A stretch of 63,653 nucleotides of DNA, the filler included, from Vannella sp. (taxonomy: Eukaryota): assembly GCA_023345925.1 (NCBI GenBank). It is 6 parts of 6 records of this genome, joined end to end, with 100 filler letters (N's around TTAATTAATTAA, not from the genome) between each part and the next. Parts side by side here need not be neighbours in the genome. Positions count along the whole stretch, not along the records: positions 1 to 11,625 come from JAJQQN010000324.1; 5 more parts are not named here. One strand, written 5' to 3'. The notes beneath the pieces were generated by a model. That model was not told the DNA's origin. It did no database searches and saw only the letters and a list, made by a program, of their open reading frames with translations. Of the stretch, positions 1 through 63,653 are shown in pieces. The stretch's first letter is position 1. The number at the start of each line of letters is the position of its first letter. Made by a program: the position numbers and the translations under genes.

Positions 1-658
1 ATGGCCCACGTATCCACTCCGGCCTCCTTGCGCAAGAAGGAGGAAGCGGGTTCCCTAATTAAAACCCGTTTTTCCACAAAAAAAAATAAAAAAAAATGGA
101 AAACCAGTGGCCCGGAGGAGACCTTTGGCATAAAATCCTTTTAGTTTGGACACATCATTGATAGTTTAATGTTTTGCACTTTTTAGAGAGGGAAAATCGG
201 AATAGGGCGGGCAACGAAGCCAACCACAGGAAAAGTGTGGAAAATCGGGATTTTGTCCCCAATGAGGAAGGAGCAAAGAGAAATCATGATGCTCCAGTTA
301 ATCAGATGAGCACTATTGCGAAGTCCTTTTGGTCAGATCTTGCCGAAATTCCCTTGATGATCAAGCGACCTTCCACGCTTTGAAGAATAGAATTCGCGTT
401 CAGGGACCGACCTCGCCTGAAGTGATAGTCTCCAGTAGTGACACTAGTTATGAATTGAGAGTGGTGAACTCGATCTCTCAAGAGATAAATGGTGCGAACA
501 TTAATGGTGCGAACAAGGTTCTGAAGGATGAAGTCATGAAACTGTATGGAAAGAAGACAGTCGAGAGAAAGTGACTCGCTCGCTCGCTGGAGAACAAAAT
601 CAGAATGTTTTTAGAGACCCTCATTCATTCGCAATGATTGTTTTGTCGAATCTCACCT

Positions 659-1717
659 TTAAGGGAAGCGGGCGCTCTTCTTTCTGCTACGGAAGGAATA
701 TGGAAGAGCTGGCTGGAGAGGACAGTGTGCGAGGCTTGTTTCTTTGGTGGTGTGATTGAGTCCGAGTTGCCCGAAAGTGTTGGATCCGAAGACCAGCAGG
801 CCGCCTTCCTGTGGGAAAGCCAAAGAATGCCACCCTCCTGCAACCATGGCGCTCATTTCTTTCCAGAAAGGAATCATCGATGGCTGGAGCTTATCACGAG
901 TCTTACCAGTCCCCAATTGCCCAACTCCTCCGTGTCCCCAGGTCCAGACTCCGCCATTCTCATCCAAAGAGAGAACGTGAATGGATCCGCACGAGACGGC
1001 AAGCATGGGAGGGATGTAGCTGATAGCCTGAAGCTCTGAATATTGTCCAGAAACACGCCCCAGCTGGCCATGGGTGTTGTTCCCGGAAGAGAAGACTCTT
1101 CCTTGCGAGTCGATGAGGATCACTCCCTCTGCGAGAGCAGCCAGACATCGAAGAGAGCCTTGGAGAGGTACTGTCGTCTGGATGAGTGTCGGTTGGAGAG
1201 CATTGTTGGTGTGTCCGAGACCCAGTTTCCCTTTGGAGTTGTCGCCCAACACCCAGAGACCTTCTTCGGCCTCTGCCACGAGGAAGTTGTTGCCACAAGC
1301 CACCTTGATGAGTGGAGGGAAGCCTTCTACCCGTTGAGGAAGAGAACTCGCCCAGGGAAGAGAGGTCTCGCTCGTCCATACCCAAAGGCCGCCTTTGGTG
1401 TCAAGCGCAGCGCTGTGGGACTTACCAGCAGCTACCAACGCAATGAGAGGAAGCTCTAGAACTCGCTGAAAGGTGTGTGAGAGAGAAGAGGAGCGGGAGC
1501 GACCAGCCTCCCACACACCTCCCTCTGCATCAAGAACGAGGGAGTGGTAGCATCCCCAGTCCACCTGCACCGGCTGCGGGCCATTCCAGATGACCTCTGC
1601 AGGTTGTAACTGCTTATCATTCATGTGGCCGAGGCCCAGTTGCCCGCAGTTGTTCCATCCAAAAGCCCAAAGACCCCCTTCGAGGGAGAGGACGATCGTG
1701 TGGTCTCCCAAAGGCAT
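659..1717 (-). CDS. RCC1-repeat (beta-propeller) protein, intronless
   Basis: Repeated RCC1 motifs: FGWNNCGQLGLG, LGDNSKGKLGLG, WGHGGVGQLGTG, FGSNTFGQLGL, each preceded by VAAG..HS-type segments; 352 aa. Confidence 0.92.
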   Translation of the reverse strand: MPLGDHTIVLSLEGGLWAFGWNNCGQLGLGHMNDKQLQPAEVIWNGPQPVQVDWGCYHSLVLDAEGGVWEAGRSRSSSLSHTFQRVLELPLIALVAAGKSHSAALDTKGGLWVWTSETSLPWASSLPQRVEGFPPLIKVACGNNFLVAEAEEGLWVLGDNSKGKLGLGHTNNALQPTLIQTTVPLQGSLRCLAALAEGVILIDSQGRVFSSGNNTHGQLGRVSGQYSELQAISYIPPMLAVSCGSIHVLSLDENGGVWTWGHGGVGQLGTGKTRDKLQPSMIPFWKEMSAMVAGGWHSLAFPQEGGLLVFGSNTFGQLGLNHTTKETSLAHCPLQPALPYSFRSRKKSARFP

Positions 1718-1900
1718 TGAAATGAATAGGGGAAGGTAAGAAGGGCCAGAATAGAGTACCTTTCATGTCTAGAGCAAGCAACAGCGTTCGCTGGCTCTGC
1801 CTTGAAGTCCAGAAGAGGAGGGACAGGAAAGACCGTAAAACGACCAGAACGCATGTAAGGATAACAATGTTATGAAGTATTGAAAAGGGTTATTGGGAAG

Positions 1901-4900
1901 CTAAGCAATGAAGGGGGTGTCCTTCAGGGCCACCAGCGACAAGACGACTTTGTCCATGGAAGGGCGTTTGGCAGGTTTGTCCACCCACATGGATGCTACT
2001 AACTTGGCCCAGCCCTTGGAGAGCTTCTCAGGGAAGACAGGACGCTGGCCTTTGCAAACCAAAGCAGGAATCTCATAAGAGGAAACGTTCTCAAAAGGCA
2101 ACTTGCCCGTGATGACCTCGTAGATGATCATCGCGAAACTGTAAATGTCCGCTTTCAGAGAGTAGTCTTGAGAGGAGAAGACTTCAGGAGCCATCCAGAT
2201 GGGAGTTCCAACGTTGACGGTCATTAACTCGGCTTGAAGGCGAGTTGCACCAATGTCTGCAACGTAAACACCCCAATCCTCTTGGATGAGGATGTTCAAA
2301 GACTTCAAGTCGCGGTGGATAAGGCCAAGAGAGTGCAAGTACTCAATACCAAGTGCTGTCTGGTGCAGCACATTGAACCGCTTTTTGGCATCGAAGGTTG
2401 CAGCTTCATCATGCAAGACGTTGTAAAGTGATCCTCTGGATGCGTACGGACTGACACAGAACATTCTGTTTCCATCCTCGTAAATAGAAGCTCCGTGTGC
2501 AAAGACAGGCAAGAGGTTAGGGTGTCGCAGCAAGCACATGAGAGAGATCTCTTGGAGGATGTCCGTAGATTTCTCGTCGTCATTGAACAGTTTCACAGCC
2601 ACTGTCTCATCGTTCCACTTGGTGCGGTAGATAGAAGAAGTTCCTCCACGGGCAAAGCGAACAAGTTTCCCCATGTCGCTGAGGTCAATGTTAGGGCAGA
2701 AGGAAATACTTCCAGCCGAAGCCATTTTGATGAGCCATTCAAAGCAGTGCTTGTTCTGTACCAAAGTATCACGAACCTGAGTTTGGAATCCCTCTCCAGT
2801 CTGGAAGTGCTTGTTGGACAGGAGTGCTCCCAAAGCAATTTGTCCAAGTCGTTGAAGTCGTCTGTTACGGTAGAAGGGGGAGTTCTTGTCACCCTCGAAT
2901 GCACACGCCTGAACAAGCCATTCAATTTCTTGAGTGTCCATCAAGCCTCGGTTAGCGAGATCTCCAGATGCAAGATAGCCACTGAATATCTCCAGCTTCT
3001 TCTTAGAGAATCGCGAGACACCTCGACGCAACTTGCGGTCAAAAGACGCAGTGAAAGACCGATAAGCCTCCAGAGTCTCTTTCTTCTTGGATTCACAAGA
3101 GAGCCAACGTCTGTAAGACGAAATAGCAACAGAAACTTGGTGTCCAAACTTCAAGGCCTCAATATACTTCGCCTCCGCTGTGTCTGGGAAGTAAACAGGG
3201 AAGAAGACTCGAGTGATTGCAGTGGCTTGATCACGAGAAGGGCAGATGAGCGGCATGTCAGCAGCATCTCCGTTTTTCATTCGGCGATTGTGCTCTGAGA
3301 TAGCAGCCAGAGCACCCCTGAAAGCTGTGTAATAAGAGTCCTCTGTCGCCTTATCTTCCAAAAGGTTTGTACGCGACAAGGCAAGGAGAAGGATGAAGCT
3401 CGAGTTGGCTTGGGCCAGAATAGCTGTTCCAAGCGGAATCTCTCCACAAGATTGCCTGACCATAGGGTCCAGTATTTGGTGACATCTACTAGAGTTAGCA
3501 TATTGAGACCTTCCTGTTCAGTCATTACCTATCGCGGAAAGCAAAAGAAGCGGATTCAATCAGAACACCCGATGTGGTACATGGGATAACAAAGCACATG
3601 CCCTGTTGATCCTTGAGAGTGTCAAGATCCTTCCACATATTGTTCGTTGACAACAAGAAACAGTTGGGCGTGCTTTGTCCAATCAGGGAGTCAAACAGCA
3701 TCGCACGAGTTCTGAAACTGTCTCTTGGAATGACAAACGAGAAGAAGAGACCAATCTCCCCCTCCTCATTATCCATGAGATCCTTCGTCTCTTGATCTCC
3801 ACTTTCACGTGGGGTCATTGTCACCTCAGAGTCAATAGGTAACTCACACACTCTTACATCGGCCTCTGGCTTCTCCAGTGTGGCTTCCAACGAGTCAGTA
3901 TCAAATGACGATGCTCCTTGCTATCATACCTTGTGTCAGGAACCTCTTAAAGTTCTGCTGCGTGGTGATCCGTTCCCAAGTTCCTTTCACATTGATAAGG
4001 AGAGAGATGGGATACTCCACCTCAAGTTTGTTACGAATGGACTGCTTGACAAAGTAGAGAAGGGCGGAGCGTTTGATCGAGATCTCGTGTTGCTCACCAA
4101 CAGACTCGGGGTTCTTCTCATCAAAGGCGATGAAACGGAGCAGGACCGTCGGTTCGCTGTCCACTGCTGGAGTAGCTTCTTTCTCTTCCTCCTTACCATT
4201 GCTCATGAGCTTCTTACGGCGCCAGTAAGCGACTTGACGAGGCTTGTGGAGATCAACGGCGGTGTTGACCCCGTTCGAGTTCGAAGCAAGGTTCTCCACA
4301 GAGGAGTTGGACTCGTTAGAACGGTGCAGAGTGTCTCCAACAAGAGAGCGTTCATCCCAGAGAGAGTCGCTGCGCTGCTCTGCAGAAGCGGCGTTGCTAT
4401 CAGGATAAGAAGTGATAGTCTCATTCGTGGGGAGGAACGAGGGGCCTTGCGAGGAGAGCATCTGAATGAGACGAACGAGCTTGATTTGGATGGCGGGGTC
4501 AACGATGCCGATCCTCCTTAAGCCTGAAGCAGACATCGACAAGAACCGATTACCGTCCACGTCGTTCTCGATAAAAGGGCCAACGTACTCCTCATAGCCA
4601 GCTCGTTCAAGCCACAAAGCAACCTGAGGAGGACGCCACTTGGTAGGGTCGTCTTCCTCAAGGAGGTAGGTCACATCTTTTTGTACCGCGATGAAGTGGG
4701 TCACAACAGCAGGTTCTCCCTTCTTAGTGTGAAGAGGGATCATCAGAAAGTTGTTCAAAAATGGTGTACCGTCCTTGCGGTAGTTGAGGATCTCCACCTC
4801 CAACTCCTTGCCGGAGTGGACAGCAGCTCGCACCTTGTCTACTGTGCGTGGGTTGGTGTGTTTTCCTTGAAGAAAGCGACAGTTAAAACCGATAACCTCC

Positions 4901-5100
4901 TCCTTGGAGTACTGGGTCATCTCGTGGAAGTCGCTGTTGGCGAAAACGATGGGGCAATCAGGAAGGCGCATATCAGTGATGAGCATACTCTCCTCCACCT
5001 CCCTCAACCAAGGATACTCCTTTACAATCGACTCGTAGAGTTTGGAGAGCTCTTTTGGAGCGAGAGAGGTTGCAACAGGCTTCGACCCCTCGTTCCCCAT
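1901..5100 (-). CDS. LOV-SAM-PB1-like-macro-like-TKL protein kinase, 3 exons (5100-3930, 3883-3529, 3488-1901), ~1037 aa
   Basis: LOV signature GFNCRFLQG plus NYRKDG and FIAVQKDVT. SAM: WRPPQVALWL..YVGPFIENDVDGNRFL. Kinase motifs VAVK, HRDLKSLN, DIG, GTPIWMAPE, DIYSFAM. Introns 3929-3884 (GTATGA..TACTGAC..GAAG) and 3528-3489 (GTAATG..GCTAAC..CTAG) join the three ORFs in frame. Confidence 0.85.
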
Positions 5101-6768
5101 GAGAAGATAACAATACCTCTTCGTTTCCTGTCAATACCTTAGCAAATCCCAATTCCATCTCAATTTCGTATGTAACAAGATTTGTCTGTCATTTTTCAGA
5201 AGAACCAGACGCAACATGAGTTATGGCATCACCATTTTCAAAGAATTTCTCAGAGCCAATCGTTGGTCGGTAAACATGGTGGTACAACAAAATAGCTTCT
5301 AGAGCCGCGCCACAGGAGTGGCTGATGTCAGACGAGGAGGCCTTCAGTCGCAAGGACAGCGGGGACCTCCGTGGAACCTATTCTCTCACATCACGGATCA
5401 GTGAGAAGGAGTGGAAACATCATGGTTAATAGGAGTGGAGGGTCTAATTGAAGCGAAACAAAGCATTGAGACAAGCTCCCCCCGTGGGTCCTCCTGCGAA
5501 TGACGATTTACGAGGGCTACTTTTCCACCGTCTGGAGGACAGTCCAGGACCCCAAATAGCTCAACCAATCAATGATTTTCAGAAGCACTTTTCAATGGAG
5601 GCCTGCGGAAGTAGTTCGTGCGGCTGAGAATTCTCCATTCAAGAACTGCTTCGAACTAAAATGTCCCACTTGTTTGACATTGGGGGCCATGTATGAAGAG
5701 AAACAGAGGAAGAATGCGGGAACATGTGGATTCTAGAACCTAATTGTTAAAAGATAATCACAGCTAAATTGGTTGAGCCATCTTTGTGGGTGCTGGTCCC
5801 TTGGGCCGTTGAGATAACTTGGCGACAAAGAGGACATGTCTTCTTTCTTTCAAACCTTGGTGGAGGTAAGTGATGCTCAGAAACTCAATAGATAAACACA
5901 CCACTCAGCAACACAGTCTTCACAGAATATATGTCCGCATTCCAGCTTCACTGGATCACTTAATGATTCCTGACAAATAGTACACGTTGAGCCCGCCTCC
6001 AGTAGGTCCCCAGAGGAGGGTTTCATTCCAAGGCTCTTAAGAAAGGTTAGAAAAGAAACTCAAAGAACTGCTAGTAAACCTTGGAGAAAAGAATTTCCTT
6101 GAAAGTCCTCCCCCAGGTGCTCAAAAGGCGAGTTAAATGGGAAAATTTCGCCGCTGTGTAACATATCAAAAGTGTTTCACCGTAAGTTCGATCGGGAGAA
6201 TACAAATAGAACGCCCAAACCGGTGCAGGAAGGCAAGCTCGGTAAAGTAACGAGCATCCTTCAACTACGGAGAGTATGTTGCTCTATTTCATTGTCTTAG
6301 AACCCAGTTCCAAAGGAAAGCTATTGCCTTACAACCCTCTTCCTCGATTTCTTATGATAAACGATCAATACCAAAGCTTTCACCAAAATTGTGGAAAGTT
6401 TGGCAAAGAGATCTCGAACCAGAGTTACTCCTCTGACCAACATCGGTCTAATGTGATCAGCTTACCATTGATGGTTCCGACAAAAAGGGCGTCAATAAAG
6501 CTGGGAGAGAAAGGCAGAGTTTGAAAGAACAAAGCACCAAGACAAGAGTCTCTTGAAAGGAGCATAACCGACACTGTGAGATTCAAAACACAAAACAGAA
6601 TCGTTTTCTGGAGGAGGCTTCCTCTGTTTGCTTCCTCTTGCCCAGTCTAGGCACTAGAGTGAACAAAGGAAGCTCATTTTGGGAACGCACCGCGACGCAT
6701 TGGACTATTTGGTTGCACTTGATCACAGCTAAGAACTGAGAGATGAAGATAATAATGCCTGCGATGGT

Positions 6769-7227
6769 CTAGTTACTACTGACCTGGGTTTCTGTGAGGT
6801 TTGAGGGCTTACCGAGGAAGTGTTCAAACAGAAAGGCTACTAAGAGGAGGAATAAGAAGGGAATGGGAGGAGCAAACCAGCCAAGGAAGTCAGATGCTTC
6901 TAATGGCGGTATTAAGGAGATTAGTAACTCTAGCAGTTGACCATGGACCGTGGTAGGACCGGGTGCTGGAGCAACGTCCCCTATTATGTGTTCACCCCGC
7001 TCCTCCTCATCCTCCTCCACATCCTCCAGCCCTTCCTCTATATCATCTCCACCTTCCAGGTCCGGACTATCCATAAACCTGGCTCCTTGAGAGCCTGGGC
7101 CAGCCACCAACCCAATCCTCCCCAACATGGCCCGAAGCCGCTGGTCCGAAGGCTCCCCCATCCCCCTGGAAGGCAACCAAATGGACTCAGAAGCTACATT
7201 TACATGTCCTACGTAGAAATGCTTCAT
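6769..7227 (-). CDS. hypothetical protein with acidic tract and C-terminal hydrophobic segment
   Basis: 152-aa ORF with DDIEEGLEDVEEDEEE and PIPFLFLLLVAFLF; divergent from MPST; no family recognised and start uncertain. Confidence 0.35.
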   Translation of the reverse strand: MKHFYVGHVNVASESIWLPSRGMGEPSDQRLRAMLGRIGLVAGPGSQGARFMDSPDLEGGDDIEEGLEDVEEDEEERGEHIIGDVAPAPGPTTVHGQLLELLISLIPPLEASDFLGWFAPPIPFLFLLLVAFLFEHFLGKPSNLTETQVSSN

Positions 7228-7235
7228 TTCCTTCC

Positions 7236-8366
7236 ATGCAACGGGCCGGTGGGTTCAGTAAGAGAGGGGGAGGAGCCTTTCTCACTCGTGTGGGTTCAGG
7301 CATTGTCAGTGGGGAGTGGCTACGCTCTAAGTTAGCTCGTGGACAGGCTTTGAAGATCTTGGATGCTTCCTGGTGCGTGGGGAACAAGGGATGTGGCGGG
7401 GTGAGGTCCTGATAGGGGCGTAGGTACCTTCCATCAGCTCAACGCAATGCGCGGGAGGAGTATCAGGCCAGGAGGATACAAGGAGCACGCTTCTTTGACC
7501 TTGATAACGCCTTCTCTGACAAGTCGACTTCTCTTCCTCACATGCTTCCTTCTCCTCAACACTTCTGGCACCAGGCAGCCCTTCTTGGTATCCAGCCTGG
7601 AGACATGATCGTAGCGTACGATGGGGTCAGTGTTTTGACTCCTCTCAGTCCTTCTCCTTAACCAGGGAGATGCAGATGGGCATCTTTTCAGCTGCTCGAT
7701 GCTGGTGGATGTTCCGAACGATGGGATGGGACGATAATAACGTAGCTGTACTCGATGGAGGCTTCTCAAAGGTAGCAGAGGACTTCCCAGAGCTGATAAT
7801 CGAGGGAAAGGTTGCTGATGATGACATGTCCAGCGTGCCAGAGGAGGAAGCGAGAAGGATAGCCAAGCTACTTGAGTCTAATCATCAGTTTAGACAAGAA
7901 CTCGTCCGTTCAGTCGATCAGATCGAGAGAAACCTGAAGGAGCCCCAAGAACAAGTGGTCGATGCACGTCCGCTTGGGCGATTCAACGGTACTGACCCTG
8001 AACCAAGGGCTGGCCTTTCTTCTGGGCACATGCCACACTCAGTATCTCTCCCATTCAGTGATGTTCTGGCCAAAGGGTGCATGCGGTCACCGGAAGAGAT
8101 CAGAACGTTGTACCTCGACCGTGGCATTGACATTCATGCTTCAACAGGCTCCACCATCATCAGTTCTTGTGGTTCTGGAGTCTCTGCTGCTGTCATTGAT
8201 CTCGCCTTGACTTCCGCTAGTAAGCTCCCTGGATAGATACACCAAAATCACACTAACTCCTTCCCAAGATTGCAAAGTCCCGCACGCTATTTACGATGGC
8301 TCTTGGTCTGAATACGCAGATCCTGAAGCTCAACGCCCTATCGTCTCTCTAGAACCTAAAGTCTAG
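7236..8366 (+). CDS. MPST: 3-mercaptopyruvate sulfurtransferase (tandem rhodanese), spliced
   Basis: Spliced motifs LDASW|YLP, GARFFDLD, LPHMLP, YDG|MGIFSAARCWWMF, DARP.GRF.G..PEPR, SGHMP, active-site loop CGSGVSA, YDGSWSEY; start approximate. Confidence 0.9.
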
Positions 8367-9013
8367 TCATTGAGGGTTCAAGAGCCAAATGGTGAAACAA
8401 ACGCTCAAAGAAAGAACCTTTCAACCCCCTTCGGCGCCCCCTTGACCTGGATTACACATCTTTGATGATATGAGAGTAATAATGGCTATTAATTGTCTCT
8501 TTAGCGCTCATGCTGATAGGCTCTCTCGTAAGAAGTCCCTTTCTCGCCCCAGAGGGCAGGGCAGGTAAAAGCCTCTCTGCTGTTGGAAGCCTGCATTCAG
8601 GCAGTAGAATGCTCTGGTAAGGGAGATCTGCCTGTTCCTGTCCTATTGACACAAAGGTTGTGAGACAAAGCCTGTTGGTCTCTTGGGTGAGAAAAGTCAC
8701 AAGCGGCGAGGGCAGTTCCTCCTTCGGGTCCTGAAGCACCCAAAAACCCAAAAACTGAAATCAGCTCAAAAGCTTATCCTGCAGAGATGGAGGTCACTAG
8801 GACACTCAACGCAAACACCAGTTTTGTATCCCTCTTCCCCTTCGCTTGTGTGAGAGCATCAGCAATTGGCTTCCCCAAATCATCCGTTGATCTGGAGATC
8901 CGAAATCATTCTCACTAAAACAACATATTTGTGTCACCATTGGAAGATTCTTTGGAGGTTTCCCGCGAACATGCGCCCGTACGGTCAGTCCTTTTTCTCT
9001 CGCCCGTTCACTG

Positions 9014-10000
9014 ATGACTTCTTCTCTGGTGTGCATGGAGGGGCTGTGCGTTGTTCTAGTGTTGCTCCTTGTTGTGGCTGGCCAACCGACTCTGTCCTTC
9101 TCACCTACTCAGGTTGGAGAACCTCCCAAGGACACAACGGTCTCCCAAAGTAGTTCCCAACGCAGCGAGACGCGAAGCGTCTCTACTACAAACTCGCTGT
9201 TAGACCCCTTTCAAGCTGCATCCATAGACTGTGGGACGCGTTGCTTCGTTGGCTCGCGAACGTTCCAGATCCCCGAATTTTCCGTCGCTGGCTCTTCAGA
9301 ACCGCAAGCTATACCTATGGGTGACGTAGAAAGGTTGATGGGAACGCTTCTTCTTCCTCCCAATCTCCCTGGAGGGAGCTTCATGAACGCTTCGTGGATC
9401 CAAACTTCGGATGGCTTCTCTCCCAATGTGGACAAAGGGAGCTATCAGATTGGGTCTACTCTCATCGATATCAACCTCTTTGACTCGACTGGTGAGTCCA
9501 TTGAGAAGTTCTCAGAGTCCATCCGGATCTGCATCAGCGAGCCAAAGGGAAACCTCCCTGTTGGTAGCTGTCTTGGATTCTTCAATACGACCACTTCTAT
9601 CTGGGAATGCCAAGACCGCCAACTCTCTCCTGAGGGAGGCACTTTCTGTGGAGAAACTGGTAAGGCTCCTGGGTCGGGTAGACTTCTTCGCTTACTGACT
9701 GACAGTGAAGATCATCTCACATCATTTGCTCTACTCCTTGGGGCTCTCCCAACGTCAAGCAATGGAGTGGAAGCAAAACACTTCTTCCAATGGATGACTT
9801 TAGCATTCCTTCTGGCAGCGTTCGTCTGCGTTTTCATTGCTGTTGGCTTGAACGAAGCTTATTTTCGATTCCGCATGATCAAAAAGAAGCGTTTCCTTTC
9901 TCACCTGGAGACTATCAAGACTGCAGGGGCCTCTGACGCTTCGCTTAATTCAGATCAGATTCCAGGCTCCAGTCAAGCCCCAATGTTGTCTCCTTTCTAG
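9014..10000 (+). CDS. single-pass membrane protein with GAIN/GPS-like autoproteolysis motif
   Basis: Signal-like LCVVLVLLLVVAG; CLGFFNTTTSIWEC...FCGET|DHLTSFALLL after removing the in-frame 51-nt intron 9660-9710; TM segment WMTLAFLLAAFVCVFIAVGL. Confidence 0.75.
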   Translation: MTSSLVCMEGLCVVLVLLLVVAGQPTLSFSPTQVGEPPKDTTVSQSSSQRSETRSVSTTNSLLDPFQAASIDCGTRCFVGSRTFQIPEFSVAGSSEPQAIPMGDVERLMGTLLLPPNLPGGSFMNASWIQTSDGFSPNVDKGSYQIGSTLIDINLFDSTGESIEKFSESIRICISEPKGNLPVGSCLGFFNTTTSIWECQDRQLSPEGGTFCGETGKAPGSGRLLRLLTDSEDHLTSFALLLGALPTSSNGVEAKHFFQWMTLAFLLAAFVCVFIAVGLNEAYFRFRMIKKKRFLSHLETIKTAGASDASLNSDQIPGSSQAPMLSPF

Positions 10001-10533
10001 CCCTCTTCGAACCATTGTCCTGATGGGGAGTTCGGGAGAACTCACAGCGTTATTTAAAGATTCTCTCATTCTGCTACTCACAACAGATTGGGTCCATCTG
10101 GAGACGGATTCAAGCCTACACTGAGAGTGTAGTGGTCACCCAGAGGCTATGAATAACGTTACGAGAGATTGATATTGTCCGGAGCCTCCTTTGCTGTCTG
10201 CATGACAGCTCTATTCGAATTTATTTAGTGAAAGGTAGAGGAGAACTTATTCAGTAAGACAGCTTGGGGGTGGAGCCTCCATCGGACTCTCGCTTCCACT
10301 AACAATCCGCAAAAAGCAACCATAACAAGGTGCCTGCCACCATTGAGTGGTTGGTATACCCACCCTGTGATGGGAGAGCTGCTGATTAGATCATTCAGTG
10401 GACGAATACCTTAACAGATGAGGCATCGATCAACAAGCCGAGGAGTTGGACTCACAACCCCTAAACCCGCCTTAGACTTGAGTTTGCAAATCAACAAAAG
10501 GTAGAAGAGGCACGCATACCGACAGGAACATTT

Positions 10534-10578
10534 TCCCCTTCGCTCATGTTCCCTTCGCTCATGTCCCCTTCGCTCACG
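10534..10578. repeat. 3 x 15-bp tandem repeat (tccccttcgctcatg) upstream of PGAM-like gene
   Basis: tccccttcgctcatg / ttcccttcgctcatg / tccccttcgctcacg read directly. Confidence 0.85.
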
Positions 10579-10651
10579 GGTTCTCTCAATGAATTCAGTT
10601 GGTTATTGATATCCATCAAAGTGGGCATTTCCTTTGGGCCAGTTGCTGTTG

Positions 10652-11624
10652 ATGGCTTACGGCGGACCGGTGGATTTGGTGCTCATTCGCCATGGTGAAA
10701 GCGAAGGGAATCTTGCGCAGTCCCGTTCTAAGCATGGTAACGAAGCGGACTGGCAAGGAGAGTTTGGAGACCGCCACTCGTCTCGCTATCGCTTAACCGA
10801 TGATGGGCGCAAGCAAGCTCACTTCTCTGGAGAGTTCATCAAGGAGCACATCTTCCCTGGGTTCGATCGGTACGTACCTGTGTCTCCTCTCTCTTCTGTC
10901 CTTCTCCCTCCTAACGAAACCTCAGTTACTTTACCTCTGAGTATGCGCGAGCGATGGAGACAGCTGGCCTTCTTGGCTTTGAGGGTGCTGATTGGAATGT
11001 TGAGTTCAGTCTCCGTGAGAGAGACAACGGCGTGCTCGCCAACCTGAGCAAGAAGGAGCGCAAAGAGGAATACGCTCACGAGCTGGCCCGCCGTGACCGA
11101 GATCTCTTCTACTGGCAGCCTCCGGGAGGTGAATCCATTGCTACCATGTGTATCAGGTACATAGAGACCTTTATCATTCACATTAGAGCCTCACACCCTT
11201 CAGAGTGGACCAGTTCTTGAAGAATCTCGAGCGCACTTGTGCTGGCCTCCGTGTTCTGGTTGTCTGCCACGGGAACATCATGGAGGGCTTCCGTATCCTC
11301 TTAGAGAGACTCACTCAGATGCACTGGGTCAAACTGAGAGACTCTGGGGATCCCAAGGACAAGATTCACAACTGCCAGATCTTCTGGTACAGCAGACGCA
11401 ACCCCAAGACCCAGTACATCCACGGCTCAGTCAAGTATGTCAAGTCCATCTGCCCTTACAAGCCCCATCTGTCGTACAACTCGTGGGAATCTGTTGGTCG
11501 GACCAGCTTCTCCAACGAGGATCTCACCAAACATGTCCAAACCATTCCCCAGCTTGTCAACTCTGACCCAAAGGAAGAGGCGTCTGACCCCAGCCAAGAG
11601 AGCTACCAAGCCATTCCTCAATAA
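10652..11624 (+). CDS. histidine phosphatase / phosphoglycerate mutase family protein, 2 introns
   Basis: LIRHGESEGN, LTDDGRKQA, LRERDNG, PPGGES, LVVCHGNI across three exons. Confidence 0.9.
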
Positions 11625-11625
11625 C

Positions 11626-11725
11626 NNNNNNNNNNNNNNNNNNNNNNNNNNNNNNNNNNNNNNNNNNNNTTAATTAATTAANNNNNNNNNNNNNNNNNNN
11701 NNNNNNNNNNNNNNNNNNNNNNNNN
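11626..11725. other. artificial contig linker (N44-TTAATTAATTAA-N44)
   Basis: Identical 100-nt structure with six-frame stop codons occurs five times in the window. Confidence 0.98.
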
Positions 11726-11755
11726 CATTGGTCCATTCTTTTTCGACCTTCTGCC

Positions 11756-14288
11756 ATGCGAGTCCTCGCGGTTTTGCTGCTTTTGGTTGGACTAGTGTTT
11801 GCAGTGCGTCATGGTGGTGTTTGGAGACGTGTAGGAGAATCCCCTGCGGAGAAGGTGGTCCCAGTGTCCGTTGCGCTGAAGATTCGGAACCAAGCTTGGC
11901 TTTCGGTACGTTGCTGGTTCTCATGAGCGAGTGTGAGGTCTCATCTTGTGGTAGAACACAGTGGAGGAGGTCAGTGATCCAATGAACCTGAAATGGCGCC
12001 ACTACGTCTCGAAGGAGAAGCTTCGGGAGATGATTGCGCCTGATTCTGCGGTTGTTCGCCACGTAGTGGATACCTTGCAGGGGCTAGGCATGAAAGAATA
12101 CGAACTCTATGAGACTGGAGACTTCTTGATGACATACTGGCCGGTCCATGCTCTGGAGGCTGCGTTTGGAGTACAAATGGAGCGTTTTGTCCATGTAACC
12201 TCCCGACAGACCATCCACCGTTCTCTAGAGCCCGCCACATTGCCAGAGAACCTTCTTCGGTTCGTGGATATCCTCGGAATGGTCTCAGAGTTCCCCGAAG
12301 GCCACTTCAAAACCCGCAATACCGCTCGCCCTGCACGCTTTGGGAGAGTTCAAGGCCCTACGGTTGACTCCGCTGCGCAGCAATGTAACGCAAAGCTAAA
12401 CTGGGGCTATCCTGCTTCTTCTGACACCGACCTCTACTCTCAGGTGCAGTTGGTCTGCTGCAATGGCCAATTCACAAAAGACCTCGCTGCGCCTTGTTCA
12501 GACGTTGGCGGTCCCGTCTTTTCAGCTTTCATCACTTCATTCTCCTCTAACAAGACTGGCGCGTTCCCACAGAAGGCAAGTTCCAATCTGGTGCCTTACA
12601 GCAGCGTCAAGAACCAGTGCTTCTTGGACGGGGACAGTATTACTTGCCCCGTTATCTTTACCGCACAACAGCAAGTAGAACCCTTCCAGACTTACAATCT
12701 CTATGGTGAGCACTTCCTCTGATGCTATCAAGTGGTTCACTAATAAGTCACTCAAGTCACTGCCAAGTATCGGGATGGATCTGAGAGTCAAAACTCGGCC
12801 TTCCCTGTAGCCATGGTGACGAGTCCCTTTGTAACCCCTCAGTCCTTCGCAGAATTCTATCAGATTCCTGCTCACTGGACAAACACGTACCCCGCCACAA
12901 ATAACTCCCAAGTAAGGCAGAATCGGAGAGACTGGGAGTTGTCGCTTGAGAGTAATTGAGGGGTTAGTCTGTTGTCGAGTTTGGGGGCCAGTTCTATGCT
13001 CCATCGGATTTGACAAGGTTTTTCGGGAACATGAGCCTCCCTGACACTCCTGTGACGGTGGTGGGACCCAATAATGCGTCTACTCCTGGAGATGAAGCTA
13101 CTCTCGACATTGAATGGATTATGGCTGTTGGTATTGATATTCCAACCACCTTTTGGTCTGTTGGAACCGGATATCTCTTGGAGTGGTGCCAGCAGCTCCT
13201 CTCTTCGTCTCAGAGTGAGCCTAATAAGTCTTATTTGTTCCACTTCTCATGTTCTGCTAGCACCCCTCGTCAACAGTGTATCTTATGGAGGCAATGAAGC
13301 CAACTCTCCAGTGGACTATCGCCGCCGAGTTGACCAAGAGTTCCAGAAGCTGGCGGCTATTGGAGTCTCCATTGTTGTTTCCAGCGGTGATGCAGGAGCC
13401 ACCAATGTAGGACATGGATCGGAGTCTTGTGAACAGCTTCTTCCTCAGTATCCCGCTGCTTCTCCATTTGTCACTTCAGTGAGCGCCACATTCTTCACTC
13501 CAGCTGAGATCCCAATGTGCTCTATCAGCTACTTTGGCAAGCCAGTACATTGCTCTGACTACCGCATCGGAGAGGTTGCTGTGAGCGCCGATATTGGCAT
13601 GGATTGGACGACTGGTGGAGGCTTCTCCAGCAGTGTGCCTCGCCCTAGCTGGCAAGATACTGCTGTCAACACTTACCTCAGCCAGCACAGCTCTCTGCTT
13701 CCCCCTTCCTCTATGTTCAACTCCAGTAACCGTGGATACCCCGATGTGTCTGCTACTGGCCATAGTACGTATTTCGCTCATTATTAGTCATTGAAAGGGT
13801 CTAACAACGGTCAGACTTGATGCTGATTCTTCGCGACGCGATGGATATTGGTGATGGAACCAGCGCTTCCTCTCCCATCTTTACTGGCATTCTTGCCCTC
13901 CTTAACCAATACCTCCTTTCTGTTGGAGAAGCTCCCATTGGATTTGCAAACCCATTGCTCTATACAGTGGCCCAGCAAATGCCAGCAGCATTCTATGGTC
14001 CGTTGCAAGCCTTCTCTTTCCTTATTCTTGGCTAACCAAAGCTTCAAGATGTGACTGTTGGAGGCAACGCATGCGGGGATGTGTTGCACCCTCCTTATGT
14101 GGCTTGCTGCGACGAAGGGTACCAAAGTGCCACTGGCTGGGACCCAGTCAGTAAGTGAGCGACTCTGCTGTTGGTTAAGTTTCTAAGTTTTCGGTTTATT
14201 AGCTGGTTTGGGAACTCCTCGGTTTGCGCCTTTGTTTGCCGCTGTCAAGCGCCTCGTGCAAGAGCAAAAAGCATCTTTGCGACAATAA
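11756..14288 (+). CDS. sedolisin/tripeptidyl-peptidase I-like S53 serine protease, multi-exon
   Basis: Signal peptide MRVLAVLLLLVGLVFA, pro-domain, EATLDIEW, SVSYG, SSGDAGA, TTGGGFS, RGYPDVSA, GTSASSP, GWDPV.GLGTP. Confidence 0.9.
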
Positions 14289-14308
14289 GCAAAGATAAAC
14301 GTGACAAG

Positions 14309-16321
14309 TTACTCCTTGCTGGTCGTCTGCTGGTTCCAAAGGCGACTGTACGGGCCTCCCTTTGCTAACAGCTGTTGGTGGTTGCCCTCTTCAAGAACCC
14401 CTCCGTTCCCTAACACGAAGATCTTGTCGGCATCCGTTATTGTTGAAAGGCGGTGGGCAATGACAACAGTTGTGCGATCCTTTGTGAGTGCGTTAAGATG
14501 TTGAGTGACTTCACGTTCAGTAGCAGAGTCCAGAGCTGAAGTAGCTTCGTCACAAAGTAGAATGGCCGGATTCTTCAACATAGCTCGCGCAATAGCTACC
14601 CGTTGCTTCTCCCCTCCAGAGAGTTTGAGCCCACGCTCTCCCACCTTCGTGTCATATCCCAAAGGCATCTTTGTGACTGAGTCATTAATCTGGGCGGCCC
14701 TTGCGACCTCCATAACGCGCTCACGGCTCGCTGAGAGGTTTCCGTAAGCGATGTTGTGGTAAAGCGTGTCATTGAAGAGGACAGTGTCTTGTGGAATGAC
14801 TCCCATCTGATTACGAATGCTGTCTAAAGTGGAGGTTTCGATGGCTTGCCCATCAATACTGATGGTTCCGCTGTTGGCATTGTAAAAGCGATAAAGGAGT
14901 CGCAAGATCGTGCTCTTGCCAGAGCCACTCTCCCCAACAAAGGCAACTTTGCTACCTCCAGGAATGGTGAATGAGAGGTTCTGGAAGATCTGACGGTCGG
15001 GGGAGTATCCAAAAGAGACATTCTCAAACCGAATCTCGCCTGTGTTGATGACAAGTGGCTTTGCACTGGGATGGTCTGCAACCTGAGCATGACTCTCCAA
15101 CAAAGAAAACATGTTCTCCATATCAGTCAAGGACAGACGCAGTTCGCGATACACACTCCCGAGGAAGTTAAGCGGAATGGACAACTGGAATAGCAAACCG
15201 TTCACTAAGACCAAGTCTCCGACTGTCAGAGTGCCTTCAACAATCTGGCCAGATGCCATGTACATCAAAGCTGTCAGTGAGGTGGAAAAGATCAGATTCT
15301 GGCCCCAGTTCAACGCTGCCAGACTGGTTTGGGTCTTAATCGCCGCCTTTTGATAGATTCGGAGGCATTCGTCGTAGCGGTCCGCTTCGAACTTCTCATT
15401 GTTAAAGTACTTGACTGTCTCATAGTTGAGGAGGCTGTCAATCACCTGAGCCCCAGCTATATTGTCAATACTGTTCATCTGCTTCCGGAACTTGGTGCGC
15501 CACTGAGTCATTCCGAGAGTGAATGCAGAGTAGGCTAGGATGGTTCCGATAGTGACAAGGGCAAAGTCTGCTCCGCACTTGTAAGTGAGCACGCCGCAGA
15601 CAAGTCCCAGCTCGATAAGCGTCGGGAACACGTTGAAAACTATCGCGTTCAGCACCCAGGTGATTCCCCGGGATCCTCTGTCAAGTGTGCGAGCTAAAGA
15701 ACCTGTTTCTCGTCCCAGGTGGTACGAGAGATCGAGGGAATGGAGGTGGAGGAAGGTCTTCTTTGAAATCTCCCGCACAGCGTCCTGCGCTACGTTGGCA
15801 AAGACAACGTTCCGTAGCTCACTGAATAGAGAGACTCCAGTACGTGCTATACCGTACGATACGATCATTCCTACTGGCAGGAGGACGATGTCGGGCTGGT
15901 TGAGGGAGTCGATGATCTCCTTAAAGGCGAAGGGCACTTGAAGGTTGAGCAGCTTAGCACCCACTAACAAGACCATTGAACCAACAACGCGAGCGCGTAG
16001 GGCTGGCTCGTTGGGAGGCCAAAGGTACTGAGAGAGGTCACGAAGGATCTTCCCTCCGCTGATTTCATCAAAGGTGGGCTTCTCTGCCAGCTTTCGGATG
16101 GTCTCTTCTGTTTGGGTGGTTGCTTTGGCTGCATTCGTGGGTTCGTTGGGGGTTTTCAGCGTCTGAGAAGCATTCGGACCAGAGGCAAACTCGCGACGAA
16201 GTCCCGGGCGGGCAGGACGAGCAGAACTGGCTTTCTTTCCATACGTCCTCTTCTCTGAGAGACTTGCAGAAGCCTCCCTTCGTACCCCTGCCACCAAGAA
16301 TGGCCGGCAACCACGAATCAT
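14309..16321 (-). CDS. ABCB7: mitochondrial ABC transporter ATM1/ABCB7
   Basis: Arg/Ser-rich presequence, [15 protein letters not shown], Walker [32 protein letters not shown]. Confidence 0.95.
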
Positions 16322-16515
16322 TGCTCAACCAACCCGAGGCCCAAAAAGTGCATTCTCGTGGAGGGCATTGTGCCCACTGAACGAAAATTGGGAATAATGT
16401 GTTATACACTGTAATAATTATGACTCCGATGTGCATATGAAAAACTTGTCCGTTTTATGCCAGGCCCACCGACCAATGAAAATCGAAGAAGAAAAAGTCT
16501 TGAAGAAAATGTCTT

Positions 16516-17136
16516 TCATTTACATTCTTTCTTCAAGTCTGGCAGGGTTAAGGCTGATAACACACGGATGGCTCTTTTGGAATGAGCAGTCTTTGCGATT
16601 CGGAGTGGATTCAGCCCCTCCTCATTTCGGACAAAGAAGGACCGAAATCCGCCATTCTGGATGAGAAGTTGGATGGCTGCTGCGTTGTCGTACTCCGAAC
16701 ACCAATGCATTGGGGAGTTCCTTTCGGTATCGAGAACGTTTGGGGAGGCTTTCTTATGAAGGAGAAGGCGAACGATGCTTTCTTTGCCTTCCTTGCAAGC
16801 CCAATGGAGAGGAGTCTCCCCGAAAGAGTTTCTGGAATCCACTCGTGCTCCTCTCTCCACCAGGAATTGGACAGTATCCACGTTTCCTCCAAGTACAGCG
16901 TAGTGAAGAGGAGAGGACTTCAAACAAGATAAGGAATTGACACTTTCAATCACCTTTTCCAACGCGCTTCTTTCGAAATGACCGGATACCGCCAGCTTGA
17001 AGATGGCAGAGTCCATCAATGCAACAGAAAATGGGTGGTTCTCACCAAAGCGGCCACAAATCGAAGATTGCGGCCACACCAGACGCAAAAATGCTTCAAA
17101 AGGTTCTAATTCAAAGAACAACTTTGTCTGTTCCAC
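16516..17136 (-). CDS. ankyrin-repeat protein (5' end may be cut by the contig edge)
   Basis: SPLHYAVLGGN, GETPLHWACKEG, NSPMHWCSEY. Confidence 0.85.
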   Translation of the reverse strand: MEQTKLFFELEPFEAFLRLVWPQSSICGRFGENHPFSVALMDSAIFKLAVSGHFERSALEKVIESVNSLSCLKSSPLHYAVLGGNVDTVQFLVERGARVDSRNSFGETPLHWACKEGKESIVRLLLHKKASPNVLDTERNSPMHWCSEYDNAAAIQLLIQNGGFRSFFVRNEEGLNPLRIAKTAHSKRAIRVLSALTLPDLKKECK

Positions 17137-17145
17137 GGAATATTG

Positions 17146-17245
17146 NNNNNNNNNNNNNNNNNNNNNNNNNNNNNNNNNNNNNNNNNNNNTTAATTAATTA
17201 ANNNNNNNNNNNNNNNNNNNNNNNNNNNNNNNNNNNNNNNNNNNN
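17146..17245. other. artificial contig linker
   Basis: N44-TTAATTAATTAA-N44. Confidence 0.98.
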
Positions 17246-17537
17246 TAACCATAGATCGGTGGCAATTTCTGTATCTAACCATGATCGGGAGAACCCGATT
17301 AGGAAATCCCGATCTGACCCGATGGTAATAAACCGTGCATCTGCAACTCCGCCCCTATCTTCACTCGCCTGCAACCTTTGCACCGATTCAGAGGTATTAC
17401 GGTTTATATACAACCCAAAAATCGCCCAATGGGAGAAGAAGCGAGCCAGATCTGCTTCTACCATATATATTCGTGATTCGAGGAGGTTTGGGTGTCGTCA
17501 AGAGGTGTATTTGGGTATCCAAAGGCAGACTGGGTCA

Positions 17538-18825
17538 TCAGAGTTCAAAGTTAATGGCGTATTCAGGAATGACGCGCAGTACGAGGACATCGTGAGGCTG
17601 TACAGTGGCAGTGAAGTATCCAGTGTAGATGCCAAGATCTTTGTGAGCCCACAGGTCCCGGAGAGAGGCTTGGACGTCGGAGAGAAGGTTTAAATCAGTC
17701 CATTCCACTGTGATAGACGCTGCCTGGGATCCTGTGTTGAAAAGAACAGCAGCCACGTTACCATCTACCAAAGGGCCAGCCCAGATGTCCGTGCTTGTGG
17801 TTGGTTGGCGGATGAGGCGACCTTGAACACCCAAAGAGTCCTGATTGATGGCAATCACCTCCGCATTGAGCAGGATCGTACGAGTGGGCTCATCCATGTC
17901 TGTCACATCGCAGCCAATGATAAGAGGAGCCTTCATCAAGCTCCACAAGCTGAAGTGGCTTCGGTACTCTGCGGTGGTCATTCCCCCGTTGCCTACTTCG
18001 AGCATATCCGGGTCATTCCAGCCCCCTGGACCTGCAGCAGCAGCAGCTAGATCATTCTGATAGAGGATGGTGAGCATACTCTCCCAGGTGTCCGAGATGT
18101 CGCCGGTTGTCCGCCAGGAGTTGCCCACAGCACGACCCCACGTGGGGACGCCCTCATAGCCCCATTCGCAGAGAGAGAAGAAGAGAGGACATCCTGTAGC
18201 GTTGAGAGCATCGCGCATTGGTGGATAACGAGTGAGCTCGTCCAAACCTTCGCTGTTGCAGTTGTCGTACTTGAGGTAGTCCACCTTCCAGCTTGCCCAC
18301 GTCTGTGCATCAATATCCTCGTAGCCTAGACTTCCAGGGTCTTGATTGGCACAGGTGCGACTCCCCGCATCAGAGTAGAGACCAAAGAGGAGACCTCTGC
18401 TGTGGATGTAGTCGATAAGGTTCTGCAGAGACTGTCCTTGGCTCGAAGGGAACTTCGTCTCATCTGGTTGAAGTCTTCCAGAGGCGTCTCGATCATACGC
18501 AGACCAGCAATCGTCCAGGTTCTTCCCAAATCAGAACCGCTCGCCCCGCGGACAGGAGGACTCACCACATAGCGGTAGCCTGCCTTAAAGAGACCCTGAG
18601 TGATGAAAGCATCAGCAGTCTGCTTGATGGTGGTGTAGTTGTAGCCGTCACAGCCAAAGTGGTTCCAAGAGTTCCACCCTAAACACCAAAGAAGGCCTTT
18701 AGTCCCTCCTCTACCAGACTGAGGGCTGCACCTCACTTACCCATCTGAGGAGTACTTCCTAGTCCGTTGTTCAAAGCCACCACCGCCAAGGAGAAGAACC
18801 CAGCGAGCACCAAAGAGAGGCGCAT
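17538..18825 (-). CDS. alpha-galactosidase (GH27), multi-exon
   Basis: Signal peptide then [55 protein letters not shown]-terminal beta-sandwich. Confidence 0.95.
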
Positions 18826-18867
18826 GCAAGGAGGTCGGGAGGAGAGGAAATGAAGCTAGAAGCCGCT

Positions 18868-21800
18868 TTATTGCTCCCCTTGGGAGCGTTTGGACCGTGG
18901 AGACTTGGCTGTTGTACTCGCGGGGCTCTTCTGAGAGGCCTTCTTCGGGGTGGAAGGCTTGGGGGACTTGGAAGGAGTCCCTTCACCCTTTCCTGCTTTC
19001 GGGCTCTTCTTAGGAGTGGAGGGCAAAGGGGACTTGGCCGTCTCTTGCTTCTTTGGAGTAGCAGGCTTGGGAGACTTCAACACGTCTTGCTTGGGCTCCT
19101 TCTTGGCAGTGGAGGGCTTTGGGGAGTCCGACTTTGCTGGTTTCTGTGACTTTTCGGCCTTTTGGGGGGTTTCTGCACTTCCTTGAGGTTTGGGAGTGGC
19201 TTTTGGCGTCTTGGGGCTCTTTAAAGGAGTCGCAGGGGCCTTTGGCGACTTCATTACCTCCAACGGGGACTCTTTTGGGGGTTTGGGACTCTTCTTGGGA
19301 GTTGCAGGAGCAGTCTCTGCGGCTCCCTTCTTCTTGGGAGTTGCAGGAGCAGTCTCTGCAGCTCCCTTCTTGTTGGGAGTTGTCGGTTCGGAGGATTTCC
19401 TCGCTTTCTTCTTGGGAGGCTCTTCCGCAGTCTCTGTGGAGGCTTTGGTGCGCTTTCCCGTCACAGGAGAAGGATTGCTGTCTCACAATAAGTACGGGAG
19501 TGAAGGGAAGAGAAGAGGAGTGTCAGTTCAGCTTACATGTGAGACAGAAGATTCCCACAGTTGGCAGCGCGGGTTTGAATCTTCTGCGAAGGCGCCTTTG
19601 TCAAGTCTTCTAAGACGGCAGCTACCCCGCTGATGTCCACAGCTGGCTTCTAGAAGAGAGTAAGTCACTTGACGGGCGTTGTATCAGATAACGCACCTCT
19701 GAAAGCCGGAGAACGCTCAGAGCGTTATGGACGGCAGTGAGGAGTACCACTTGGTTGGCAATATTGAGAGTGGGCCCTTCTTTGCCCAGAAGGGCCGTCA
19801 ATTGCTGGAGTTGAGGCCCGAGAGACTCAATGAAGCTTTTGTTGTCCTTCAGAGCTTGGCCGTGGTGCTTGTAGAAGGATTCCAGCAGTTCTGCGCCCTT
19901 GCAAATGGCAAAAGGCTTGACAGAAGCAGTCACCAGCTTCTCCAACACATCAGCACCCAGAGAAGTGAGATGGTTGCCAGAGCGGCGCACCAACTGAGTC
20001 CACAATCCCCAATCAAAGTGCTTCAGAGGGCGACTAGCGCTATCCCGGAATGTCTTGCGCAAAGCGGGAAGAATCAGAGCGGTGTAGCGATCCTCGTACA
20101 CTAACAGCTTGACCAAGAAGAACATCAATTCATGCACGACACTTATCGTCAAAGCAGACACCTTCTTCGCTCCCACACAAAGTGGAGCAATCAAGTTATA
20201 CAGAGCAAAGAGCTGTTGGGCCTGCTCTTCAGTCTCAATGGTGACGTTTGCTGTTTTGATGAGTTTGTGGTGCAGGAATGCTCGGAGCTTGTTCAGATAA
20301 CTCGTGGCAGACTTGTTTGTCTCTGCTGAGACGATGGCACGACACAGGGGTTGAAGGAAGGAGAGGATGATGGGGTGAGTGGGTTGATGGCGCACGTAGG
20401 CTTCCAGCAAGTCGATGATCTTCATCTTGTGGTCGAGTTGCATCGTCTGCTTCTCGTCCGTTTGCTTTTGTTGCTTTCGCATGACCAGGAGCATGTCCCT
20501 GAGCTTGTCATTGAACTCCCGAAGCTCTTCCATGGGGGCATCTTCAATGTAAATGTCCTCGTTGTTACCATCGTCTTCCTGAAGCTTCAAAAGCTCGCGT
20601 TCTAGTGCCTCATCAAGAGGTGCCCCTTCTCCATCACTGTCGTCGTCACTGTCATCATCACTGTCATCAAGTTCTCCATTTGCCTCAGCAGCAGCCACAG
20701 CGGCAGCAGCCTCTTCGAGAGTGAACGGAACGCCGTCATCGTCGTCACTGTCCATCTCTTCGTCTGATTCCTCTTCCTCAGACTCAACCACACTAGCAGG
20801 GTCAATCAATCCAATCAGAATCTGAATGGAACTGGCGGGGAGATTGGGAGAGAGCAAACTGAAACTGCGAGTGGCAACAGTCCTCAAGTAGGCTGACGAC
20901 CGAGTCAGGAGACTGACAATGATATCCGTCACCACATCGTAAGGATTTGGTTCGTCTCCTGCAACAGAGTCGCTTTTGCGGGACTTGGAAGAACTCTTCG
21001 AGTGCGCCTGGGCGAGGTGCTTGTAAGAGCTTTGCAAGTCCGCCATGGCTTCAAGAATGTCAGAATCGGACTCCAAATACAAAAGAATCGAGCAATTGGA
21101 CATGAGAAGACGATAAGCCACTTCGACCTTCAACTTGGTCTGTGCCGTTTCGACCTTCTTCTTGTTATCACCTGCTTTCTCCAGTTCAGTGTGGAGAGAA
21201 GCTATCTTTTTGGCGATGGCAGCCTCGCTGGATTGGAGCTGTTTGAGAGCTGTTGCAGCTTCTTCTGAGAGAGGGGAGATCTCTTGGGCTTGCTCTAGCC
21301 GGGCAAAATCCTGGTAGACTTTCAGAGCGTAGGTGGGCCACACCTCGCCACTCTTCATCTCTCCTGCACTAGCAGCGCTATTCGTCTTTCCAGAGGTGAG
21401 GGAGAGAGTGGCCAGCTCCTTCAGGAGACTTGCCAAGACTGTGCGACATTGCGACATCACTTTCTCTGATAATGCGGGGGAGGGAACCCGCAAGTCCTTC
21501 CATTGGTCAGGAGAAAGAAGTGATTTCTTCGGTGCTTGAAGTGTGGCATCAACAGGAAGCCGGAAGAATCCGTGCAACACGTAAAAATGAAGAACCATGG
21601 CCAAATAGCCCTCATCCTTCACCTTCGAAGAACGACAGACAGTCAACAACAAGTTAAGCACTCGGATGCGTTGAGAATCCACCGAAGCCTTGGCATGGTC
21701 CTCATCGATCTCCAGACCAGCCAATTTGTCTGTTTCATGGAATTGACTTATCAACAAGTCCAGATATTGCCGGATTTCGGCCAATTCGAGTTGACTGATC

Positions 21801-23422
21801 AAAGTCTCGACGACTTTCACCTTAGAAATGCCATCCATGTTGCGGCTGATCTGCAGGAGTTCCAAGATAAGCGCATATTTGGCTCGGCTGGACATCTTGT
21901 CGCTCTGTTTGACGACAGATTGGAGCTGGAGAAGGGTCAGAGACTCTTTCAGTAGACAGAGATAGAGCAAGTACCATGTGCGAGGCTGCAGGGAAAAGGA
22001 CGTTCTTGGAAGACTGAAGAGTGTTCGTGAGGCATTGGCGGAAGTGTCTGGCAAAGAGAGTGGGCAGTTGGACCTCATCGAGGTGGCAAATGACAATCTC
22101 GGTCAGGCGGAACGCCAAAAACTTCTTTTGGTGCGAGTCTGAGTGAAACAGACCGTCTGGAAGGCCAAATGGGTGAGATTACTCGCCACATTCCCGTCCT
22201 AGAAGGGCGTACCTTCGATCACAGAACTCCACAAGGTCTTGAAGAAGCCATCAGTACCACCAGATGGCGTCACAGGCTTGCTGGTGGCCGAAGCAGGGGG
22301 AGACAAGCTCGTCAGGTCCGCCGTAGGAAAGCAGAAGCCCACCAACAGCTTCCAAACAATGTGTGGCTCAGGATGGGTGTGGAAAGAGTTAACTAACGCG
22401 TGAGCGTACTTTGGAAGCGTCTTGGCCTTGTACAAACTCCCTTCCGCATGCTTCCACTAAAGAAAAAGTGATCAGAGTCGATCAGAAGAGCCGAAGCTAC
22501 CACTACTAACCTGGAAGGTGTTCTCTAGTAGCAGGGCAAAGTATAGCTGCGAGGCAGAGTACTCCTCAAGCGAAGGGGGAAGGAGAGAAGTTTGAACCGC
22601 AGCAAGGACTTGTTCAACAGTCTCCTGGCCCAGTTGAAGGAAGATCTCTCCCATAGTATAGTAACATAATTGTTCGTACTGCTCCTTGCGTGTGCTGAGG
22701 TCCTGGAGATTGCTGACAGCCCAATCCAAGGGATTGGTGTACCGTTCTTCGTCCCCTTCCTCCATGTCCTCGTCTTCACTCGCATCGACTTCCTCACCAC
22801 TTTCTTCATCACTCCCACTATCCTTTGTTGCTTCTACATCCTCCTCCTCGTCCTTCTCCTCCTCGCTTGAATCCGCCATTTCCACGTCCTTCTCGCCTTG
22901 TTCCGGGGCGAAGCGGTTCGCACGGGCGAGTACAAGGATAGAGAAGACTCTTCCGTAGTGTTGATCGCGTTCCTCCTGCGGAAGAGAGAGATCAGAGCTG
23001 ATCACGAGGAAACTCCTCGAACGTACCTTTCCTTTTGCTGGAGTCTCATGAGGAAGGATCTTCATCACCTTCTTGATGTAATCGTCTGTGGAGACACCTG
23101 GGAAGGTCCGGAGAAGCTACTCCCAACGATCAGTCCCCAAACAAAGCGTTTCATTTGCTCCCTCCGAGAAGGAGAGACTCCCTACCTGTGTCAAAGCAGT
23201 AGAGAACCCTTGCCTCGCACCATCACGTGAAGAACTCAGCCCTCGAATGAGCCGTGTGAGAGCGTAAGCGAGTTGCTTCTTCTCCTCGACGTTTGCTTTC
23301 TCCTCCGCCACGAGGATGTGGATCAGCTGCGCAGCAGCCTTCTCCCTCACTTGCTCCTTCACCGAAGCCAAGTCCCAAAAGCACTGGCGGAACTTCTCGT
23401 CGAACTGCAGCACGGGAGCCAT
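18868..23422 (-). CDS. MYBBP1A: MYB-binding protein 1A / Pol5 (DNA polymerase phi family) nucleolar protein, multi-exon, with Lys/Pro-rich tail
   Basis: N-terminal FWDLAS...YALTRLIRGLSSSRDGARQGFSTAL, acidic tracts, KMKIIDLLEAY; short introns link it to the SPK/TPK-rich ORF 18868-19464. Confidence 0.85.
19291..19380. repeat. 39-bp coding tandem repeat (KKGAAETAPATP)
   Basis: cttcttgggagttgcaggagcagtctctgc at 19291 and 19330. Confidence 0.85.
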
Positions 23423-23524
23423 GTTGAGGCAGACGGGGGCGAAAAGAACTGATTGTAGTGGAGCTGGGCGGGCGGGGTGTGGATGTAGGGAGGCATAGGA
23501 GGTGTAGGAAGGTCATTGGGTCCT

Positions 23525-25188
23525 ATGCCGACGGTGGTGGGGCTGGTGGCGGTCGCCAAGATGAGTTTGTCTGCGCCGCAGCTTCTTTATCGGTATCCTC
23601 CCATCATCCGGTCTCGAGTCACACGGGAGACGCTTGTATCACATAGCCACTTGAGGGCTAGTAATGCGGGAGTGGGCTTGGGTGAGGTAAGGGAGATAGC
23701 AAGCGAGAGGAAGACTTTGACTCGTTGTAGGGCGAGGAATCACGCGATCGGGAGCCGTATCATCTGCCAGGTACTTTACTGGCATCTATGTTGTTCCCTT
23801 CTATGGTGGAGGGGAAGAGCTGTGTGCTGGAGTTCGAGATTGACGACACTTTGTTCATCAGCCACGCCATTACTGTTCCTGTGCCAGATCCTGAGTCAGA
23901 TGAGGATCTGAACGAGTCAGAAGACTTGTTTTCTTTCTCTTTGTCAGGTTCTCCCTCCCCAAAGCCCGTGCAATCACACAGAAGGAGCTCCGATGACCCT
24001 AACACGGACCGCCTTGTCTCCCTGTCGATCTCTTTGGTGCTCAAGGCGGGTGTGAACCGTCAAGTAGTCTCTGATCTCCGTGAAATGGTGAAGCAGCTAG
24101 CTGCAGCCCTCTCTCACGCGGAGACAGTTGATGGTTACCTGTCCCAGCAGACAAAGAAGATCTTCCGCGTGCGTGACCGCTGGATCAAGAAGCAGCTGGA
24201 CTCTCACTACGACAAGTTCACTCAAGCACCCGTCAAAGGACCAATGCGCCCTCCCGACCACTCTCAGTTGAATGAGGACTTGCTTCACGTTTCCACATTT
24301 GCAGGCGAGTTGAGGGTGCTTTACCACTCCATAGTAGCTTCCTCAACCGTTGATATGTCTTTCAATGGCTGGGTTCACTTCTCATTCGTTGTACGCCAGT
24401 CTGAACCATATTTCCCAAGTGTACTTCCCTCTTTTCGTCCTTATCACGCCCTTCTTCTTCTTCCAGCCACCTCACATACCAAAGGTAGGTGGAATATAGC
24501 GCTAGAGTGTGTGTTCATCTCTCCAACAGACTTGGCTTTGCCTGCAGATGCTTCAGTGGACATTCGAAGGCTCCTCCAACTGGCCCATCCGACTCGTTCG
24601 CTAGAGGAGCTGCAAGTTGAGCTTAATATTCCACTTGGGCACTTGTATCGCCTTTCAGCACAGCTTGTCCATTGGAGACGAGCGAGAATCATCCATCGAG
24701 TATCGCTGGAAAGTGTATTTCGATGTGATTCGACCGTCATTCACCCATCCTCCCTTCAAGAGTTCAGCGCTCTCTTTCCCTCTCTTCTTTTAGGGGACTG
24801 TATGCAACTGTTTGTCACCCCCACAAAGCTCAGTGATGTCCTAGAACAGTTCAAACAGATGCAATTGCTGCAAGTCATCATTTGGATGTTGCAATGGGAC
24901 TTGCTAGTGGAGATCCACCAGTATCTCTACTTCATTCCTCAGCTTTCTCATACACCTGAACAATGCCAAGTCATCATTGAGGGCCTGAATGATGGCCCTT
25001 CGAAGGCCTATCTCCTTTTGCTCCGAATCTTACCGCATTGCACGGGCAAGTGCACTATCCGCGAGATACTCTGGAGAGAAAACATATCTTACGAGTCTCT
25101 GGAAGCTGTTTTACAGAAGTTCTCGTCGATTCTGCTCCGCACTTCTCACGAACTCACTCCCGAGCCAGATTCGTTCTGTTTGAGGTAA
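23525..25188 (+). CDS. NPRL3: GATOR1 subunit NPRL3/NPR3-like
   Basis: Longin-like start with LLYRYPP; PYHALLLL; LEELQVELNIPLGHLYRLSAQLVHWRRARII; IIWMLQWDLLVEIHQYLY. Confidence 0.8.
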
Positions 25189-25233
25189 AACACGATTTGT
25201 TGCTGCTACTAGAACACATCTACGCTGCTTTGA

Positions 25234-27070
25234 CTAATATGCTGTTGTTTTGCGCTTGGTAGAAGGAGAGGCGCGAATAGTGGCGTCGTCATCGATGGGA
25301 GGTTTGGAACACGCATTCCTCGCTTGAGAAGGAGTCCCAATCTTCCCATTGAGTGCTCCCTTGAAAGTGTTGCCAATGGAGGCACTTTCTACAACAATCG
25401 AGCCACTGCCAGGGAGAGAGGAATCCTGCTTTGGAGGATCGAATGTGCTGGTCAGCATCTCCAGAAGTCTGGCCTGGTCTGGGTCACAAGGGATGACTGA
25501 GGATTCAGATGGAGCAGTGGGTTCGCAGCAGTCATCAGCAGGGTCAGTAGGTTCAAAAAAGCCCTTCCCGTTGGTACTGTGATGCAATGTGCGACCCGAA
25601 TCGCCTCGCGGGGAGCGTGACTCCATCCCTACGGACTGTGTCTTCCTCAGTGAGTTAGGACGCCCCTTCCTCAAGTCTGAATCCTCAGAGCGAAGGCTTT
25701 CTGTGGAGAGAGGCGAAATGTCACTTTGCGAAAACTGCTCCAAATCAAAGTCCGGCTCCATACGACGGCGTACCACCTTCTTCGTGGGATACTTGGAAGC
25801 AACTGCATGTCTAACAGAGGCGCGCCCCTTCGCGGCCCGACGGCGAATGCAAATCGGCTTTTCAAAGATGGGCAATTCCACCAAGTTGTTTGGAGTCATC
25901 AGCTTGGGATCCTCCTTAAACTTTGCCCCAGCCTCCCTTTACCTTCTTGTGAGTCCTAGAATGGCACATTCCCGAGGACTTACAGCAAAGCAGTGGCGAG
26001 GATGTATGGACCATACAAGTCACATACAGAGAACTTGTTCTTGCCAATGCCAAAGCTGGATTGGAGGAATTGAATGACATTCCCTCCCAGAGTGTAGTCA
26101 AAAGGGTCCTCTTTGAGGTGCACGATGCACAGATATTCGTGCATCTTGGCTTGGCTCTCGGATGACAGCGGCTGAGAGCGGGGGACCCACCACATCTTAC
26201 TACCATGGAAGTGGTGGAAGCGCTCTACCATGCGGAAGAGCGTGATACCCTCTCGTGGCTCTTCGTGGTAGACATCGAGAAAGCCGTCCAAGTTTCGGCC
26301 CACTTCCAGCAAGTACAGCTCCAGCTCTTCTGTGTACTTGTTAGGGAGCTCCACGATCATGCCCACATGCGAGAAGAGCGAGTTGGTGGTCAATTGCACG
26401 CCGGCAGCGATCACTCCAGGTGCATTGAAGGCAATCAAGTCTCCCGCCTTCATCTTAGGGAGGACTGCTTTGTAGTTAAAGTCGTTTCCATACGCGGGCT
26501 CCATCTCTTTGGTCTCCATACTCGTGGAGAAGACCATGCTCACGTGAACCCGCCCGACAATCCCCTTCTTCGAGACCACATCGTGCCACCCGTCGATTAC
26601 ACGGTCCTTAGACATGGGCACTACAGTTCCTAGTGATACCTCTCCACTTTGTAGGCTTCAGTACATGGAAGGGGACCTCGAGAGGGGTCGAGAACTCACA
26701 TGAGAGTGTCAGAGAAGACAGAACTCGCGTCAAACACCTCAATGCGGACCATATCGATCTCACTGGGCTCACTAATACTTCGAGTAAGCCGAGAGGAAGT
26801 ATGTGAGCCTTGCAGTTGCCCTTACAAGTAGAACAGCTCGTTCCATTGAGGATGAGACGTCTTCTTCTGCACAGAAGACTTGACCGAGTGCCTCCCGCAC
26901 CAAACCTTACAGTAAGGACTCTTCTTAGCTATCCAGGCACCCAAATGTCAGAGGAATCGCGCTCTCTCCCGCCCTAGAAGCCTAACGGACCTGAACAAAC
27001 CTCCTCCCCCGCAATCACTGCACCCCAGCCTCCCCCGTGAGAACCAGCGCACTCCCTCATCTCCCGACAT
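25234..27070 (-). CDS. C2 domain + permuted papain-like (YiiX/YebB NlpC/P60) domain + disordered tail, multi-exon
   Basis: C2-like SPYCKVW..KKTSHPQWNELF..VRIEVFD..GRVHV; KAGDLIAF...SLFSHVGMIV...MTPNNL; start exon uncertain. Confidence 0.65.
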
Positions 27071-27097
27071 ACAATAGATCACAAGCTTGCGTGCGCA

Positions 27098-28129
27098 ATG
27101 GTCCCACACTTGCTCTGGTCGCAAACGGCGAGACTTCTTCAAAGAGGACGCCATCGCCCTCCCCTACAAGGCCAAATGGAGCTCAAAGGAGGTGCCATTC
27201 ACTTCCAGATGGGCTACGGGACGCATGGTGGACTCGTGCGGTGTTGGAACGCGAGTGTGAACGGAAGTGTGGAGGAAGTGTCGGTCCAGGCGCGTTCTTT
27301 GGACGAGTGCACCTTGCTAGTGTGTAGAGGAGAAGGTGCTTACACAGTGATCCCAATCTATGAGGGAGGGAAGGTGGCAGGGCGGTGGAAGGAGCATCTC
27401 GATCGGATGGAAGAGTCTTGCGCCTTACTGGGCATTCCAAACGCCTGTTTATTCACTCAGAGTGATGTTAACGAAGAACCTCTGTTTCGTTCGTTGTTAA
27501 GGATGTGTTGGAACCTCTCTGGCATGAAGAGTTCGCGTGTTCGCGTCACCTTCGATGCAGATTTGATGTCTCTCGACCTCCCCAGAATGCTCATTGCCAT
27601 GGAACCTTGGAAACCGTTCGATAGAGATCATTCATTGTACTCTGATGGGGTTGCAGTCGAGACACTCCCCCCAAACGAGGTGCGCAATGTCCCAAGAGCG
27701 AAGCACAATGGCTGGATCCTTCGTCGTGATGCCTTGATGAAAGACACTGGGCCAGATGTATACGAATCCCTCCTGACCATAACCTGTGAGTCAGGAGAGA
27801 CTGTGATCCTGGAGAGTGTGGGAAGTAACTTCTTTGCTCTTCATGATGAAAGGACTCTGATCGTCCCTGAAGATGGCATGCTCATTGGAATAGCCAGAGC
27901 TATTCTCTTGGAATCCGTTCGAGGGGAATACGAGGTGATCTTCAGGTGCCCCACGTTGAAAGAGACCACCGAATGCCGAGAGCTTTTTCTGTGCTCAGCA
28001 TCCCGAGGGCTTTTTCCGATTGTCAGGATGAATGACCAATCTGTTGGTGCTGGTCGACCAGGACCGTCATTCAAACGCTTGGATAAGCTTTACCGCAAGC
28101 AGCTGGAGAAGGAGCTGACACCTTTGTGA
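27098..28129 (+). CDS. PLP-dependent aminotransferase class IV (BCAT/D-AAT/ADC lyase fold)
   Basis: EHLDRMEES, PRAKH (PLP lysine), ESVGSNFF, LIGIAR, ELFLCSASRGLFPI, VGAGRPGP; true start probably further downstream. Confidence 0.88.
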   Translation: MVPHLLWSQTARLLQRGRHRPPLQGQMELKGGAIHFQMGYGTHGGLVRCWNASVNGSVEEVSVQARSLDECTLLVCRGEGAYTVIPIYEGGKVAGRWKEHLDRMEESCALLGIPNACLFTQSDVNEEPLFRSLLRMCWNLSGMKSSRVRVTFDADLMSLDLPRMLIAMEPWKPFDRDHSLYSDGVAVETLPPNEVRNVPRAKHNGWILRRDALMKDTGPDVYESLLTITCESGETVILESVGSNFFALHDERTLIVPEDGMLIGIARAILLESVRGEYEVIFRCPTLKETTECRELFLCSASRGLFPIVRMNDQSVGAGRPGPSFKRLDKLYRKQLEKELTPL

Positions 28130-28412
28130 AGTCAATCTCCCTTTGCAACCCAACCCTGCTGACCTTCTTGTGCTTAGCTCACTGATATCATCAAAAGAGT
28201 CTACTGGAGGTCAAAGGTATCACTATAAAGAGGTCCCATTCGTATCTGCGCTCCTTCGAAGAACAGGTAGAGGAGAGGAAGTTCGTTTAGATGTCTTCCT
28301 ACAAGCCTTGCTATAGAACAGAAAGAGAACCTCTCAAAGTGATGAAAGGCAGCTGTGACAATCGCCCAAAGTCGTTGTAAGAAGGAGAGGACGGGGGCAA
28401 CCAGCCTCCCAC

Positions 28413-28512
28413 NNNNNNNNNNNNNNNNNNNNNNNNNNNNNNNNNNNNNNNNNNNNTTAATTAATTAANNNNNNNNNNNNNNNNNNNNNNNNNNNNNNNN
28501 NNNNNNNNNNNN
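28413..28512. other. artificial contig linker
   Basis: N44-TTAATTAATTAA-N44. Confidence 0.98.
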
Positions 28513-28956
28513 GGGCGGATGTTGCTGTCTTCACGCTCATGGAATCGAGACCGTCACCAACAGCCTTGTCGCCAGTTCCCTTCTGGACTCCGCTGACACC
28601 TTCGGTGGCCTTCTTTGGGGCGTCTACGTCGTCGTGAGTAAGGCGAGTAAGTTGTTATCATTACTACTCACTCACGGCACTCTGGACCTTGAAGTCGTCG
28701 GCGACGGCAGTGGCGCTAGGCTTAGGGACACACTTGCTGCAGTAGACAGACCCCTGGAAAGCCTTGAAAGAGCTGACACTCAGAGTGACGTTGCACTCCT
28801 TGCCTACACAAAGAAAAGGACGGTCAATAGCTGTCATCGAAGAATAATTTTCAGCTTACAGCGGAAGCAAAGCTTGTGGAAGGTGTTATCAGCAGCAGAG
28901 TAGCTCTCCAAAGGGTAAGCAGTCTTTTGGCAAACGTAGCACTTGTTGGAAGGCAT
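28513..28956 (-). CDS. LIM-domain cytoskeletal protein (LimE/LASP-like), spliced, 3' truncated; missing from the ORF track
   Basis: MPSNKCYVCQKTAYPLE...FHKLCFR|CKECNVTL...VYCSKCVPKP read across GT..AG introns. Confidence 0.85.
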
Positions 28957-29065
28957 TGGGCAACGAGGGAGTGAGGAAAACGAGCGAGTTTGTCAATCCT
29001 TTTCCCAAAATATCTTATCACGTGTCACGACACAGATTCCGCCAATCACTGGTCCCATCTGTGTG

Positions 29066-29591
29066 ATGTCGTGCGAACTGTGTTGGGCTTCTTCTAGGAC
29101 TGTGTTGGGCTTCTTCTTTCTTCTGGCAGCCGTCCTCAATATGAACGACCCAGATCCGCTGTTGTGAGTTCCTTTGCGGTCCGTTTCGTGCTGCCCTGAT
29201 GGAGGGCAGGTGGGTGGTGTTGTATGGCTGTTCTGGGGTTGTTTGCTTGGTCTCTGTGTGGATTCTGGTTCCTTCTTGGATCATCATGCTTGTATGTCTG
29301 CAAGTGGTCATCATGATGGCGCAGACTCTCTCGTTCTTCCTCGCGCTCCAAAGCCTCCCTCTCACCCAGCTTCTTCACCATGAGCAGGGCAGAGAGTTAG
29401 GTGGCCAGATGATTACCCTATTTGCAATGCTCTACATAAGTCTGGGCCATCGGAAAGGGCCCGCTCTCTTGGAGATGACCGTCGCGGCTCTCTCTTTGGC
29501 TGCTTTATTGCTGGCTGTCGTTTCGCCAGGCATTCTCCATGACTCTACTATAGACTCTCATTGTAGTGGTACCATTTGGGCCTCCCACTAG
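29066..29591 (+). CDS. TMEM220-like small membrane protein, intron 29164-29209
   Basis: FFLLAAVLNMNDPDPLL|WVVLYG and EQGRELGGQMI resemble the TMEM220 NDPD and EGRE motifs. Confidence 0.7.
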
Positions 29592-29625
29592 ACCCACTGA
29601 ACCGCAGGGCACTGAGGGAGGCTCT

Positions 29626-31411
29626 TTATTTCTTGATCGGTAAAGAGACGATCTGGATGCTGTTGCGAGCCTCTGTTGTCCTCCACCAGCGGCCCAATCG
29701 ATGCTCTTGACCCACAGCAACAGCAAGGAAGTTACCAGCCTTGGGAGCGGCAATGCCATTGATGAAGCCCGCCTGGAAAGGAAGTGAGAAGAGGAAGAGC
29801 GGATAAAGGCCATTGGACTTACAATGGGGAGCTGGTGGACCCGAGACAGTGCTTGCTTGGTCTTAGAGAACTGCCAGAAGTTCAGGTGTCCATCTTGAGA
29901 CCCGGACACGGCCAGATCAGTGAAGGGGAGGGCACAGATGGAGGACACCCACGGGTTCTCCTTCCCATGGGCCCTCGCAAAGACAAAATTGGGCTTCTTG
30001 TGACCCGCATTCCACAGTGCGACAGATCTACACGCAAATGAGTCTCTTGCAGTTGGAAAGGATGAGAAGACGCACCCATCTTGCGATCCAGTGAGGAAGG
30101 ATTCCTCGTTGATCATTGAAATGCAGTCAATCGAGGCAGTGTGGCCTCTATAGAGCAACTGTGACTCTTCTACGATCTTCCAGATACGGCACGTATGGTC
30201 TACACCGCAAGAAATCGCTCTCTCCTTGTAAAGACTATCAATCCCCATCACCTCAGCTTGATGACCAAATCTACCGGCTGCGGTTAGGTCCCAGATCAAG
30301 ACAGAATGTCCGTCAACCTACAAACTCTCCGTATACATCATGGGATCGAGGTTCCAGGTCTTCACGTTTCGATCTTCCGATCCTGAGAACAGCTGGTACG
30401 AGTCCTTTCGGAAGGCTAAGCTCTGCATTGGGGAATAAGCTTGAGCTAGAGAGGGGCATATCGACTCACAGTGATGGCACCTTTGTGCCCGGAGAAGGAG
30501 TGAACAATCTCGTTGCTGTTCGTGTCCCAAATGCGAACCATCTTGTCTCGACCCCCGGTGGCGTAGAACTTATTGTCAGAGGTCACTGCGATGGCCAGAA
30601 CCTGTCAGAAGGTTCAGTTGAGTGCACATCCATACGAAGGAGAGGGTAAATGCCGTACTTGTCCGGTGTGGCCTTTGTTGGTCTTTGATCGTCGCCCTCC
30701 TCGAGTGACGAGCTTTGCGCCGGTTTCCACATCCCCTGGATCGTTCAGTCAGACAGGTTGAGCGATAGCGTAGCGTGAGGGTCCTACACTGGATGACAGA
30801 GCAATCTTTCGAACCTGAATAGGCCTTCGCCCCATCTTCACTGACCGCCACGCAAGTAGGCGGTAAATGGTGCCCCTTTAGAACCCGAATAACCCGAGGA
30901 GCATCTTCTCCGCTATCTTGAAGCTGTTTGAAACAGTAAGAAGAGGCCAACGACCGATCAAAATAGCCTTACCTGATGAGCTACCTCTCTAACGAGCCGG
31001 CCCTGAGCTTCCAGCTTGATCAAAGGTAAGTAAGAGAACATGGGATGGCTGCATGTTCCGTTGACCTACAGATTCATCCTGCAGCTTGCGGGAGACGCTG
31101 GCATCGTCGATCTTGTCATCGCTCTCCTGCTTGGAGAGCTTCTTCAGGTAGGTCTGGGCCAGACGCAGTCGCTTCTCTGCAGCGCTTTCTTTTTCTTCCT
31201 CTGAGTCCTCCTCCGAAACCCGAGCTTCCTCGTCGGAGCTGTACGTAAAGTCCACGTTCCGATCAAGGTCATCTTCACTCTCTTCCGTCGTTGTCTTCAC
31301 CCGCTTAGATCGAGGCCCTCGCACCTCCTTCACTGGTCGCCTTCGTTTACTCAGCTGCTGCAGCGTAGTAGACGGGTCTTCATCCTCCACGAAGAAGTCT
31401 TCGTTGTCCAT
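29626..31411 (-). CDS. RRP9: U3 snoRNP WD40 protein RRP9/U3-55K, multi-exon
   Basis: Acidic N-terminus with EKRLRLAQTYL, WD repeats, RIWKIVEESQL, C-terminal GQEHRLGRWW. Confidence 0.9.
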
Positions 31412-31612
31412 TGCCAGAGCCCAAGCAAAGATGAATGACCGAATTATTTAATTGCCCAACTTCCAAATGGCCTTCAAATTCATAAAGAAACGAGAAATTA
31501 AATGGCCAGCGAGCGGATTGATCAAAATGGACCATTTGTTGGTTGCTTGCTCTCTCGAGGTGATGGAAGAGAGGTTTATACACTTGGAGAGTGGCGGAAT
31601 GAGTCTCCCTTC

Positions 31613-33293
31613 TCAGAGAGGGTCTGATGGAGACTCTTCTTGCAATGGAGTGGCCTCTGGGATGTCGACTGCGGCTGGTCGGGTGGCTTTGTCATGAACA
31701 GAGAGGTCCTCGCTCGCGAGTGTTCTCGTAGCGCCCTCCTCTGTGGACGTGGTTGCGGAGGTGAGGAAGATGGACTCAAAGTGAGTGAGGAGGAAGCCAG
31801 TGATCTTGTTAATGAGTCCAATGTGCTGCCCAGAGAGGAACGGATCGGTAATGGAGTGGTCCCAAAGGATGTTCGGGCCAATGACAGTCGCCAAGTTGTC
31901 TGTGCTCATCCGGTTCTTCTCTTGATGCTGGCTCGTCTCTAATGCCAACCCCATGATGCACTCAAGGAGATTGTAATAGTCACGAGGCAGCGCCAGGATG
32001 AGTTGTCAGACTTCCGACACTTGCGGACAAGTTTCCCGGCTCATCAGCCCAATCCACTGGTGGTAGTTCTCTGATCCCGGTAGTGGAGAGGGCATATCAC
32101 GCAGGAACTTCTTGAGAAGGCCAGCGTACACGTGTGGCTTCAACTGCGGTCGGTCTTCCAAAGTACACCGAGTGAGATAGCTTCGGCCAATGTCGTCGGA
32201 GTGTTCGATGTCGTCCACTGCAATCTCTAAGTATGTGAGAGAGGGAGAGATGCGGAAGAGCCCGTCCTCTTCAAGGAAGCGTGTGCGAAGGTTGGAGCAG
32301 CAAACATCCACAAAGTAAGGCACTTTGTATGAGGCAAGGTCGAGGATGGCGCGTTGCTTCTCCATCAGTTGCTCAAGATCAGCTCCAAAGTATCTGCGAG
32401 GGATCTTACTCTCCTCCAGATCCTCTAGGGAGTCAATCACTTGAGATCCGCGAGTGAAGAGCGCCTTAAAGTCCGTGATGGAGCGCTTTCGAGAACTGCG
32501 AAGCGACAGCGACGAGATTCCATTCTTCTTCTTCTTCTTGGAGGGAGTAAGCGACTCGCGATGCTGCTTAGAGTGAGTGACAAGGCGGGAGAGTGAAGTT
32601 TGGACTTACTGTGAGCGAGCCGGCCTTGGGAGAGATCACTTCAGCTTCTACCGGGGCGGGCTCTTGCTCTGGGATTGCCAGGGTGTACATGGACATAGAA
32701 CGGCACATACCCGGTGAGGCTATGCTCTTAGGGCTGGTGATTTCGGGGTTAATGGGGATCTTTCGTGGCGTTCGCGGTGGCTCTGCGCCTTCTCTTCGCT
32801 TTCTGTCTGAGGATGGGAGGCGAATGCTACGGCGCTTGATGCTGGCGGACTTGGTTTGTATGTCCTCAGCCTTCTCTGGCACGACGACGGGAGTAGGGAG
32901 AGGAGAAGAGAGGAGGTTTTGAGGATAGCTGAAGGATGCGTTGGATTGGGCTCGTTTGGGTGAGAGGATGCCACCAAGAGATGTTCTTTGCTTCAGCTTG
33001 CGGGAGAGATCCTTGATGCGATTGGATCGCTTCAAAGGAGTCCGGACGGGAGAGTTGGGAAGGTTCTCTTTCGATTCTTCTTCTGGCGCAGTCCCTGGAG
33101 AGTAGAGCTTCTGTACGTGTTCTTCATCCAACAAGCGAAGCTTATTCGGCGACTCTTCATGTTGGTCTGTCAACTCCTGTACCAGCAGTCAGACCCACTT
33201 TCCCCACCTCATGCAAGAACGTACCGATCTTCCCCTTTTCCGAGGCCCTGACGGGGAGGAGATGCCCAATGGTTGAGGAAGCAACGTCGCCAT
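31613..33293 (-). CDS. RhoGAP-domain protein with disordered N-terminus, multi-exon
   Basis: YFGADLE, VPYFVDVC, EDGLFRIS, LLKKFLRDMPSPL, NRMSTDNLATVIGPNIL. Confidence 0.88.
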
Positions 33294-33851
33294 TGCTCTA
33301 CGATCTATTGGAAATGCCCCGACAACGACATCCCCAACGGTGTTTCCACTTTCCCGCCATTTTCGCTTTTGGCCAGTGGGGCAAGTTCTTCCCTTCTTGA
33401 TTGGTGGATTCCTTCTACCTTATCCTCATACTCGAAAGGGGCACTCCCCCTATCATACTGCATTAAGGAGTGCCCAAAAGCAGCTTCCTGCTTGGTATCT
33501 CTGGAGAACGGGCCATTTGAGGTGTGACCAAACATTGACCCAACGCGAATGGTCTCCAATGAAGTATACATCACATGTTGAATCATCCGTAGCGCCAAAC
33601 CCATCTGCAATCCAAACATCCGGTGGCAGACATCCGCCGAAATGGACGAATGTTGAAAGGTTTCAATGCAGTATTGTGATTGTCCCTCTCTTGAGGATGA
33701 TTGCCGGGACCTTTATCGGGTTTAGCAAGGCACCTGGTCTACGCTCATCTCACTGTTAGCAAATGAAGAAAAGAATGAGTTGGACTGGGAACAAGGAGAG
33801 GTTGCTGAAACCGGTTTCTGCGAGAATAGCAAAAAATCGGGTTTTGGAGGT

Positions 33852-35381
33852 TCACCGTTTGGTAAGGACATGATCTATCTGCTTCATGGAGTCACGCAGG
33901 GCGGAGTTGGTGAGTCCAGTCAGAGTTTGGAGGTTAAGGAAGGTTTCCCGAAGTTGCCGGAGCATCCCCAACTCGTACTCTCGTTGGAGACGGTTCGACT
34001 CGAGCTCAAAGTCCAGCTTGGATTGTTTAATCGCTCTCTGCGCCTCAACCAGTGGGGCACTTGCACCTTCCATCAGGTCTTCTTCCCCTTCCGAAGTGGA
34101 ATCGGCTCCAATCCGCTCCAAACTATTACTGAGCGAACGAGTTCCCGGGCCTGGGATCGACTCTGTTTGTGTGAAAGCTTTCTCCAAGCCCTCATTCACT
34201 GACAGTGCCTCGCTCAACTGCTTCCGAAGCAAGGAATCCGCCAAATCGTGCTGTTCAACAGCCTTTGCAAGAGACAGCTTCTCCGTCTCACTGTTCGTGA
34301 GTTTCACCTGATACTCTGAGACAGCTTCTTGTAACTCTGCACAAAGGAGACGGAGCCCCTCGAGCTCCTCACTCTGTTCAAGCCTTTCCTTCCGGAGGGC
34401 AGCATTGTCTTTCCCCAATCGCTGCACTTCGTCAATGGCATGCTGGTTCACCTGGGCCTGTCCAAGGTACTTTTGCTCGTTAACGTGAAGCTGCTTAAAG
34501 ATCTCCACTAGCTTGTCTTGAGTGTCCTCTTTGGCAGCTATAGCACTTTCCAAACTTAAGGTGAGAGCTGCGTTCTCGCGCATCAGGCATTCGATCTGCT
34601 CCTGTCGCTTGCGCTCTTCAGGATTGAAGAATGCTAACACTGTCTGGTCCCCTAGTTCACATGCCAGACCCTGAGCTGTTTGGTTCTGGTTGTCCTTTGC
34701 CGCGGTGTCGGCTCCCTACTCACACAGTGAGTTCCTTGAGACTCAGGAAGTATCTGTCACGTACGTGGTCGATCAAAAGGCCCATCAGGAGGCCGTGCTT
34801 GTTGGCTGTGGCAGCGTGAAGGGGAGTGAAGCCTGTCTCTGCACTCACAGTGTTAACAGAAGCCCCCCTTTCAATCAAGTACGCAGCACACTCAAAGCGA
34901 CCCGCCAGAGCGGCCCAGTAAAGCGGAGTTTCGTTGTTGTTGTCCTTTCGGTCCAACGCGTTGCCCTCCTGGCTCAGCTGCACGCTCTTCTCATCAAGTA
35001 GCTCTTGCAGTAGAAAGATCGCACCCGATTGAGCAGCCCAGTGAGCTGCAGTAGCTCCAGTGGAGTCACCCTTCCAAATGATGTCTGTCTGCTGCTCCTC
35101 TGGAAGAACGCGGATGTGCTGGAAGAGAACCCGCGTCATCTTGATCTGAAGGCCTTTGGACTCTCCCTTGTCATCGATCTCGGCAGCGTAATGAAGCAAG
35201 CCTGGTCCCCCTTCACCTGACAAGGCGCGCAAGGCCAAGTCCAACTCATAAATGCCCTTCTTCCCGTCACTACCACTCCCCTCGCGCTCTCCCCACTTCC
35301 TCTCACCTTCTCCTTCAACAAACTCTCCAATCCAGCCACATCCCCCACACTAACAGCTGCCAGTGTGTGATAAGCCTCCAT
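33852..35381 (-). CDS. ankyrin-repeat + coiled-coil protein, multi-exon
   Basis: GATAAHWAAQSG, NETPLYWAALAG, GFTPLHAAT followed by a long E/L/Q-rich heptad region; 3' end uncertain. Confidence 0.75.
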
Positions 35382-35980
35382 GCGCCTCGCTGTTTCCAAG
35401 CAGCAAAAAATTAAAGTCAGTGTTAAATTAATTAAACAAAAAATTAAGGCGCCAACCATGGTTGTACTGGTCTGATGCGTGAGGGATGAAACGAATTGGT
35501 CAGGATTGTACTCACGTTGAGGGAAAGCTTCGAAGGGACCTTCGTTCCATGAGCTTGGATTAGTGGGACTCCTGAAGTGTTAGTGGTAGGGATGGTGCGG
35601 TCAAGAAAGGCAACCAAGCGCATGTCCTTTGCGAACCCGAGAGCGCAAGCCCCTGCTGAGTTGATGCGTGAGTGTTGGTGAGATTTGTGGCGTCTCTGAA
35701 GGAGTTGGTTTAACTAAACAGGGTTGCAGAAGGATTAGGGTTCCCCTTAAGGATGGGTTTGGTACGTGACCTCACCCAAAGGAAAAGTTCAAGTTCATGG
35801 TTGCGACTCATCTGTACCAGCTCAACCTTTCCCACTCCCTCAACCTAGGTAGATCACCATGCACGAAGCGCAGCTATTCGGCTGAGCATGTCCACCTAAC
35901 TGAGGCAAACCTCCTCACGAAAATTTTCGTCAGAAACTTGGGAAATTAAAAGGACCGATGCATTTTGGGTCATCCTCAAC

Positions 35981-38900
35981 ATGCGTCGGTGGTTGGTGCT
36001 CCTCGCCTTGACGCTATCGGTCGCGTGTCTTGGCCCATTGGGTGAAAGGGATGCTCTCGTTTCTTTGTACAACGTAACCAACGGAGAGTTCTGGTCCTAT
36101 TACCGTTGGAACCTTTCTTCCGAACCGTGTGACACCCCAACATGGCCAGGTCTCACCTGCACGGGAGCCAATGTAACAAAGATCTATCTTGCCTTCAACA
36201 ACATGACTGGTACCCTTCCTGATCTGGACATGCCTTGGCTTCGTGGACTGTGAGGACGTTTGCTTCAAAGGGTCATCCTAACCGTTCTGAGTAGAACCCT
36301 TGGGAACAACCCAATCTCTGGTACTCTTCCTGAGTGGACCAATTTGATCTCACTCACGTCCATGTAAGCTTTTGAGAGCAAAGCCACCACTTACCGATGA
36401 AACAAGGAATCTGGATAATACCAGGGTCTCAGGAACCATTCCTGAATGGCCCAAGTTGACGAAACTGCAGTATATGTGAGTCCCTCCATCGTGGCAAGTA
36501 GCTCACCCTGAGTCAACCATCAGCTCTTTGGAATTCGACTATCTCCTCGAGGGCACTCTCCCGCGGTGGCACAATCTTTCTTTTCTCGAGCAAATGTGAG
36601 TGCTAGATATCTCCAATCAACCGTACTCATGTTCACTTTCGTGTAGCCGGATAAGCAATTGCCCCAAACTGGCAGGAACGCTTCCCGATTGGCAGAACTC
36701 CCCAAATCTGTTCTACATGTACGTTCTCTTTTTATGTGAAACTATGGTCTGAACGGGGTGGGTGGTAAGTGGCTTAAATTCTAATAATCACACTGGAACT
36801 CTCCCAAACTGGTCCAACCTGGCGAAGCTGAAACAACTGTGAGATTTAGTGCTTGATCTAAAAACTGCCACATTGTCTTCTCACGAAATATGATCAGGTC
36901 CCTGTACAACAACAAGATCAATGGGACTCTTCCCGAATGGCCCCTCGCAAACATGCTCGAATCTGTGTACGTCCTTGGAGTGATTGGCGTAATCTAACTT
37001 TATTTCAACGTTTGCAGGAACTTTGATAACATGAAGCTCACAGGCACCCTTCCAGAATGGCACATTCAGAACAAACTCAGCTACCTGTGAGGTTTACCAT
37101 ATTCTCTTAGATGGCATTCATCCTTTTGGGTTACTAATTATTGCAGGTCTTTGAATGGTAATAAGCTCACTGGATCTATTCCACAATGGTCCAATCTTAC
37201 TTCTTTGGGAATCTTGTAAGTTCTCTTTTAATGAATAAGACAAGCTCTTTGACATGTCTATCAGGTCATTGAGCAACAATATGATCGACGGAACACTCCC
37301 TGAGTGGCCAAACATGAGGACTCTGATCAGCGTGTGGGTAGCCTCTCGCCACTGGACTGACTGACTCACCAATGACAGGTACTTGGGTGGAAACAAGATG
37401 ACTGGAACCCTTCCTGAATGGAATGGCTCTCCTAACCTTTCATACCTGTGAGTTCTTGTAGACAACACAAATGCAAATCTGAACCCGAATTCAGATCTTT
37501 GGAAAGCGGCAACCAATTTAATGGAACACTCCCTCAATGGGTAAACTGTAGTAAGTTGAGAGAGATGTGAGTGTTTGTGCAAAATCCACTGGAAGTATCT
37601 CACTAACGGGTGCAGTCGATTGAGTAGCCAGAAGATCAGCGGGCAACTCCCTGATTGGGGGAGTATGACACGCCTATCAGAGTTATACCTGGGCTCAAAC
37701 ATGATCTCTGGAACTCTTCCTGAATGGGGGAACATGAAATCCCTTACAAAACTGTACTTAGGAGGTAACATGATCAGTGGAACTCTCCCGTTGTGGTCCA
37801 ATCTAACAAACGTTGGTTTGATGTAAGTAACTGATATGCAGAAAGTACCATCGATTCATGGAACCCTGCAGAAGCTTGGGTTCAAACGCAATTTCTGGGA
37901 CTCTTCGACCATGGCGTAACCTGATAAGGCTCACCACCTTGGATCTGAGCTACAATAAGCTGTGTGGCAGTTTGCCAGATCCGAGTCCTAACAACGCCTC
38001 TGTCTTCGTGTACTCCCAAACCTTTAATTGCACTACGAGCCCACCTTCCTTCTACAGTGGAGGAAGTTGCGATGCAATTACAGCAGGGTGCCCCGTAACT
38101 CCAAGCGCGACCCCAACAACTTCCGGATCACCAACGCAAAGTGCTTCGCCAAGTTGCAGTCGGACACAAACTGCGACTTCCAGTCACTCGCCCAGCCCCA
38201 CCGCAAGTGCGACACAGACCTCCTCGCCCAGCAAAAGCACCTCTGAAAGCTCGACTGTAACTCCAAGTTACACCTCCTCACTCTCCGCGAGCAATACGCT
38301 GAGCCCCTCAGGAACCTCCAGTGACAGCCCGTCGTCAACCGCAAGTGAAACATCAACAGCATCGCTCAGCTCCTCATCCAGCCAGAGCAAGACGCCTAGT
38401 GCCTCCGAAACGACAAGCGTTTCTGCCACGGCAACTGAAAGTCAAACTCCAACAGTATCTGACAGTACTTCGGCAACTCCCAGTACTTCGGCTACTGTGA
38501 CTCCAAGTATCAGCCTCTCTTCGAGCGAGACTACCTCGGGGTCCTCCAGTCAAACAGAAAGCTCCTCCAGCACTCAGAGCTCAACTGCCTCGCTAAGTGC
38601 TAGCGCGACTCAGTCTTCGTCAGCATCGGTCAGCTCCTCTCCCAGCCAGAGCAAGACGCACAGTGCCTCCGAAACGGCAAGCGTTTCTGTCACGACAACC
38701 GAAAGTCAAACTTCAACAGTATCTGACAGTACTTCGGCAACTCCCAGTACTTCGGCTACTGTGACTCCAAGAATCAGCCTCTCTTCGAGCGCGACTACCT
38801 CCCCCAGCCAAACAGAAAGCTCCTCCAACACTCAGAGCTCAACTGCCTCGGAAAGTGCTAGTACATCTCAGTCTTCAGCAGGCTCCTCCTTTAGCCAGAA

Positions 38901-40017
38901 CCAGCCACTGAGCAAGAGTACTTCCGAAACAGCAGCTTTATCTGCCACGACAACCGAAAGTCAGACTCTAACAATGTCAGCCAGTTCTTCGGCAACTTTC
39001 AGTCACTCAGTAATTGAAAGTGAGACTCCAATCACAAGCTATTCTCGCGCCCAGAGTGAACCACTCAGCTTCTCGAACAGTGCCCCCTCTCCAAGTGAGA
39101 CTGCTAGTTGGACTCAAGGCGGTTCTAAAGCTCAAAGTAGTAGCACCTCAATAGGTCTCACTGAAAGTGGAAACATCAGTCCAAGTAAGACATTTTCATT
39201 GTCAGCAAGCTCTCCTTCAAGTGGAAGCTCCCAAAGCCAGAGTGGTACTCTCAGAGTTTTCCTGACCAACTCTCCCACCCAAAGTGACCCTGGAACTTCT
39301 AGTGAAAGCGGTGTACCTTCCATTTCCACTTTTAGGAGTCGAAGTATCTCTGAGATAGGGACTGTGTCTCCCAGCCCCCCAAGTCGAGAGGATTTGCTCC
39401 GCATCTTCCTGACAGATCTCATTGGCACTGAGATGTTCCAAATCCCCTCCCTCACACCTGGCAAAGAAATGGGAAGACTATTTGTTTCTCCCAACCTGAG
39501 CTCGATCTTCAACGCTTCTCTGATCATTACCACTGGAAGCGAGCGTGACAATTCCAATCAGAGACTTCTCAGCGGCATCCTGGACATCACTTTGGTGGAT
39601 GGCTATGGAGATTCCAAATCTCGTTTGGATGAAAAGCTGACTATCTGCTTCCCAAGGCCCAATATCACAAAGAAGAGCGAAAAGGTGTGCTTGAGCTACT
39701 TTGATGAATCCTCAGGGAAATGGAAATGCGAAGATGAATGCCTCACCAACATGAAGAAGGACAACTTTTGGTGCGGAGAAACAGGGCATCTCACCAACTT
39801 TGCGTTGCTTTTGGTCGGTAAAAGTGGAGGCGAAACTGACCCTTGCAGCTCTTACACTCAAGACAGCACCTTGTCATGGGTGTCCATGGGCTTTGTGGCA
39901 GGAGCAGTCTTGATCGTCGCCCTTTCCGTTTTGGTCCTCGAGGTTCACATTCGCAGGAAAGCACAAGTAGAGAACTTAGAACTCCATCGGGCAGGTCTAA
40001 AAACTCAATCCATTTGA
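35981..40017 (+). CDS. LRR - Ser/Thr mucin stalk - GAIN/GPS - single-TM receptor-like protein, ~13 introns
   Basis: Signal peptide, LRRNT (ERDALVSLY..W...PC...WPGLTC), plant-type LRRs LxxNxxxGTLPEW, S/T-rich stalk, CLSYFDESSGKWKCED...CGETGHLTNFALLL, TM. Confidence 0.85.
38360..38900. repeat. ~264-bp internal duplication in the mucin stalk, plus a degenerate third copy downstream
   Basis: Near-identical blocks start at 38360 and 38624 (e.g. gacagtacttcggcaactcccagtacttcggctactgtgactccaag twice). Confidence 0.85.
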
Positions 40018-40298
40018 CTCCATCCCCTTCCTTTTTCACCCCTTTTCTCACCAATCATAAAGGATCATTCCTGAACATGAAGCTTGCAGGTGCTTGCCTT
40101 CCAAAGGTGTTTTCAGGGACGTTGGGGCTCGAGATGTGCTGAATTCTGTTGGGCTTCGACCGATGTTCTAGGCATGTGTAGCATTCTGCCTGTTTTTTTT
40201 TGCTTCAGATCATGCGAGGAAACAGGTAGAAGATGCTTCTAAAGAGACAAAAGAACCGAAACCGTCCCCATGTTAGAGTTGCCACTGGAGGCTTCGTT

Positions 40299-40398
40299 NN
40301 NNNNNNNNNNNNNNNNNNNNNNNNNNNNNNNNNNNNNNNNNNTTAATTAATTAANNNNNNNNNNNNNNNNNNNNNNNNNNNNNNNNNNNNNNNNNNNN
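40299..40398. other. artificial contig linker
   Basis: N44-TTAATTAATTAA-N44. Confidence 0.98.
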
Positions 40399-40764
40399 TC
40401 ATTCAGGGAAGTAACAATCACATGGAGACCTTCTTCCTCCGGGAACACCGCACTTAGCCACGCACCCACCTCCCCCATTCGTAAGCATAGACTGCAGCTT
40501 CGTAGCTGAGTTCGTGCTAGAGTCACACTCCGCACCCTCTCCATAAAAAGTGCTCCTCCTAAAGGTACATCTAGGCCAATCCTTTCCTACGGTGAGTGAA
40601 TTAAATTGCAAATCATTTGTTTGCTGTATTAAATAGTCCGAGGGTGAACCAATGAAAAAGAACTTCGTGTTTTAGTAATAATGATACAATAAACGGGGAT
40701 ACAAGGTCGAGAACTGGGTCAAGCCAGTGGCTTTGGTTTGTTTTTTTTGTCGCTCTCTTGTCGG

Positions 40765-43138
<2,374 letters not shown>

Positions 43139-43228
43139 AGCCTTCCCATCCCCTTTTCAAGAGGATCAAGAAGCAGTTCTATAAAAGGCACAAACCTGCA
43201 TTTCCCTTCATTTCCCTTTCTCCCTGTC

Positions 43229-46200
43229 ATGAGCGGATCTCTCTCCTCCTCCGGGGGCAGTTCGCAATCTCCTCCGCTGAAGAAGCGCCGTTCAAAGGGC
43301 TCTCCTCACTCTCAAGAAGAGTTTGGATCTGACCAAGCTTGTCCGAGGACCTCCACTTCTGTTGGTGCGTCCTCCTTCTCTCCTTGATAGTGTTCCTGAC
43401 TTGTCTGCTTCCAGAGATCAACAACGTGGTGAACACAATGAGAGACTTGTCCTCTACTCCAGTGAGTTCCCCTTTGCCCTTTGGCAGCTCTGCGTCTCCT
43501 CATCAGCAGGGTAGATCCGGTCGTCTTCTGGGTTGCTGAGTATGTGGACGGCAGAGCAGACACGTAAGAGAAGATCCTTGTCTCGGCAATATGAGTGTGG
43601 GATGAGGAAGCCAAAGAAGAGGACGTCTAGCACCCCTCTCCTCTTTGATTGGGAGTTAGAGGGTCTTTCCTACCTTCTCTCACGAGAGGAGGAGCGCATT
43701 ACATCATCTAATGCAAAGGAACGACTTCCTATCAGCCCCAAATTGCCAACACGACAGCCTTTCCTCGGTGTTGCTTCGACTAGTAAGGTAAACGAGCTCA
43801 AAGGAGAAGAGGAGGTTGAGGACATCATGCAGTACTTGCAGGAATGCGACTTTGACTTCGACTTGGAAGAAGATCTGCGCCAAAGTCAAGCCCATCGGTC
43901 CCCCATCCGAACATCTCAGAGTTCTCCTGCTCAATTAGCTTCGATACCGCACAAGTCTGAGTCTGACGGATCAGAGACGGATGAAACAGACTCGGACATC
44001 GAGAATGACTCTGAGTTTGCGGGAATCCCTCTTGAACCAAGTCGGAAGCTGCAAGACCTCCCCAAGATTGCTGCGATTGGTAGGACAGAGACGAAGGACT
44101 TCTTCCCTTCTATGAAGGAGTATCAACCTCCGTTGCGTTGTCTTGTACTAGAGGTCTGGACTTCAGCATTCTACTCTACTTCAGAAGGAAAAGGTGTTCC
44201 CTTGTCAACAAGTGAGCAAAGAAGGTCTACACCACTTGGAATTCAACAGACCCTGAAAGTCTTTGACGAGAATCGCAATATGGAGAAGAAACTCTTTCTC
44301 AGAGGAAGGTGGGCTGAAATGCCAGTTTCTGTGGGAGACTATTTGAACGTAGTTAGCTGGTCTATGACACACCAGAAGCTTTTGGAAACTTCTATTGTTG
44401 TTATTGATGACCACGAGAATGCTCTAATTCTTCATCCAGACCTTCTAATGCCAGTCAAGGAGATTGGAGGATCAATGCGATGCATGAGAATGTCGGTTCT
44501 TTCTCAGCTAGTCCGTGGAGGATCAGCAGTAAGTGAACATATTATCAAGGGAGAAGTGATCCATTCTCTCTTTGAAAGGGCTTTGATGCGGAAGAACTTT
44601 TCCACGCCCTTTCTAGAGAGCCATTTGAAGGCTCTGGTTGCCGAGAACATGGTGAAGATTCATCTATTGAACAAAAGCGTTGACTACTTCTTGGACTTGA
44701 TTCGCCCTTCATTGATTTCACTCCAACAATGGGCCCAAGCGAATCTCCAAGGAGCTGTAGTGGCTGTTGCAGCAAGAAGCACTTCCATGATGGAACTGAG
44801 TGATCGATCACAACGAAAGTGTATTAGAAAGGTTGTTGCCGTGGAGGAGAGCATTTGGTCTCCCACCTTTGGTATCAAAGGGAAGATAGACGCAACTGTC
44901 GTTTTCCAACCCAGTCCTTCGGCTTCTAGCTCCAGAACCACCCCAGATGCTCGAGCTGTCCCTCTTGAATTAAAGACCGGAAAACTCAGAGACAATCGAG
45001 GTAGTCTCGCCGACCGGGCACAAGTGGCACTCTACTCTCTCCTCTTCTCTGAACGAAACATCCCGGTCGCTGGCAAAGAGGCGAACTCTATTCACACCAA
45101 TCCCTTTCCAGAAGGGGTTCTTTGTTACATCAATCAAGATACTACTTCCCAGATCATTGTACACAGCTCGTTAAACGAGATCCACGGACTTATTCAACGC
45201 CGGAATGAGTTAGTTGCACATCGAAAGAAGAAGAATCTGCCTCCTCAAATTAAGGACAGAATGACTTGCACCTATTGTAACTATCAGAATGCATGCTACA
45301 TCTACCATCGGACTCAAGAGGCAGGATGTTCTGGAACCGCAGCAATTTCCTCTTTATGGAAACAGTATGCCGCACACTTATCTGAACGCCACTGTTCGTT
45401 CTTCTCTCGGTGGGATCAGTTTATCACCTGGGAAACAGAAGCAAGCAAGAACCCCTCGAACTCTTTTTGGAACTTTCCTTCTTCCTATCAGCAAGAGCTT
45501 GGCGTCTGCGCAGGCCAACTTCGCCTGATTTCGTCAAAATTGCCGACACAACGGTCTTCTGGGAGCCAATCCTCAACGCCACCGTCTTCAGAAGGCGGTT
45601 CAGGGTTTCTCTACCGCTTCAGGCAAGATGGAGCCACAGAGCCTTCCACTTCTCACTCTAGCCAGAGGACGTTTACTTCATCCTTTCTACCTTCTCAATC
45701 TAATGAGAAGAATCTTTTCGAGCTCCAGTTAAGCGCAGGGGACTATATTCTACTCTCTACAGAGCACGGGCACTTTGGTGTTCGCCAGGGTACCATCCAA
45801 AGTATTGGTTCTAACGTTGTTGAAGTCCTTCTTCATGAGCCACTCCAGGCACCTTACCATTTGCCCTCTTCTTTTGCGTCGGCACTTTCTTCTCCAAATT
45901 CTCAAAAAGACTTGAGAGATATTGAGGACCTGGCCACTTCGCGGTCCCATCAAATGGCACATTCTACATTGTGGCGCATTGACAAGCTGGAGTCTCAAAA
46001 CGTCTTCTCTCAGATGCGTTACAATCTGCTCCATCTCCTTGAAGCCAATCCACAAAGTCAGCGACTTCGGGAACTAATAATTGATGATAAGGCTCCCGTA
46101 TTCAGTGCAATTGACACACCATGTGATGAATTCATTCACTCCTGGAGCCAACAGTGTCCATCCATAGGTCACTTAAATGCTCATCAGCGCCTCGCTATAA

Positions 46201-47513
46201 GGAGAGTTGTGGCAGCCAAAGATTTTGCTCTTATTCTCGGGATGCCAGGAACAGGAAAGACAACTACTATTGCACATATTGTCTCTACACTGGTCCAGAA
46301 AGGCAAGCGGGTTTTACTCACCTCCTACACCCATTCGGCGGTGGATAACTTGCTGTTGAAGCTGCTAGACATGCAAGTTCCTTTCCTTCGGCTGGGCAAT
46401 GGTAGTAAACAACATAGCTCCATTGCACCACACTCGCTGGAAACTTTTGCGTCCATTGACTCCTTAAAGGAGCGACTTGCATGTCCTGTCATAGCAACAA
46501 CATGCTTGGGAGTGAATGACATGGTTCTTCAGTCCCAGCGGTTTGATTATTGCATCATTGATGAAGCCAGCCAAATTAGCTTACCTGTATGTCTGGGACC
46601 TTTGTTCTTTGCACAAACATTTGTTTTAGTGGGAGATCACTACCAATTGCCTCCGATTGTGAAGAGTACCGAAGCTATTTCGGCCGATTGCGAAAGTCTG
46701 TTTAAGCTGTTGTCAGAGAGAAGGCCAGAGTCTGTTGTCCAACTGGGAATCCAATATCGAATGAATAGTGAGATAATGAGCATCAGCAACCATCTGGTGT
46801 ACAACAATCGCCTGAAATGCGAAAACGAAGGCGTAGGAAAGGCAAGAATTGTCCTCCCAAGACTATCCAAACTCCCTATTCCTGTCCCTCCAAGTGACCA
46901 TTGGATGCTGCAAATTCTCCTTCCAAATAATCCAGTTGTTTTTGTGGATCTCGACCACGTACCAGCACTTGAGGTTACCACGAGACATCTGATTACCAAC
47001 CCTGTGGAGGCTCGCATCACCGCAATGGTAAGTTCTCTTTGTAAGATCGAGACTGAATCTCATTACTTTCAGATTGCACGTTCCCTCATTTGTGCGGGGG
47101 TCAAGGGCTCTGAAATAGGGATTATATCTCCGTATCGGTCTCAATTGAAGGCCATAAGACAGTGCACCGGCCGGTTTGCAAATATGCAGGATGTGGATAT
47201 CTTTACGGTTGACCGTTACCAAGGGAAGGATAAGGAAGCTATCATATTCTCTCTTGTAAGAAGCAATACGAAGAACAAAGTGGGAGAGCTACTGGAGGAC
47301 TGGAGGCGAGCCAATGTTGCATTCACTCGGGCGAAGACAAAGTTGATCATTCTTGGTTCTGCCTCCACTCTGTCCGGAAACCATTTCTTCTCCCTCTTTC
47401 TTCAGTTTGTCAGGGGCAATGGGTGGATGCTCTCCTTGCCACAAAATGCACATAAGACCTACCATCTTCGAGACCTCGACCCTGAAAAGGATTCTCGTTT
47501 ATCTCAGAGATAA
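43229..47513 (+). CDS. DNA2: DNA2 nuclease/helicase
   Basis: LILHPDLL, CMRMSVL, EESIWSPTFGIKGKIDAT, PLELKTG, CTYC..QNAC Fe-S motif, GMPGTGKT, IIDEASQ, VGDHYQLPP, DRYQGKD, NVAFTRAK; 5' exons approximate. Confidence 0.93.
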
Positions 47514-47571
47514 AGCAGCGCTGGAGTTAGGATTCTCGTTTATTTCAGAGATAAAGCAGCACTGGAGTTAG
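47490..47571. repeat. 2 x 41-bp tandem duplication over the DNA2 stop codon
   Basis: gattctcgtttatYtcagagataaagcagcRctggagttag twice. Confidence 0.9.
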
Positions 47572-47689
47572 CAACTGAGCTGTGCGAAGTTTATTGGCGT
47601 GCAATCCGGATTAGTGGGCATTTTTGTCACGTTTCGATAGTCAGAACCTTCTTCTTTTTGAGCCTGCACAATTTCAATAAGAGAATAGT

Positions 47690-48256
47690 TTAGAGAAGAG
47701 AGCAACTGTCCTTCTTCCTTCCACTCTTCGCTGGGCCACCGTTCTTGACTTGATTGTCCTTTCTTATTTCTCGAACCAGCCCGTAAAATGCCTCTTCAAC
47801 GTTGATACGAGCCTTAGCAGAGGTCTGGTAGATCGGGACTCCGAAGGAATTTGCTACCTCCAGGCTTTCAACCAAAGTTACTTGCCGATCCTCATCCAAA
47901 TCGCATTTGTTTCCTACAAGTACCATTGGTACCTTGTCTTCCTCCTTCACGCAAAGAATCTGCTCGCGGAATTGTATCATCTCGTAGAATGAAGGGCGAA
48001 AGGTGACATCGTAAGTGCAGAGGAACCCATGAGCATTCCTTATGTAATTATCTCGAGCAGGATTGCACATGTTTTGGCCTGCAGTGTCAATGATTTCGAG
48101 AAGACAGGTCTCATCATCAACTGTGACCTGCTTTTGGTAAGAGCTCTCAATAGTCGGATCGTAGTTATCAACGAAGTGGTATTGGATGAGCTGGATAGTC
48201 AACGCCGACTTGCCCACTCCTACGCCTCCCAGAATCACGAGCTTGTATTCTGCCAT
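47690..48256 (-). CDS. Ras-family GTPase paralogue, intronless, Val12
   Basis: [36 protein letters not shown], CaaX CSLL. Confidence 0.95.
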
Positions 48257-48760
48257 ATCGAACTGGCCCTTAAGGAATGATTCCGAGAGGGCAGGGGCAT
48301 CCTCATTTCATTCTCTGTTTCGGTGAAGTGCCCCAAAACAGCAATTAGGCGAAATCCGTTTCGACCTGCCGAACGCTCCCGATTTTTTGGACTTGCCAAT
48401 GAAAACAAAATGTTGTGTCGAGCTGGACCAAGAGAAACACAAACAAAGATCAAGAGGAGTGTCTCACAATTACCGCCCAAAAGGCGCCAACGCATCTGGC
48501 AACGCAACCCAAGAAGAATCGAATCCTTTGTGCGGACGAATTGATCTCCTCACCGACTTTAATCTCCTCCTGATTAAAAAATGCAAGATTCCTGGTTGTC
48601 TGCTCAAGGGAACACTCTAAGGTGGATTTCTGTGTAAAGTTGTGTCCACAGAAGACAACGGTCACTTAGATGACCAAGTAACCCGCACAGCGACTGCAGT
48701 GTCTTAATAATGGGCTTCTCCTCCGGTCAAAAGTGCAGCAGAGTCCTTTTTCTTTTCGCC

Positions 48761-49345
48761 TTAACGCAGCGCACCTCTTCCAGTGACCTTTGCTAGGACT
48801 CGTTCATGCTGATAATCTCCAATTTCAGTCAACAGAAGACCATCTAGGCAGCGTTTGGGATACACAGAGTACATTTTGCAGTCAGGATCCTTGTTGCGCG
48901 CGTCCAGTATAAACTTGACAAACTCAGTCTCGTCATCGAAAGACTCCGCGTGATTGTCTGGGAACACAACGTGATATTGGTCAGGTGATAGTGGGTCGCT
49001 CTGACGTTGAAACGGTCTATCCAGAGCGTTAAGTTGTTCTTCCAAGTCAGCCAGTTGCTCGATGAGTCTCTTCCTGGAGTATGAACTAAGTCCACGAAGA
49101 TGAAGAAGCTCTGGAATGTTGTCAAGCAGACGATTCAAGGTCCACTTCACTTGGATGAGATTCTCGTCTTCTTCGGATTCTCTTGGCCAAGAGACAGCAG
49201 TCTCTTGGATTTGGAGCTTCAAGCGCAGAATGTCAGCGGAGATCCGATTCTCTCGTTCTCGCGTCAGTGTACAGAAGGCGACATCCGTGGCGGCGTCCTT
49301 CACTTTTGCAACCAGCTCGCGCAACAAGTCCGTGCCTTTGAGCAT
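48761..49345 (-). CDS. hypothetical helical protein
   Basis: Uninterrupted ORF from MLKGTDLLREL with plausible composition; no family recognised. Confidence 0.5.
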   Translation of the reverse strand: MLKGTDLLRELVAKVKDAATDVAFCTLTRERENRISADILRLKLQIQETAVSWPRESEEDENLIQVKWTLNRLLDNIPELLHLRGLSSYSRKRLIEQLADLEEQLNALDRPFQRQSDPLSPDQYHVVFPDNHAESFDDETEFVKFILDARNKDPDCKMYSVYPKRCLDGLLLTEIGDYQHERVLAKVTGRGALR

Positions 49346-49733
49346 GGTGAACGAAAATGTGGAACTTTGTACTCGCCCAGAATGGGAATGGACGGGGAAT
49401 TCTCGAGTTTTCGTTGTTTTCTCCATAAGGGGAGCGCCGATCATCCGATCAGGGTTAGGTAACGTAAAAACCTCTTTCTCATCGGAACAAATCGAACTCG
49501 CCTCCCTGCGGCATTTTCATTGGCTGATGATCTGACCAATAAGAGACGAGCGTGGTTTGTTAATTCGGACAGAAGGCCAATTGCTCAATGATATCAACAT
49601 CTGAAACAGGGGCATGTACTGCTGTCTACTCGCTTACCAAACCCATGTACATTTACCTCCTCCATGCTGATTGCGACAGCTAGTGACTGACAGACAGATG
49701 ACAACCTTCACCTTTTGGCCTCCTCGAGCAGCA

Positions 49734-50975
49734 ATGCAAAGGAACTCCTTGCTGTGCATCGGTATCTCACTGATTCTGACTTTTGGGTTCTTCATGTTGT
49801 CTTCCCTCCCCCGAGGAGGAGAGGACTCTCAACAGGAACTCGAAGGTTTGGCCTCCAAGGAGACTCAAGGTCCATCTTCCCTCCCCCGAGGAGGAGAGGA
49901 CTCTAAACAGGAACTCGATGGCTCTCGACAGGAGTTTCTTCTTGCTTTGAAGAGATATGAGAAGCTACACAGTGATATGCTGGACGGGAAACGGCCAGGA
50001 AAGTACCTCACTTACGTCACCAACTATTCGGGATGGTCTGATCGTGTCCGCGGCTTCTTCAGCGTCGCCACGGTCGCCTTCATGACAGATCGAGCGTTCC
50101 TCTTCAAGAACAATATGGCAGACATCGATTTGGCCGCAGTATATGCCCAGGATCCCATCCGATGGTTTGCTGAGCCTGATGCGCCTCTGGTTCACAGCTT
50201 CTCGGTCGGATACATGCGACTGGAAGAGGAGCTCTTGCGAGAAGACACCATAGAGAGGATGAGAAACGAGCTGGGGAACATCGAACTCACAATGAGCGAC
50301 TGGGCTTGGGAAGACATCGCGCATCACCCACTCTTAGCGGAAGATCGCGCTCGCTTGAAGCTGGATGACGTACCTGATTGGGCTTCTTTGCTATTTGACC
50401 TCCTGTTCCCTCCTTCTCCAACGATGAAGAACGTCCTGAGGGACTACGTGGACCTGGTTCCTTCTCCTCGTATGGCCATTCACATCCGCACAGGTGTGGC
50501 GGAAGGTTCCCCGCAGTTCTTCGGTGGTTCTTTGGAAGCGTATGTTGGTAATCATATCGACTGCTTCAAGAGCGTGGTCGAGTCCGAAGGACTCGCCAAA
50601 GTTACTGTTTTCCTTGCAACAGACTATGAGCCCGCCTTTGACATTGCTCGGGGTCTCCTTGGGTCTATGCAAGGGGAGAACTTCTCCATACGCGTCATGA
50701 ATGGCTCGGCAATGGGGAACATCGGCCACCTCGTCCTTGCCCATCCCGAGAATGTACATTTGCGCGCTCATGCCGAGTGGGAGATCCTTCGACGAGCGGA
50801 ATGGCTGTTCCCTACCCGTAGCGGATACTCTCTAGTACCCTTCGGACTTCACCACTTCCCCAGTGCGCGAGCATTCACAACAAATCTCAACTCTGCTGGT
50901 GCATGTGAAGAGATTTCCCCTTTTGGGCTTGGATGGTTCTTTACAATGGAGCATCTTGGTCAATTCCCAAAGTAA
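49734..50975 (+). CDS. type II membrane GT-B fucosyltransferase-like protein (NodZ/FUT8/O-FucT-like)
   Basis: N-terminal TM; GWSDRVRG, AIHIRTG, VFLATD, TRSGYS match fucosyltransferase motifs. Confidence 0.75.
   Translation: MQRNSLLCIGISLILTFGFFMLSSLPRGGEDSQQELEGLASKETQGPSSLPRGGEDSKQELDGSRQEFLLALKRYEKLHSDMLDGKRPGKYLTYVTNYSGWSDRVRGFFSVATVAFMTDRAFLFKNNMADIDLAAVYAQDPIRWFAEPDAPLVHSFSVGYMRLEEELLREDTIERMRNELGNIELTMSDWAWEDIAHHPLLAEDRARLKLDDVPDWASLLFDLLFPPSPTMKNVLRDYVDLVPSPRMAIHIRTGVAEGSPQFFGGSLEAYVGNHIDCFKSVVESEGLAKVTVFLATDYEPAFDIARGLLGSMQGENFSIRVMNGSAMGNIGHLVLAHPENVHLRAHAEWEILRRAEWLFPTRSGYSLVPFGLHHFPSARAFTTNLNSAGACEEISPFGLGWFFTMEHLGQFPK
49800..49918. repeat. 44-bp direct repeat (75-bp period) in the GT stem region
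   Basis: tcttccctcccccgaggaggagaggactctMaacaggaactcga at 49800 and 49875. Confidence 0.9.
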
Positions 50976-51746
50976 GAGCTTTTTTGCCTCAGGCCCCCAA
51001 GTGACATTCTCTCTTGAAGGGGCCGGGCCGATGTAATGGCCCGCAGGGAAGTTAAAAGAAGAGTTTTATGGCTTTGTTCGACTGATGGTAGCTAGAGTAA
51101 CTCTGTAAGGCGTCTAGGATGCCGTCTGGGCTCACCATCATGGGAAGGCCACAGTATTCTCATGAGAGGGTGGCCATCATAATGACTGAGTGGGAAAAGT
51201 TACCAATTTGATACTCAAAGGGTGGGTAGATTGCGTCGCGTGAAGGTAAGAGGATCTCAAGGGTTCCTTTTGGCAAAGTCCACGATTGATTGGACTTTCA
51301 GATTTCATTACCATTGGGAGCGTTTTCCTTGGTGCGTTTCCCTCGTCTTAATTCATTTCAACAAGGAGCATGTTATTCATTTCAACAAGGAGAAGCATGT
51401 TATTCAGCCAGCTAGCCAAGTTCAATTGAACGAGAACACCAATACCTACTCCTGGTAGCTCCCAATAACTGTGATTATGATATCCTCCAGTTGTGTCTCC
51501 CAATAACAAGCAACCCAAAGCTTTGATCACTCCACAACCCCGTGCTGGTTGCCACTTGTTATGGCCCATTTTCGCTTGATTCTTTCTCAAATAGAAAGGT
51601 AACTTGCTATTGGGTGCCTTCCACTCGAAATAGCATTTAAGGACTCACTTAACTCTTCTTTGTGGACCTTTTCATAAAAGCCAATTTCAAAGATTTGCAG
51701 TCCAAAAAATAGTTAATTGGTGAGGAACGCGAGGGGATTGGACCTT

Positions 51747-54700
51747 CTATTGCCTTACGCGCGCTTGGTGCTCCGGTGGAATACCAGAAATGCAGCGGAA
51801 GCCCTTCGAGAGAAGTTTGTTGGCACGCAAAGCAGCATAGGTTGGATTACTCCAACTCTCATACAAGTTGAATTGGCTTTTCCTGATATTGTCAATGGTA
51901 TCATTGATGGTGTAGTTATCCACGTATACCTTTTGCTCAAAGAGGAGCTGTCCGTTTTGTTTACGAAGGCAGATGTTGTTGACATCTGCATCTGCCTGAG
52001 TTGCGGGAGTACTTCCTGGTTCCACAATATCAACGTCCACTGAATTAGTGCCAAAGGTGAGAGTTGCAGTGTTAAGGACACCTTTACCTCCCCCCAATAC
52101 CCTTCCTCGTAATTTCAACTGAAAAGTCATTCCGTTCACTTGAGCGTAGTTGGTGAACAGAGCCTCCACATTGTTGAAAGTTTGCCCCTTGGGGAGACTT
52201 GCATCAATGTCACTTGGAGGCCGATTGCGAATGACCCAGTCCCGAAGAAAACCACCATAGATTGTCATCGAGCAAGCATGCAACACAAATCGAGCAATGT
52301 GGATGAACAGATGGTCTCGTTCTCGTAAGTTAAGTGGACCTTGACTGAACAGAAGGACAGTTCTATCCGAGATTTCCCCAAGAGAATCGTCTCCACGGTC
52401 AGGAACTGGCAAATCATTTGATATCTGTTTCTCGCTCAGTTTAGCTTGTAAGTCTCCAATAATTGACGACATGTGGCGAAGAGCAGCAGAGCCCTCTAAA
52501 TGAATGGTAACTGTTTGAGTATTCACGGACAGTTCAAGGCGGAGAATGAATTTCTCTTCTCCTGAAGCGGCAACTTTCTTCCAAGCACCAATGAACTTTG
52601 CTTTAAACGCATCAAACTGTTCGGCAAATTTTGCCACATCCTTAGCAGATGCATCTGAGAGGGACAAATGGATTATTCTGGTTTGATTGACAGCAACCTC
52701 AATCCTGATAACCTCATTCTCGATCAAAGCAATCTCGTGAGGACTTGCAATCACTTTGATAGCGACAGTATTATCATCATCACCACAGATTGATATGCTA
52801 GTGTGAGGGAACTTTTGACAAAGCGCTGCTACTTGAGGTGTGGTCCAAAAATCTGCGTTGTGCTTTCGAAGGTAAACTGTGCATTTTCCTCTCGAAGTGA
52901 CACTTGGCATGAGTCCAATGCACTTGAATTTTCGTTTCAGCTTTGCAAAAGTGTCGTTTCTTACAAACGTTATTCCGTAGACAACTGGCTGAGCCATCTG
53001 ATCGCTACTAATGGCAGAAGTGTACAAGGCTTTAAAACCATCTGGAATATAATCGAAACGCACAAGAGATTGGTCGTGGATCCACGCAGAGGCTCTTGGA
53101 ATCTCCTCTTCCTTTTGGCGAGGATGAAGAGCAAACCAAGACTTCTCTTCTTCTTTTGGCAAAGAAAAGAAGACTTCATTTGGCTTGTCACCGCTGTCAC
53201 ATGTACCAACTTGGTCAAAGAAGGCAATGCAAAGTGCTTTTTCAACTGCAGATTGCCAATCTGACTCACCGCAATCAAAAGGATCATTGGCAGGGAGCAT
53301 GTGTTTGTACATGAGTCTGTGAAGATATTCCACATTGTAAGACGTCTGCTCTAGAACAGGAAGAGAGAGATCTAGGTCAAGGGCCCATTGAATCTCCTTC
53401 TGCCGCCTCCTTTGGCACAGATATTCATCGTAAATCTTCAAGTAAGTCAAGTGGTCACTCCTTGTTATGCAACCATCAGGTTGAAAGAAGATCTTTGAGT
53501 TGCTTCGCACAAGAATCCTATCTGCTCCAGCCATTAAGAGAGCTACAAGATGAGATCCTTTTTTGCCATAGCCAAGCTCGCAACAAGCCATCAAGAGTCG
53601 AGACAAGCGAATGTCAATCTCCAGTTGAAGAACCAAGATACCTTCTTTGGTTATCGCAAGGCCTTGAGGACCACGGCCCTTACTCTCAAGAAGGCCGAAG
53701 TTAACAAGTCTCTTTCTCGTGGCAACTTGGAGTGGTTCGGGAATTGGCTCTGGCATTTGGAAGTCAGAGTGCTGAATTGAAGTCTCAAGCCAATAGGAAA
53801 GTAAAATGGCTCGTTCCACGTTCGCAAACTGAATTGCTGGAGCAGAATCTGGAGCTAAAGAAGCGAATTCCGCCTCAGAATACATCCGAATGCACATTCC
53901 TGGGCCTTGGCGACCAGAACGTCCTTTCCGCTGTTCTGCAGAAGGGTGGGAGACCCACGAGGCGCTCTGACCACTCATGCTAAACTGGTTGACATAGTGA
54001 GAAGAGCGATGGAATCCCATATCGATGACATAAGACACTCCAGGAATAGTCAGTCCAGTCTCTGCCTCAGTTGTAGCAAACACAACAAGGCGCTCACTCG
54101 AGGAGTGGAACACAGATGCTCTTTGAGATTCAATAGAATCGCCACAAAGTGTTAACACTTCAATTTCGCCCTTCCCATTAGCCACTTGCTTGTCTCCGGA
54201 GAGCTTTTCGGAGGTAATTCGGACTAGTTTGTCGATTGTCGTCAATTCTTCTGGATGCGCAAGAGCTTCTTTTACATCGTAGGCTGCTTTGTGGGCCTCT
54301 TCGTCTCCAGTAACGAATACCAGAATTGTTCCTTTCTTTGTTGTAGAAATGAGCTCCAAAACAGCTTGGACAGTTGCATCTGTGCGGGCTTTGTTCTCTC
54401 CAAATTTGCCCAGTTCTTTCGAGTCACTGTCAAGTAAAGGGCGGTACTCAACAGCTACCGGAAAGGTTACTCCAGGAATGACAAGTACCCCAGATAGCAG
54501 CGTTGTTTTCCCGACCAAGTAAGAGCGGAACCATTCGCCATTGATTGTTGCACTGGTAACGACCACTCGCAGAGGAGCCTTTACAATCTGGCCAGAGCGG
54601 CGTTTAAGCATAGCCTTTACCATACCAAGGCACATGTCAATCTCGAGAGATCTTTCATGGGCCTCATCTAGAATGATGGCTCCGTACTCATGGAACTTGT

Positions 54701-56423
54701 CATCTGTTAGAAATTTGCTTGCAAAGAGCTCGTGGGTCATGAACATGATACGAGTAGAAGGTCTGAAAGATCCTTTACCGAATCCACATTCCCAGCCCAC
54801 TTCTTCTCCTAAAGCAGAGCCGCGTTCGAAAGCAACCCTTTTGGCAAGATACTCCGCATTGATTTGTCGAGGCTCCAGTACAAGCACGCGCTGCCCTGGA
54901 TCGATCACATGGTCTAGCAGATACTGTGGAATTTGGGTGCTCTTTCCTGACCCGGGAGTGGCTTGCACAACGCAAACATCCAAAGATGAGAACTTCCTGA
55001 TAAGATTCTGCTTCTCGGCGTATATCGGCAAGAGTGCTGATTTCTGATAGCCTTCTCGACGAACTTGCCAGTTAAGACGGTCTATCAGCTCTGGGTGCCT
55101 CTCAACTTGGTTTCGGTAGTTCTGAAGTTCCTCTTTGTATCGGAGGAAGGTCTGTAAACCTCGTTTGAAGATTTCAGTGACGAAAGAGTTCATCTGTGAT
55201 TCCAATTTCTTGATTTGCTCTTCTCTGAGGGCTTTTTGGCGAAGGTACTCTTCCTGGTATTTTGATTGATCCTTTTCGGGAATCACCGGGCCAAAGTCCA
55301 CAATTGCGCGAACATTAACACATTCAACGTCCATAAATACGTGCACAGGAGGGGAACCATTGATTGGGACGACTGGGTTGCCTCCTTTTAAACCACGCAT
55401 CACCAGCAAGGACCCGTTTACTCTGACATAACTCTTTGGAATATCCGTAGTGGAACTGGAATAAGCCCCGTCACCACAAGCTCGTCCATTGAGCTTTTCC
55501 TTTAGACTGAAACCAGAGTAAGAGATTGCAGTGGCACGCCAAGTCTCAGGAGTTCCGTGATAAAGAGGATAGATTTCCTCGCAACCCGGATACTTCTCCT
55601 TACAACGCTCCCAGATGCGATTTTGTTGGATAACAGCCACTTTTCGGATGAATTGGATGCGATTCTGATGAGTGGCAGGAACCAAACGGTAGATCTCTTG
55701 ATAAAATGAGCCTTTTGGATCCACAATGGACACGAGAGGCTGCGGAGGGGCGGTTGGGAAACGTATCAAATCAGTTATTGAGCTCTCGCTGAAGGTTTCC
55801 AACTTCATCAGCATCTTAAACGCCTTCAATTGGGCAGCTTCCCCTTTTTGTTGAAGGACTCGCAAGTCTCTTTCTACCTTCTCCAGCTCTTCTTGGATCT
55901 TACTCTGAACGAAAGGACGAATGCTGCAATAGAGGCGGTGAATGAGAAGGGCTCGGAACTCTGGACAGTCAATGAGATCCTGAATGGCGTCTGAAATGGG
56001 ATAAAGTTGGCCGAGGAAGTAAGCAGACTGTCCTTCTAACGCAGAAGCAGTGAACCAGCCTTGGTTAGAGCGATTCCAATGGCCATTGGAGGGATCATCA
56101 ATGACAAGGACACCGAGGCAGCGAGGTCCAAACCACATCTTGTGCGCCTTACAGAAGGCTTCATTGACCTCATCCTCATCAAACTGCACTCGAGAAGAGA
56201 ACAAACGGAGTCCAGATTGTTCAATAAGCTCCCCCTCACGTGGAACACCACCAAAATGGTGGACTTGGGGTCGCAAACCTTTCGTCGACACCTGAAGAAG
56301 CAATTGCGGGCTTCCCGACTTACTCTCCATCCGCACAACCACTACCACTACTCTTTGGTACGCCAGTTGGTCCCCCCAACGAAACCTACTCCCGGGTTCG
56401 ACCACATACGTGTCCTCGGACAT
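51747..56423 (-). CDS. NUDIX-like - PARP/ART-like - DEAH/RHA helicase (HA2) - class II nucleotidyltransferase-head fusion protein, ~1558 aa, no introns seen
   Basis: LYHGT..ISYSGF..GRACGDGAYSS (PARP-like); ATPGSGKSTQIPQY, ILDEAHER, TSATI, ATTEAETGLTIPGV, EQRKGRSGR (DEAH); IYGGFLRDW..PSDIDA..DADVNN (NTase). Confidence 0.85.
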   Translation of the reverse strand: MSEDTYVVEPGSRFRWGDQLAYQRVVVVVVRMESKSGSPQLLLQVSTKGLRPQVHHFGGVPREGELIEQSGLRLFSSRVQFDEDEVNEAFCKAHKMWFGPRCLGVLVIDDPSNGHWNRSNQGWFTASALEGQSAYFLGQLYPISDAIQDLIDCPEFRALLIHRLYCSIRPFVQSKIQEELEKVERDLRVLQQKGEAAQLKAFKMLMKLETFSESSITDLIRFPTAPPQPLVSIVDPKGSFYQEIYRLVPATHQNRIQFIRKVAVIQQNRIWERCKEKYPGCEEIYPLYHGTPETWRATAISYSGFSLKEKLNGRACGDGAYSSSTTDIPKSYVRVNGSLLVMRGLKGGNPVVPINGSPPVHVFMDVECVNVRAIVDFGPVIPEKDQSKYQEEYLRQKALREEQIKKLESQMNSFVTEIFKRGLQTFLRYKEELQNYRNQVERHPELIDRLNWQVRREGYQKSALLPIYAEKQNLIRKFSSLDVCVVQATPGSGKSTQIPQYLLDHVIDPGQRVLVLEPRQINAEYLAKRVAFERGSALGEEVGWECGFGKGSFRPSTRIMFMTHELFASKFLTDDKFHEYGAIILDEAHERSLEIDMCLGMVKAMLKRRSGQIVKAPLRVVVTSATINGEWFRSYLVGKTTLLSGVLVIPGVTFPVAVEYRPLLDSDSKELGKFGENKARTDATVQAVLELISTTKKGTILVFVTGDEEAHKAAYDVKEALAHPEELTTIDKLVRITSEKLSGDKQVANGKGEIEVLTLCGDSIESQRASVFHSSSERLVVFATTEAETGLTIPGVSYVIDMGFHRSSHYVNQFSMSGQSASWVSHPSAEQRKGRSGRQGPGMCIRMYSEAEFASLAPDSAPAIQFANVERAILLSYWLETSIQHSDFQMPEPIPEPLQVATRKRLVNFGLLESKGRGPQGLAITKEGILVLQLEIDIRLSRLLMACCELGYGKKGSHLVALLMAGADRILVRSNSKIFFQPDGCITRSDHLTYLKIYDEYLCQRRRQKEIQWALDLDLSLPVLEQTSYNVEYLHRLMYKHMLPANDPFDCGESDWQSAVEKALCIAFFDQVGTCDSGDKPNEVFFSLPKEEEKSWFALHPRQKEEEIPRASAWIHDQSLVRFDYIPDGFKALYTSAISSDQMAQPVVYGITFVRNDTFAKLKRKFKCIGLMPSVTSRGKCTVYLRKHNADFWTTPQVAALCQKFPHTSISICGDDDNTVAIKVIASPHEIALIENEVIRIEVAVNQTRIIHLSLSDASAKDVAKFAEQFDAFKAKFIGAWKKVAASGEEKFILRLELSVNTQTVTIHLEGSAALRHMSSIIGDLQAKLSEKQISNDLPVPDRGDDSLGEISDRTVLLFSQGPLNLRERDHLFIHIARFVLHACSMTIYGGFLRDWVIRNRPPSDIDASLPKGQTFNNVEALFTNYAQVNGMTFQLKLRGRVLGGGKGVLNTATLTFGTNSVDVDIVEPGSTPATQADADVNNICLRKQNGQLLFEQKVYVDNYTINDTIDNIRKSQFNLYESWSNPTYAALRANKLLSKGFRCISGIPPEHQARVRQ

Positions 56424-56700
56424 CCTCCAGCCCAAAATGGCTTCAAAACCACTCCGAATTAACCCGCAACTTGGCAAAACCGATTTAGGATATCTTTTAA
56501 GAATTAGATAATTTTCGTACACCCAACCACGTCCGCTGGCCTGCGGAGATTTCCCGAAGGAAAAGATGAAACGCTCGAGGGTCAGTTTCTGTCGACTGCT
56601 CGCGAGTGCTGAACAGATCACCTAAAACCTTCCTATTATGGGCCCAGCCCCAAAATCAAGGCCAAGGAGTGTTGAGAGCGTTTGTTTATATGTTGGACAC

Positions 56701-56902
56701 ATCAAGCAAACAGAAAGAGTAGATGAAGTCTCACGCTGCTTGGATTTTGGGGGGACGATTCACTTGGTAAGAACCCGCAAGGACGAGTACCAAAGTCAGC
56801 AAGAACCGCCACTGATGAGCACTTGGCCATTGGCGGAACTTGGCAATCGGAGTACAGACATATCATATCAAGCAAGCAAACAGAAAGAGTAGATGAAGTC
56901 TC
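56701..56902. repeat. dispersed ~30-bp direct repeat in the divergent intergenic region
   Basis: caagcaaacagaaagagtagatgaagtctc at ~56703 and ~56873. Confidence 0.85.
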
Positions 56903-57077
56903 TGATATATCAGGGGAGTAAAGGAGGCTCTTGCACCAACGAGCAAGAACATAGAAGTAGACTCCTATTCTTTAGAGCCTCATCAATACGGTCAGGCTTG
57001 ACTACGAGATGTGATATAGCCGTTAAGGTCAATACATTTGGTGCTTCTGCCAATCTTTTGCGCTGGCGATCGAGATC

Positions 57078-57190
57078 TTCTGAACGTGAGTAGGAGGTTA
57101 CTACTCACCCAGATCAAGTGCGAGTGAGAGTTTCTGAACGTGAGTAGGAGGTTACTACTCACCCAGATCAAGTGCGAGTGAGAGTTTCTG
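57078..57190. repeat. 2 x 54-bp tandem repeat, each unit with an 8-bp hairpin (gtgagtag-gaggtta-ctactcac)
   Basis: Exact duplication starting at 57078 and 57132. Confidence 0.9.
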
Positions 57191-57581
57191 GGAATCTAGA
57201 TTCCTTTACTCGTCTTAACCATACTAATAGATGGGTTTTGCACCTCTTTTACTGACTTAAGCGGCCGAACCGAGACAAAATGCGTCCTATCGGGAAAGAG
57301 CACCTGATGTCATGCTCATTTTCTCAGCCTATATCCCAATGATAGTACTATGAAGTACTTCCCTTCTAAAAAACCGTCGAAAATTCGCAAGGACTTTTGT
57401 GGGATTTTTGAGACGCCTTGAAGCTCTCACGACCTAAGATTTTATGTTAATTGGATGTTGTCATATATATCGGAAGTAAAGAGGAGATTTGGATCAAAGG
57501 GATAAAATGCGAGAGGCATTCTGATTGGCTGATAAAGTTCCCTTCTTCAGGATGGACAGTTTCTTTATTTTTTTCTCTCTC

Positions 57582-60500
57582 ATGGGCAAGGCAAAGAAGG
57601 GAGAACCTCAGGTCCGTGAGATCACCATGGCTGAATACCTAAAGCAGCAGAGGGAGAAGTTGGCCAAACTTGAGCTAAATACCTCCCAACGAACTGTCGA
57701 ATTGGGAGCCGACTTCCAACAGAAGTTCAAGCTGTTGGAGAAGGAGGAGGAAGTCCCTGAGGGAGTAAAGGTCGCCAAGAAGTCCAACAAGAAGAAGAAG
57801 GTTGCCAAGCCTAAGGCTGCTGTCATTGAGGTTGGCTTCTCTTTCATGAGCGCTTCTGACAGCACGACCGACAGCCGTCCCGATCGCAGCTCCCGTGAGG
57901 AATGCCCTCCACGTGACCGTGCCTCCCGTGAGGATCGTGGTCCTCGCAAGGGAAAGGGTGATCGACGCCCAAAGAAGGAGAGCTACTGTACCTTGTCAAG
58001 AGAGCTTGGCGAGCTGGAGGACCTTGCCTTTCGTGGATCAGACATAGACTTTGAGGAACTCACCGAAAGCGGGCGGCTTTCAGTAGAAGGGGCGACCAAC
58101 ACGTCTTGGCAGCGCTTCATCCGCTTCTTTGTCGATGAGGTTGAACCAGAGACTTGCCCGCGCACTGTTATCGAGTTGACAAAACACCCAATGTTCTGGA
58201 ATGCAAAGGAACTCAATCTGGAGGTGCTGGACGACTACCTCCAGGTATTGAGGGGTTTCCTCTTCCTTCCTGCTGCTACAGAGGAGAATCGGTTGCCTGC
58301 CCTTCTCACACACCTGAAGGAGATGGTCAAGAAAAGTTCCAAGTCTTATGGAGAGAGCAAAGTGGCAGAGTGGCTCTTTGTACTCAAAGAGTGCGACCAG
58401 CGGATGAGAGAGATCAAGAGAGTAAGAGCTGAAGTGACCGCTATGGAAGATGAGAGATTCTCAGCCTGGCAATCCCTCCAGCAACTGCCAGAGGTTCTTG
58501 CGGCACTCTCTAAGAAACAAGCACCGAGGTTCTTTGACACTCTTCAGCGATCTGGTCAGCTGGAGGAACTACTGAATAGTGCAATCGTCCCGGAAGTATC
58601 TGATAACAGTGTGGAGGTGAGAGAGAATCAAATCTCCTTCCAAAAGGTGTGGATTCCCTTTATTGAAAACGTCATCGCTTGCAGCGAGCGCTCTGTACTT
58701 CAGGCCATCATCAAGCACGAATCGTTCTTTTGGGAGATTGACAGTGTCCTCAAGAAGGTAGCACCCGACCGAAAGGCTGCTGTTGTGGCCTTCCAAGCCA
58801 CCCTTGGCTGCCTTTCGTGCATCATTCGCCTCATTCCTTCTGCTCAAGACCACTACCGAGTCACACCTCTGCTAACTTCCATCTTGGCGTTGCTTGATAA
58901 GAACGGAGGGCGCTTTGAACCGAACGGAACTCCCAATGCACTGTACATCCAATTCCATCAATGTACCGCTTCATTAGTGAGGAACGCAGACATCACTAAT
59001 CTAGAAGATCTATCCAACCAGTATGGCTGGCGCCATACCAATGATAAGGAGAATATCGATGATATTCGCCTTGCTCCTGACCTGGAAGAGATCCTTTGCC
59101 CCTTTCAAGCTCGCATTCCCACCGCTGATGGCACTTTCGAAGCATACGTAGAAAAGCAGTTCCGCATGCAAAGAGAAGAGGCTTTGAGAGGATACATGAA
59201 GGCAATGCAGTGGCTCATCCGAGAGGGCCACAAGAAGGTGCGGTCGGATCATGACTTTGTCAAATCTCCAAGTCAAAGTCTCAAAGCCATCTTCAACGTG
59301 TTCCACAACTTCGGCCACAAGGCAAATGACACATACACTTTTGACTTGCCCACGGGGGTGGGTAAAAGCGCAATCAGTCAATGGAATTACTGGAATACTG
59401 GGTCAGGCTCTAAAGACATCAGCCTCAACTGTCCGATGATGATGATGTACCGGCGAGACGGTGGCGACACACGGTTCTATCCCTGCCAAGTCATAGTTCC
59501 TGTGCAGGTATTGGAGCCGTCCATGGATCAAAGTGGCAATTTCCACTATCAAGCACCCGAGTGCGCGATTGATGTGAAAATTTTGAACTCTCCGTGGCAG
59601 GAGAAGAACTACAAGAGCCAACGGTTCCTCATTGGGCTCAAAGGGATGTTCTTTATGACTCCCCAAGCTGTTCTTGACAATCTCAAAGCATTGAAAGGTA
59701 CTATGCCTTTCCTGAAACAAATCCAAGTTCCACCTGGACCACCAGGTGCTTCACAGCCCCAGTTTGACAAATCACAAAATTACGCCCCGGCATATCTGCG
59801 CGATAGGAAGCTGGACTTTCCCATTGGCGCTCACTTCTACGATGACCCTCAGCTGACGGGTTTCGAGATAGGTGACACGTATGAGGCAACTTTGTCGAAG
59901 TTTCGCCCATTTGCTCTTGGTCTGGATGAGTCCCAGTTGGAAGCATTTGTAGCGAGTATTACACACCCAGTGGCACTAATTCAGGGACCACCAGGTACTG
60001 GAAAGAGCTTCGTTGGCGTTTATATAGCGCGTTTTCTTCTCCTCAATACCACTCGTAGCAGACCAAGTCTTCCAGCTCAATTGGATTCTGAACTCAAGGA
60101 TGATCAAATGGAAGAGATCGGAGATGAAGAGAGTGGAGAGCAAGAGAGTCTATCCGAGGCAGAAAGTGAGCCTTTCAGTGAGCAAGAATCTGATGAGGGC
60201 TCGAAGGCTGTTTTGCCAATCTTGGTAGTCGCCCAAACCAATCATGCATTGGACGAGTTCTTAATGAGCCTTATTTCTTCTGGAGCAGTCTCCAGAAAAG
60301 AAGTCCTCCGAATGGGAAAATCCATCATAAGACAAGAGCTTCGCCCCTGTTTGCTCTTGCGTGACGAGAAAGGTTCGATTAGAGAGAACGCTTGTGAGCG
60401 TGCAAGAGCGTGTAAGGTGGTGGGAATCACTACTTCAGGTTGTGCCCTTAACCCTCAACTGATTGCTGAACTGAAGCCGAAAGTTATCATTTGCGAAGAG

Positions 60501-61901
60501 GCTAGTGAAGTTTTAGAATGCCACATGCTTATGGCGCTCAGTGACAGTACAGAGCACCTTATTCTAATTGGCGACCACATGCAACTCAGTCCAAAGGTGA
60601 CCGAAATGACTCTGACTGGTGAACCCTTGAACTTCGACCGGTCACTCTTCGAGCGTCTTGTGTCTCCCTTTGACGCTATGGGCGATAAGCAGCGCGCAGG
60701 TAGGGTGGTAACTTTAAATGTCCAGCGGCGTATGCATCCATCCATCTCTCAGCTTATCAGGCACCCTGAACTCTACCCGAATCTGAAGGATTTGCCGACA
60801 ATTGAGGAGTATGTTCCAGCTGGCTTTCCCTTTAACGTTTGGTTTTTGGACCACAATGGACCAGAGAGTCAACCGCGCAACTCGACTTCTCATTGTAATC
60901 TTCAAGAGGCACGGATTGCTCTTCAAATGGCCAAGTTTCTCGTTTATCAAGGAAACAGGGAGATCGTCATCATCTCTCCCTACCAGGCTCAAATTGATGA
61001 GTTCAACAGAATGCTAGATGAACCTGAATATCAAATGCAATTGGAAGTGCCCGGTAACTATGGGCCGGAACTACAAACGTTCCCTTTGCGGAACTCTATC
61101 CGATTGGCAACCATCGATAGCTTCCAAGGAGAAGAGTCGGGTATAGTCATCCTTTCTCTTGTCCGGAACAATGCCCAAGGCGGAATGGGGTTCCTTAACC
61201 GCAACCGAATCAACGTTATGCTGTCACGGGCAAAGTACTGCCTTATCGTTCTGGGTTCCACAAAGACCATCATGAAGAAACGGGGCAAAAATCAAACCGC
61301 CGTGCTTTCTGACGCTGTGAAGACCCTCCAATCCCAGAACCGAGTCCATGAGGAACTTCCTCTTCGCTGCTTCAATCATAGCACTGAGATTCAATATGCA
61401 CATCCAGACCATCTCGACAAGTATTGCAAGGATGGTGGTTGCGACAAGCCATGCGAGGGTGTCTACTACAGATGTGGCCATGCCTGTCCGAGGAATTGCC
61501 ATTACCACGACCGAGAGCACAAGTTCGACTGTCCCAAAATACTGGAAAAGGTCTACCCGGGCTGCCTCCATGTGCAGAACTATCCTTGTTCCGGTCCTGT
61601 GCCAAACCAATGCCCTGAGGTGGTTGCGGTTGATGCGCTGAAGGAGTGTCCTCATTTGACTGTCCCATGCCACAAGTTGAAAGAGCGTGAGCTCCCTGGG
61701 TACAAGTGTCGGCAGCCATGTCCTGAGATCTGCCAGTCCTGCAACCAAACCTGCCTTACTCCTTGTTACGAATGTGCTCACAATGATCGCAAACAAAAAC
61801 GACGGAACGAGGCCACCTGCTCGCGTTGCCAGAAACGAGAGGAAGTTCCCAAGAAGAAGAAGAAGTTCGCGAACACGAAGAAGAAGAAGAAGCGGCGCTA
61901 A
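57582..61901 (+). CDS. ZNFX1-like SF1 (UPF1-like) helicase with C-terminal NF-X1-type Cys/His fingers, no introns seen
   Basis: QFRMQREE, IQGPPGTGKS, QTNHALDEFL, CEEASEVLE, LIGDHMQL, SLFERL, QRRMHPSI, TIDSFQGEE, RINVMLSRAK, then GGCDKPC...CGHACPRNCH fingers. Confidence 0.9.
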   Translation: MGKAKKGEPQVREITMAEYLKQQREKLAKLELNTSQRTVELGADFQQKFKLLEKEEEVPEGVKVAKKSNKKKKVAKPKAAVIEVGFSFMSASDSTTDSRPDRSSREECPPRDRASREDRGPRKGKGDRRPKKESYCTLSRELGELEDLAFRGSDIDFEELTESGRLSVEGATNTSWQRFIRFFVDEVEPETCPRTVIELTKHPMFWNAKELNLEVLDDYLQVLRGFLFLPAATEENRLPALLTHLKEMVKKSSKSYGESKVAEWLFVLKECDQRMREIKRVRAEVTAMEDERFSAWQSLQQLPEVLAALSKKQAPRFFDTLQRSGQLEELLNSAIVPEVSDNSVEVRENQISFQKVWIPFIENVIACSERSVLQAIIKHESFFWEIDSVLKKVAPDRKAAVVAFQATLGCLSCIIRLIPSAQDHYRVTPLLTSILALLDKNGGRFEPNGTPNALYIQFHQCTASLVRNADITNLEDLSNQYGWRHTNDKENIDDIRLAPDLEEILCPFQARIPTADGTFEAYVEKQFRMQREEALRGYMKAMQWLIREGHKKVRSDHDFVKSPSQSLKAIFNVFHNFGHKANDTYTFDLPTGVGKSAISQWNYWNTGSGSKDISLNCPMMMMYRRDGGDTRFYPCQVIVPVQVLEPSMDQSGNFHYQAPECAIDVKILNSPWQEKNYKSQRFLIGLKGMFFMTPQAVLDNLKALKGTMPFLKQIQVPPGPPGASQPQFDKSQNYAPAYLRDRKLDFPIGAHFYDDPQLTGFEIGDTYEATLSKFRPFALGLDESQLEAFVASITHPVALIQGPPGTGKSFVGVYIARFLLLNTTRSRPSLPAQLDSELKDDQMEEIGDEESGEQESLSEAESEPFSEQESDEGSKAVLPILVVAQTNHALDEFLMSLISSGAVSRKEVLRMGKSIIRQELRPCLLLRDEKGSIRENACERARACKVVGITTSGCALNPQLIAELKPKVIICEEASEVLECHMLMALSDSTEHLILIGDHMQLSPKVTEMTLTGEPLNFDRSLFERLVSPFDAMGDKQRAGRVVTLNVQRRMHPSISQLIRHPELYPNLKDLPTIEEYVPAGFPFNVWFLDHNGPESQPRNSTSHCNLQEARIALQMAKFLVYQGNREIVIISPYQAQIDEFNRMLDEPEYQMQLEVPGNYGPELQTFPLRNSIRLATIDSFQGEESGIVILSLVRNNAQGGMGFLNRNRINVMLSRAKYCLIVLGSTKTIMKKRGKNQTAVLSDAVKTLQSQNRVHEELPLRCFNHSTEIQYAHPDHLDKYCKDGGCDKPCEGVYYRCGHACPRNCHYHDREHKFDCPKILEKVYPGCLHVQNYPCSGPVPNQCPEVVAVDALKECPHLTVPCHKLKERELPGYKCRQPCPEICQSCNQTCLTPCYECAHNDRKQKRRNEATCSRCQKREEVPKKKKKFANTKKKKKRR

Positions 61902-62106
61902 CGTCTAATGTCATGATCTATTCATCATAAACACAGATCATGAACCCTAAAACTTGCTGTGAGAGAGTTCACGGCCCCACTAAACCACGTCCGCTGGCCC
62001 TGGTTAAAAAGTGCCCTTTAATTCGATCGGGACCTTTACCAATGGACTTTTTATGGGTTTTGGTCGGGGTACTTTTTTGGCTCATTTGACCATCCCTCCA
62101 AACGAG

Positions 62107-62206
62107 NNNNNNNNNNNNNNNNNNNNNNNNNNNNNNNNNNNNNNNNNNNNTTAATTAATTAANNNNNNNNNNNNNNNNNNNNNNNNNNNNNNNNNNNNNN
62201 NNNNNN
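62107..62206. other. artificial contig linker
   Basis: N44-TTAATTAATTAA-N44. Confidence 0.98.
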
Positions 62207-63635
62207 TACAGCAGATCGTCCTGCCAACGTTTGTAGCATCACTAATTTACACATAATATTCCCCATCTTTCAGCGAGGACATGTCAGAGCCTCCAGAGAA
62301 GGGCGACGAAGAGGCCTCTTCTCGGTCAAAGAACTGAGCAGAGGAGATGGACGTGGCTCCACTGAACTGACTGAGCTTGCCTGAGTAGGCGCTGGAGTTT
62401 GCCTGGCGCCTCTCTTCGTCACGACCAAAGTACTGATCGGAGCTGATCGAAGTCACCTTCTTCTCTTCTTTCTTGGGCTCTGCAGCTGCACGGGATGAGT
62501 AAGAAGTATCCACGAAGCCGCCAGTGTTGAGTTCGAAGGAATCCCAGTCGTCCTCTTCTCTCTTCTTCTTAGGAGCTGCAGAAGTGGTAATCGTGGGCTT
62601 AGGTGCCACATTGAGCTTGCTGGCGAAGCTCTGAGAGACGTTCCTGTCTTGAGATCAGTACAAGTGGTGGACCCTCACACCAAAGGGAGACTTACTCAAC
62701 AGTGAGATCAGCCTCTGGCTCATCAACACCGCCATCGTCCCATGCGTCAAAGTCATCAAAATCTTCCTCGATCTTCTGGGAAGCGAGTCCCTTCTTCTTA
62801 GTAGAAACTGCGGCAGCACCGAGCACCCCGCTTCCTGTCTTGCGAACTGCTCCACTTCCTCCCCCGAACTTGCTTGGTTTCCTTGCAGGCTTGTTCGATT
62901 GTACCTTTGGTGCACTGTCAGCCACCTTCTTTCTGGCCTGCGGGGTAGAGAGCTCTTGATCCTCTTCCTCGTCGCTCATGCTAGCAAAGGCTCCCTCGTC
63001 TGATCTACGACATTCTGTTAGGAGTTGAGTAAGGTATTGGAGGGTATGGGCTCACTGGGAGGCGTATTGGGAGAAGGAGCTTCGGGCTGCTGTTGAACCA
63101 GAGCCAGTGGCTTCCTCCTCAAGGAGTTGACGGTAGAGCTCAGCTGCACGAGAGCTATACTTTTCCGTGAACTTCTCCTTTGATGTGTCCGCCCAACCAT
63201 GCTTCCGGAAGTACTCTCTCGCTGTCTCAGAGTCAGTTTGGGCGCTTGATGAGCTGGAGAAGAGAGGAAGCTCACCGCGCTTATTGCCACCAGTTTCCAT
63301 CTTGCGGAGTTGAACAGCAGTCCAAGTATCCAATGCAGTGGAGCTGAAATCAACTGTGAGTGAGAAAGGAGCCTTCTCTTTGGAAGATCCTCCTACCGCA
63401 CGAAGGAGAGGTGTACACCAAGGTTACGGTGGTGCCCTGCACACTCAAGACAAATGTAGATGCCTAACGGCACAGAAGCCCACGTCGGCTTCTTCCCCTG
63501 ACAGTCGAAACACGTCTAGCCCACCGTATCAGCACCACGCCCACCCACAGAACCCACAAGACCCACCCCATTCTCCGGTTGGGTGCGCTGCAGCTTATGA
63601 AAGGTCGCATCGACCTGCGCCTTTGGGACAGCCAT
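62207..63635 (-). CDS. ArfGAP2/3 (Glo3-type), multi-exon, 3' truncated
   Basis: CFDC...[44 protein letters not shown], Glo3 motif SISSDQYFG / [11 protein letters not shown]. Confidence 0.9.
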
Positions 63636-63653
63636 CGACAGAATGATTCCCAA

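Follow-up and report, generated by a model that had tools for sequence, protein, structure and literature searches.

Among eukaryotic LOV receptors, phototropin is to our knowledge the characterised one in which LOV and a Ser/Thr kinase are joined. It carries two LOV domains, a J-alpha helix and an AGC kinase. A second group of kinases relevant here is the TKL class, including CTR1, TAK1, B-Raf and ZAK/MLT. ZAK pairs a SAM domain with a TKL kinase, and we know of no photoactive LOV in CTR1, TAK1, B-Raf or ZAK/MLT.

LovA from Physarum polycephalum has the order RasGAP-PB1-PAS_9-SAM-PB1 with an intact NCRFLQ motif and, in the available part of its report, is described by prediction only (PMC4758236). 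The same text states that the molecular identity of the blue-light receptor behind Physarum sporulation is not established, and the available part of a 2025 paper cites LovA only as an expressed gene (PMC12308756). BcLOV4, an RGS-LOV protein, is a eukaryotic receptor with one LOV and links to G-protein signalling and to membranes; the accessible text on it describes membrane binding that is reversible, light-driven and electrostatic (PMC6099885). The LOV outputs named in the available part of a marine survey are pKinase (phototropin), bZIP, RGS, WRKY, homeobox, EF-hand and HSF (PMC8017926).

The sequence analysed here (the window) is a stretch of 63,653 nucleotides, filler included, from the compact, intron-bearing eukaryote Vannella sp. 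(GCA_023345925.1). On homology grounds, the locus at 1901 to 5100 on its minus strand is a genuine LOV-SAM-macro-like-TKL fusion gene, and it represents the LovA-type sensor block with a new kind of output. As in LovA, LOV is succeeded by SAM and, less certainly, by a PB1-type region, and the Cys of NCRFLQ is kept, LovA being compared by its description in the available text only (PMC4758236). In contrast to LovA, which has an N-terminal RasGAP, the block is N-terminal here with a myristoylation motif, and a macro-like region and a TKL kinase form the C-terminus. Orthology to LovA was considered and rejected, as the MGNEGS start follows an in-frame stop and no RasGAP match was found in the protein. 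The exact LovA order is present in another protein, P0231, which was retrieved by the block profile (E 2.7e-13). Because the block is already in print for LovA in the available part of PMC4758236, it is best viewed as a cassette that has been reused to drive a new output, rather than a design built from scratch. The initial annotation of the locus had proposed an independently built receptor; a LOV origin apart from phototropin is borne out by the tree described below, whereas novelty of the block is not.

The likeness to phototropin is that of a works-like analogue, with LOV and a Ser/Thr kinase in one chain and a LOV 35-51% identical to algal phototropin LOVs. Unlike phototropin, the protein has one LOV, a SAM domain, a TKL kinase and a predicted lipid anchor. 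Membership in the phototropins was rejected, since there is one LOV, the kinase is TKL and not AGC, and the LOV falls outside the phototropin clade. BcLOV4 shares the single LOV and the tie to G-protein signalling and membranes, but a predicted permanent lipid anchor and other outputs are found in place of its reversible binding.

The LOV-SAM-TKL kinase form was undescribed in the open literature searched, a scope that left out the LOV survey of Glantz et al. 2016 and subscription papers. In the portions of text available, LOV with RasGEF returned engineered tools only, and LOV with PB1, RasGAP and blue light returned the Physarum paper only (PMC4758236). The available part of an algal LOV preprint does not mention PB1, Ras or macro (10.1101/2025.06.20.660589).

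Gene model and evidence for a single gene

The features of the locus are as follows, all on the minus strand.

3930..5100, minus: exon 1, aa 1-390, with the N-terminal motif, N-cap helices, LOV, SAM, linker and most of the PB1-like region
5080..5100, minus: predicted N-myristoylation motif MGNEGSK, from sequence
4987..5058, minus: N-cap helices particular to the family, ahead of the LOV core (EYPW motif), from a predicted model
4669..4986, minus: LOV domain, aa 39-144, with C74, R75, Q78, R91, N106, N116 and Q140
4447..4653, minus: SAM domain directly after LOV, aa 150-218, Pfam SAM_1 2.8e-09
4219..4239, minus: linker motif PxQxx[YF]W, conserved within a stretch that is disordered elsewhere, low model confidence
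3843..4149, minus: PB1/ubiquitin-like region of uncertain assignment, aa ~318-404, spanning intron 1
3884..3929, minus: intron 1, 46 nt, phase 1, GT-AG, with a CTGAC branch-like motif
3529..3883, minus: exon 2, aa 391-508, with the end of the PB1-like region and the first half of the macro-like domain
3179..3746, minus: degenerate macro-like domain, aa ~437-612, spanning intron 2
3489..3528, minus: intron 2, 40 nt, GT-AG, with a CTAAC branch-like motif and an alternative in-frame acceptor at 3486
1901..3488, minus: exon 3, aa 509-1037 and stop, with the second half of the macro-like domain, helical region and kinase
2690..3178, minus: helical region preceding the kinase, aa ~613-775, conserved also in P0151 and P0256
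1925..2677, minus: TKL (CTR1/TAK1/Raf-like) Ser/Thr kinase, Pfam PK_Tyr_Ser-Thr 4.9e-45

In silico splicing of exons 5100-3930, 3883-3529 and 3488-1901 yields 3114 nt and 1037 aa with one terminal stop, and the frame is closed by a stop 11 codons before the ATG. The initial annotation had joined three ORFs in frame through introns of 46 and 40 nt into about 1037 aa, and its exact coordinates were reproduced. Intron 1 has the donor GTATGA and the acceptor AAG, and a stop is reached at 3903-3901 when it is left unspliced. Intron 2 has the donor GTAATG and the acceptor TAG, and the NAGNAG alternative proposed earlier was recovered as a second in-frame TAG 3 nt downstream. Both introns carry a CTRAC-like branch motif. 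All three exons are coding by a codon model trained on ten long ORFs of the window; exon 2 has one open frame of three with a coding-like score, and matches P0151 from aa 438. Five introns of 45-52 nt were deduced in other genes of the window, hand-picked among frame-keeping candidates. There are 18 frame-keeping GT-AG candidates at junction 1 and 10 at junction 2, and frame-keeping by itself is weak support for the chosen introns. The predicted splicing of the LOV-kinase gene is instead argued from homology.

A profile of the block comprising the LOV end, SAM and PB1 was searched against 1.84 billion representatives (clusters at 50% identity). The best 150 profile matches include just two full-length kinase relatives, P0151 (858 aa) and P0256 (1321 aa). 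Each of them has LOV, the SAM region, the middle region and the kinase in a single uninterrupted frame, and the LOV-kinase fusion is thus considered real, which bears out the single gene proposed initially. P0151 aligns to aa 438-1024 in a single alignment that crosses intron 2 (641 columns, 31.8% identity, E 1.7e-77) and also to aa 69-217 (E 1.7e-42), and P0256 aligns to aa 9-187 and 675-1027. Six kinase-type LOV-SAM sequences cluster together with a local support of 92 (FastTree, no outgroup). When the first 270 aa of exon 3 were used in a word-index search, none of 1407 long candidates proved to be a relative; relatives were later found by the full profile search.

At intron 1, the relatives P0122 (62% identical over exon 1) and P0128 (48%) are apparently unspliced gene calls. 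Both have Gly-Lys at the donor position followed by unrelated short tails, and similarity ends at the same Gly. Such unrelated tails are expected from a shared G/GT donor. At intron 2, the proposed splice outscored the other frame-keeping forms, 10 in all, in local alignment to 66 macro-domain proteins, with a top-5 mean of 79.0 against 67.2 for exon 3 alone, and its score was reached by 2 of 200 shuffles of exon 2. P0151 does not single out the boundaries of intron 2, scoring 105 for the proposed splice, 106 for 3568-3514 and 104 for the +3 acceptor. The acceptor of intron 2 is either 3489 or 3486.

Near-identical contigs match the gene DNA in all four runs compared, one crossing intron 2 and one crossing intron 1, and the best-matching runs are biofilm metagenomes from one study. 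Both exonic contig differences examined, among those listed, are synonymous. In the 151-base contig over intron 1 both differences sit within the intron, which slightly favours the model. The window has no Rfam match and no second copy of the gene block.

Domains of the predicted protein

The motifs GFNCRFLQG, NYRKDG, FLN, VQKDVT and MGNEGS were all found where the initial annotation had placed them. MGxxx[ST] is the N-myristoylation consensus, and MGNEGS fits it as was claimed. Among the 40 family members whose LOV is N-terminal, 26 have this start and 33 begin with MG; the corresponding counts among 110 unrelated matches are 1 and 7. The modification itself is predicted. The N-cap motif [YF]P[WYFK] is present in 45 of the 50 members having that region.

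The LOV domain is recognised by Pfam as one PAS_9 stretch only (6.3e-18). It aligns to solved PDB LOV chains at up to E 2e-30, with N106, N116, Q140, R75 and R91 aligned, and the predicted fold matches with Z 12.7 and rmsd 2.5 over 119 aligned residues. We take N106, N116 and Q140 to be flavin-pocket residues, and R75 and R91 to be phosphate-binding. In the available text of the marine survey, GXNCRFLQG is the defining motif of LOV photoreceptors (PMC8017926), and it is present here as GFNCRFLQG with C74. The earlier reading of a canonical LOV with the photoactive Cys, the Asn residues and the signalling Gln is therefore upheld, with Cys74, N106, N116 and Q140 all in place. With exon 1 as query, the Atlas gave generic PAS/LOV clusters and nothing more specific.

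For the SAM domain, Pfam and fold agree with the initial assignment. The fold aligns to the SAM of DGK-delta with Z 12.3 and rmsd 1.1 over 68 residues, and the best matches include the SAMs of DGK-delta, CNK2/HYP and SARM1. These SAM domains are polymerising or pairing.

The PB1-like region named initially is uncertain in the protein itself and is argued from relatives. PB1 is found by Pfam above cutoff at the equivalent place in the relatives L001 and L003. With five families listed per protein, at least 9 of the 55 relatives scanned have PB1 at E 0.001 or better, at least 5 of them above cutoff. In the modelled Vannella protein, a predicted beta-beta-alpha-beta-beta-alpha order is compatible with PB1. 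However, neither Pfam nor the family profile gives a PB1 match in the 1037-aa protein; a PB1 profile of 7 relatives gives it no score and does not separate spliced from unspliced forms. The fold searches were dominated by LOV and SAM and barely probed PB1. P0151 and P0256 do not align over this region. As PB1 is undetectable here and unaligned in P0151 and P0256, its role does not appear to be general.

The macro-like middle region suggested earlier is supported by homology, though degenerate. It matches phrog_14717 (E 1.7e-4), reaches E 5e-8 by BLASTP against 66 members, and has a profile-profile probability of 88.8. The top Atlas matches lie in the Macro clan (0.86-0.87), at the level of a lead, and the region is below Pfam detection. 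Used alone, the macro HMM fails to bridge intron 2 (5.4-7.4 bits, where the highest shuffle score is 5.5), and complex prediction of the two macro halves was uninformative (score 0.01). PF01661 (Appr-1-p processing) was confirmed in both comparison proteins tested, and the alignment to this family is colinear over ~110 residues. Together, these weak but concordant signals support homology to the macro fold. In contrast to the PF01661 members L143 and L089, the PAN Asn, Gly-rich loop and CPGLGTG loop are not kept in the alignment. We take these to be the ADP-ribose-binding and catalytic motifs of macro domains, and the domain is likely non-catalytic. An active macro hydrolase was rejected because the functional loops are lost. 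The helical region at aa ~613-775 received no Pfam or PHROG assignment, and folding of aa 510-775 of exon 3 without an alignment gave a mean pLDDT of 40.5.

The kinase belongs to the same domain class as CTR1, TAK1, B-Raf and ZAK/MLT, and the TKL (Raf/MLK-like) assignment made at the outset is well supported as CTR1/Raf-like. PK_Tyr_Ser-Thr outscores Pkinase. The best solved match is CTR1 (E 6.5e-40), and the 60 best are led by CTR1, TAK1, TNNI3K and B-Raf. K808, E822, HRDLKSLN 900-907, DIG 920-922, T932 and APE are present. Identity of the kinase domain to its relatives is 36-43% (105/245, 89/250), and all three full-length kinases keep the Lys, the alphaC Glu, HRDxKSxN, the Mg-binding Asp and MT..VGT..W.APE. 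Unlike in Raf-like TKL kinases, the glycine loop and DFG are atypical: the canonical GxGxxG is replaced by ARGGTSS, and DFG by DIG here and by DYG in P0151 and P0256. The reduced glycine loop and DIG lower the certainty of predicted activity and leave the family assignment unaffected. DIG for DFG and the reduced glycine loop were absent from the initial annotation.

A LOV-SAM family with exchangeable outputs

The family comprises at least 57 clusters at 50% identity, taken as those of the best 150 profile matches that have the LOV motif. The domain scan covered 55 proteins, namely 50 of these 57 members and 5 other long matches. Outputs among the 55 are RasGEF in 4, a C-terminal RasGAP in 6, an N-terminal RasGAP-PB1 (LovA order) in 1 and a kinase in 2; separate searches gave two further RasGEF and two further RasGAP forms. 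Most of the remainder are LOV-SAM-(PB1)-(PAS) proteins of 300-500 aa, fragments, or long proteins with no more Pfam matches. Of 57 members, 56 retain the LOV Cys. The distance from the signalling Gln to the first Trp of SAM is 15-17 residues in all 44 members in which the Gln motif was found, among 57 examined. Since members were gathered with a profile of the block itself, this conservation looks inflated, and the family counts, being 50% identity clusters gathered in that way, are not independent events. In a quick tree (94 rows, 111 columns), the family LOVs form one group (7 rows, SH-aLRT 99) apart from phototropin LOVs (44 rows, 98) and bacterial LOVs.

As judged from sequence, the members form a single LOV lineage in which SAM follows LOV at a fixed distance, the start is usually MGxxxS/T, and the output varies between RasGEF, RasGAP, PAS and TKL kinase. 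Because relatives carry the LOV sensor on Ras switch-on and switch-off domains, such cells likely wire light directly into Ras-type signalling. Among viral contigs, 0 of 236 pattern matches encode a relative, and in 6 of 64 parts of the metagenome contigs, 3 of 80 loci bear the block, none with a TKL gene.

Proposed mechanism and alternatives

The preferred reading, with a probability of roughly 0.5, is that the protein is a membrane-anchored blue-light receptor in which light would alter SAM-driven clustering and so turn the kinase on. Myristoylation of Gly2, for which the motif is present, would keep the protein at the membrane. FMN would be bound, and blue light would form the Cys74 adduct and flip Gln140, by the chemistry of known LOV domains. 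The signal may pass from the LOV sheet and N-cap helices into SAM, which lies 15-17 residues past the Gln, and self-association of SAM, possibly with PB1, would be altered. Clustered kinase domains may then trans-phosphorylate, with Thr932 as a candidate site, and feed MAP3K-type signalling as TKL kinases do. The macro-like and helical regions would serve in regulation or docking and have no catalytic role. Dimerisation is a common way of activating TKL kinases, and light-controlled clustering with trans-phosphorylation is thus the most economical scheme. The block drives unrelated outputs, and a generic signal such as oligomer state is therefore favoured; fixed LOV-SAM geometry, a lipid-anchor motif and interchangeable outputs together suggest a portable sensor that would alter oligomer state or local concentration at the membrane. 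Coupling of SAM to the kinase is not visible in the sequence, as ~560 residues lie between them.

A phototropin-like arrangement, rather unlikely in our estimate, would have the LOV block, or the linker with the macro-like and helical regions, inhibit the kinase in cis until light releases it at a constant oligomer state. Several fold alignments reach model residues 281-290 (pLDDT <50), suggesting that the linker motif packs on LOV like J-alpha, and the pre-kinase helical region is conserved in all three kinases. However, it is SAM and not a J-alpha helix that succeeds LOV at fixed spacing, and the same block is shared with RasGEF, RasGAP and PAS outputs of unrelated surfaces. The output could alternatively be one of scaffolding or relocation, in which LOV senses light and a weak, inactive or constitutive kinase is only moved to its substrates. 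All three kinases have the non-canonical glycine loop and DIG/DYG, and short members (~400-500 aa) with LOV-SAM-PB1-PAS and no enzyme indicate that the block can act without a catalytic output. Retention of the core catalytic residues and the activation-segment Thr across domains so divergent speaks against this reading, and we hold it to be improbable.

It is very doubtful that the LOV binds flavin to report the redox or oxygen state of a biofilm. The best-matching runs come from such a habitat, and LOV/PAS relatives such as NifL sense redox in the available text of the marine survey, but that text also has non-light-sensing relatives without GXNCRFLQG (PMC8017926), whereas the motif and its Cys are intact here and the Cys is nearly invariant in the family. 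No more credible is an error at intron 1, in which case exon 1 would encode a LOV-SAM-PB1 protein of 399 aa on its own, with the macro-kinase as another gene, or the cell would make both forms. Exon 1 meets a stop 9 codons past the donor, and the final strand of PB1 could come from the unspliced tail. Short proteins are common in the family, the acceptor is AAG and not YAG, and 18 candidates keep the frame. Against this stand the single frames of P0151 and P0256 from LOV to kinase, the tails of P0122 and P0128 as the pattern of a shared donor and, weakly, the placement of both differences of the 151-base contig; there also appears to be no room for a second gene start ahead of exon 2.

A wider and distinctly tentative picture is that amoeboid protists have their own membrane-anchored LOV-SAM family that places a whole Ras module (RasGEF, RasGAP and Raf-like kinase) under blue light, its members maybe co-assembling via SAM/PB1. 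The gene would then be the kinase member. It would represent a second class of LOV receptor kinase in eukaryotes, of independent evolutionary origin and controlled by light-dependent polymerisation. How photoreceptors work in Amoebozoa has been little studied (PMC4758236), and this family, with its RasGEF, RasGAP and Raf-like outputs, offers candidates for a path from light to Ras signalling in crawling cells. With its LOV from a different lineage, a TKL receptor would have converged on the design of phototropin. The compact LOV-SAM unit, with its fixed spacing across unrelated effectors, is a plausible natural tool for light-controlled oligomerisation, and natural single-chain LOV-RasGEF/GAP proteins would complement engineered two-part systems.

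A further observation concerns the photocycle. Recovery of AsLOV2 was slowed 78-fold by V416L in the available part of that study (PMC3867380). With numbering mapped by inference, Leu stands at the AsLOV2 Val416 position in 6 of 7 family LOVs, and Val in 37 of 44 phototropin LOVs. By analogy, Leu40 at this position hints at a slow photocycle, which would integrate the light level over time.

LOV-SAM relatives and candidate outputs

Among the LOV-SAM-PB1 relatives of the kinase gene found on other contigs, L001 stops close to its contig end, where a donor-like gtaagc (1180-1200) lies immediately after PB1. Judging from its sequence, L001 may extend, like the kinase gene, into a spliced effector. 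Two additional members carry a PAS domain (positions on their own contigs):

L002, 2357-3751: LOV-SAM-PB1-PAS member without an enzyme domain
L003, 4058-5920: LOV-SAM-PB1-PAS member without an enzyme domain

The 5' portion of the L003 contig is bacterial-looking, and thus this contig may be chimeric.

The protein cluster representatives P0168, P0183, P0184, P0203, P0164, and P0216 are long LOV-bearing family members (936-2216 aa), some of which contain two PAS_9 stretches. The Pfam scan of these proteins gave no matches across large regions, which would represent additional, unassigned outputs.

The Atlas search with exon 1 of the kinase gene retrieved, at the level of a lead only, a Nucleocytoviricota cluster scoring 0.89 that comprises 52 PAS_9 proteins (317 aa). 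In the scan of viral contigs for the LOV-SAM family, none of the 236 pattern matches encoded a relative. Sequencing run X1 contains a 549-base contig (record 7) that is ~83% identical to the LOV coding part at window 4834-5022, and is either a second LOV gene or derived from a related organism within the run.

Other genes in the window

The remaining genes considered are as follows:

659-1762, - strand: RCC1-repeat gene without introns, directly downstream of the LOV kinase gene
8891-10000, + strand: predicted membrane protein, one member of a related pair
37831-40017, + strand: predicted membrane protein, the other member
51747-56621, - strand: DEAH-type helicase, 1624 aa in a single frame (Pfam DEAD, Helicase_C)
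57525-61901, + strand: UPF1-like helicase, 1458 aa (AAA_11, AAA_12)

Numerous divergent contigs from runs X1-X3 pile up at window 1500-1770, which points to membership of the RCC1-repeat gene in a large repeat-gene family. Both membrane proteins share a Cys/Trp motif and an HLTxFALLL preceding a hydrophobic helix, an arrangement that presumably resembles a GPS autoproteolysis site; the Pfam scan of the pair gave no match.

The stretch N-terminal to the DEAH-type helicase contains what we take to be a PARP/ART-like catalytic motif (HGT...Y), and the C-terminus of the protein a presumed nucleotidyltransferase-like motif (GGFLRD...DID). The adjoining UPF1-like helicase, which is Cys-rich at its C-terminus, is presumably ZNFX1-like. 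This helicase and the DEAH-type fusion are possibly a pair of RNA-defence genes.

Follow-up and report, generated by a model that had tools for sequence, protein, structure and literature searches.

A single open reading frame on the minus strand of the window (the whole stretch of Vannella sp. DNA that was analyzed, 63,653 nucleotides) encodes a protein that joins a PARP-type ADP-ribosyltransferase (ART) domain, a DEAH helicase and a C-terminal Pol-beta-superfamily nucleotidyltransferase (NTase). The protein falls within the DEAH and PARP-fold superfamilies and is not an RBR helicase, a poly-ART or a CCA-adding enzyme. It belongs to a conserved and apparently undescribed eukaryotic family, and the recurrent link of its NTase to ADP-ribose domains is new here. 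Our best explanation, held tentatively, is that the protein is a one-chain RNA-end tagging machine, which would capture RNA, add a single ADP-ribose and a short nucleotide tail and thereby inactivate it, likely as a defense against RNA from viruses or other foreign sources. The means by which microbial eukaryotes recognize and disarm foreign RNA are poorly understood, and this family, which unites a helicase with a writer of ADP-ribose, with erasers or readers and with an unannotated NTase on one chain, makes every step open to assay by single catalytic mutants. The family would also offer a natural setting in which RNA ends are ADP-ribosylated, a reaction that the accessible part of PMC8385414 reports only in vitro.

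The reading frame and its family

The frame is open without interruption over 1558 aa, and its parts, with one adjoining gene, are the following.

51747..56423, minus strand: whole ORF (P0001), 1558 aa, in the order NUDIX-like, ART, coiled helix, DEAH helicase, HA2/OB, KH-like, NTase
55926..56363, minus strand: NUDIX-fold domain, aa 21-166 (fold Z 13.2; pairwise score; box degenerate)
55284..55751, minus strand: PARP-type ART domain, aa 225-380 (alignment, Foldseek, fold Z, profiles)
55041..55283, minus strand: helical/coiled linker between ART and helicase, aa 381-461 (sequence and alignment; the model ends at aa 390)
53874..55040, minus strand: DEAH/RHA helicase core, aa 462-850 (motifs I, II, III and VI intact)
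52944..53873, minus strand: winged helix/HA2 and OB-like region, aa 851-1160 (Prp43 alignment; Pfam HA2/OB in homologues)
52392..52895, minus strand: KH-like domain (aa 1177-1246) and second alpha/beta domain (aa 1246-1344) (Z 6.5-8.9; Pfam KH in homologues)
51750..52361, minus strand: Pol-beta-superfamily NTase, aa 1355-1558 (GGFxRD, D1405, D1407, D1465, DxDxxN, RxxK)
55559, minus strand: motif HGTP, aa 289
55475, minus strand: motif GDGAY, aa 317
aa 358, minus strand: motif PPVHVF
54959, minus strand: Walker A, aa 489
54668, minus strand: motif DEAH, aa 586
aa 831, minus strand: motif QRKGRSGR
52256, minus strand: motif GGFLRD, aa 1390
52211, minus strand: motif DID, aa 1405
57552..61901, plus strand: ZNFX1-like SF1 helicase with a Cys-rich tail, head-to-head with the ORF, the starts 1.1 kb apart (context only)

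The single ORF and all the motifs named in an earlier, sequence-only reading are real and lie where it had placed them. The window is eukaryotic, and the genes near the ORF, which include Dna2, Ras, DNA polymerase phi, NPR3 and a tyrosine-kinase-like gene, are mostly housekeeping. GC content is even along the window, and the codon GC of the ORF (0.56/0.39/0.46) resembles that of adjoining genes. Since these genes are eukaryotic and the GC is like the remainder, a viral insertion was set aside. The head-to-head neighbor matched ZNFX1 at E 3.4e-58 versus 1.3e-25 for UPF1; no homologue of it was found at loci L001-L014, most of which are too short.

The DNA runs containing at least half of the ORF words came from 3 biofilm metagenomes of one study, in which every bin across the ORF was covered and no indel or joint lay inside the ORF among the matches listed. 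No RNA run was among those listed as containing the ORF, a result that does not bear on expression. No single contig spanning the ORF was found in these runs, and none of the read-check pieces listed bridges the ART-helicase or KH-NTase junction, so that the integrity of the assembled ORF rests on its homologues. Misassembly or chance fusion was set aside: the architecture survey proposed along with the sequence-only reading gave 25 full-length proteins with the same domain order, NUDIX-ART-DEAH-HA2/OB-KH-NTase.

A search with aa 216-1165 retrieved 10 proteins covering 88-99% of it with E values of 1e-85 or lower, well ahead of other helicases (best 120 of 1135 matches). A profile search added 7 proteins, the named ones including the oomycetes Phytophthora boehmeriae and Pythium oligandrum and the unclassified Eukaryota sp. 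TZLM3-RCL. An exhaustive search with aa 1160-1558 gave 96 matches, and 7 more proteins with the full layout brought the full-length set to 25. EukProt entries of the family are P0010, from the aa 216-1165 search, and P0123. Among 13 metagenome loci, L002, L003 and L008 carry all the domains in order and L004 ends inside the NTase. The ART, helicase, KH region and NTase are present in all 18 aligned members, which share 22-38% identity and have invariant helicase ATPase motifs.

The family spans distant eukaryotes, and the few named matches suggest a patchy distribution, with no animal, plant or fungal name among the family-level matches (about 8,000 candidates scored per search). The source names of its proteins cite helicase, Macro, NUDIX or PARP, and never NTase. 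In the ESM Atlas, a 57-member cluster automatically named PARP family, with Helicase_C in 95%, scores 0.87 to P0124, which we take as a lead only. We did not find the layout described in the titles and abstract openings of literature on Gad2, ZNFX1, conflict systems, ADP-ribosylation and DEAH12 in the role of a marker gene, a coverage outside which most subscription journals lie. A 2016 survey of RNA repair by Burroughs and Aravind could describe related fusions.

Domains of the chain

Above cut-offs, Pfam identified only helicase models in the query (DEAD, Helicase_C, Flavi_DEAD), with no PARP, HA2 or PolyA_pol match even when the query was also scanned as six segments. An NCBIfam scan gave no relevant match, and PDB sequence searches with aa 1-460, an ART homologue and an NTase profile gave no significant one. 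AlphaFold models of aa 1-390 and aa 1160-1558 (mean pLDDT 81.5 and 82.4) were built from 18-sequence alignments, both with the initial 20-35 residues misaligned. The per-domain check with AlphaFold and Foldseek, also proposed earlier, revealed that the terminal domains adopt ART and NTase folds. Profiles built without the query (P0001) and its two closest relatives (P0002 and P0003) gave the ART of the query 104.8 bits and its NTase 102.6 bits, with maxima of -0.3 and 2.7, respectively, over 200 shuffles. Because these scores exceed 100 bits and the shuffle maxima stay below 3, the ART and the NTase are more than chance resemblances; the KH region of the query scored 11 bits.

The ART model (aa 230-380) matched PARP13, PARP15 and PARP10 at Z 17.2, 16.7 and 16.4 (rmsd 2.5-2.7, about 150 aligned residues), and PARP10, PARP12 and PARP15 led the Foldseek results. 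Pfam PARP matches in the 18 aligned members were below cut-off, with none in the query. In the ART alignment, H289, G290 and Y321 are invariant (18/18) and Y332 is kept in 17 of 18. The position that we take, from its motif spacing, to be the third of the triad is variable and is Glu in none of the 18. A PARP-like domain without the third-position Glu, as first read from the sequence, is thus confirmed, with a PARP-type fold at Z 17. The alignment supports a mono-ART-type triad (His, Tyr, non-Glu), with mono-ADP-ribosyl transfer as the predicted activity; the portion of PMC9149570 dealing with the triad gives His-Tyr without Glu as the mono-ART pattern. A poly-ART of the PARP1 or tankyrase type was rejected, the Glu of the H-Y-E triad being absent. 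The pseudo-PARP TASOR also matches the ART model, at Z 14.9, and the top VIA match is the inactive PARP13. The mono-ART PARPs (PARP10/12/14/15 and ZAP/PARP13) share with the family the ART fold (Z 16-17) and the H-Y-non-Glu triad, at 16-19% identity to the query ART, and like them the wider family keeps the company of RNA-binding, Macro, WWE and CCCH domains. None of them has a DEAH helicase or an NTase in the domain list of PMC9149570, as far as that list was accessible.

Several parts lie beyond the sequence-only reading: the NUDIX fold, the KH-like region, the Macro domain of relatives, D1465 and the NTase/ADP-ribose link. The NUDIX, KH and Macro parts and this link have a bearing on the mechanism. 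In the homologue-guided model, aa 21-166 adopt a NUDIX fold (Z 13.2, rmsd 2.9, 131 aligned), with RenU (Z 13.2), Dcp2 (12.3) and g5Rp (12.0) among the matches. The query NUDIX does not exceed shuffles with a profile lacking P0001-P0003; it reaches 8.6 bits versus 4.7 once close relatives are included, and its pairwise score with P0003 is 80, against a shuffle maximum of 51 (0/500 shuffles as high). The NUDIX call is therefore based on the alignment to P0003 and P0002, the position and the homologue-guided model. NUDIX is found in 17 of the 18 aligned members, and the box acids RE..EE, kept in 20 of 22 readable family boxes, are absent in the query, whose NUDIX copy is likely inactive. A Macro domain occurs in 11 of the 25 full-length proteins, several others being truncated at the N-terminus, and no Macro exon was found upstream of the ORF in the six frames of the window.

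The helicase carries motifs I, II (DEAH), III (SAT) and VI (QRxGRxGR). Its best PDB sequence match is Prp43 (E 2.4e-55), and the alignment continues through HA2 into the OB region, in agreement with the complete DEAH/RHA helicase with HA2 recognized earlier; Pfam HA2/OB matches occur in homologues only. With group labels taken from Pfam lists and source names, the family helicase cores form one clade at support 100 (104 chosen rows, FastTree) and 99 (54 rows, IQ-TREE quick), not nested in Prp16/22, HrpA/B, DHX29/57, DHX33/35 or DHX37. Orthology to a housekeeping helicase, which the sequence-only reading had named as a counterargument, is thus answered in part: the family stands in its own clade and is not nested in a Prp clade, but the AU test does not reject a position as sister to the spliceosomal Prp group (p 0.19), in trees with no Prp43/DHX15 row. 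To our knowledge, the spliceosomal Prp helicases are without ART or NTase domains. The DEAH11/12-RBR helicases group with the family at support 85 in the FastTree tree, a node left unresolved in the IQ-TREE tree, and in DEAH11 and DEAH12, too, KH-like domains and an effector enzyme come after a DEAH core. Their effector is an RBR ubiquitin ligase, whereas the query family, a separate clade, has an ART and an NTase. Membership in the helicase-RBR group was rejected, with no RING/IBR in the query or 17 homologues and an NTase at the C-terminus.

Three changes at near-invariant helicase-motif positions of the family (R520Q, G565E and N785E) are specific to the query, and its end branch is 0.57-0.71 in the helicase trees versus medians of 0.35 and 0.26. 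Together with the dead-looking NUDIX and the absent Macro, these features would fit a paralogue that is decaying, or has in part become a pseudo-enzyme, in a family that is otherwise functional. We consider this very improbable: the 1558 aa frame is open, the catalytic residues of the ART, the ATPase and the NTase are all kept, and the matches listed place no indel or joint inside the ORF.

C-terminal to the helicase, the KH-like plus ferredoxin-like region gave a middling fold match (Z about 7), and the KH GxxG loop, present in many homologues, is missing in the query. The C-terminal model matched CCA-adding enzymes at Z 11.1 (rmsd 4.2, 174 aligned) and TENT5B at Z 9.0, and the query has GG...DxD and a third carboxylate, D1465, on the pol-beta head fold. 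The chain ends with this head and a short neck, without body/tail domains, and 95 of 103 NTase domains finish no more than 60 aa from the C-terminus. This bears out the class II-type head lacking body and tail that had been proposed, with a CCA/TENT5 fold at Z 11 and both GGFLRD and DID in place. With 6 shorter matches excluded, the three carboxylates are kept in 96, 97 and 90 (plus 5 Glu) of 97 domains, and YGGFxRD, D1405, D1407, D1465, D1478 and N1483 are invariant in the 18 aligned. The Pfam PolyA_pol model matched one relative only, below cut-off, and an NTase word-index search confirmed 0 of 389 candidates. The class II CCA/poly(A) polymerases and TENT5 (FAM46) share with the query the head fold, GGxxRD...DxD and the third Asp, at 10-16% identity. 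Class II CCA-adding enzymes carry an RRD motif and an EDxxR template. Identity as such an enzyme was rejected: the motifs that we take to be RRD and EDxxR are absent in the alignment, and there is no body/tail. Since the RR of RRD and the EDxxR template are presumably lacking, an RNA primer for the NTase is not assured.

The NTase in other layouts and its distant viral relatives

The aa 1160-1558 search gave 34 matches of at least 900 aa, a sample in which the KH region of the query favors its own layout. Thirty of them have ART, WWE or PARG (27 with the H-G-T...G.G.Y ART motif and 3 more with PARP, PARG or WWE by Pfam), 3 start within the helicase and 1 has RING only. ART, WWE or PARG was also found in 12 of the 13 long matches of non-query layout. 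A second helicase layout, DEAH-...-PARP-WWE-WWE-NTase, is represented by 7 proteins whose ARTs also lack Glu, and helicase-free layouts are PARG-WWE-NTase, kinase-PARP-NTase and PARP-NTase-UIM (523 aa). WWE was found in 11 of 33 shorter matches scanned, and some related NTases are paired with CSD or RING or have no visible partner. The repeated pairing of the NTase with ART, WWE, Macro and PARG suggests that a new chemistry may exist.

In a FastTree tree, NTases from the two helicase layouts are intermingled: 9 rows need 9 changes, at least 5 of them forced by starred branches, suggesting cassette exchange. When both helicase types are kept in one group, the tree beats the free quick tree by 23.5 lnL, and the ART-NTase pairing may have a single origin in an ancestral cassette. 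Because of this higher likelihood, the co-occurrences of NTase and ADP-ribose domains are not counted as independent.

OAS adenylates ADP-ribose or PAR. By a comparable reaction, the NTase could prime on ADP-ribose and extend the adenosine 2'/3'-OH of the ART mark into a hybrid ADPr-oligonucleotide, which Macro or WWE would read and NUDIX would trim. This reading, which we regard as rather unlikely, is favored by the 30 of 34 long matches and 12 of 13 of other layouts with ADP-ribose domains, by the three layouts without a helicase, by the absence from the ARTs of both helicase layouts of the Glu required for chains and by the 2',3'-diol that the adenosine of ADP-ribose presents like an RNA end. 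However, the layouts may descend from one cassette, the two ends of one RNA as targets would give identical co-occurrence, some NTases have CSD, RING or no visible partner, and we found no precedent for the NTase fold. A primer of this kind is compatible with a defense role. In a wider form, about which we are equally doubtful, the NTase family would be a dedicated partner of mono-ADP-ribosylation making a hybrid mark, and protists would link this write-extend-read-erase chain to DEAH helicases as RNA-triggered immunity, and giant viruses would have NTases that share the fold.

The relatives of the NTase found outside eukaryotes were all distant ones. Giant-virus proteins gave its best viral fold matches (E 3.7e-9, Foldseek on viral models), and one giant-virus contig carries a distant relative. 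In the ESM Atlas the NTase lies beside phage clusters with 29-30% Pfam Gad2 members (score 0.95), and PHROG 1614 is matched in 10 of 28 members. These phage Gad2-like and giant-virus NTases are therefore the nearest by language-model features, viral-model Foldseek and PHROG; unlike the query, they are viral with no helicase fusion seen, and the Gad2 likeness is one of cluster labels. Gad2 (PF26128) was absent from the query Pfam scans, for which the Pfam copy may predate the model. A phage tblastn gave no significant match (best E 0.3), a prokaryote genome scan gave 26 pattern matches with none confirmed, and a match from a second viral scan (L015) was discarded as spurious, no listed ORF on the matching strand covering it.

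The sensor-plus-enzyme layout and the proximity to Gad2 clusters would also suit helicase-gated signaling or suicide, in which RNA binding triggers NAD+ cleavage by the ART, a diffusible messenger from the NTase, as in OAS/cGAS, or both. The part of 10.1101/2023.05.01.538930 that concerns Gad2 describes it as a phage anti-defense protein, acting against Gabija, in which an NTase domain is predicted. We hold signaling to be improbable: OAS and cGAS are absent among the NTase fold matches listed, which class II CCA/TENT5 lead, no receptor gene was seen nearby, and the NUDIX and Macro of the same chain would destroy the products.

Proposed RNA-end tagging and possible housekeeping repair

DEAH proteins move 3' to 5' along RNA and require a 3' single-stranded tail. 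From the observed domain order, folds, invariant catalytic residues and spread of the family, we infer the following steps for RNA-end tagging, a reading preferred because it is the simplest in which every part has a use. The helicase, together with the KH-like region, would engage single-stranded RNA and move along it 3' to 5', and the NTase would put untemplated nucleotides on the RNA 3'-OH, a tail that could also serve as a helicase loading site. The H-Y-x ART would mono-ADP-ribosylate the phosphorylated RNA end, or a bound protein. In fuller family members, NUDIX would prepare or trim the 5' end and Macro would read or erase the mark; since the query copy has no Macro and its NUDIX is likely dead, it would be a writer without erasers. 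PARP10, 11 and 15 ADP-ribosylate 5'-phosphate single-stranded RNA in vitro, macrodomains reverse the mark and NUDT16 reverses the TRPT1 version of the RNA ADP-ribose cap, for which an antiviral role is hypothesized (PMC8385414, in the sections available). NUDIX enzymes cut caps and ADP-ribose, according to the part of PMC9503650 on these enzymes.

The same domains could instead form a housekeeping unit that surveys or repairs RNA, like TRAMP or a tRNA/rRNA-repair system in fused form, in which ART, Macro and NUDIX clear end phosphates and ADP-ribose by-products. The division of work would then have the NTase tail or heal ends and the helicase unwind. TRAMP pairs a tailing NTase with a helicase, as a multi-subunit complex with a Ski2-type helicase, and we know of no ART in it. 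We find a housekeeping role unlikely. The NTase fold is nearest to CCA-adding enzymes and TENT5, the family is spread over distant eukaryotes, the surrounding genes are mostly housekeeping with matching codon GC, and NAD/ADPr domains occur in RNA repair (PMC9503650, in the part consulted). Yet the ART matches the PARP type, with no Tpt1/KptA entry among 50 fold matches listed; core machinery would not usually show so low an identity, Macro and NUDIX domains that come and go, or shuffled NTases; and animal, plant and fungal names are missing from the family-level matches among the roughly 8,000 candidates scored per search.

For RNA-end tagging, we infer the defense role from conflict-like traits: the divergence (22-38% identity), the shuffling of interleaving NTases, the viral look-alikes among giant-virus folds and the adjoining ZNFX1-like gene. 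Of the sequence-only reading, the domain calls are supported and the antiviral sensor-effector role stays a candidate. Against our best explanation stand the signs of decay in the query (NUDIX box, R520Q, G565E, N785E, no GxxG loop), the likeness of the ART model to the inactive PARP13 and to TASOR, and the doubtful RNA primer of the NTase, and the ZNFX1 adjacency is one observation, not repeated across 14 loci. Proposed functional analogues are the RNA-binding mono-ARTs and ZNFX1 itself, which according to the accessible text of 10.1101/2025.09.05.674436 serves antiviral immunity as a fusion of an RNA helicase with a modifying enzyme; it is an SF1 helicase with an E3 ligase, and both superfamily and chemistry differ from those of the query.

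The nucleotidyltransferase domain in other proteins

Among the matches to the search with residues 1160-1558 of the ORF, a second helicase layout was found in seven proteins (P0256, P0276, P0285, P0289, P0290, P0300, and P0311), arranged as (CCCH)-DEAH-long middle-(IBR)-PARP(H-Y-x)-WWE-WWE-NTase. In the tree, the helicases of this layout formed a separate clade (support of 100). The EukProt protein P0099 has the second layout, but without the NTase. The NTase of the family is also joined to other domains, outside the layout of the ORF, in P0277, P0282, P0305, P0295, and P0261, the partners across these proteins being microbial PARG and WWE, a kinase and PARP, PARP and UIM, RING, and cold-shock domains. 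In P0127, the family member from Pythium oligandrum, the chain continues into an inosine-uridine nucleoside hydrolase domain at the place expected for the last NTase helix, which is possibly a gene-model fusion.

Matches were also found on a giant-virus contig (L001) and on a 5-kb contig (L006), where two of them face each other:

L001 5614-8199, + strand: 861-aa protein with the N-terminal motif of the family's NTase
L006 1872-2372, + strand: NTase match
L006 2821-3348, - strand: NTase match

The 861-aa protein matched the NTase profile with an E value of 2.2e-9, over 27 positions only.

The ZNFX1-like neighbor and the intergenic stretch

57552-61901, + strand: ZNFX1-like helicase (E = 3.4e-58), head-to-head with the ORF at 51747-56423

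Among the pieces listed in the comparison with run contigs, some contigs differed from the ZNFX1-like gene at 74 of 1,046 bases (58464-59509) and at 63 of 558 bases (61176-61736), whereas those over the ORF showed 0 to 1 differences. This strong divergence could reflect divergent alleles or paralogues. The intergenic stretch (56703-57173) carries an exact 30-base repeat, with copies at 56703 and 56873, and a 54-base tandem duplicate at 57066-57173. In three runs, positions 56761-56830 combined a high read depth with loose ends, and this segment is therefore likely to be present at other places in the genome.

Other ORFs in the window

3901-5100, - strand: PAS-SAM protein
37858-40017, + strand: 719-aa ORF with weak LRR matches
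49698-50975, + strand: 425-aa ORF, hydrophobic near the N-terminus and with a short duplication inside it

A Pfam scan of the 425-aa ORF returned zero matches; its motifs may resemble those of O-fucosyltransferases. The 719-aa ORF has an unusual second-position GC of 0.63.

Follow-up and report, generated by a model that had tools for sequence, protein, structure and literature searches.

Helicases of the ZNFX1 type have been linked to enzymes that tail RNA. ZNFX-1 of C. elegans binds pUGylated RNA, and Hrr1 of S. pombe acts with Cid12 and an RNA-dependent RNA polymerase (RdRP), according to the available text of PMC9276528. This text bears out the tie to tailing enzymes on which the original prediction for the present locus drew. 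Human ZNFX1, whose domain order was taken from PMC13710534, is a chain of 1918 amino acids.

A second set of relevant enzymes consists of the ADP-ribosyltransferases (ARTs) of the PARP family. Loss of the catalytic Glu is a mark of mono-ARTs (PMC2964712, available part). PARP10, PARP11 and PARP15 ADP-ribosylate phosphorylated RNA ends, and these marks are removed by macrodomains and NUDT16 (PMC6582358, portion consulted).

We analysed a window of 63,653 nucleotides from Vannella sp. (GCA_023345925.1), made up of several contigs concatenated via N44-12 bp-N44 joins. Two genes in it, A and B, had been proposed to form a two-gene module for RNA surveillance or immunity.

Layout of the locus

Both genes lie within the contig at 40399-62106 of the window. 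Gene A (51747..56423, minus strand) encodes 1558 amino acids in one open frame, as judged from the ORF call, colinear homologues and the family tally. Gene B (57552..61901, plus strand) encodes a ZNFX1-like SF1 (UPF1-type) helicase of 1449 amino acids, also in a single open frame, with Pfam matches to AAA_11 and AAA_12. The genes are head to head, and the ATG-to-ATG distance is 1128 bp, in agreement with the predicted divergent pair on one contig with about 1.15 kb between the starts. Both had also been called intronless. Each was indeed an uninterrupted frame, and as judged from these frames alone both genes would appear to be free of introns.

Gene A was colinear over its full length with homologues P0001 (38%) and P0003 (34%). 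Its ATG is preceded by 66 open codons. Because a 7-base deletion hits these codons in one contig each of sequencing runs X1 and X2 (depth <5), the ATG at 56423 was retained as the start. The same contig also encodes Dna2, Ras and a DEAD-box gene (Pfam). A Pfam search of it revealed neither an RdRP nor an Argonaute, and an Rfam search gave zero matches.

Domains of gene A

A starts with a Nudix (likely dead), a mono-ART and a coiled linker, goes on with a DEAH helicase (RecA1, RecA2, HA2, OB) and a pair of degenerate KH-like domains, and ends in a nucleotidyltransferase (NTase) of class II-like type. The predicted PARP-DEAH-NTase fusion was recovered in all three parts: the DEAH helicase by Pfam and by its match to Prp43, the PARP-like ART by a family profile, and the NTase by its fold. 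Pfam and PDB sequence searches with A's own ART and NTase sequences recognised neither domain. The top-ranking matches of A, among them YEATS, EVH1 and NheA, were dismissed as spurious. The Nudix and the KH pair had not been part of the prediction.

The ART (55269..55751, minus strand; residues 225-385) carries H289-Y320-V359 and is of the mono-ART type. Its family profile (A6) found PARP12 as the nearest PDB entry (E 1.7e-6); the pairing of V359 with the PARP12 Ile falls in a second, weak segment (5 bits). In the Atlas the domain fell in the PF00644 cluster (0.96). The column of the catalytic Glu contained Val, Ile or Ser, and never Glu, in 22 N-terminal-type ARTs including A. Thus A has the PARP His and Tyr and lacks the Glu of the H-Y-E triad found in poly-ARTs of the PARP1 and tankyrase type.

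With the PARP12, PARP10, PARP14 and ZAP-type mono-ARTs, A shares the closeness to PARP12 and the H-Y-hydrophobic triad, and its relatives share Macro, WWE and KH domains. Unlike them, its ART is joined to a DEAH helicase, a Nudix and a nucleotidyltransferase. Since the catalytic domain of PARP12, the closest solved ART, left RNA unmodified in the available part of PMC6582358, the target of the ART may be a protein.

The NTase (51750..52406, minus strand; residues 1340-1558) resembles the head and neck of class II CCA-adding enzymes and bacterial poly(A) polymerases. An AF2 model (pLDDT 93.6) matched FAM46C and CCA/A-adding enzymes in Foldseek (E 3e-5 to 4e-4). The best VIA match of the model was the CCA enzyme of T. 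maritima (Z 12.3, rmsd 3.2, 171 residues aligned). Over this group, which includes TENT5 (FAM46), itself class II-like (PMC7049688, available part), Z was 9-12, and A carries the G-G-x-x-R-D...D-x-D...D signature. The catalytic residues D1405, D1407 and D1465 were conserved in 53, 54 and 50 of 54 aligned rows, respectively. The predicted head-and-neck fold and the three carboxylates point to a class II nucleotidyltransferase.

Unlike the group, the NTase of A has no body or tail domains, ends at the neck and is C-terminal to a helicase. CCA-adding enzymes proper are typified by these domains together with E-D-x-x-R, the amino-acid template motif. This motif was missing from A, in which no conserved E/D precedes the conserved Arg1533; A therefore did not classify as a CCA-adding enzyme proper.

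The original prediction had pointed to RDE-3 (MUT-2) and Cid12 as nucleotidyltransferases that work with ZNFX1 relatives. A close kinship of the NTase of A with them was not supported. The enzymes have the Pol-beta superfamily in common, and the NTase of A is also predicted to add untemplated nucleotides to RNA. However, Cid1 ranked only 18th in Foldseek (E 0.014, TM 0.29) and was not among the 50 VIA matches listed. No Pfam match to a PAP-associated domain was found in A. Because the fold is class II-like and Cid1 ranked far lower, the likeness to RDE-3 and Cid12 is one of likely function only.

The nearest structural neighbours of the NTase model in BFVD were Megavirus and Klosneuvirus proteins (E 6e-10). 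Its Atlas neighbours at 0.95 were Gad2-like phage NTases (Gad2 in 12-30% of members), Gad2 being a predicted NTase (10.1101/2023.05.01.538930, available part). These phage and giant-virus proteins differ from A in being viral and stand-alone, without helicase or ART. A tblastn search of phage records gave no match to the NTase.

The helicase (52974..55031, minus strand; residues ~465-1150) matched Pfam DEAD/Helicase_C, and Prp43 (E 2.8e-54) and Prp16 were its closest matches. Walker A, DEAH, SAT and motif VI (QRxGRxGR) were intact, as expected of a DEAH/RHA helicase. Motif V showed a single Asn-to-Thr change, unique among the eight sequences compared. The HA2 and OB domains of the family were significant in homologues only, not in A itself.

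The Nudix-fold domain (56034..56366, minus strand; approximately residues 20-130) was assigned through homologues that match NUDIX (P0003, E 3.2e-5; P0005, 1.4e-10). The Nudix box, R-E-x-x-E-E, was kept in 15 of the 17 aligned homologues and reads R-L-F-S-S-R in A. From the loss of the catalytic glutamates, the Nudix of A is likely dead and would not classify as a hydrolase.

The two KH-like domains (52419..52856, minus strand; approximately residues 1190-1335) were likewise assigned via homologues, with KH_1 at E 9.7e-4 in P0066 and KH_SLS1_1 at E 0.002-0.005 in P0028 and P0060, all of them below the Pfam cut-offs. In the alignment, the GxxG loop was present in many homologues and gone in A, P0001 and P0003. 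Its loss, being common to these three, is old.

The fusion family

The ART-DEAH-NTase order recurred in 19 further clusters at 50% identity among 104 NTase matches. Seven of these 19 had a Macro domain, and an intact Nudix was also often present. An alternative order, DEAH-ART-WWE-NTase, was found in seven clusters of the same 104, which brought the family to at least 27 clusters (20 + 7). Members were only 24-49% identical in the NTase. Domain order was shuffled, and Macro, Nudix, WWE and PARG domains were gained or lost. Such shuffling, gain and loss are typical of conflict systems.

A tree of the NTase domain was poorly resolved, with the two architectures interleaved. In the helicase tree, the terminal branch of A was the longest (1.13 vs 0.62 and 0.82 in its two sisters).

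No description of the ART-DEAH-NTase architecture was found in the literature searched (general papers by title or abstract start), and no characterised PARP is known to unite a DEAH helicase, a Nudix and a nucleotidyltransferase on its chain. Related fusions may figure in a 2016 review on RNA-repair conflict systems. The fusion family is the solid and novel part of the case.

In JGI metagenomes, queries A1 and A6 gave 144 and 301 pattern matches, with no homologue locus confirmed. A GTDB genome scan, and scans of viral contigs with NTase, ART and B queries, gave none either. The A8 scan of viral contigs gave three weak loci (E 8e-6 to 7e-4), of which the one inspected (L001) was a stand-alone viral ORF carrying the motif.

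Gene B resembles a trimmed ZNFX1

The prediction of a ZNFX1-like helicase was well supported: B matched human ZNFX1 at E 3.4e-58, far ahead of UPF1 (1.3e-25). Its UPF1-like SF1 core (59913..61286, plus strand; residues 788-1245) was nearer to ZNFX1 than to UPF1 or SEN1, and human ZNFX1 was the best solved relative of B within the group that also holds C. elegans ZNFX-1 and S. pombe Hrr1. As in the human protein, the core runs on into NFX1-type zinc fingers. These form a short Cys/His-rich run (61362..61826, plus strand) followed by a lysine-rich tail; they aligned to human ZNFX1 through its first fingers and gave no Pfam zf-NFX1 match.

B differs from human ZNFX1 in three respects. The expanded 1C/1Z insertion that bears the blocking helix is missing; in the 9q9z alignment the short 1C region of B spans 923-952 (~30 residues), against 769-1063 (~290) in the human chain. 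B ends ~110 residues past the last aligned finger, which leaves no room for twelve fingers and an RZ/Z-RING E3 module. Finally, only B has an acidic insert in RecA1 (60054..60215, plus strand; residues 835-888), with 18 D/E vs 4 K/R in 54 residues. One may speculate that it acts as an RNA-mimic brake. Residues 1-787, where ARM repeats were in question, gave no Pfam or PDB sequence match.

The spacer and copy number

The divergent spacer (56424..57551, 1128 bp) contains repeats. A 54-bp stretch is duplicated in tandem (57066-57173), one of 30 bp recurs as a direct repeat (56703/56873), and there is a dispersed repeat (56761-56830). A further motif, of 15 bp (56527-56541), is also present in the repeat at the contig end. 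This last, a high-copy dispersed repeat (61961..62106), starts 60 bp past the B stop; summed contig depth was 210-245 in the last bin vs ~2-17 elsewhere, with many loose ends. A tblastn search of the spacer for a Macro exon upstream of A gave one weak 27-residue match (E 0.025), which was rejected.

Copies were compared on contigs from three runs of one study (X1-X3), possibly including the source sample; run X4 (share 0.06, short pieces only) was left out. Among the matches listed (23 of 142 contig records), 6 of the 13 contigs over B diverged by 7-13%, and all 10 over A differed by 0-4 bases. All 40 substitutions among the matches listed (of 407) fell in B, and two indels agreed with P0002. 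This indicated a second, ~88% identical B copy in the same samples, and none of the listed contigs showed a diverged copy of A in a comparison that sees A copies down to 80% identity. The adjoining ORF 49698-50975 likewise has diverged copies, and the block is flanked by repeats.

Are A and B a dedicated pair?

Gene blocks in the window were read from ORFs, Pfam matches and codon score. Six of the 21 neighbouring pairs were divergent, so that the head-to-head orientation of A and B alone is no more than chance. Four of the other five divergent gaps were shorter than 1128 bp (188-482 bp), and one, uncertain, was 2144 bp. On assumed gene counts, the naive chance of finding A beside an RNA-immunity-type helicase was 0.03-0.2% per A-type gene, a figure tempered by the post hoc choice of the pair out of a very large scan. 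No ZNFX1-type segment fused to NTase/ART-family proteins was present among the proteins compared. Taken together, the second B copy, the long repeat-bearing spacer, the commonness of divergence and the absence of a fusion lean against an obligate pair.

Discussion

We consider it about an even chance that the likely task of A, a PARP12-like/DEAH/class II-like NTase protein, is to edit the ends of RNA that is foreign or damaged, and that B, a trimmed ZNFX1-like helicase likely in the same broad field of RNA defence, adjoins it probably by local clustering. The listed contigs, diverged over B and near-identical over A, support this loose linkage, as do the diverged copies of ORF 49698-50975 and the flanking repeats. 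Against the reading as a whole stand the rarity of the adjacency under the naive model, the lack of a direct tie of the fusion family to viruses and the long helicase branch of A.

Domain order, catalytic residues and family breadth were observed; the mechanism is what we infer. The NTase would add untemplated nucleotides to a free 3'-OH, and the tail could be the loading site for the DEAH motor. DEAH-family helicases move 3'-to-5'. The H-Y-V ART would put one ADP-ribose on a phosphorylated RNA end or a bound protein. In the relatives of A, Macro and Nudix domains may read or remove this mark; A, having no Macro domain and a Nudix that is likely dead, would be write-only. Because writer, eraser, motor and RNA-binding domains are kept together, they probably serve one RNA-directed pathway. 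SF1B helicases translocate opposite to DEAH motors, and B would accordingly travel along single-stranded RNA in the other direction and would lack the ubiquitin-ligase output that human ZNFX1 has.

A dedicated two-gene module, as first predicted, appears unlikely. A shared bidirectional promoter would co-express A and B, with A tailing and ADP-ribosylating RNA that B binds and keeps or unwinds. The head-to-head layout, the naive adjacency chance on assumed counts and the precedents of ZNFX-1 with pUG RNA and Hrr1 with Cid12 (PMC9276528, available text) speak for it; moreover, B has no E3 output of its own, so a partner could supply one. But B has a second copy to which no diverged copy of A corresponds in the listed contigs, divergent pairs are common, the A/B gap exceeds four of the other five, and the spacer holds repeats. 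The NTase class is unlike that of Cid12 and RDE-3, the contig yielded neither an RdRP nor an Argonaute, and no A/B fusion occurred among the proteins compared. Equally doubtful is the bolder form, an undescribed protist RNA-immunity unit under one bidirectional promoter, in which the editor would cap one end of viral RNA, tail the other and hand the RNA to the E3-less ZNFX1. If true, it would unite at one locus two arms of RNA immunity in animals, that of PARPs and macrodomains and that of ZNFX1 and tailing.

It is no less improbable that the two are chance neighbours with housekeeping roles, neither immune-specific, A repairing or policing cellular RNA ends (tRNA, rRNA, mRNA quality control) and B being an ordinary ZNFX1-type silencing helicase. 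The closeness of the NTase to CCA/A-adding enzymes and TENT5 poly(A) polymerases, that of the helicase to Prp43 and Prp16, and the neighbouring Dna2, Ras and DEAD-box genes would fit, but the shuffled domain order with its gains and losses, the low NTase identity and the giant-virus neighbours in BFVD would not. The broken Nudix box, the motif V change, the absent GxxG loop and the longest terminal branch might suggest that this copy of A is a paralogue in decay, or disarmed in part, with only some domains working. This is very unlikely given the 1558-codon open frame, the intact Walker A, DEAH, motif VI, ART H-Y and all three NTase Asp residues, the age of the KH loop loss, and the 0-4 base differences over A in the listed contigs of three runs.

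On our preferred reading of A as an editor of RNA ends, the family is of interest in itself. RNA ADP-ribosylation has been demonstrated in vitro and in cells. In at least 27 clusters, one chain unites an ART and its probable erasers, Macro and Nudix, with a DEAH motor, with KH domains and with an enzyme of the tailing type. This offers a single-protein system in which to look for a coupling of ADP-ribose capping to 3' tailing on a single RNA, and A, naturally eraser-free, is a ready comparison to its eraser-bearing relatives. If the linkage to a ZNFX1-like helicase recurs, the logic of Hrr1/Cid12 and ZNFX-1/RDE-3 would hold for protists too, there with a tailing enzyme from an unrelated class.

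The multi-enzyme family of gene A

Pfam recognized only the DEAH core of gene A (51747-56423, minus strand; 1558 aa), the PARP-DEAH-NTase (nucleotidyltransferase) fusion. This core lay nearest Prp43 (E 2.8e-54) and retains intact Walker A, DEAH, SAT and VI motifs. A search of longer proteins with the last 219 residues gave one full-length homologue, P0001, which was colinear with gene A at 38% identity. Searching with the ADP-ribosyltransferase (ART) region added P0003 (full length) and the partial proteins P0004 and P0005, the last bearing Macro and Nudix domains.

The family was scanned with Pfam (28 long matches, 21 others and 54 aligned rows), and the architectures of 107 proteins plus gene A were tallied with our own profiles. 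Counting gene A, 20 proteins showed the order ART-DEAH-NTase, and 7 of these 20 also had Macro; another 7 proteins showed DEAH-ART-WWE-NTase. The rest were mostly NTase-only pieces, or carried WWE, LRR, RRM, kinase or PARG domains. In a helicase tree of 26 rows, the two architectures formed separate clades (100/100); gene A clustered with P0001 and P0003 (99/96) and had the longest end branch.

The NTase was also seen fused to microbial PARG plus WWE, a protein kinase, LRRs, RRM or a CCCH finger (P0048, P0055, P0095, P0102, P0103 and P0106). Judged from these sequences, it is a mobile effector-like domain, without a Pfam model of its own.

ART, Nudix and KH-like domains

A profile of four ART sequences gave PARP12 as its best match (E 1.7e-6), the nearest of the solved ARTs, with V359 of gene A aligned to the Ile of PARP12 in a second, weakly matching stretch. 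The Atlas assignment agreed with the PARP type (0.96). His and Tyr were kept in the family, and the third catalytic column was without any Glu. Since loss of the catalytic Glu marks mono-ARTs (PMC2964712, available portion), this suggested that the gene A ART is of the mono-ART type.

The N-terminus of gene A has a Nudix fold with a broken Nudix box, which was intact in 15 of the 17 aligned homologues. Between the OB and NTase domains of the family, two KH-like units gave sub-threshold Pfam matches in 3 of the 11 proteins scanned. The KH GxxG loop was present in many relatives and absent from gene A, P0001 and P0003.

A class II-like NTase

An exhaustive search gave 104 NTase representatives at E up to 0.001. 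An AlphaFold2 model, built from an alignment with 53 shorter representatives, had a pLDDT of 93.6. Foldseek placed FAM46/TENT5 and class II tRNA nucleotidyltransferases at the top (E 3e-5 to 4e-4); OAS1 and Cid1 ranked much lower. In the VIA comparison within the Foldseek top 1000, the Thermotoga maritima CCA enzyme (Z 12.3, rmsd 3.2, 171 aligned) was followed in rows 2-30 only by class II enzymes or FAM46, itself class II-like (PMC7049688, in part).

The three catalytic Asp were kept in 54, 53 and 50 of the 54 aligned rows. The NTase shares the class II fold of CCA-adding enzymes, and no CCA template motif was seen in the alignment. The nearest predicted viral structures were giant-virus proteins, and the Atlas neighbours were phage Gad2/PolyA_pol-like clusters. 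An 861-aa ORF with the same NTase signature lies on a giant-virus contig (L001, 6690-9275), adjoining a gene labeled MutS-like from its translation.

A model for gene A

We consider an RNA-end-editing model, with loose clustering of genes A and B, about evenly balanced. The architecture and catalytic residues of gene A are established by the comparisons above; the mechanism is inferred. The NTase would tail a free 3'-OH, and the DEAH motor would load onto the tail so made. The ART would attach a single ADP-ribose, either to a phosphorylated end of the RNA or to a bound protein. The Macro and Nudix domains of relatives would reverse this mark, and gene A would be write-only. According to PMC6582358, such domains reverse the marks on PARP10/TRPT1 products, and no RNA modification was observed with the PARP12 domain itself.

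Gene B

The best solved relative of gene B (57552-61901, plus strand; 1449 aa), a ZNFX1-like SF1 helicase, was human ZNFX1 (E 3.4e-58; UPF1, E 1.3e-25), and the aligned region covers the helicase core and reaches the first zinc fingers. Gene B has about 30 residues at the position of about 290 in the human chain, where human ZNFX1 has an expanded 1C/1Z with an autoinhibitory blocking helix, and it ends too early to contain the human E3 module (human features from the available part of PMC13710534). Its RecA1 holds a 54-residue acidic insert instead. With residues 140-800 as the query, the homologue P0002 was the sole match (85% identity).

The A/B locus

The contigs of the window are separated by N44-12 bp-N44 spacers, and genes A and B both lie on contig 40399-62106. 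Their start ATGs are 1128 bp apart on opposite strands, confirming the predicted head-to-head layout. The A/B stretch was represented in three biofilm metagenome runs (X1-X3), all from one study. Pfam matches elsewhere in the window (Ras, NPRL3, RCC1, a tyrosine-kinase-like kinase and DNA pol phi) indicated a eukaryotic host, putatively a gene-dense protist and perhaps an amoebozoan.

The A/B contig also carries a DEAD-box gene (about 40685-43184) and a Dna2 nuclease-helicase (43542-47513, plus; one 1323-codon frame), a third helicase-type gene there. A Ras homologue (47690-48256, minus; best PDB E 2.3e-63) naturally carries Val at residue 12 and Ser at residue 38, and its switch II is divergent. 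By analogy with G12V, its GTPase activity may be impaired. Two ORFs without Pfam matches stand head to head across 253 bp, at 48761-49444 (minus; 227 aa) and 49698-50975 (plus; 425 aa), the former flanked by repeat-like sites near 48745 and 49443. The 425-aa ORF has a membrane anchor at its N-terminus, an internal duplication of 47 bp and motifs reminiscent of GT-B fucosyltransferases; diverged copies of it occur in runs X1-X3. A high-copy dispersed repeat lies at 61961-62106, and an exact 15-bp piece of it at 56527-56541, about 100 bp upstream of the gene A ATG. On other contigs, an ORF at 37858-40017 (plus; 719 aa) gave weak LRR matches and has a unit of about 263 bp repeated in tandem within it (83% identity), and PAS, SAM and tyrosine-kinase-like domains run across adjacent same-strand ORFs at 1901-5130 (minus), which are probably one spliced sensor kinase.

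For a comparison of linkage, JGI metagenomes, viral contigs and GTDB were searched, and no homologue loci were found. The original prediction read the pair as a co-regulated RNA-surveillance or immune module. Its link to tailing enzymes stood, in that ZNFX-1 binds pUG-tailed RNA and Hrr1 works with Cid12 (PMC9276528, available part); the class II-like NTase of gene A would resemble RDE-3 and Cid12 only in likely function. The naive chance of adjacency, 0.03-0.2% on assumed gene counts and for a pair chosen post hoc, also favors a dedicated two-gene module. On the other hand, 6 of the 21 neighboring gene blocks of the window are divergent, the A/B gap exceeds four of the other five divergent gaps, and the spacer contains duplications and a dispersed repeat, with the high-copy repeat following gene B. 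Among the proteins compared, none joined the NTase/ART family to a B-like segment.

Among the 23 contig records listed (of 142), the 10 on gene A showed 0-4 base differences, and 6 of the 13 on gene B differed by 7-13%. All 40 substitution rows listed (of 407) fell in gene B, and two indels matched P0002. Together these indicated a second B copy in these samples, which could represent a paralogue or come from a sister lineage; no diverged A copy appeared among the contigs listed, where one under 80% identity would escape detection. This also speaks against a dedicated module, which is unproven and in our estimate unlikely. We regard as similarly doubtful that A and B are housekeeping genes that are neighbors by chance. 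That gene A is a decaying copy is the least probable reading.

No paper describing the ART-DEAH-NTase architecture was found in the literature searched, including the available part of PMC9503650. The well-supported new element is the family of multi-enzyme proteins to which gene A belongs, a variant among the RNA-associated mono-ARTs.
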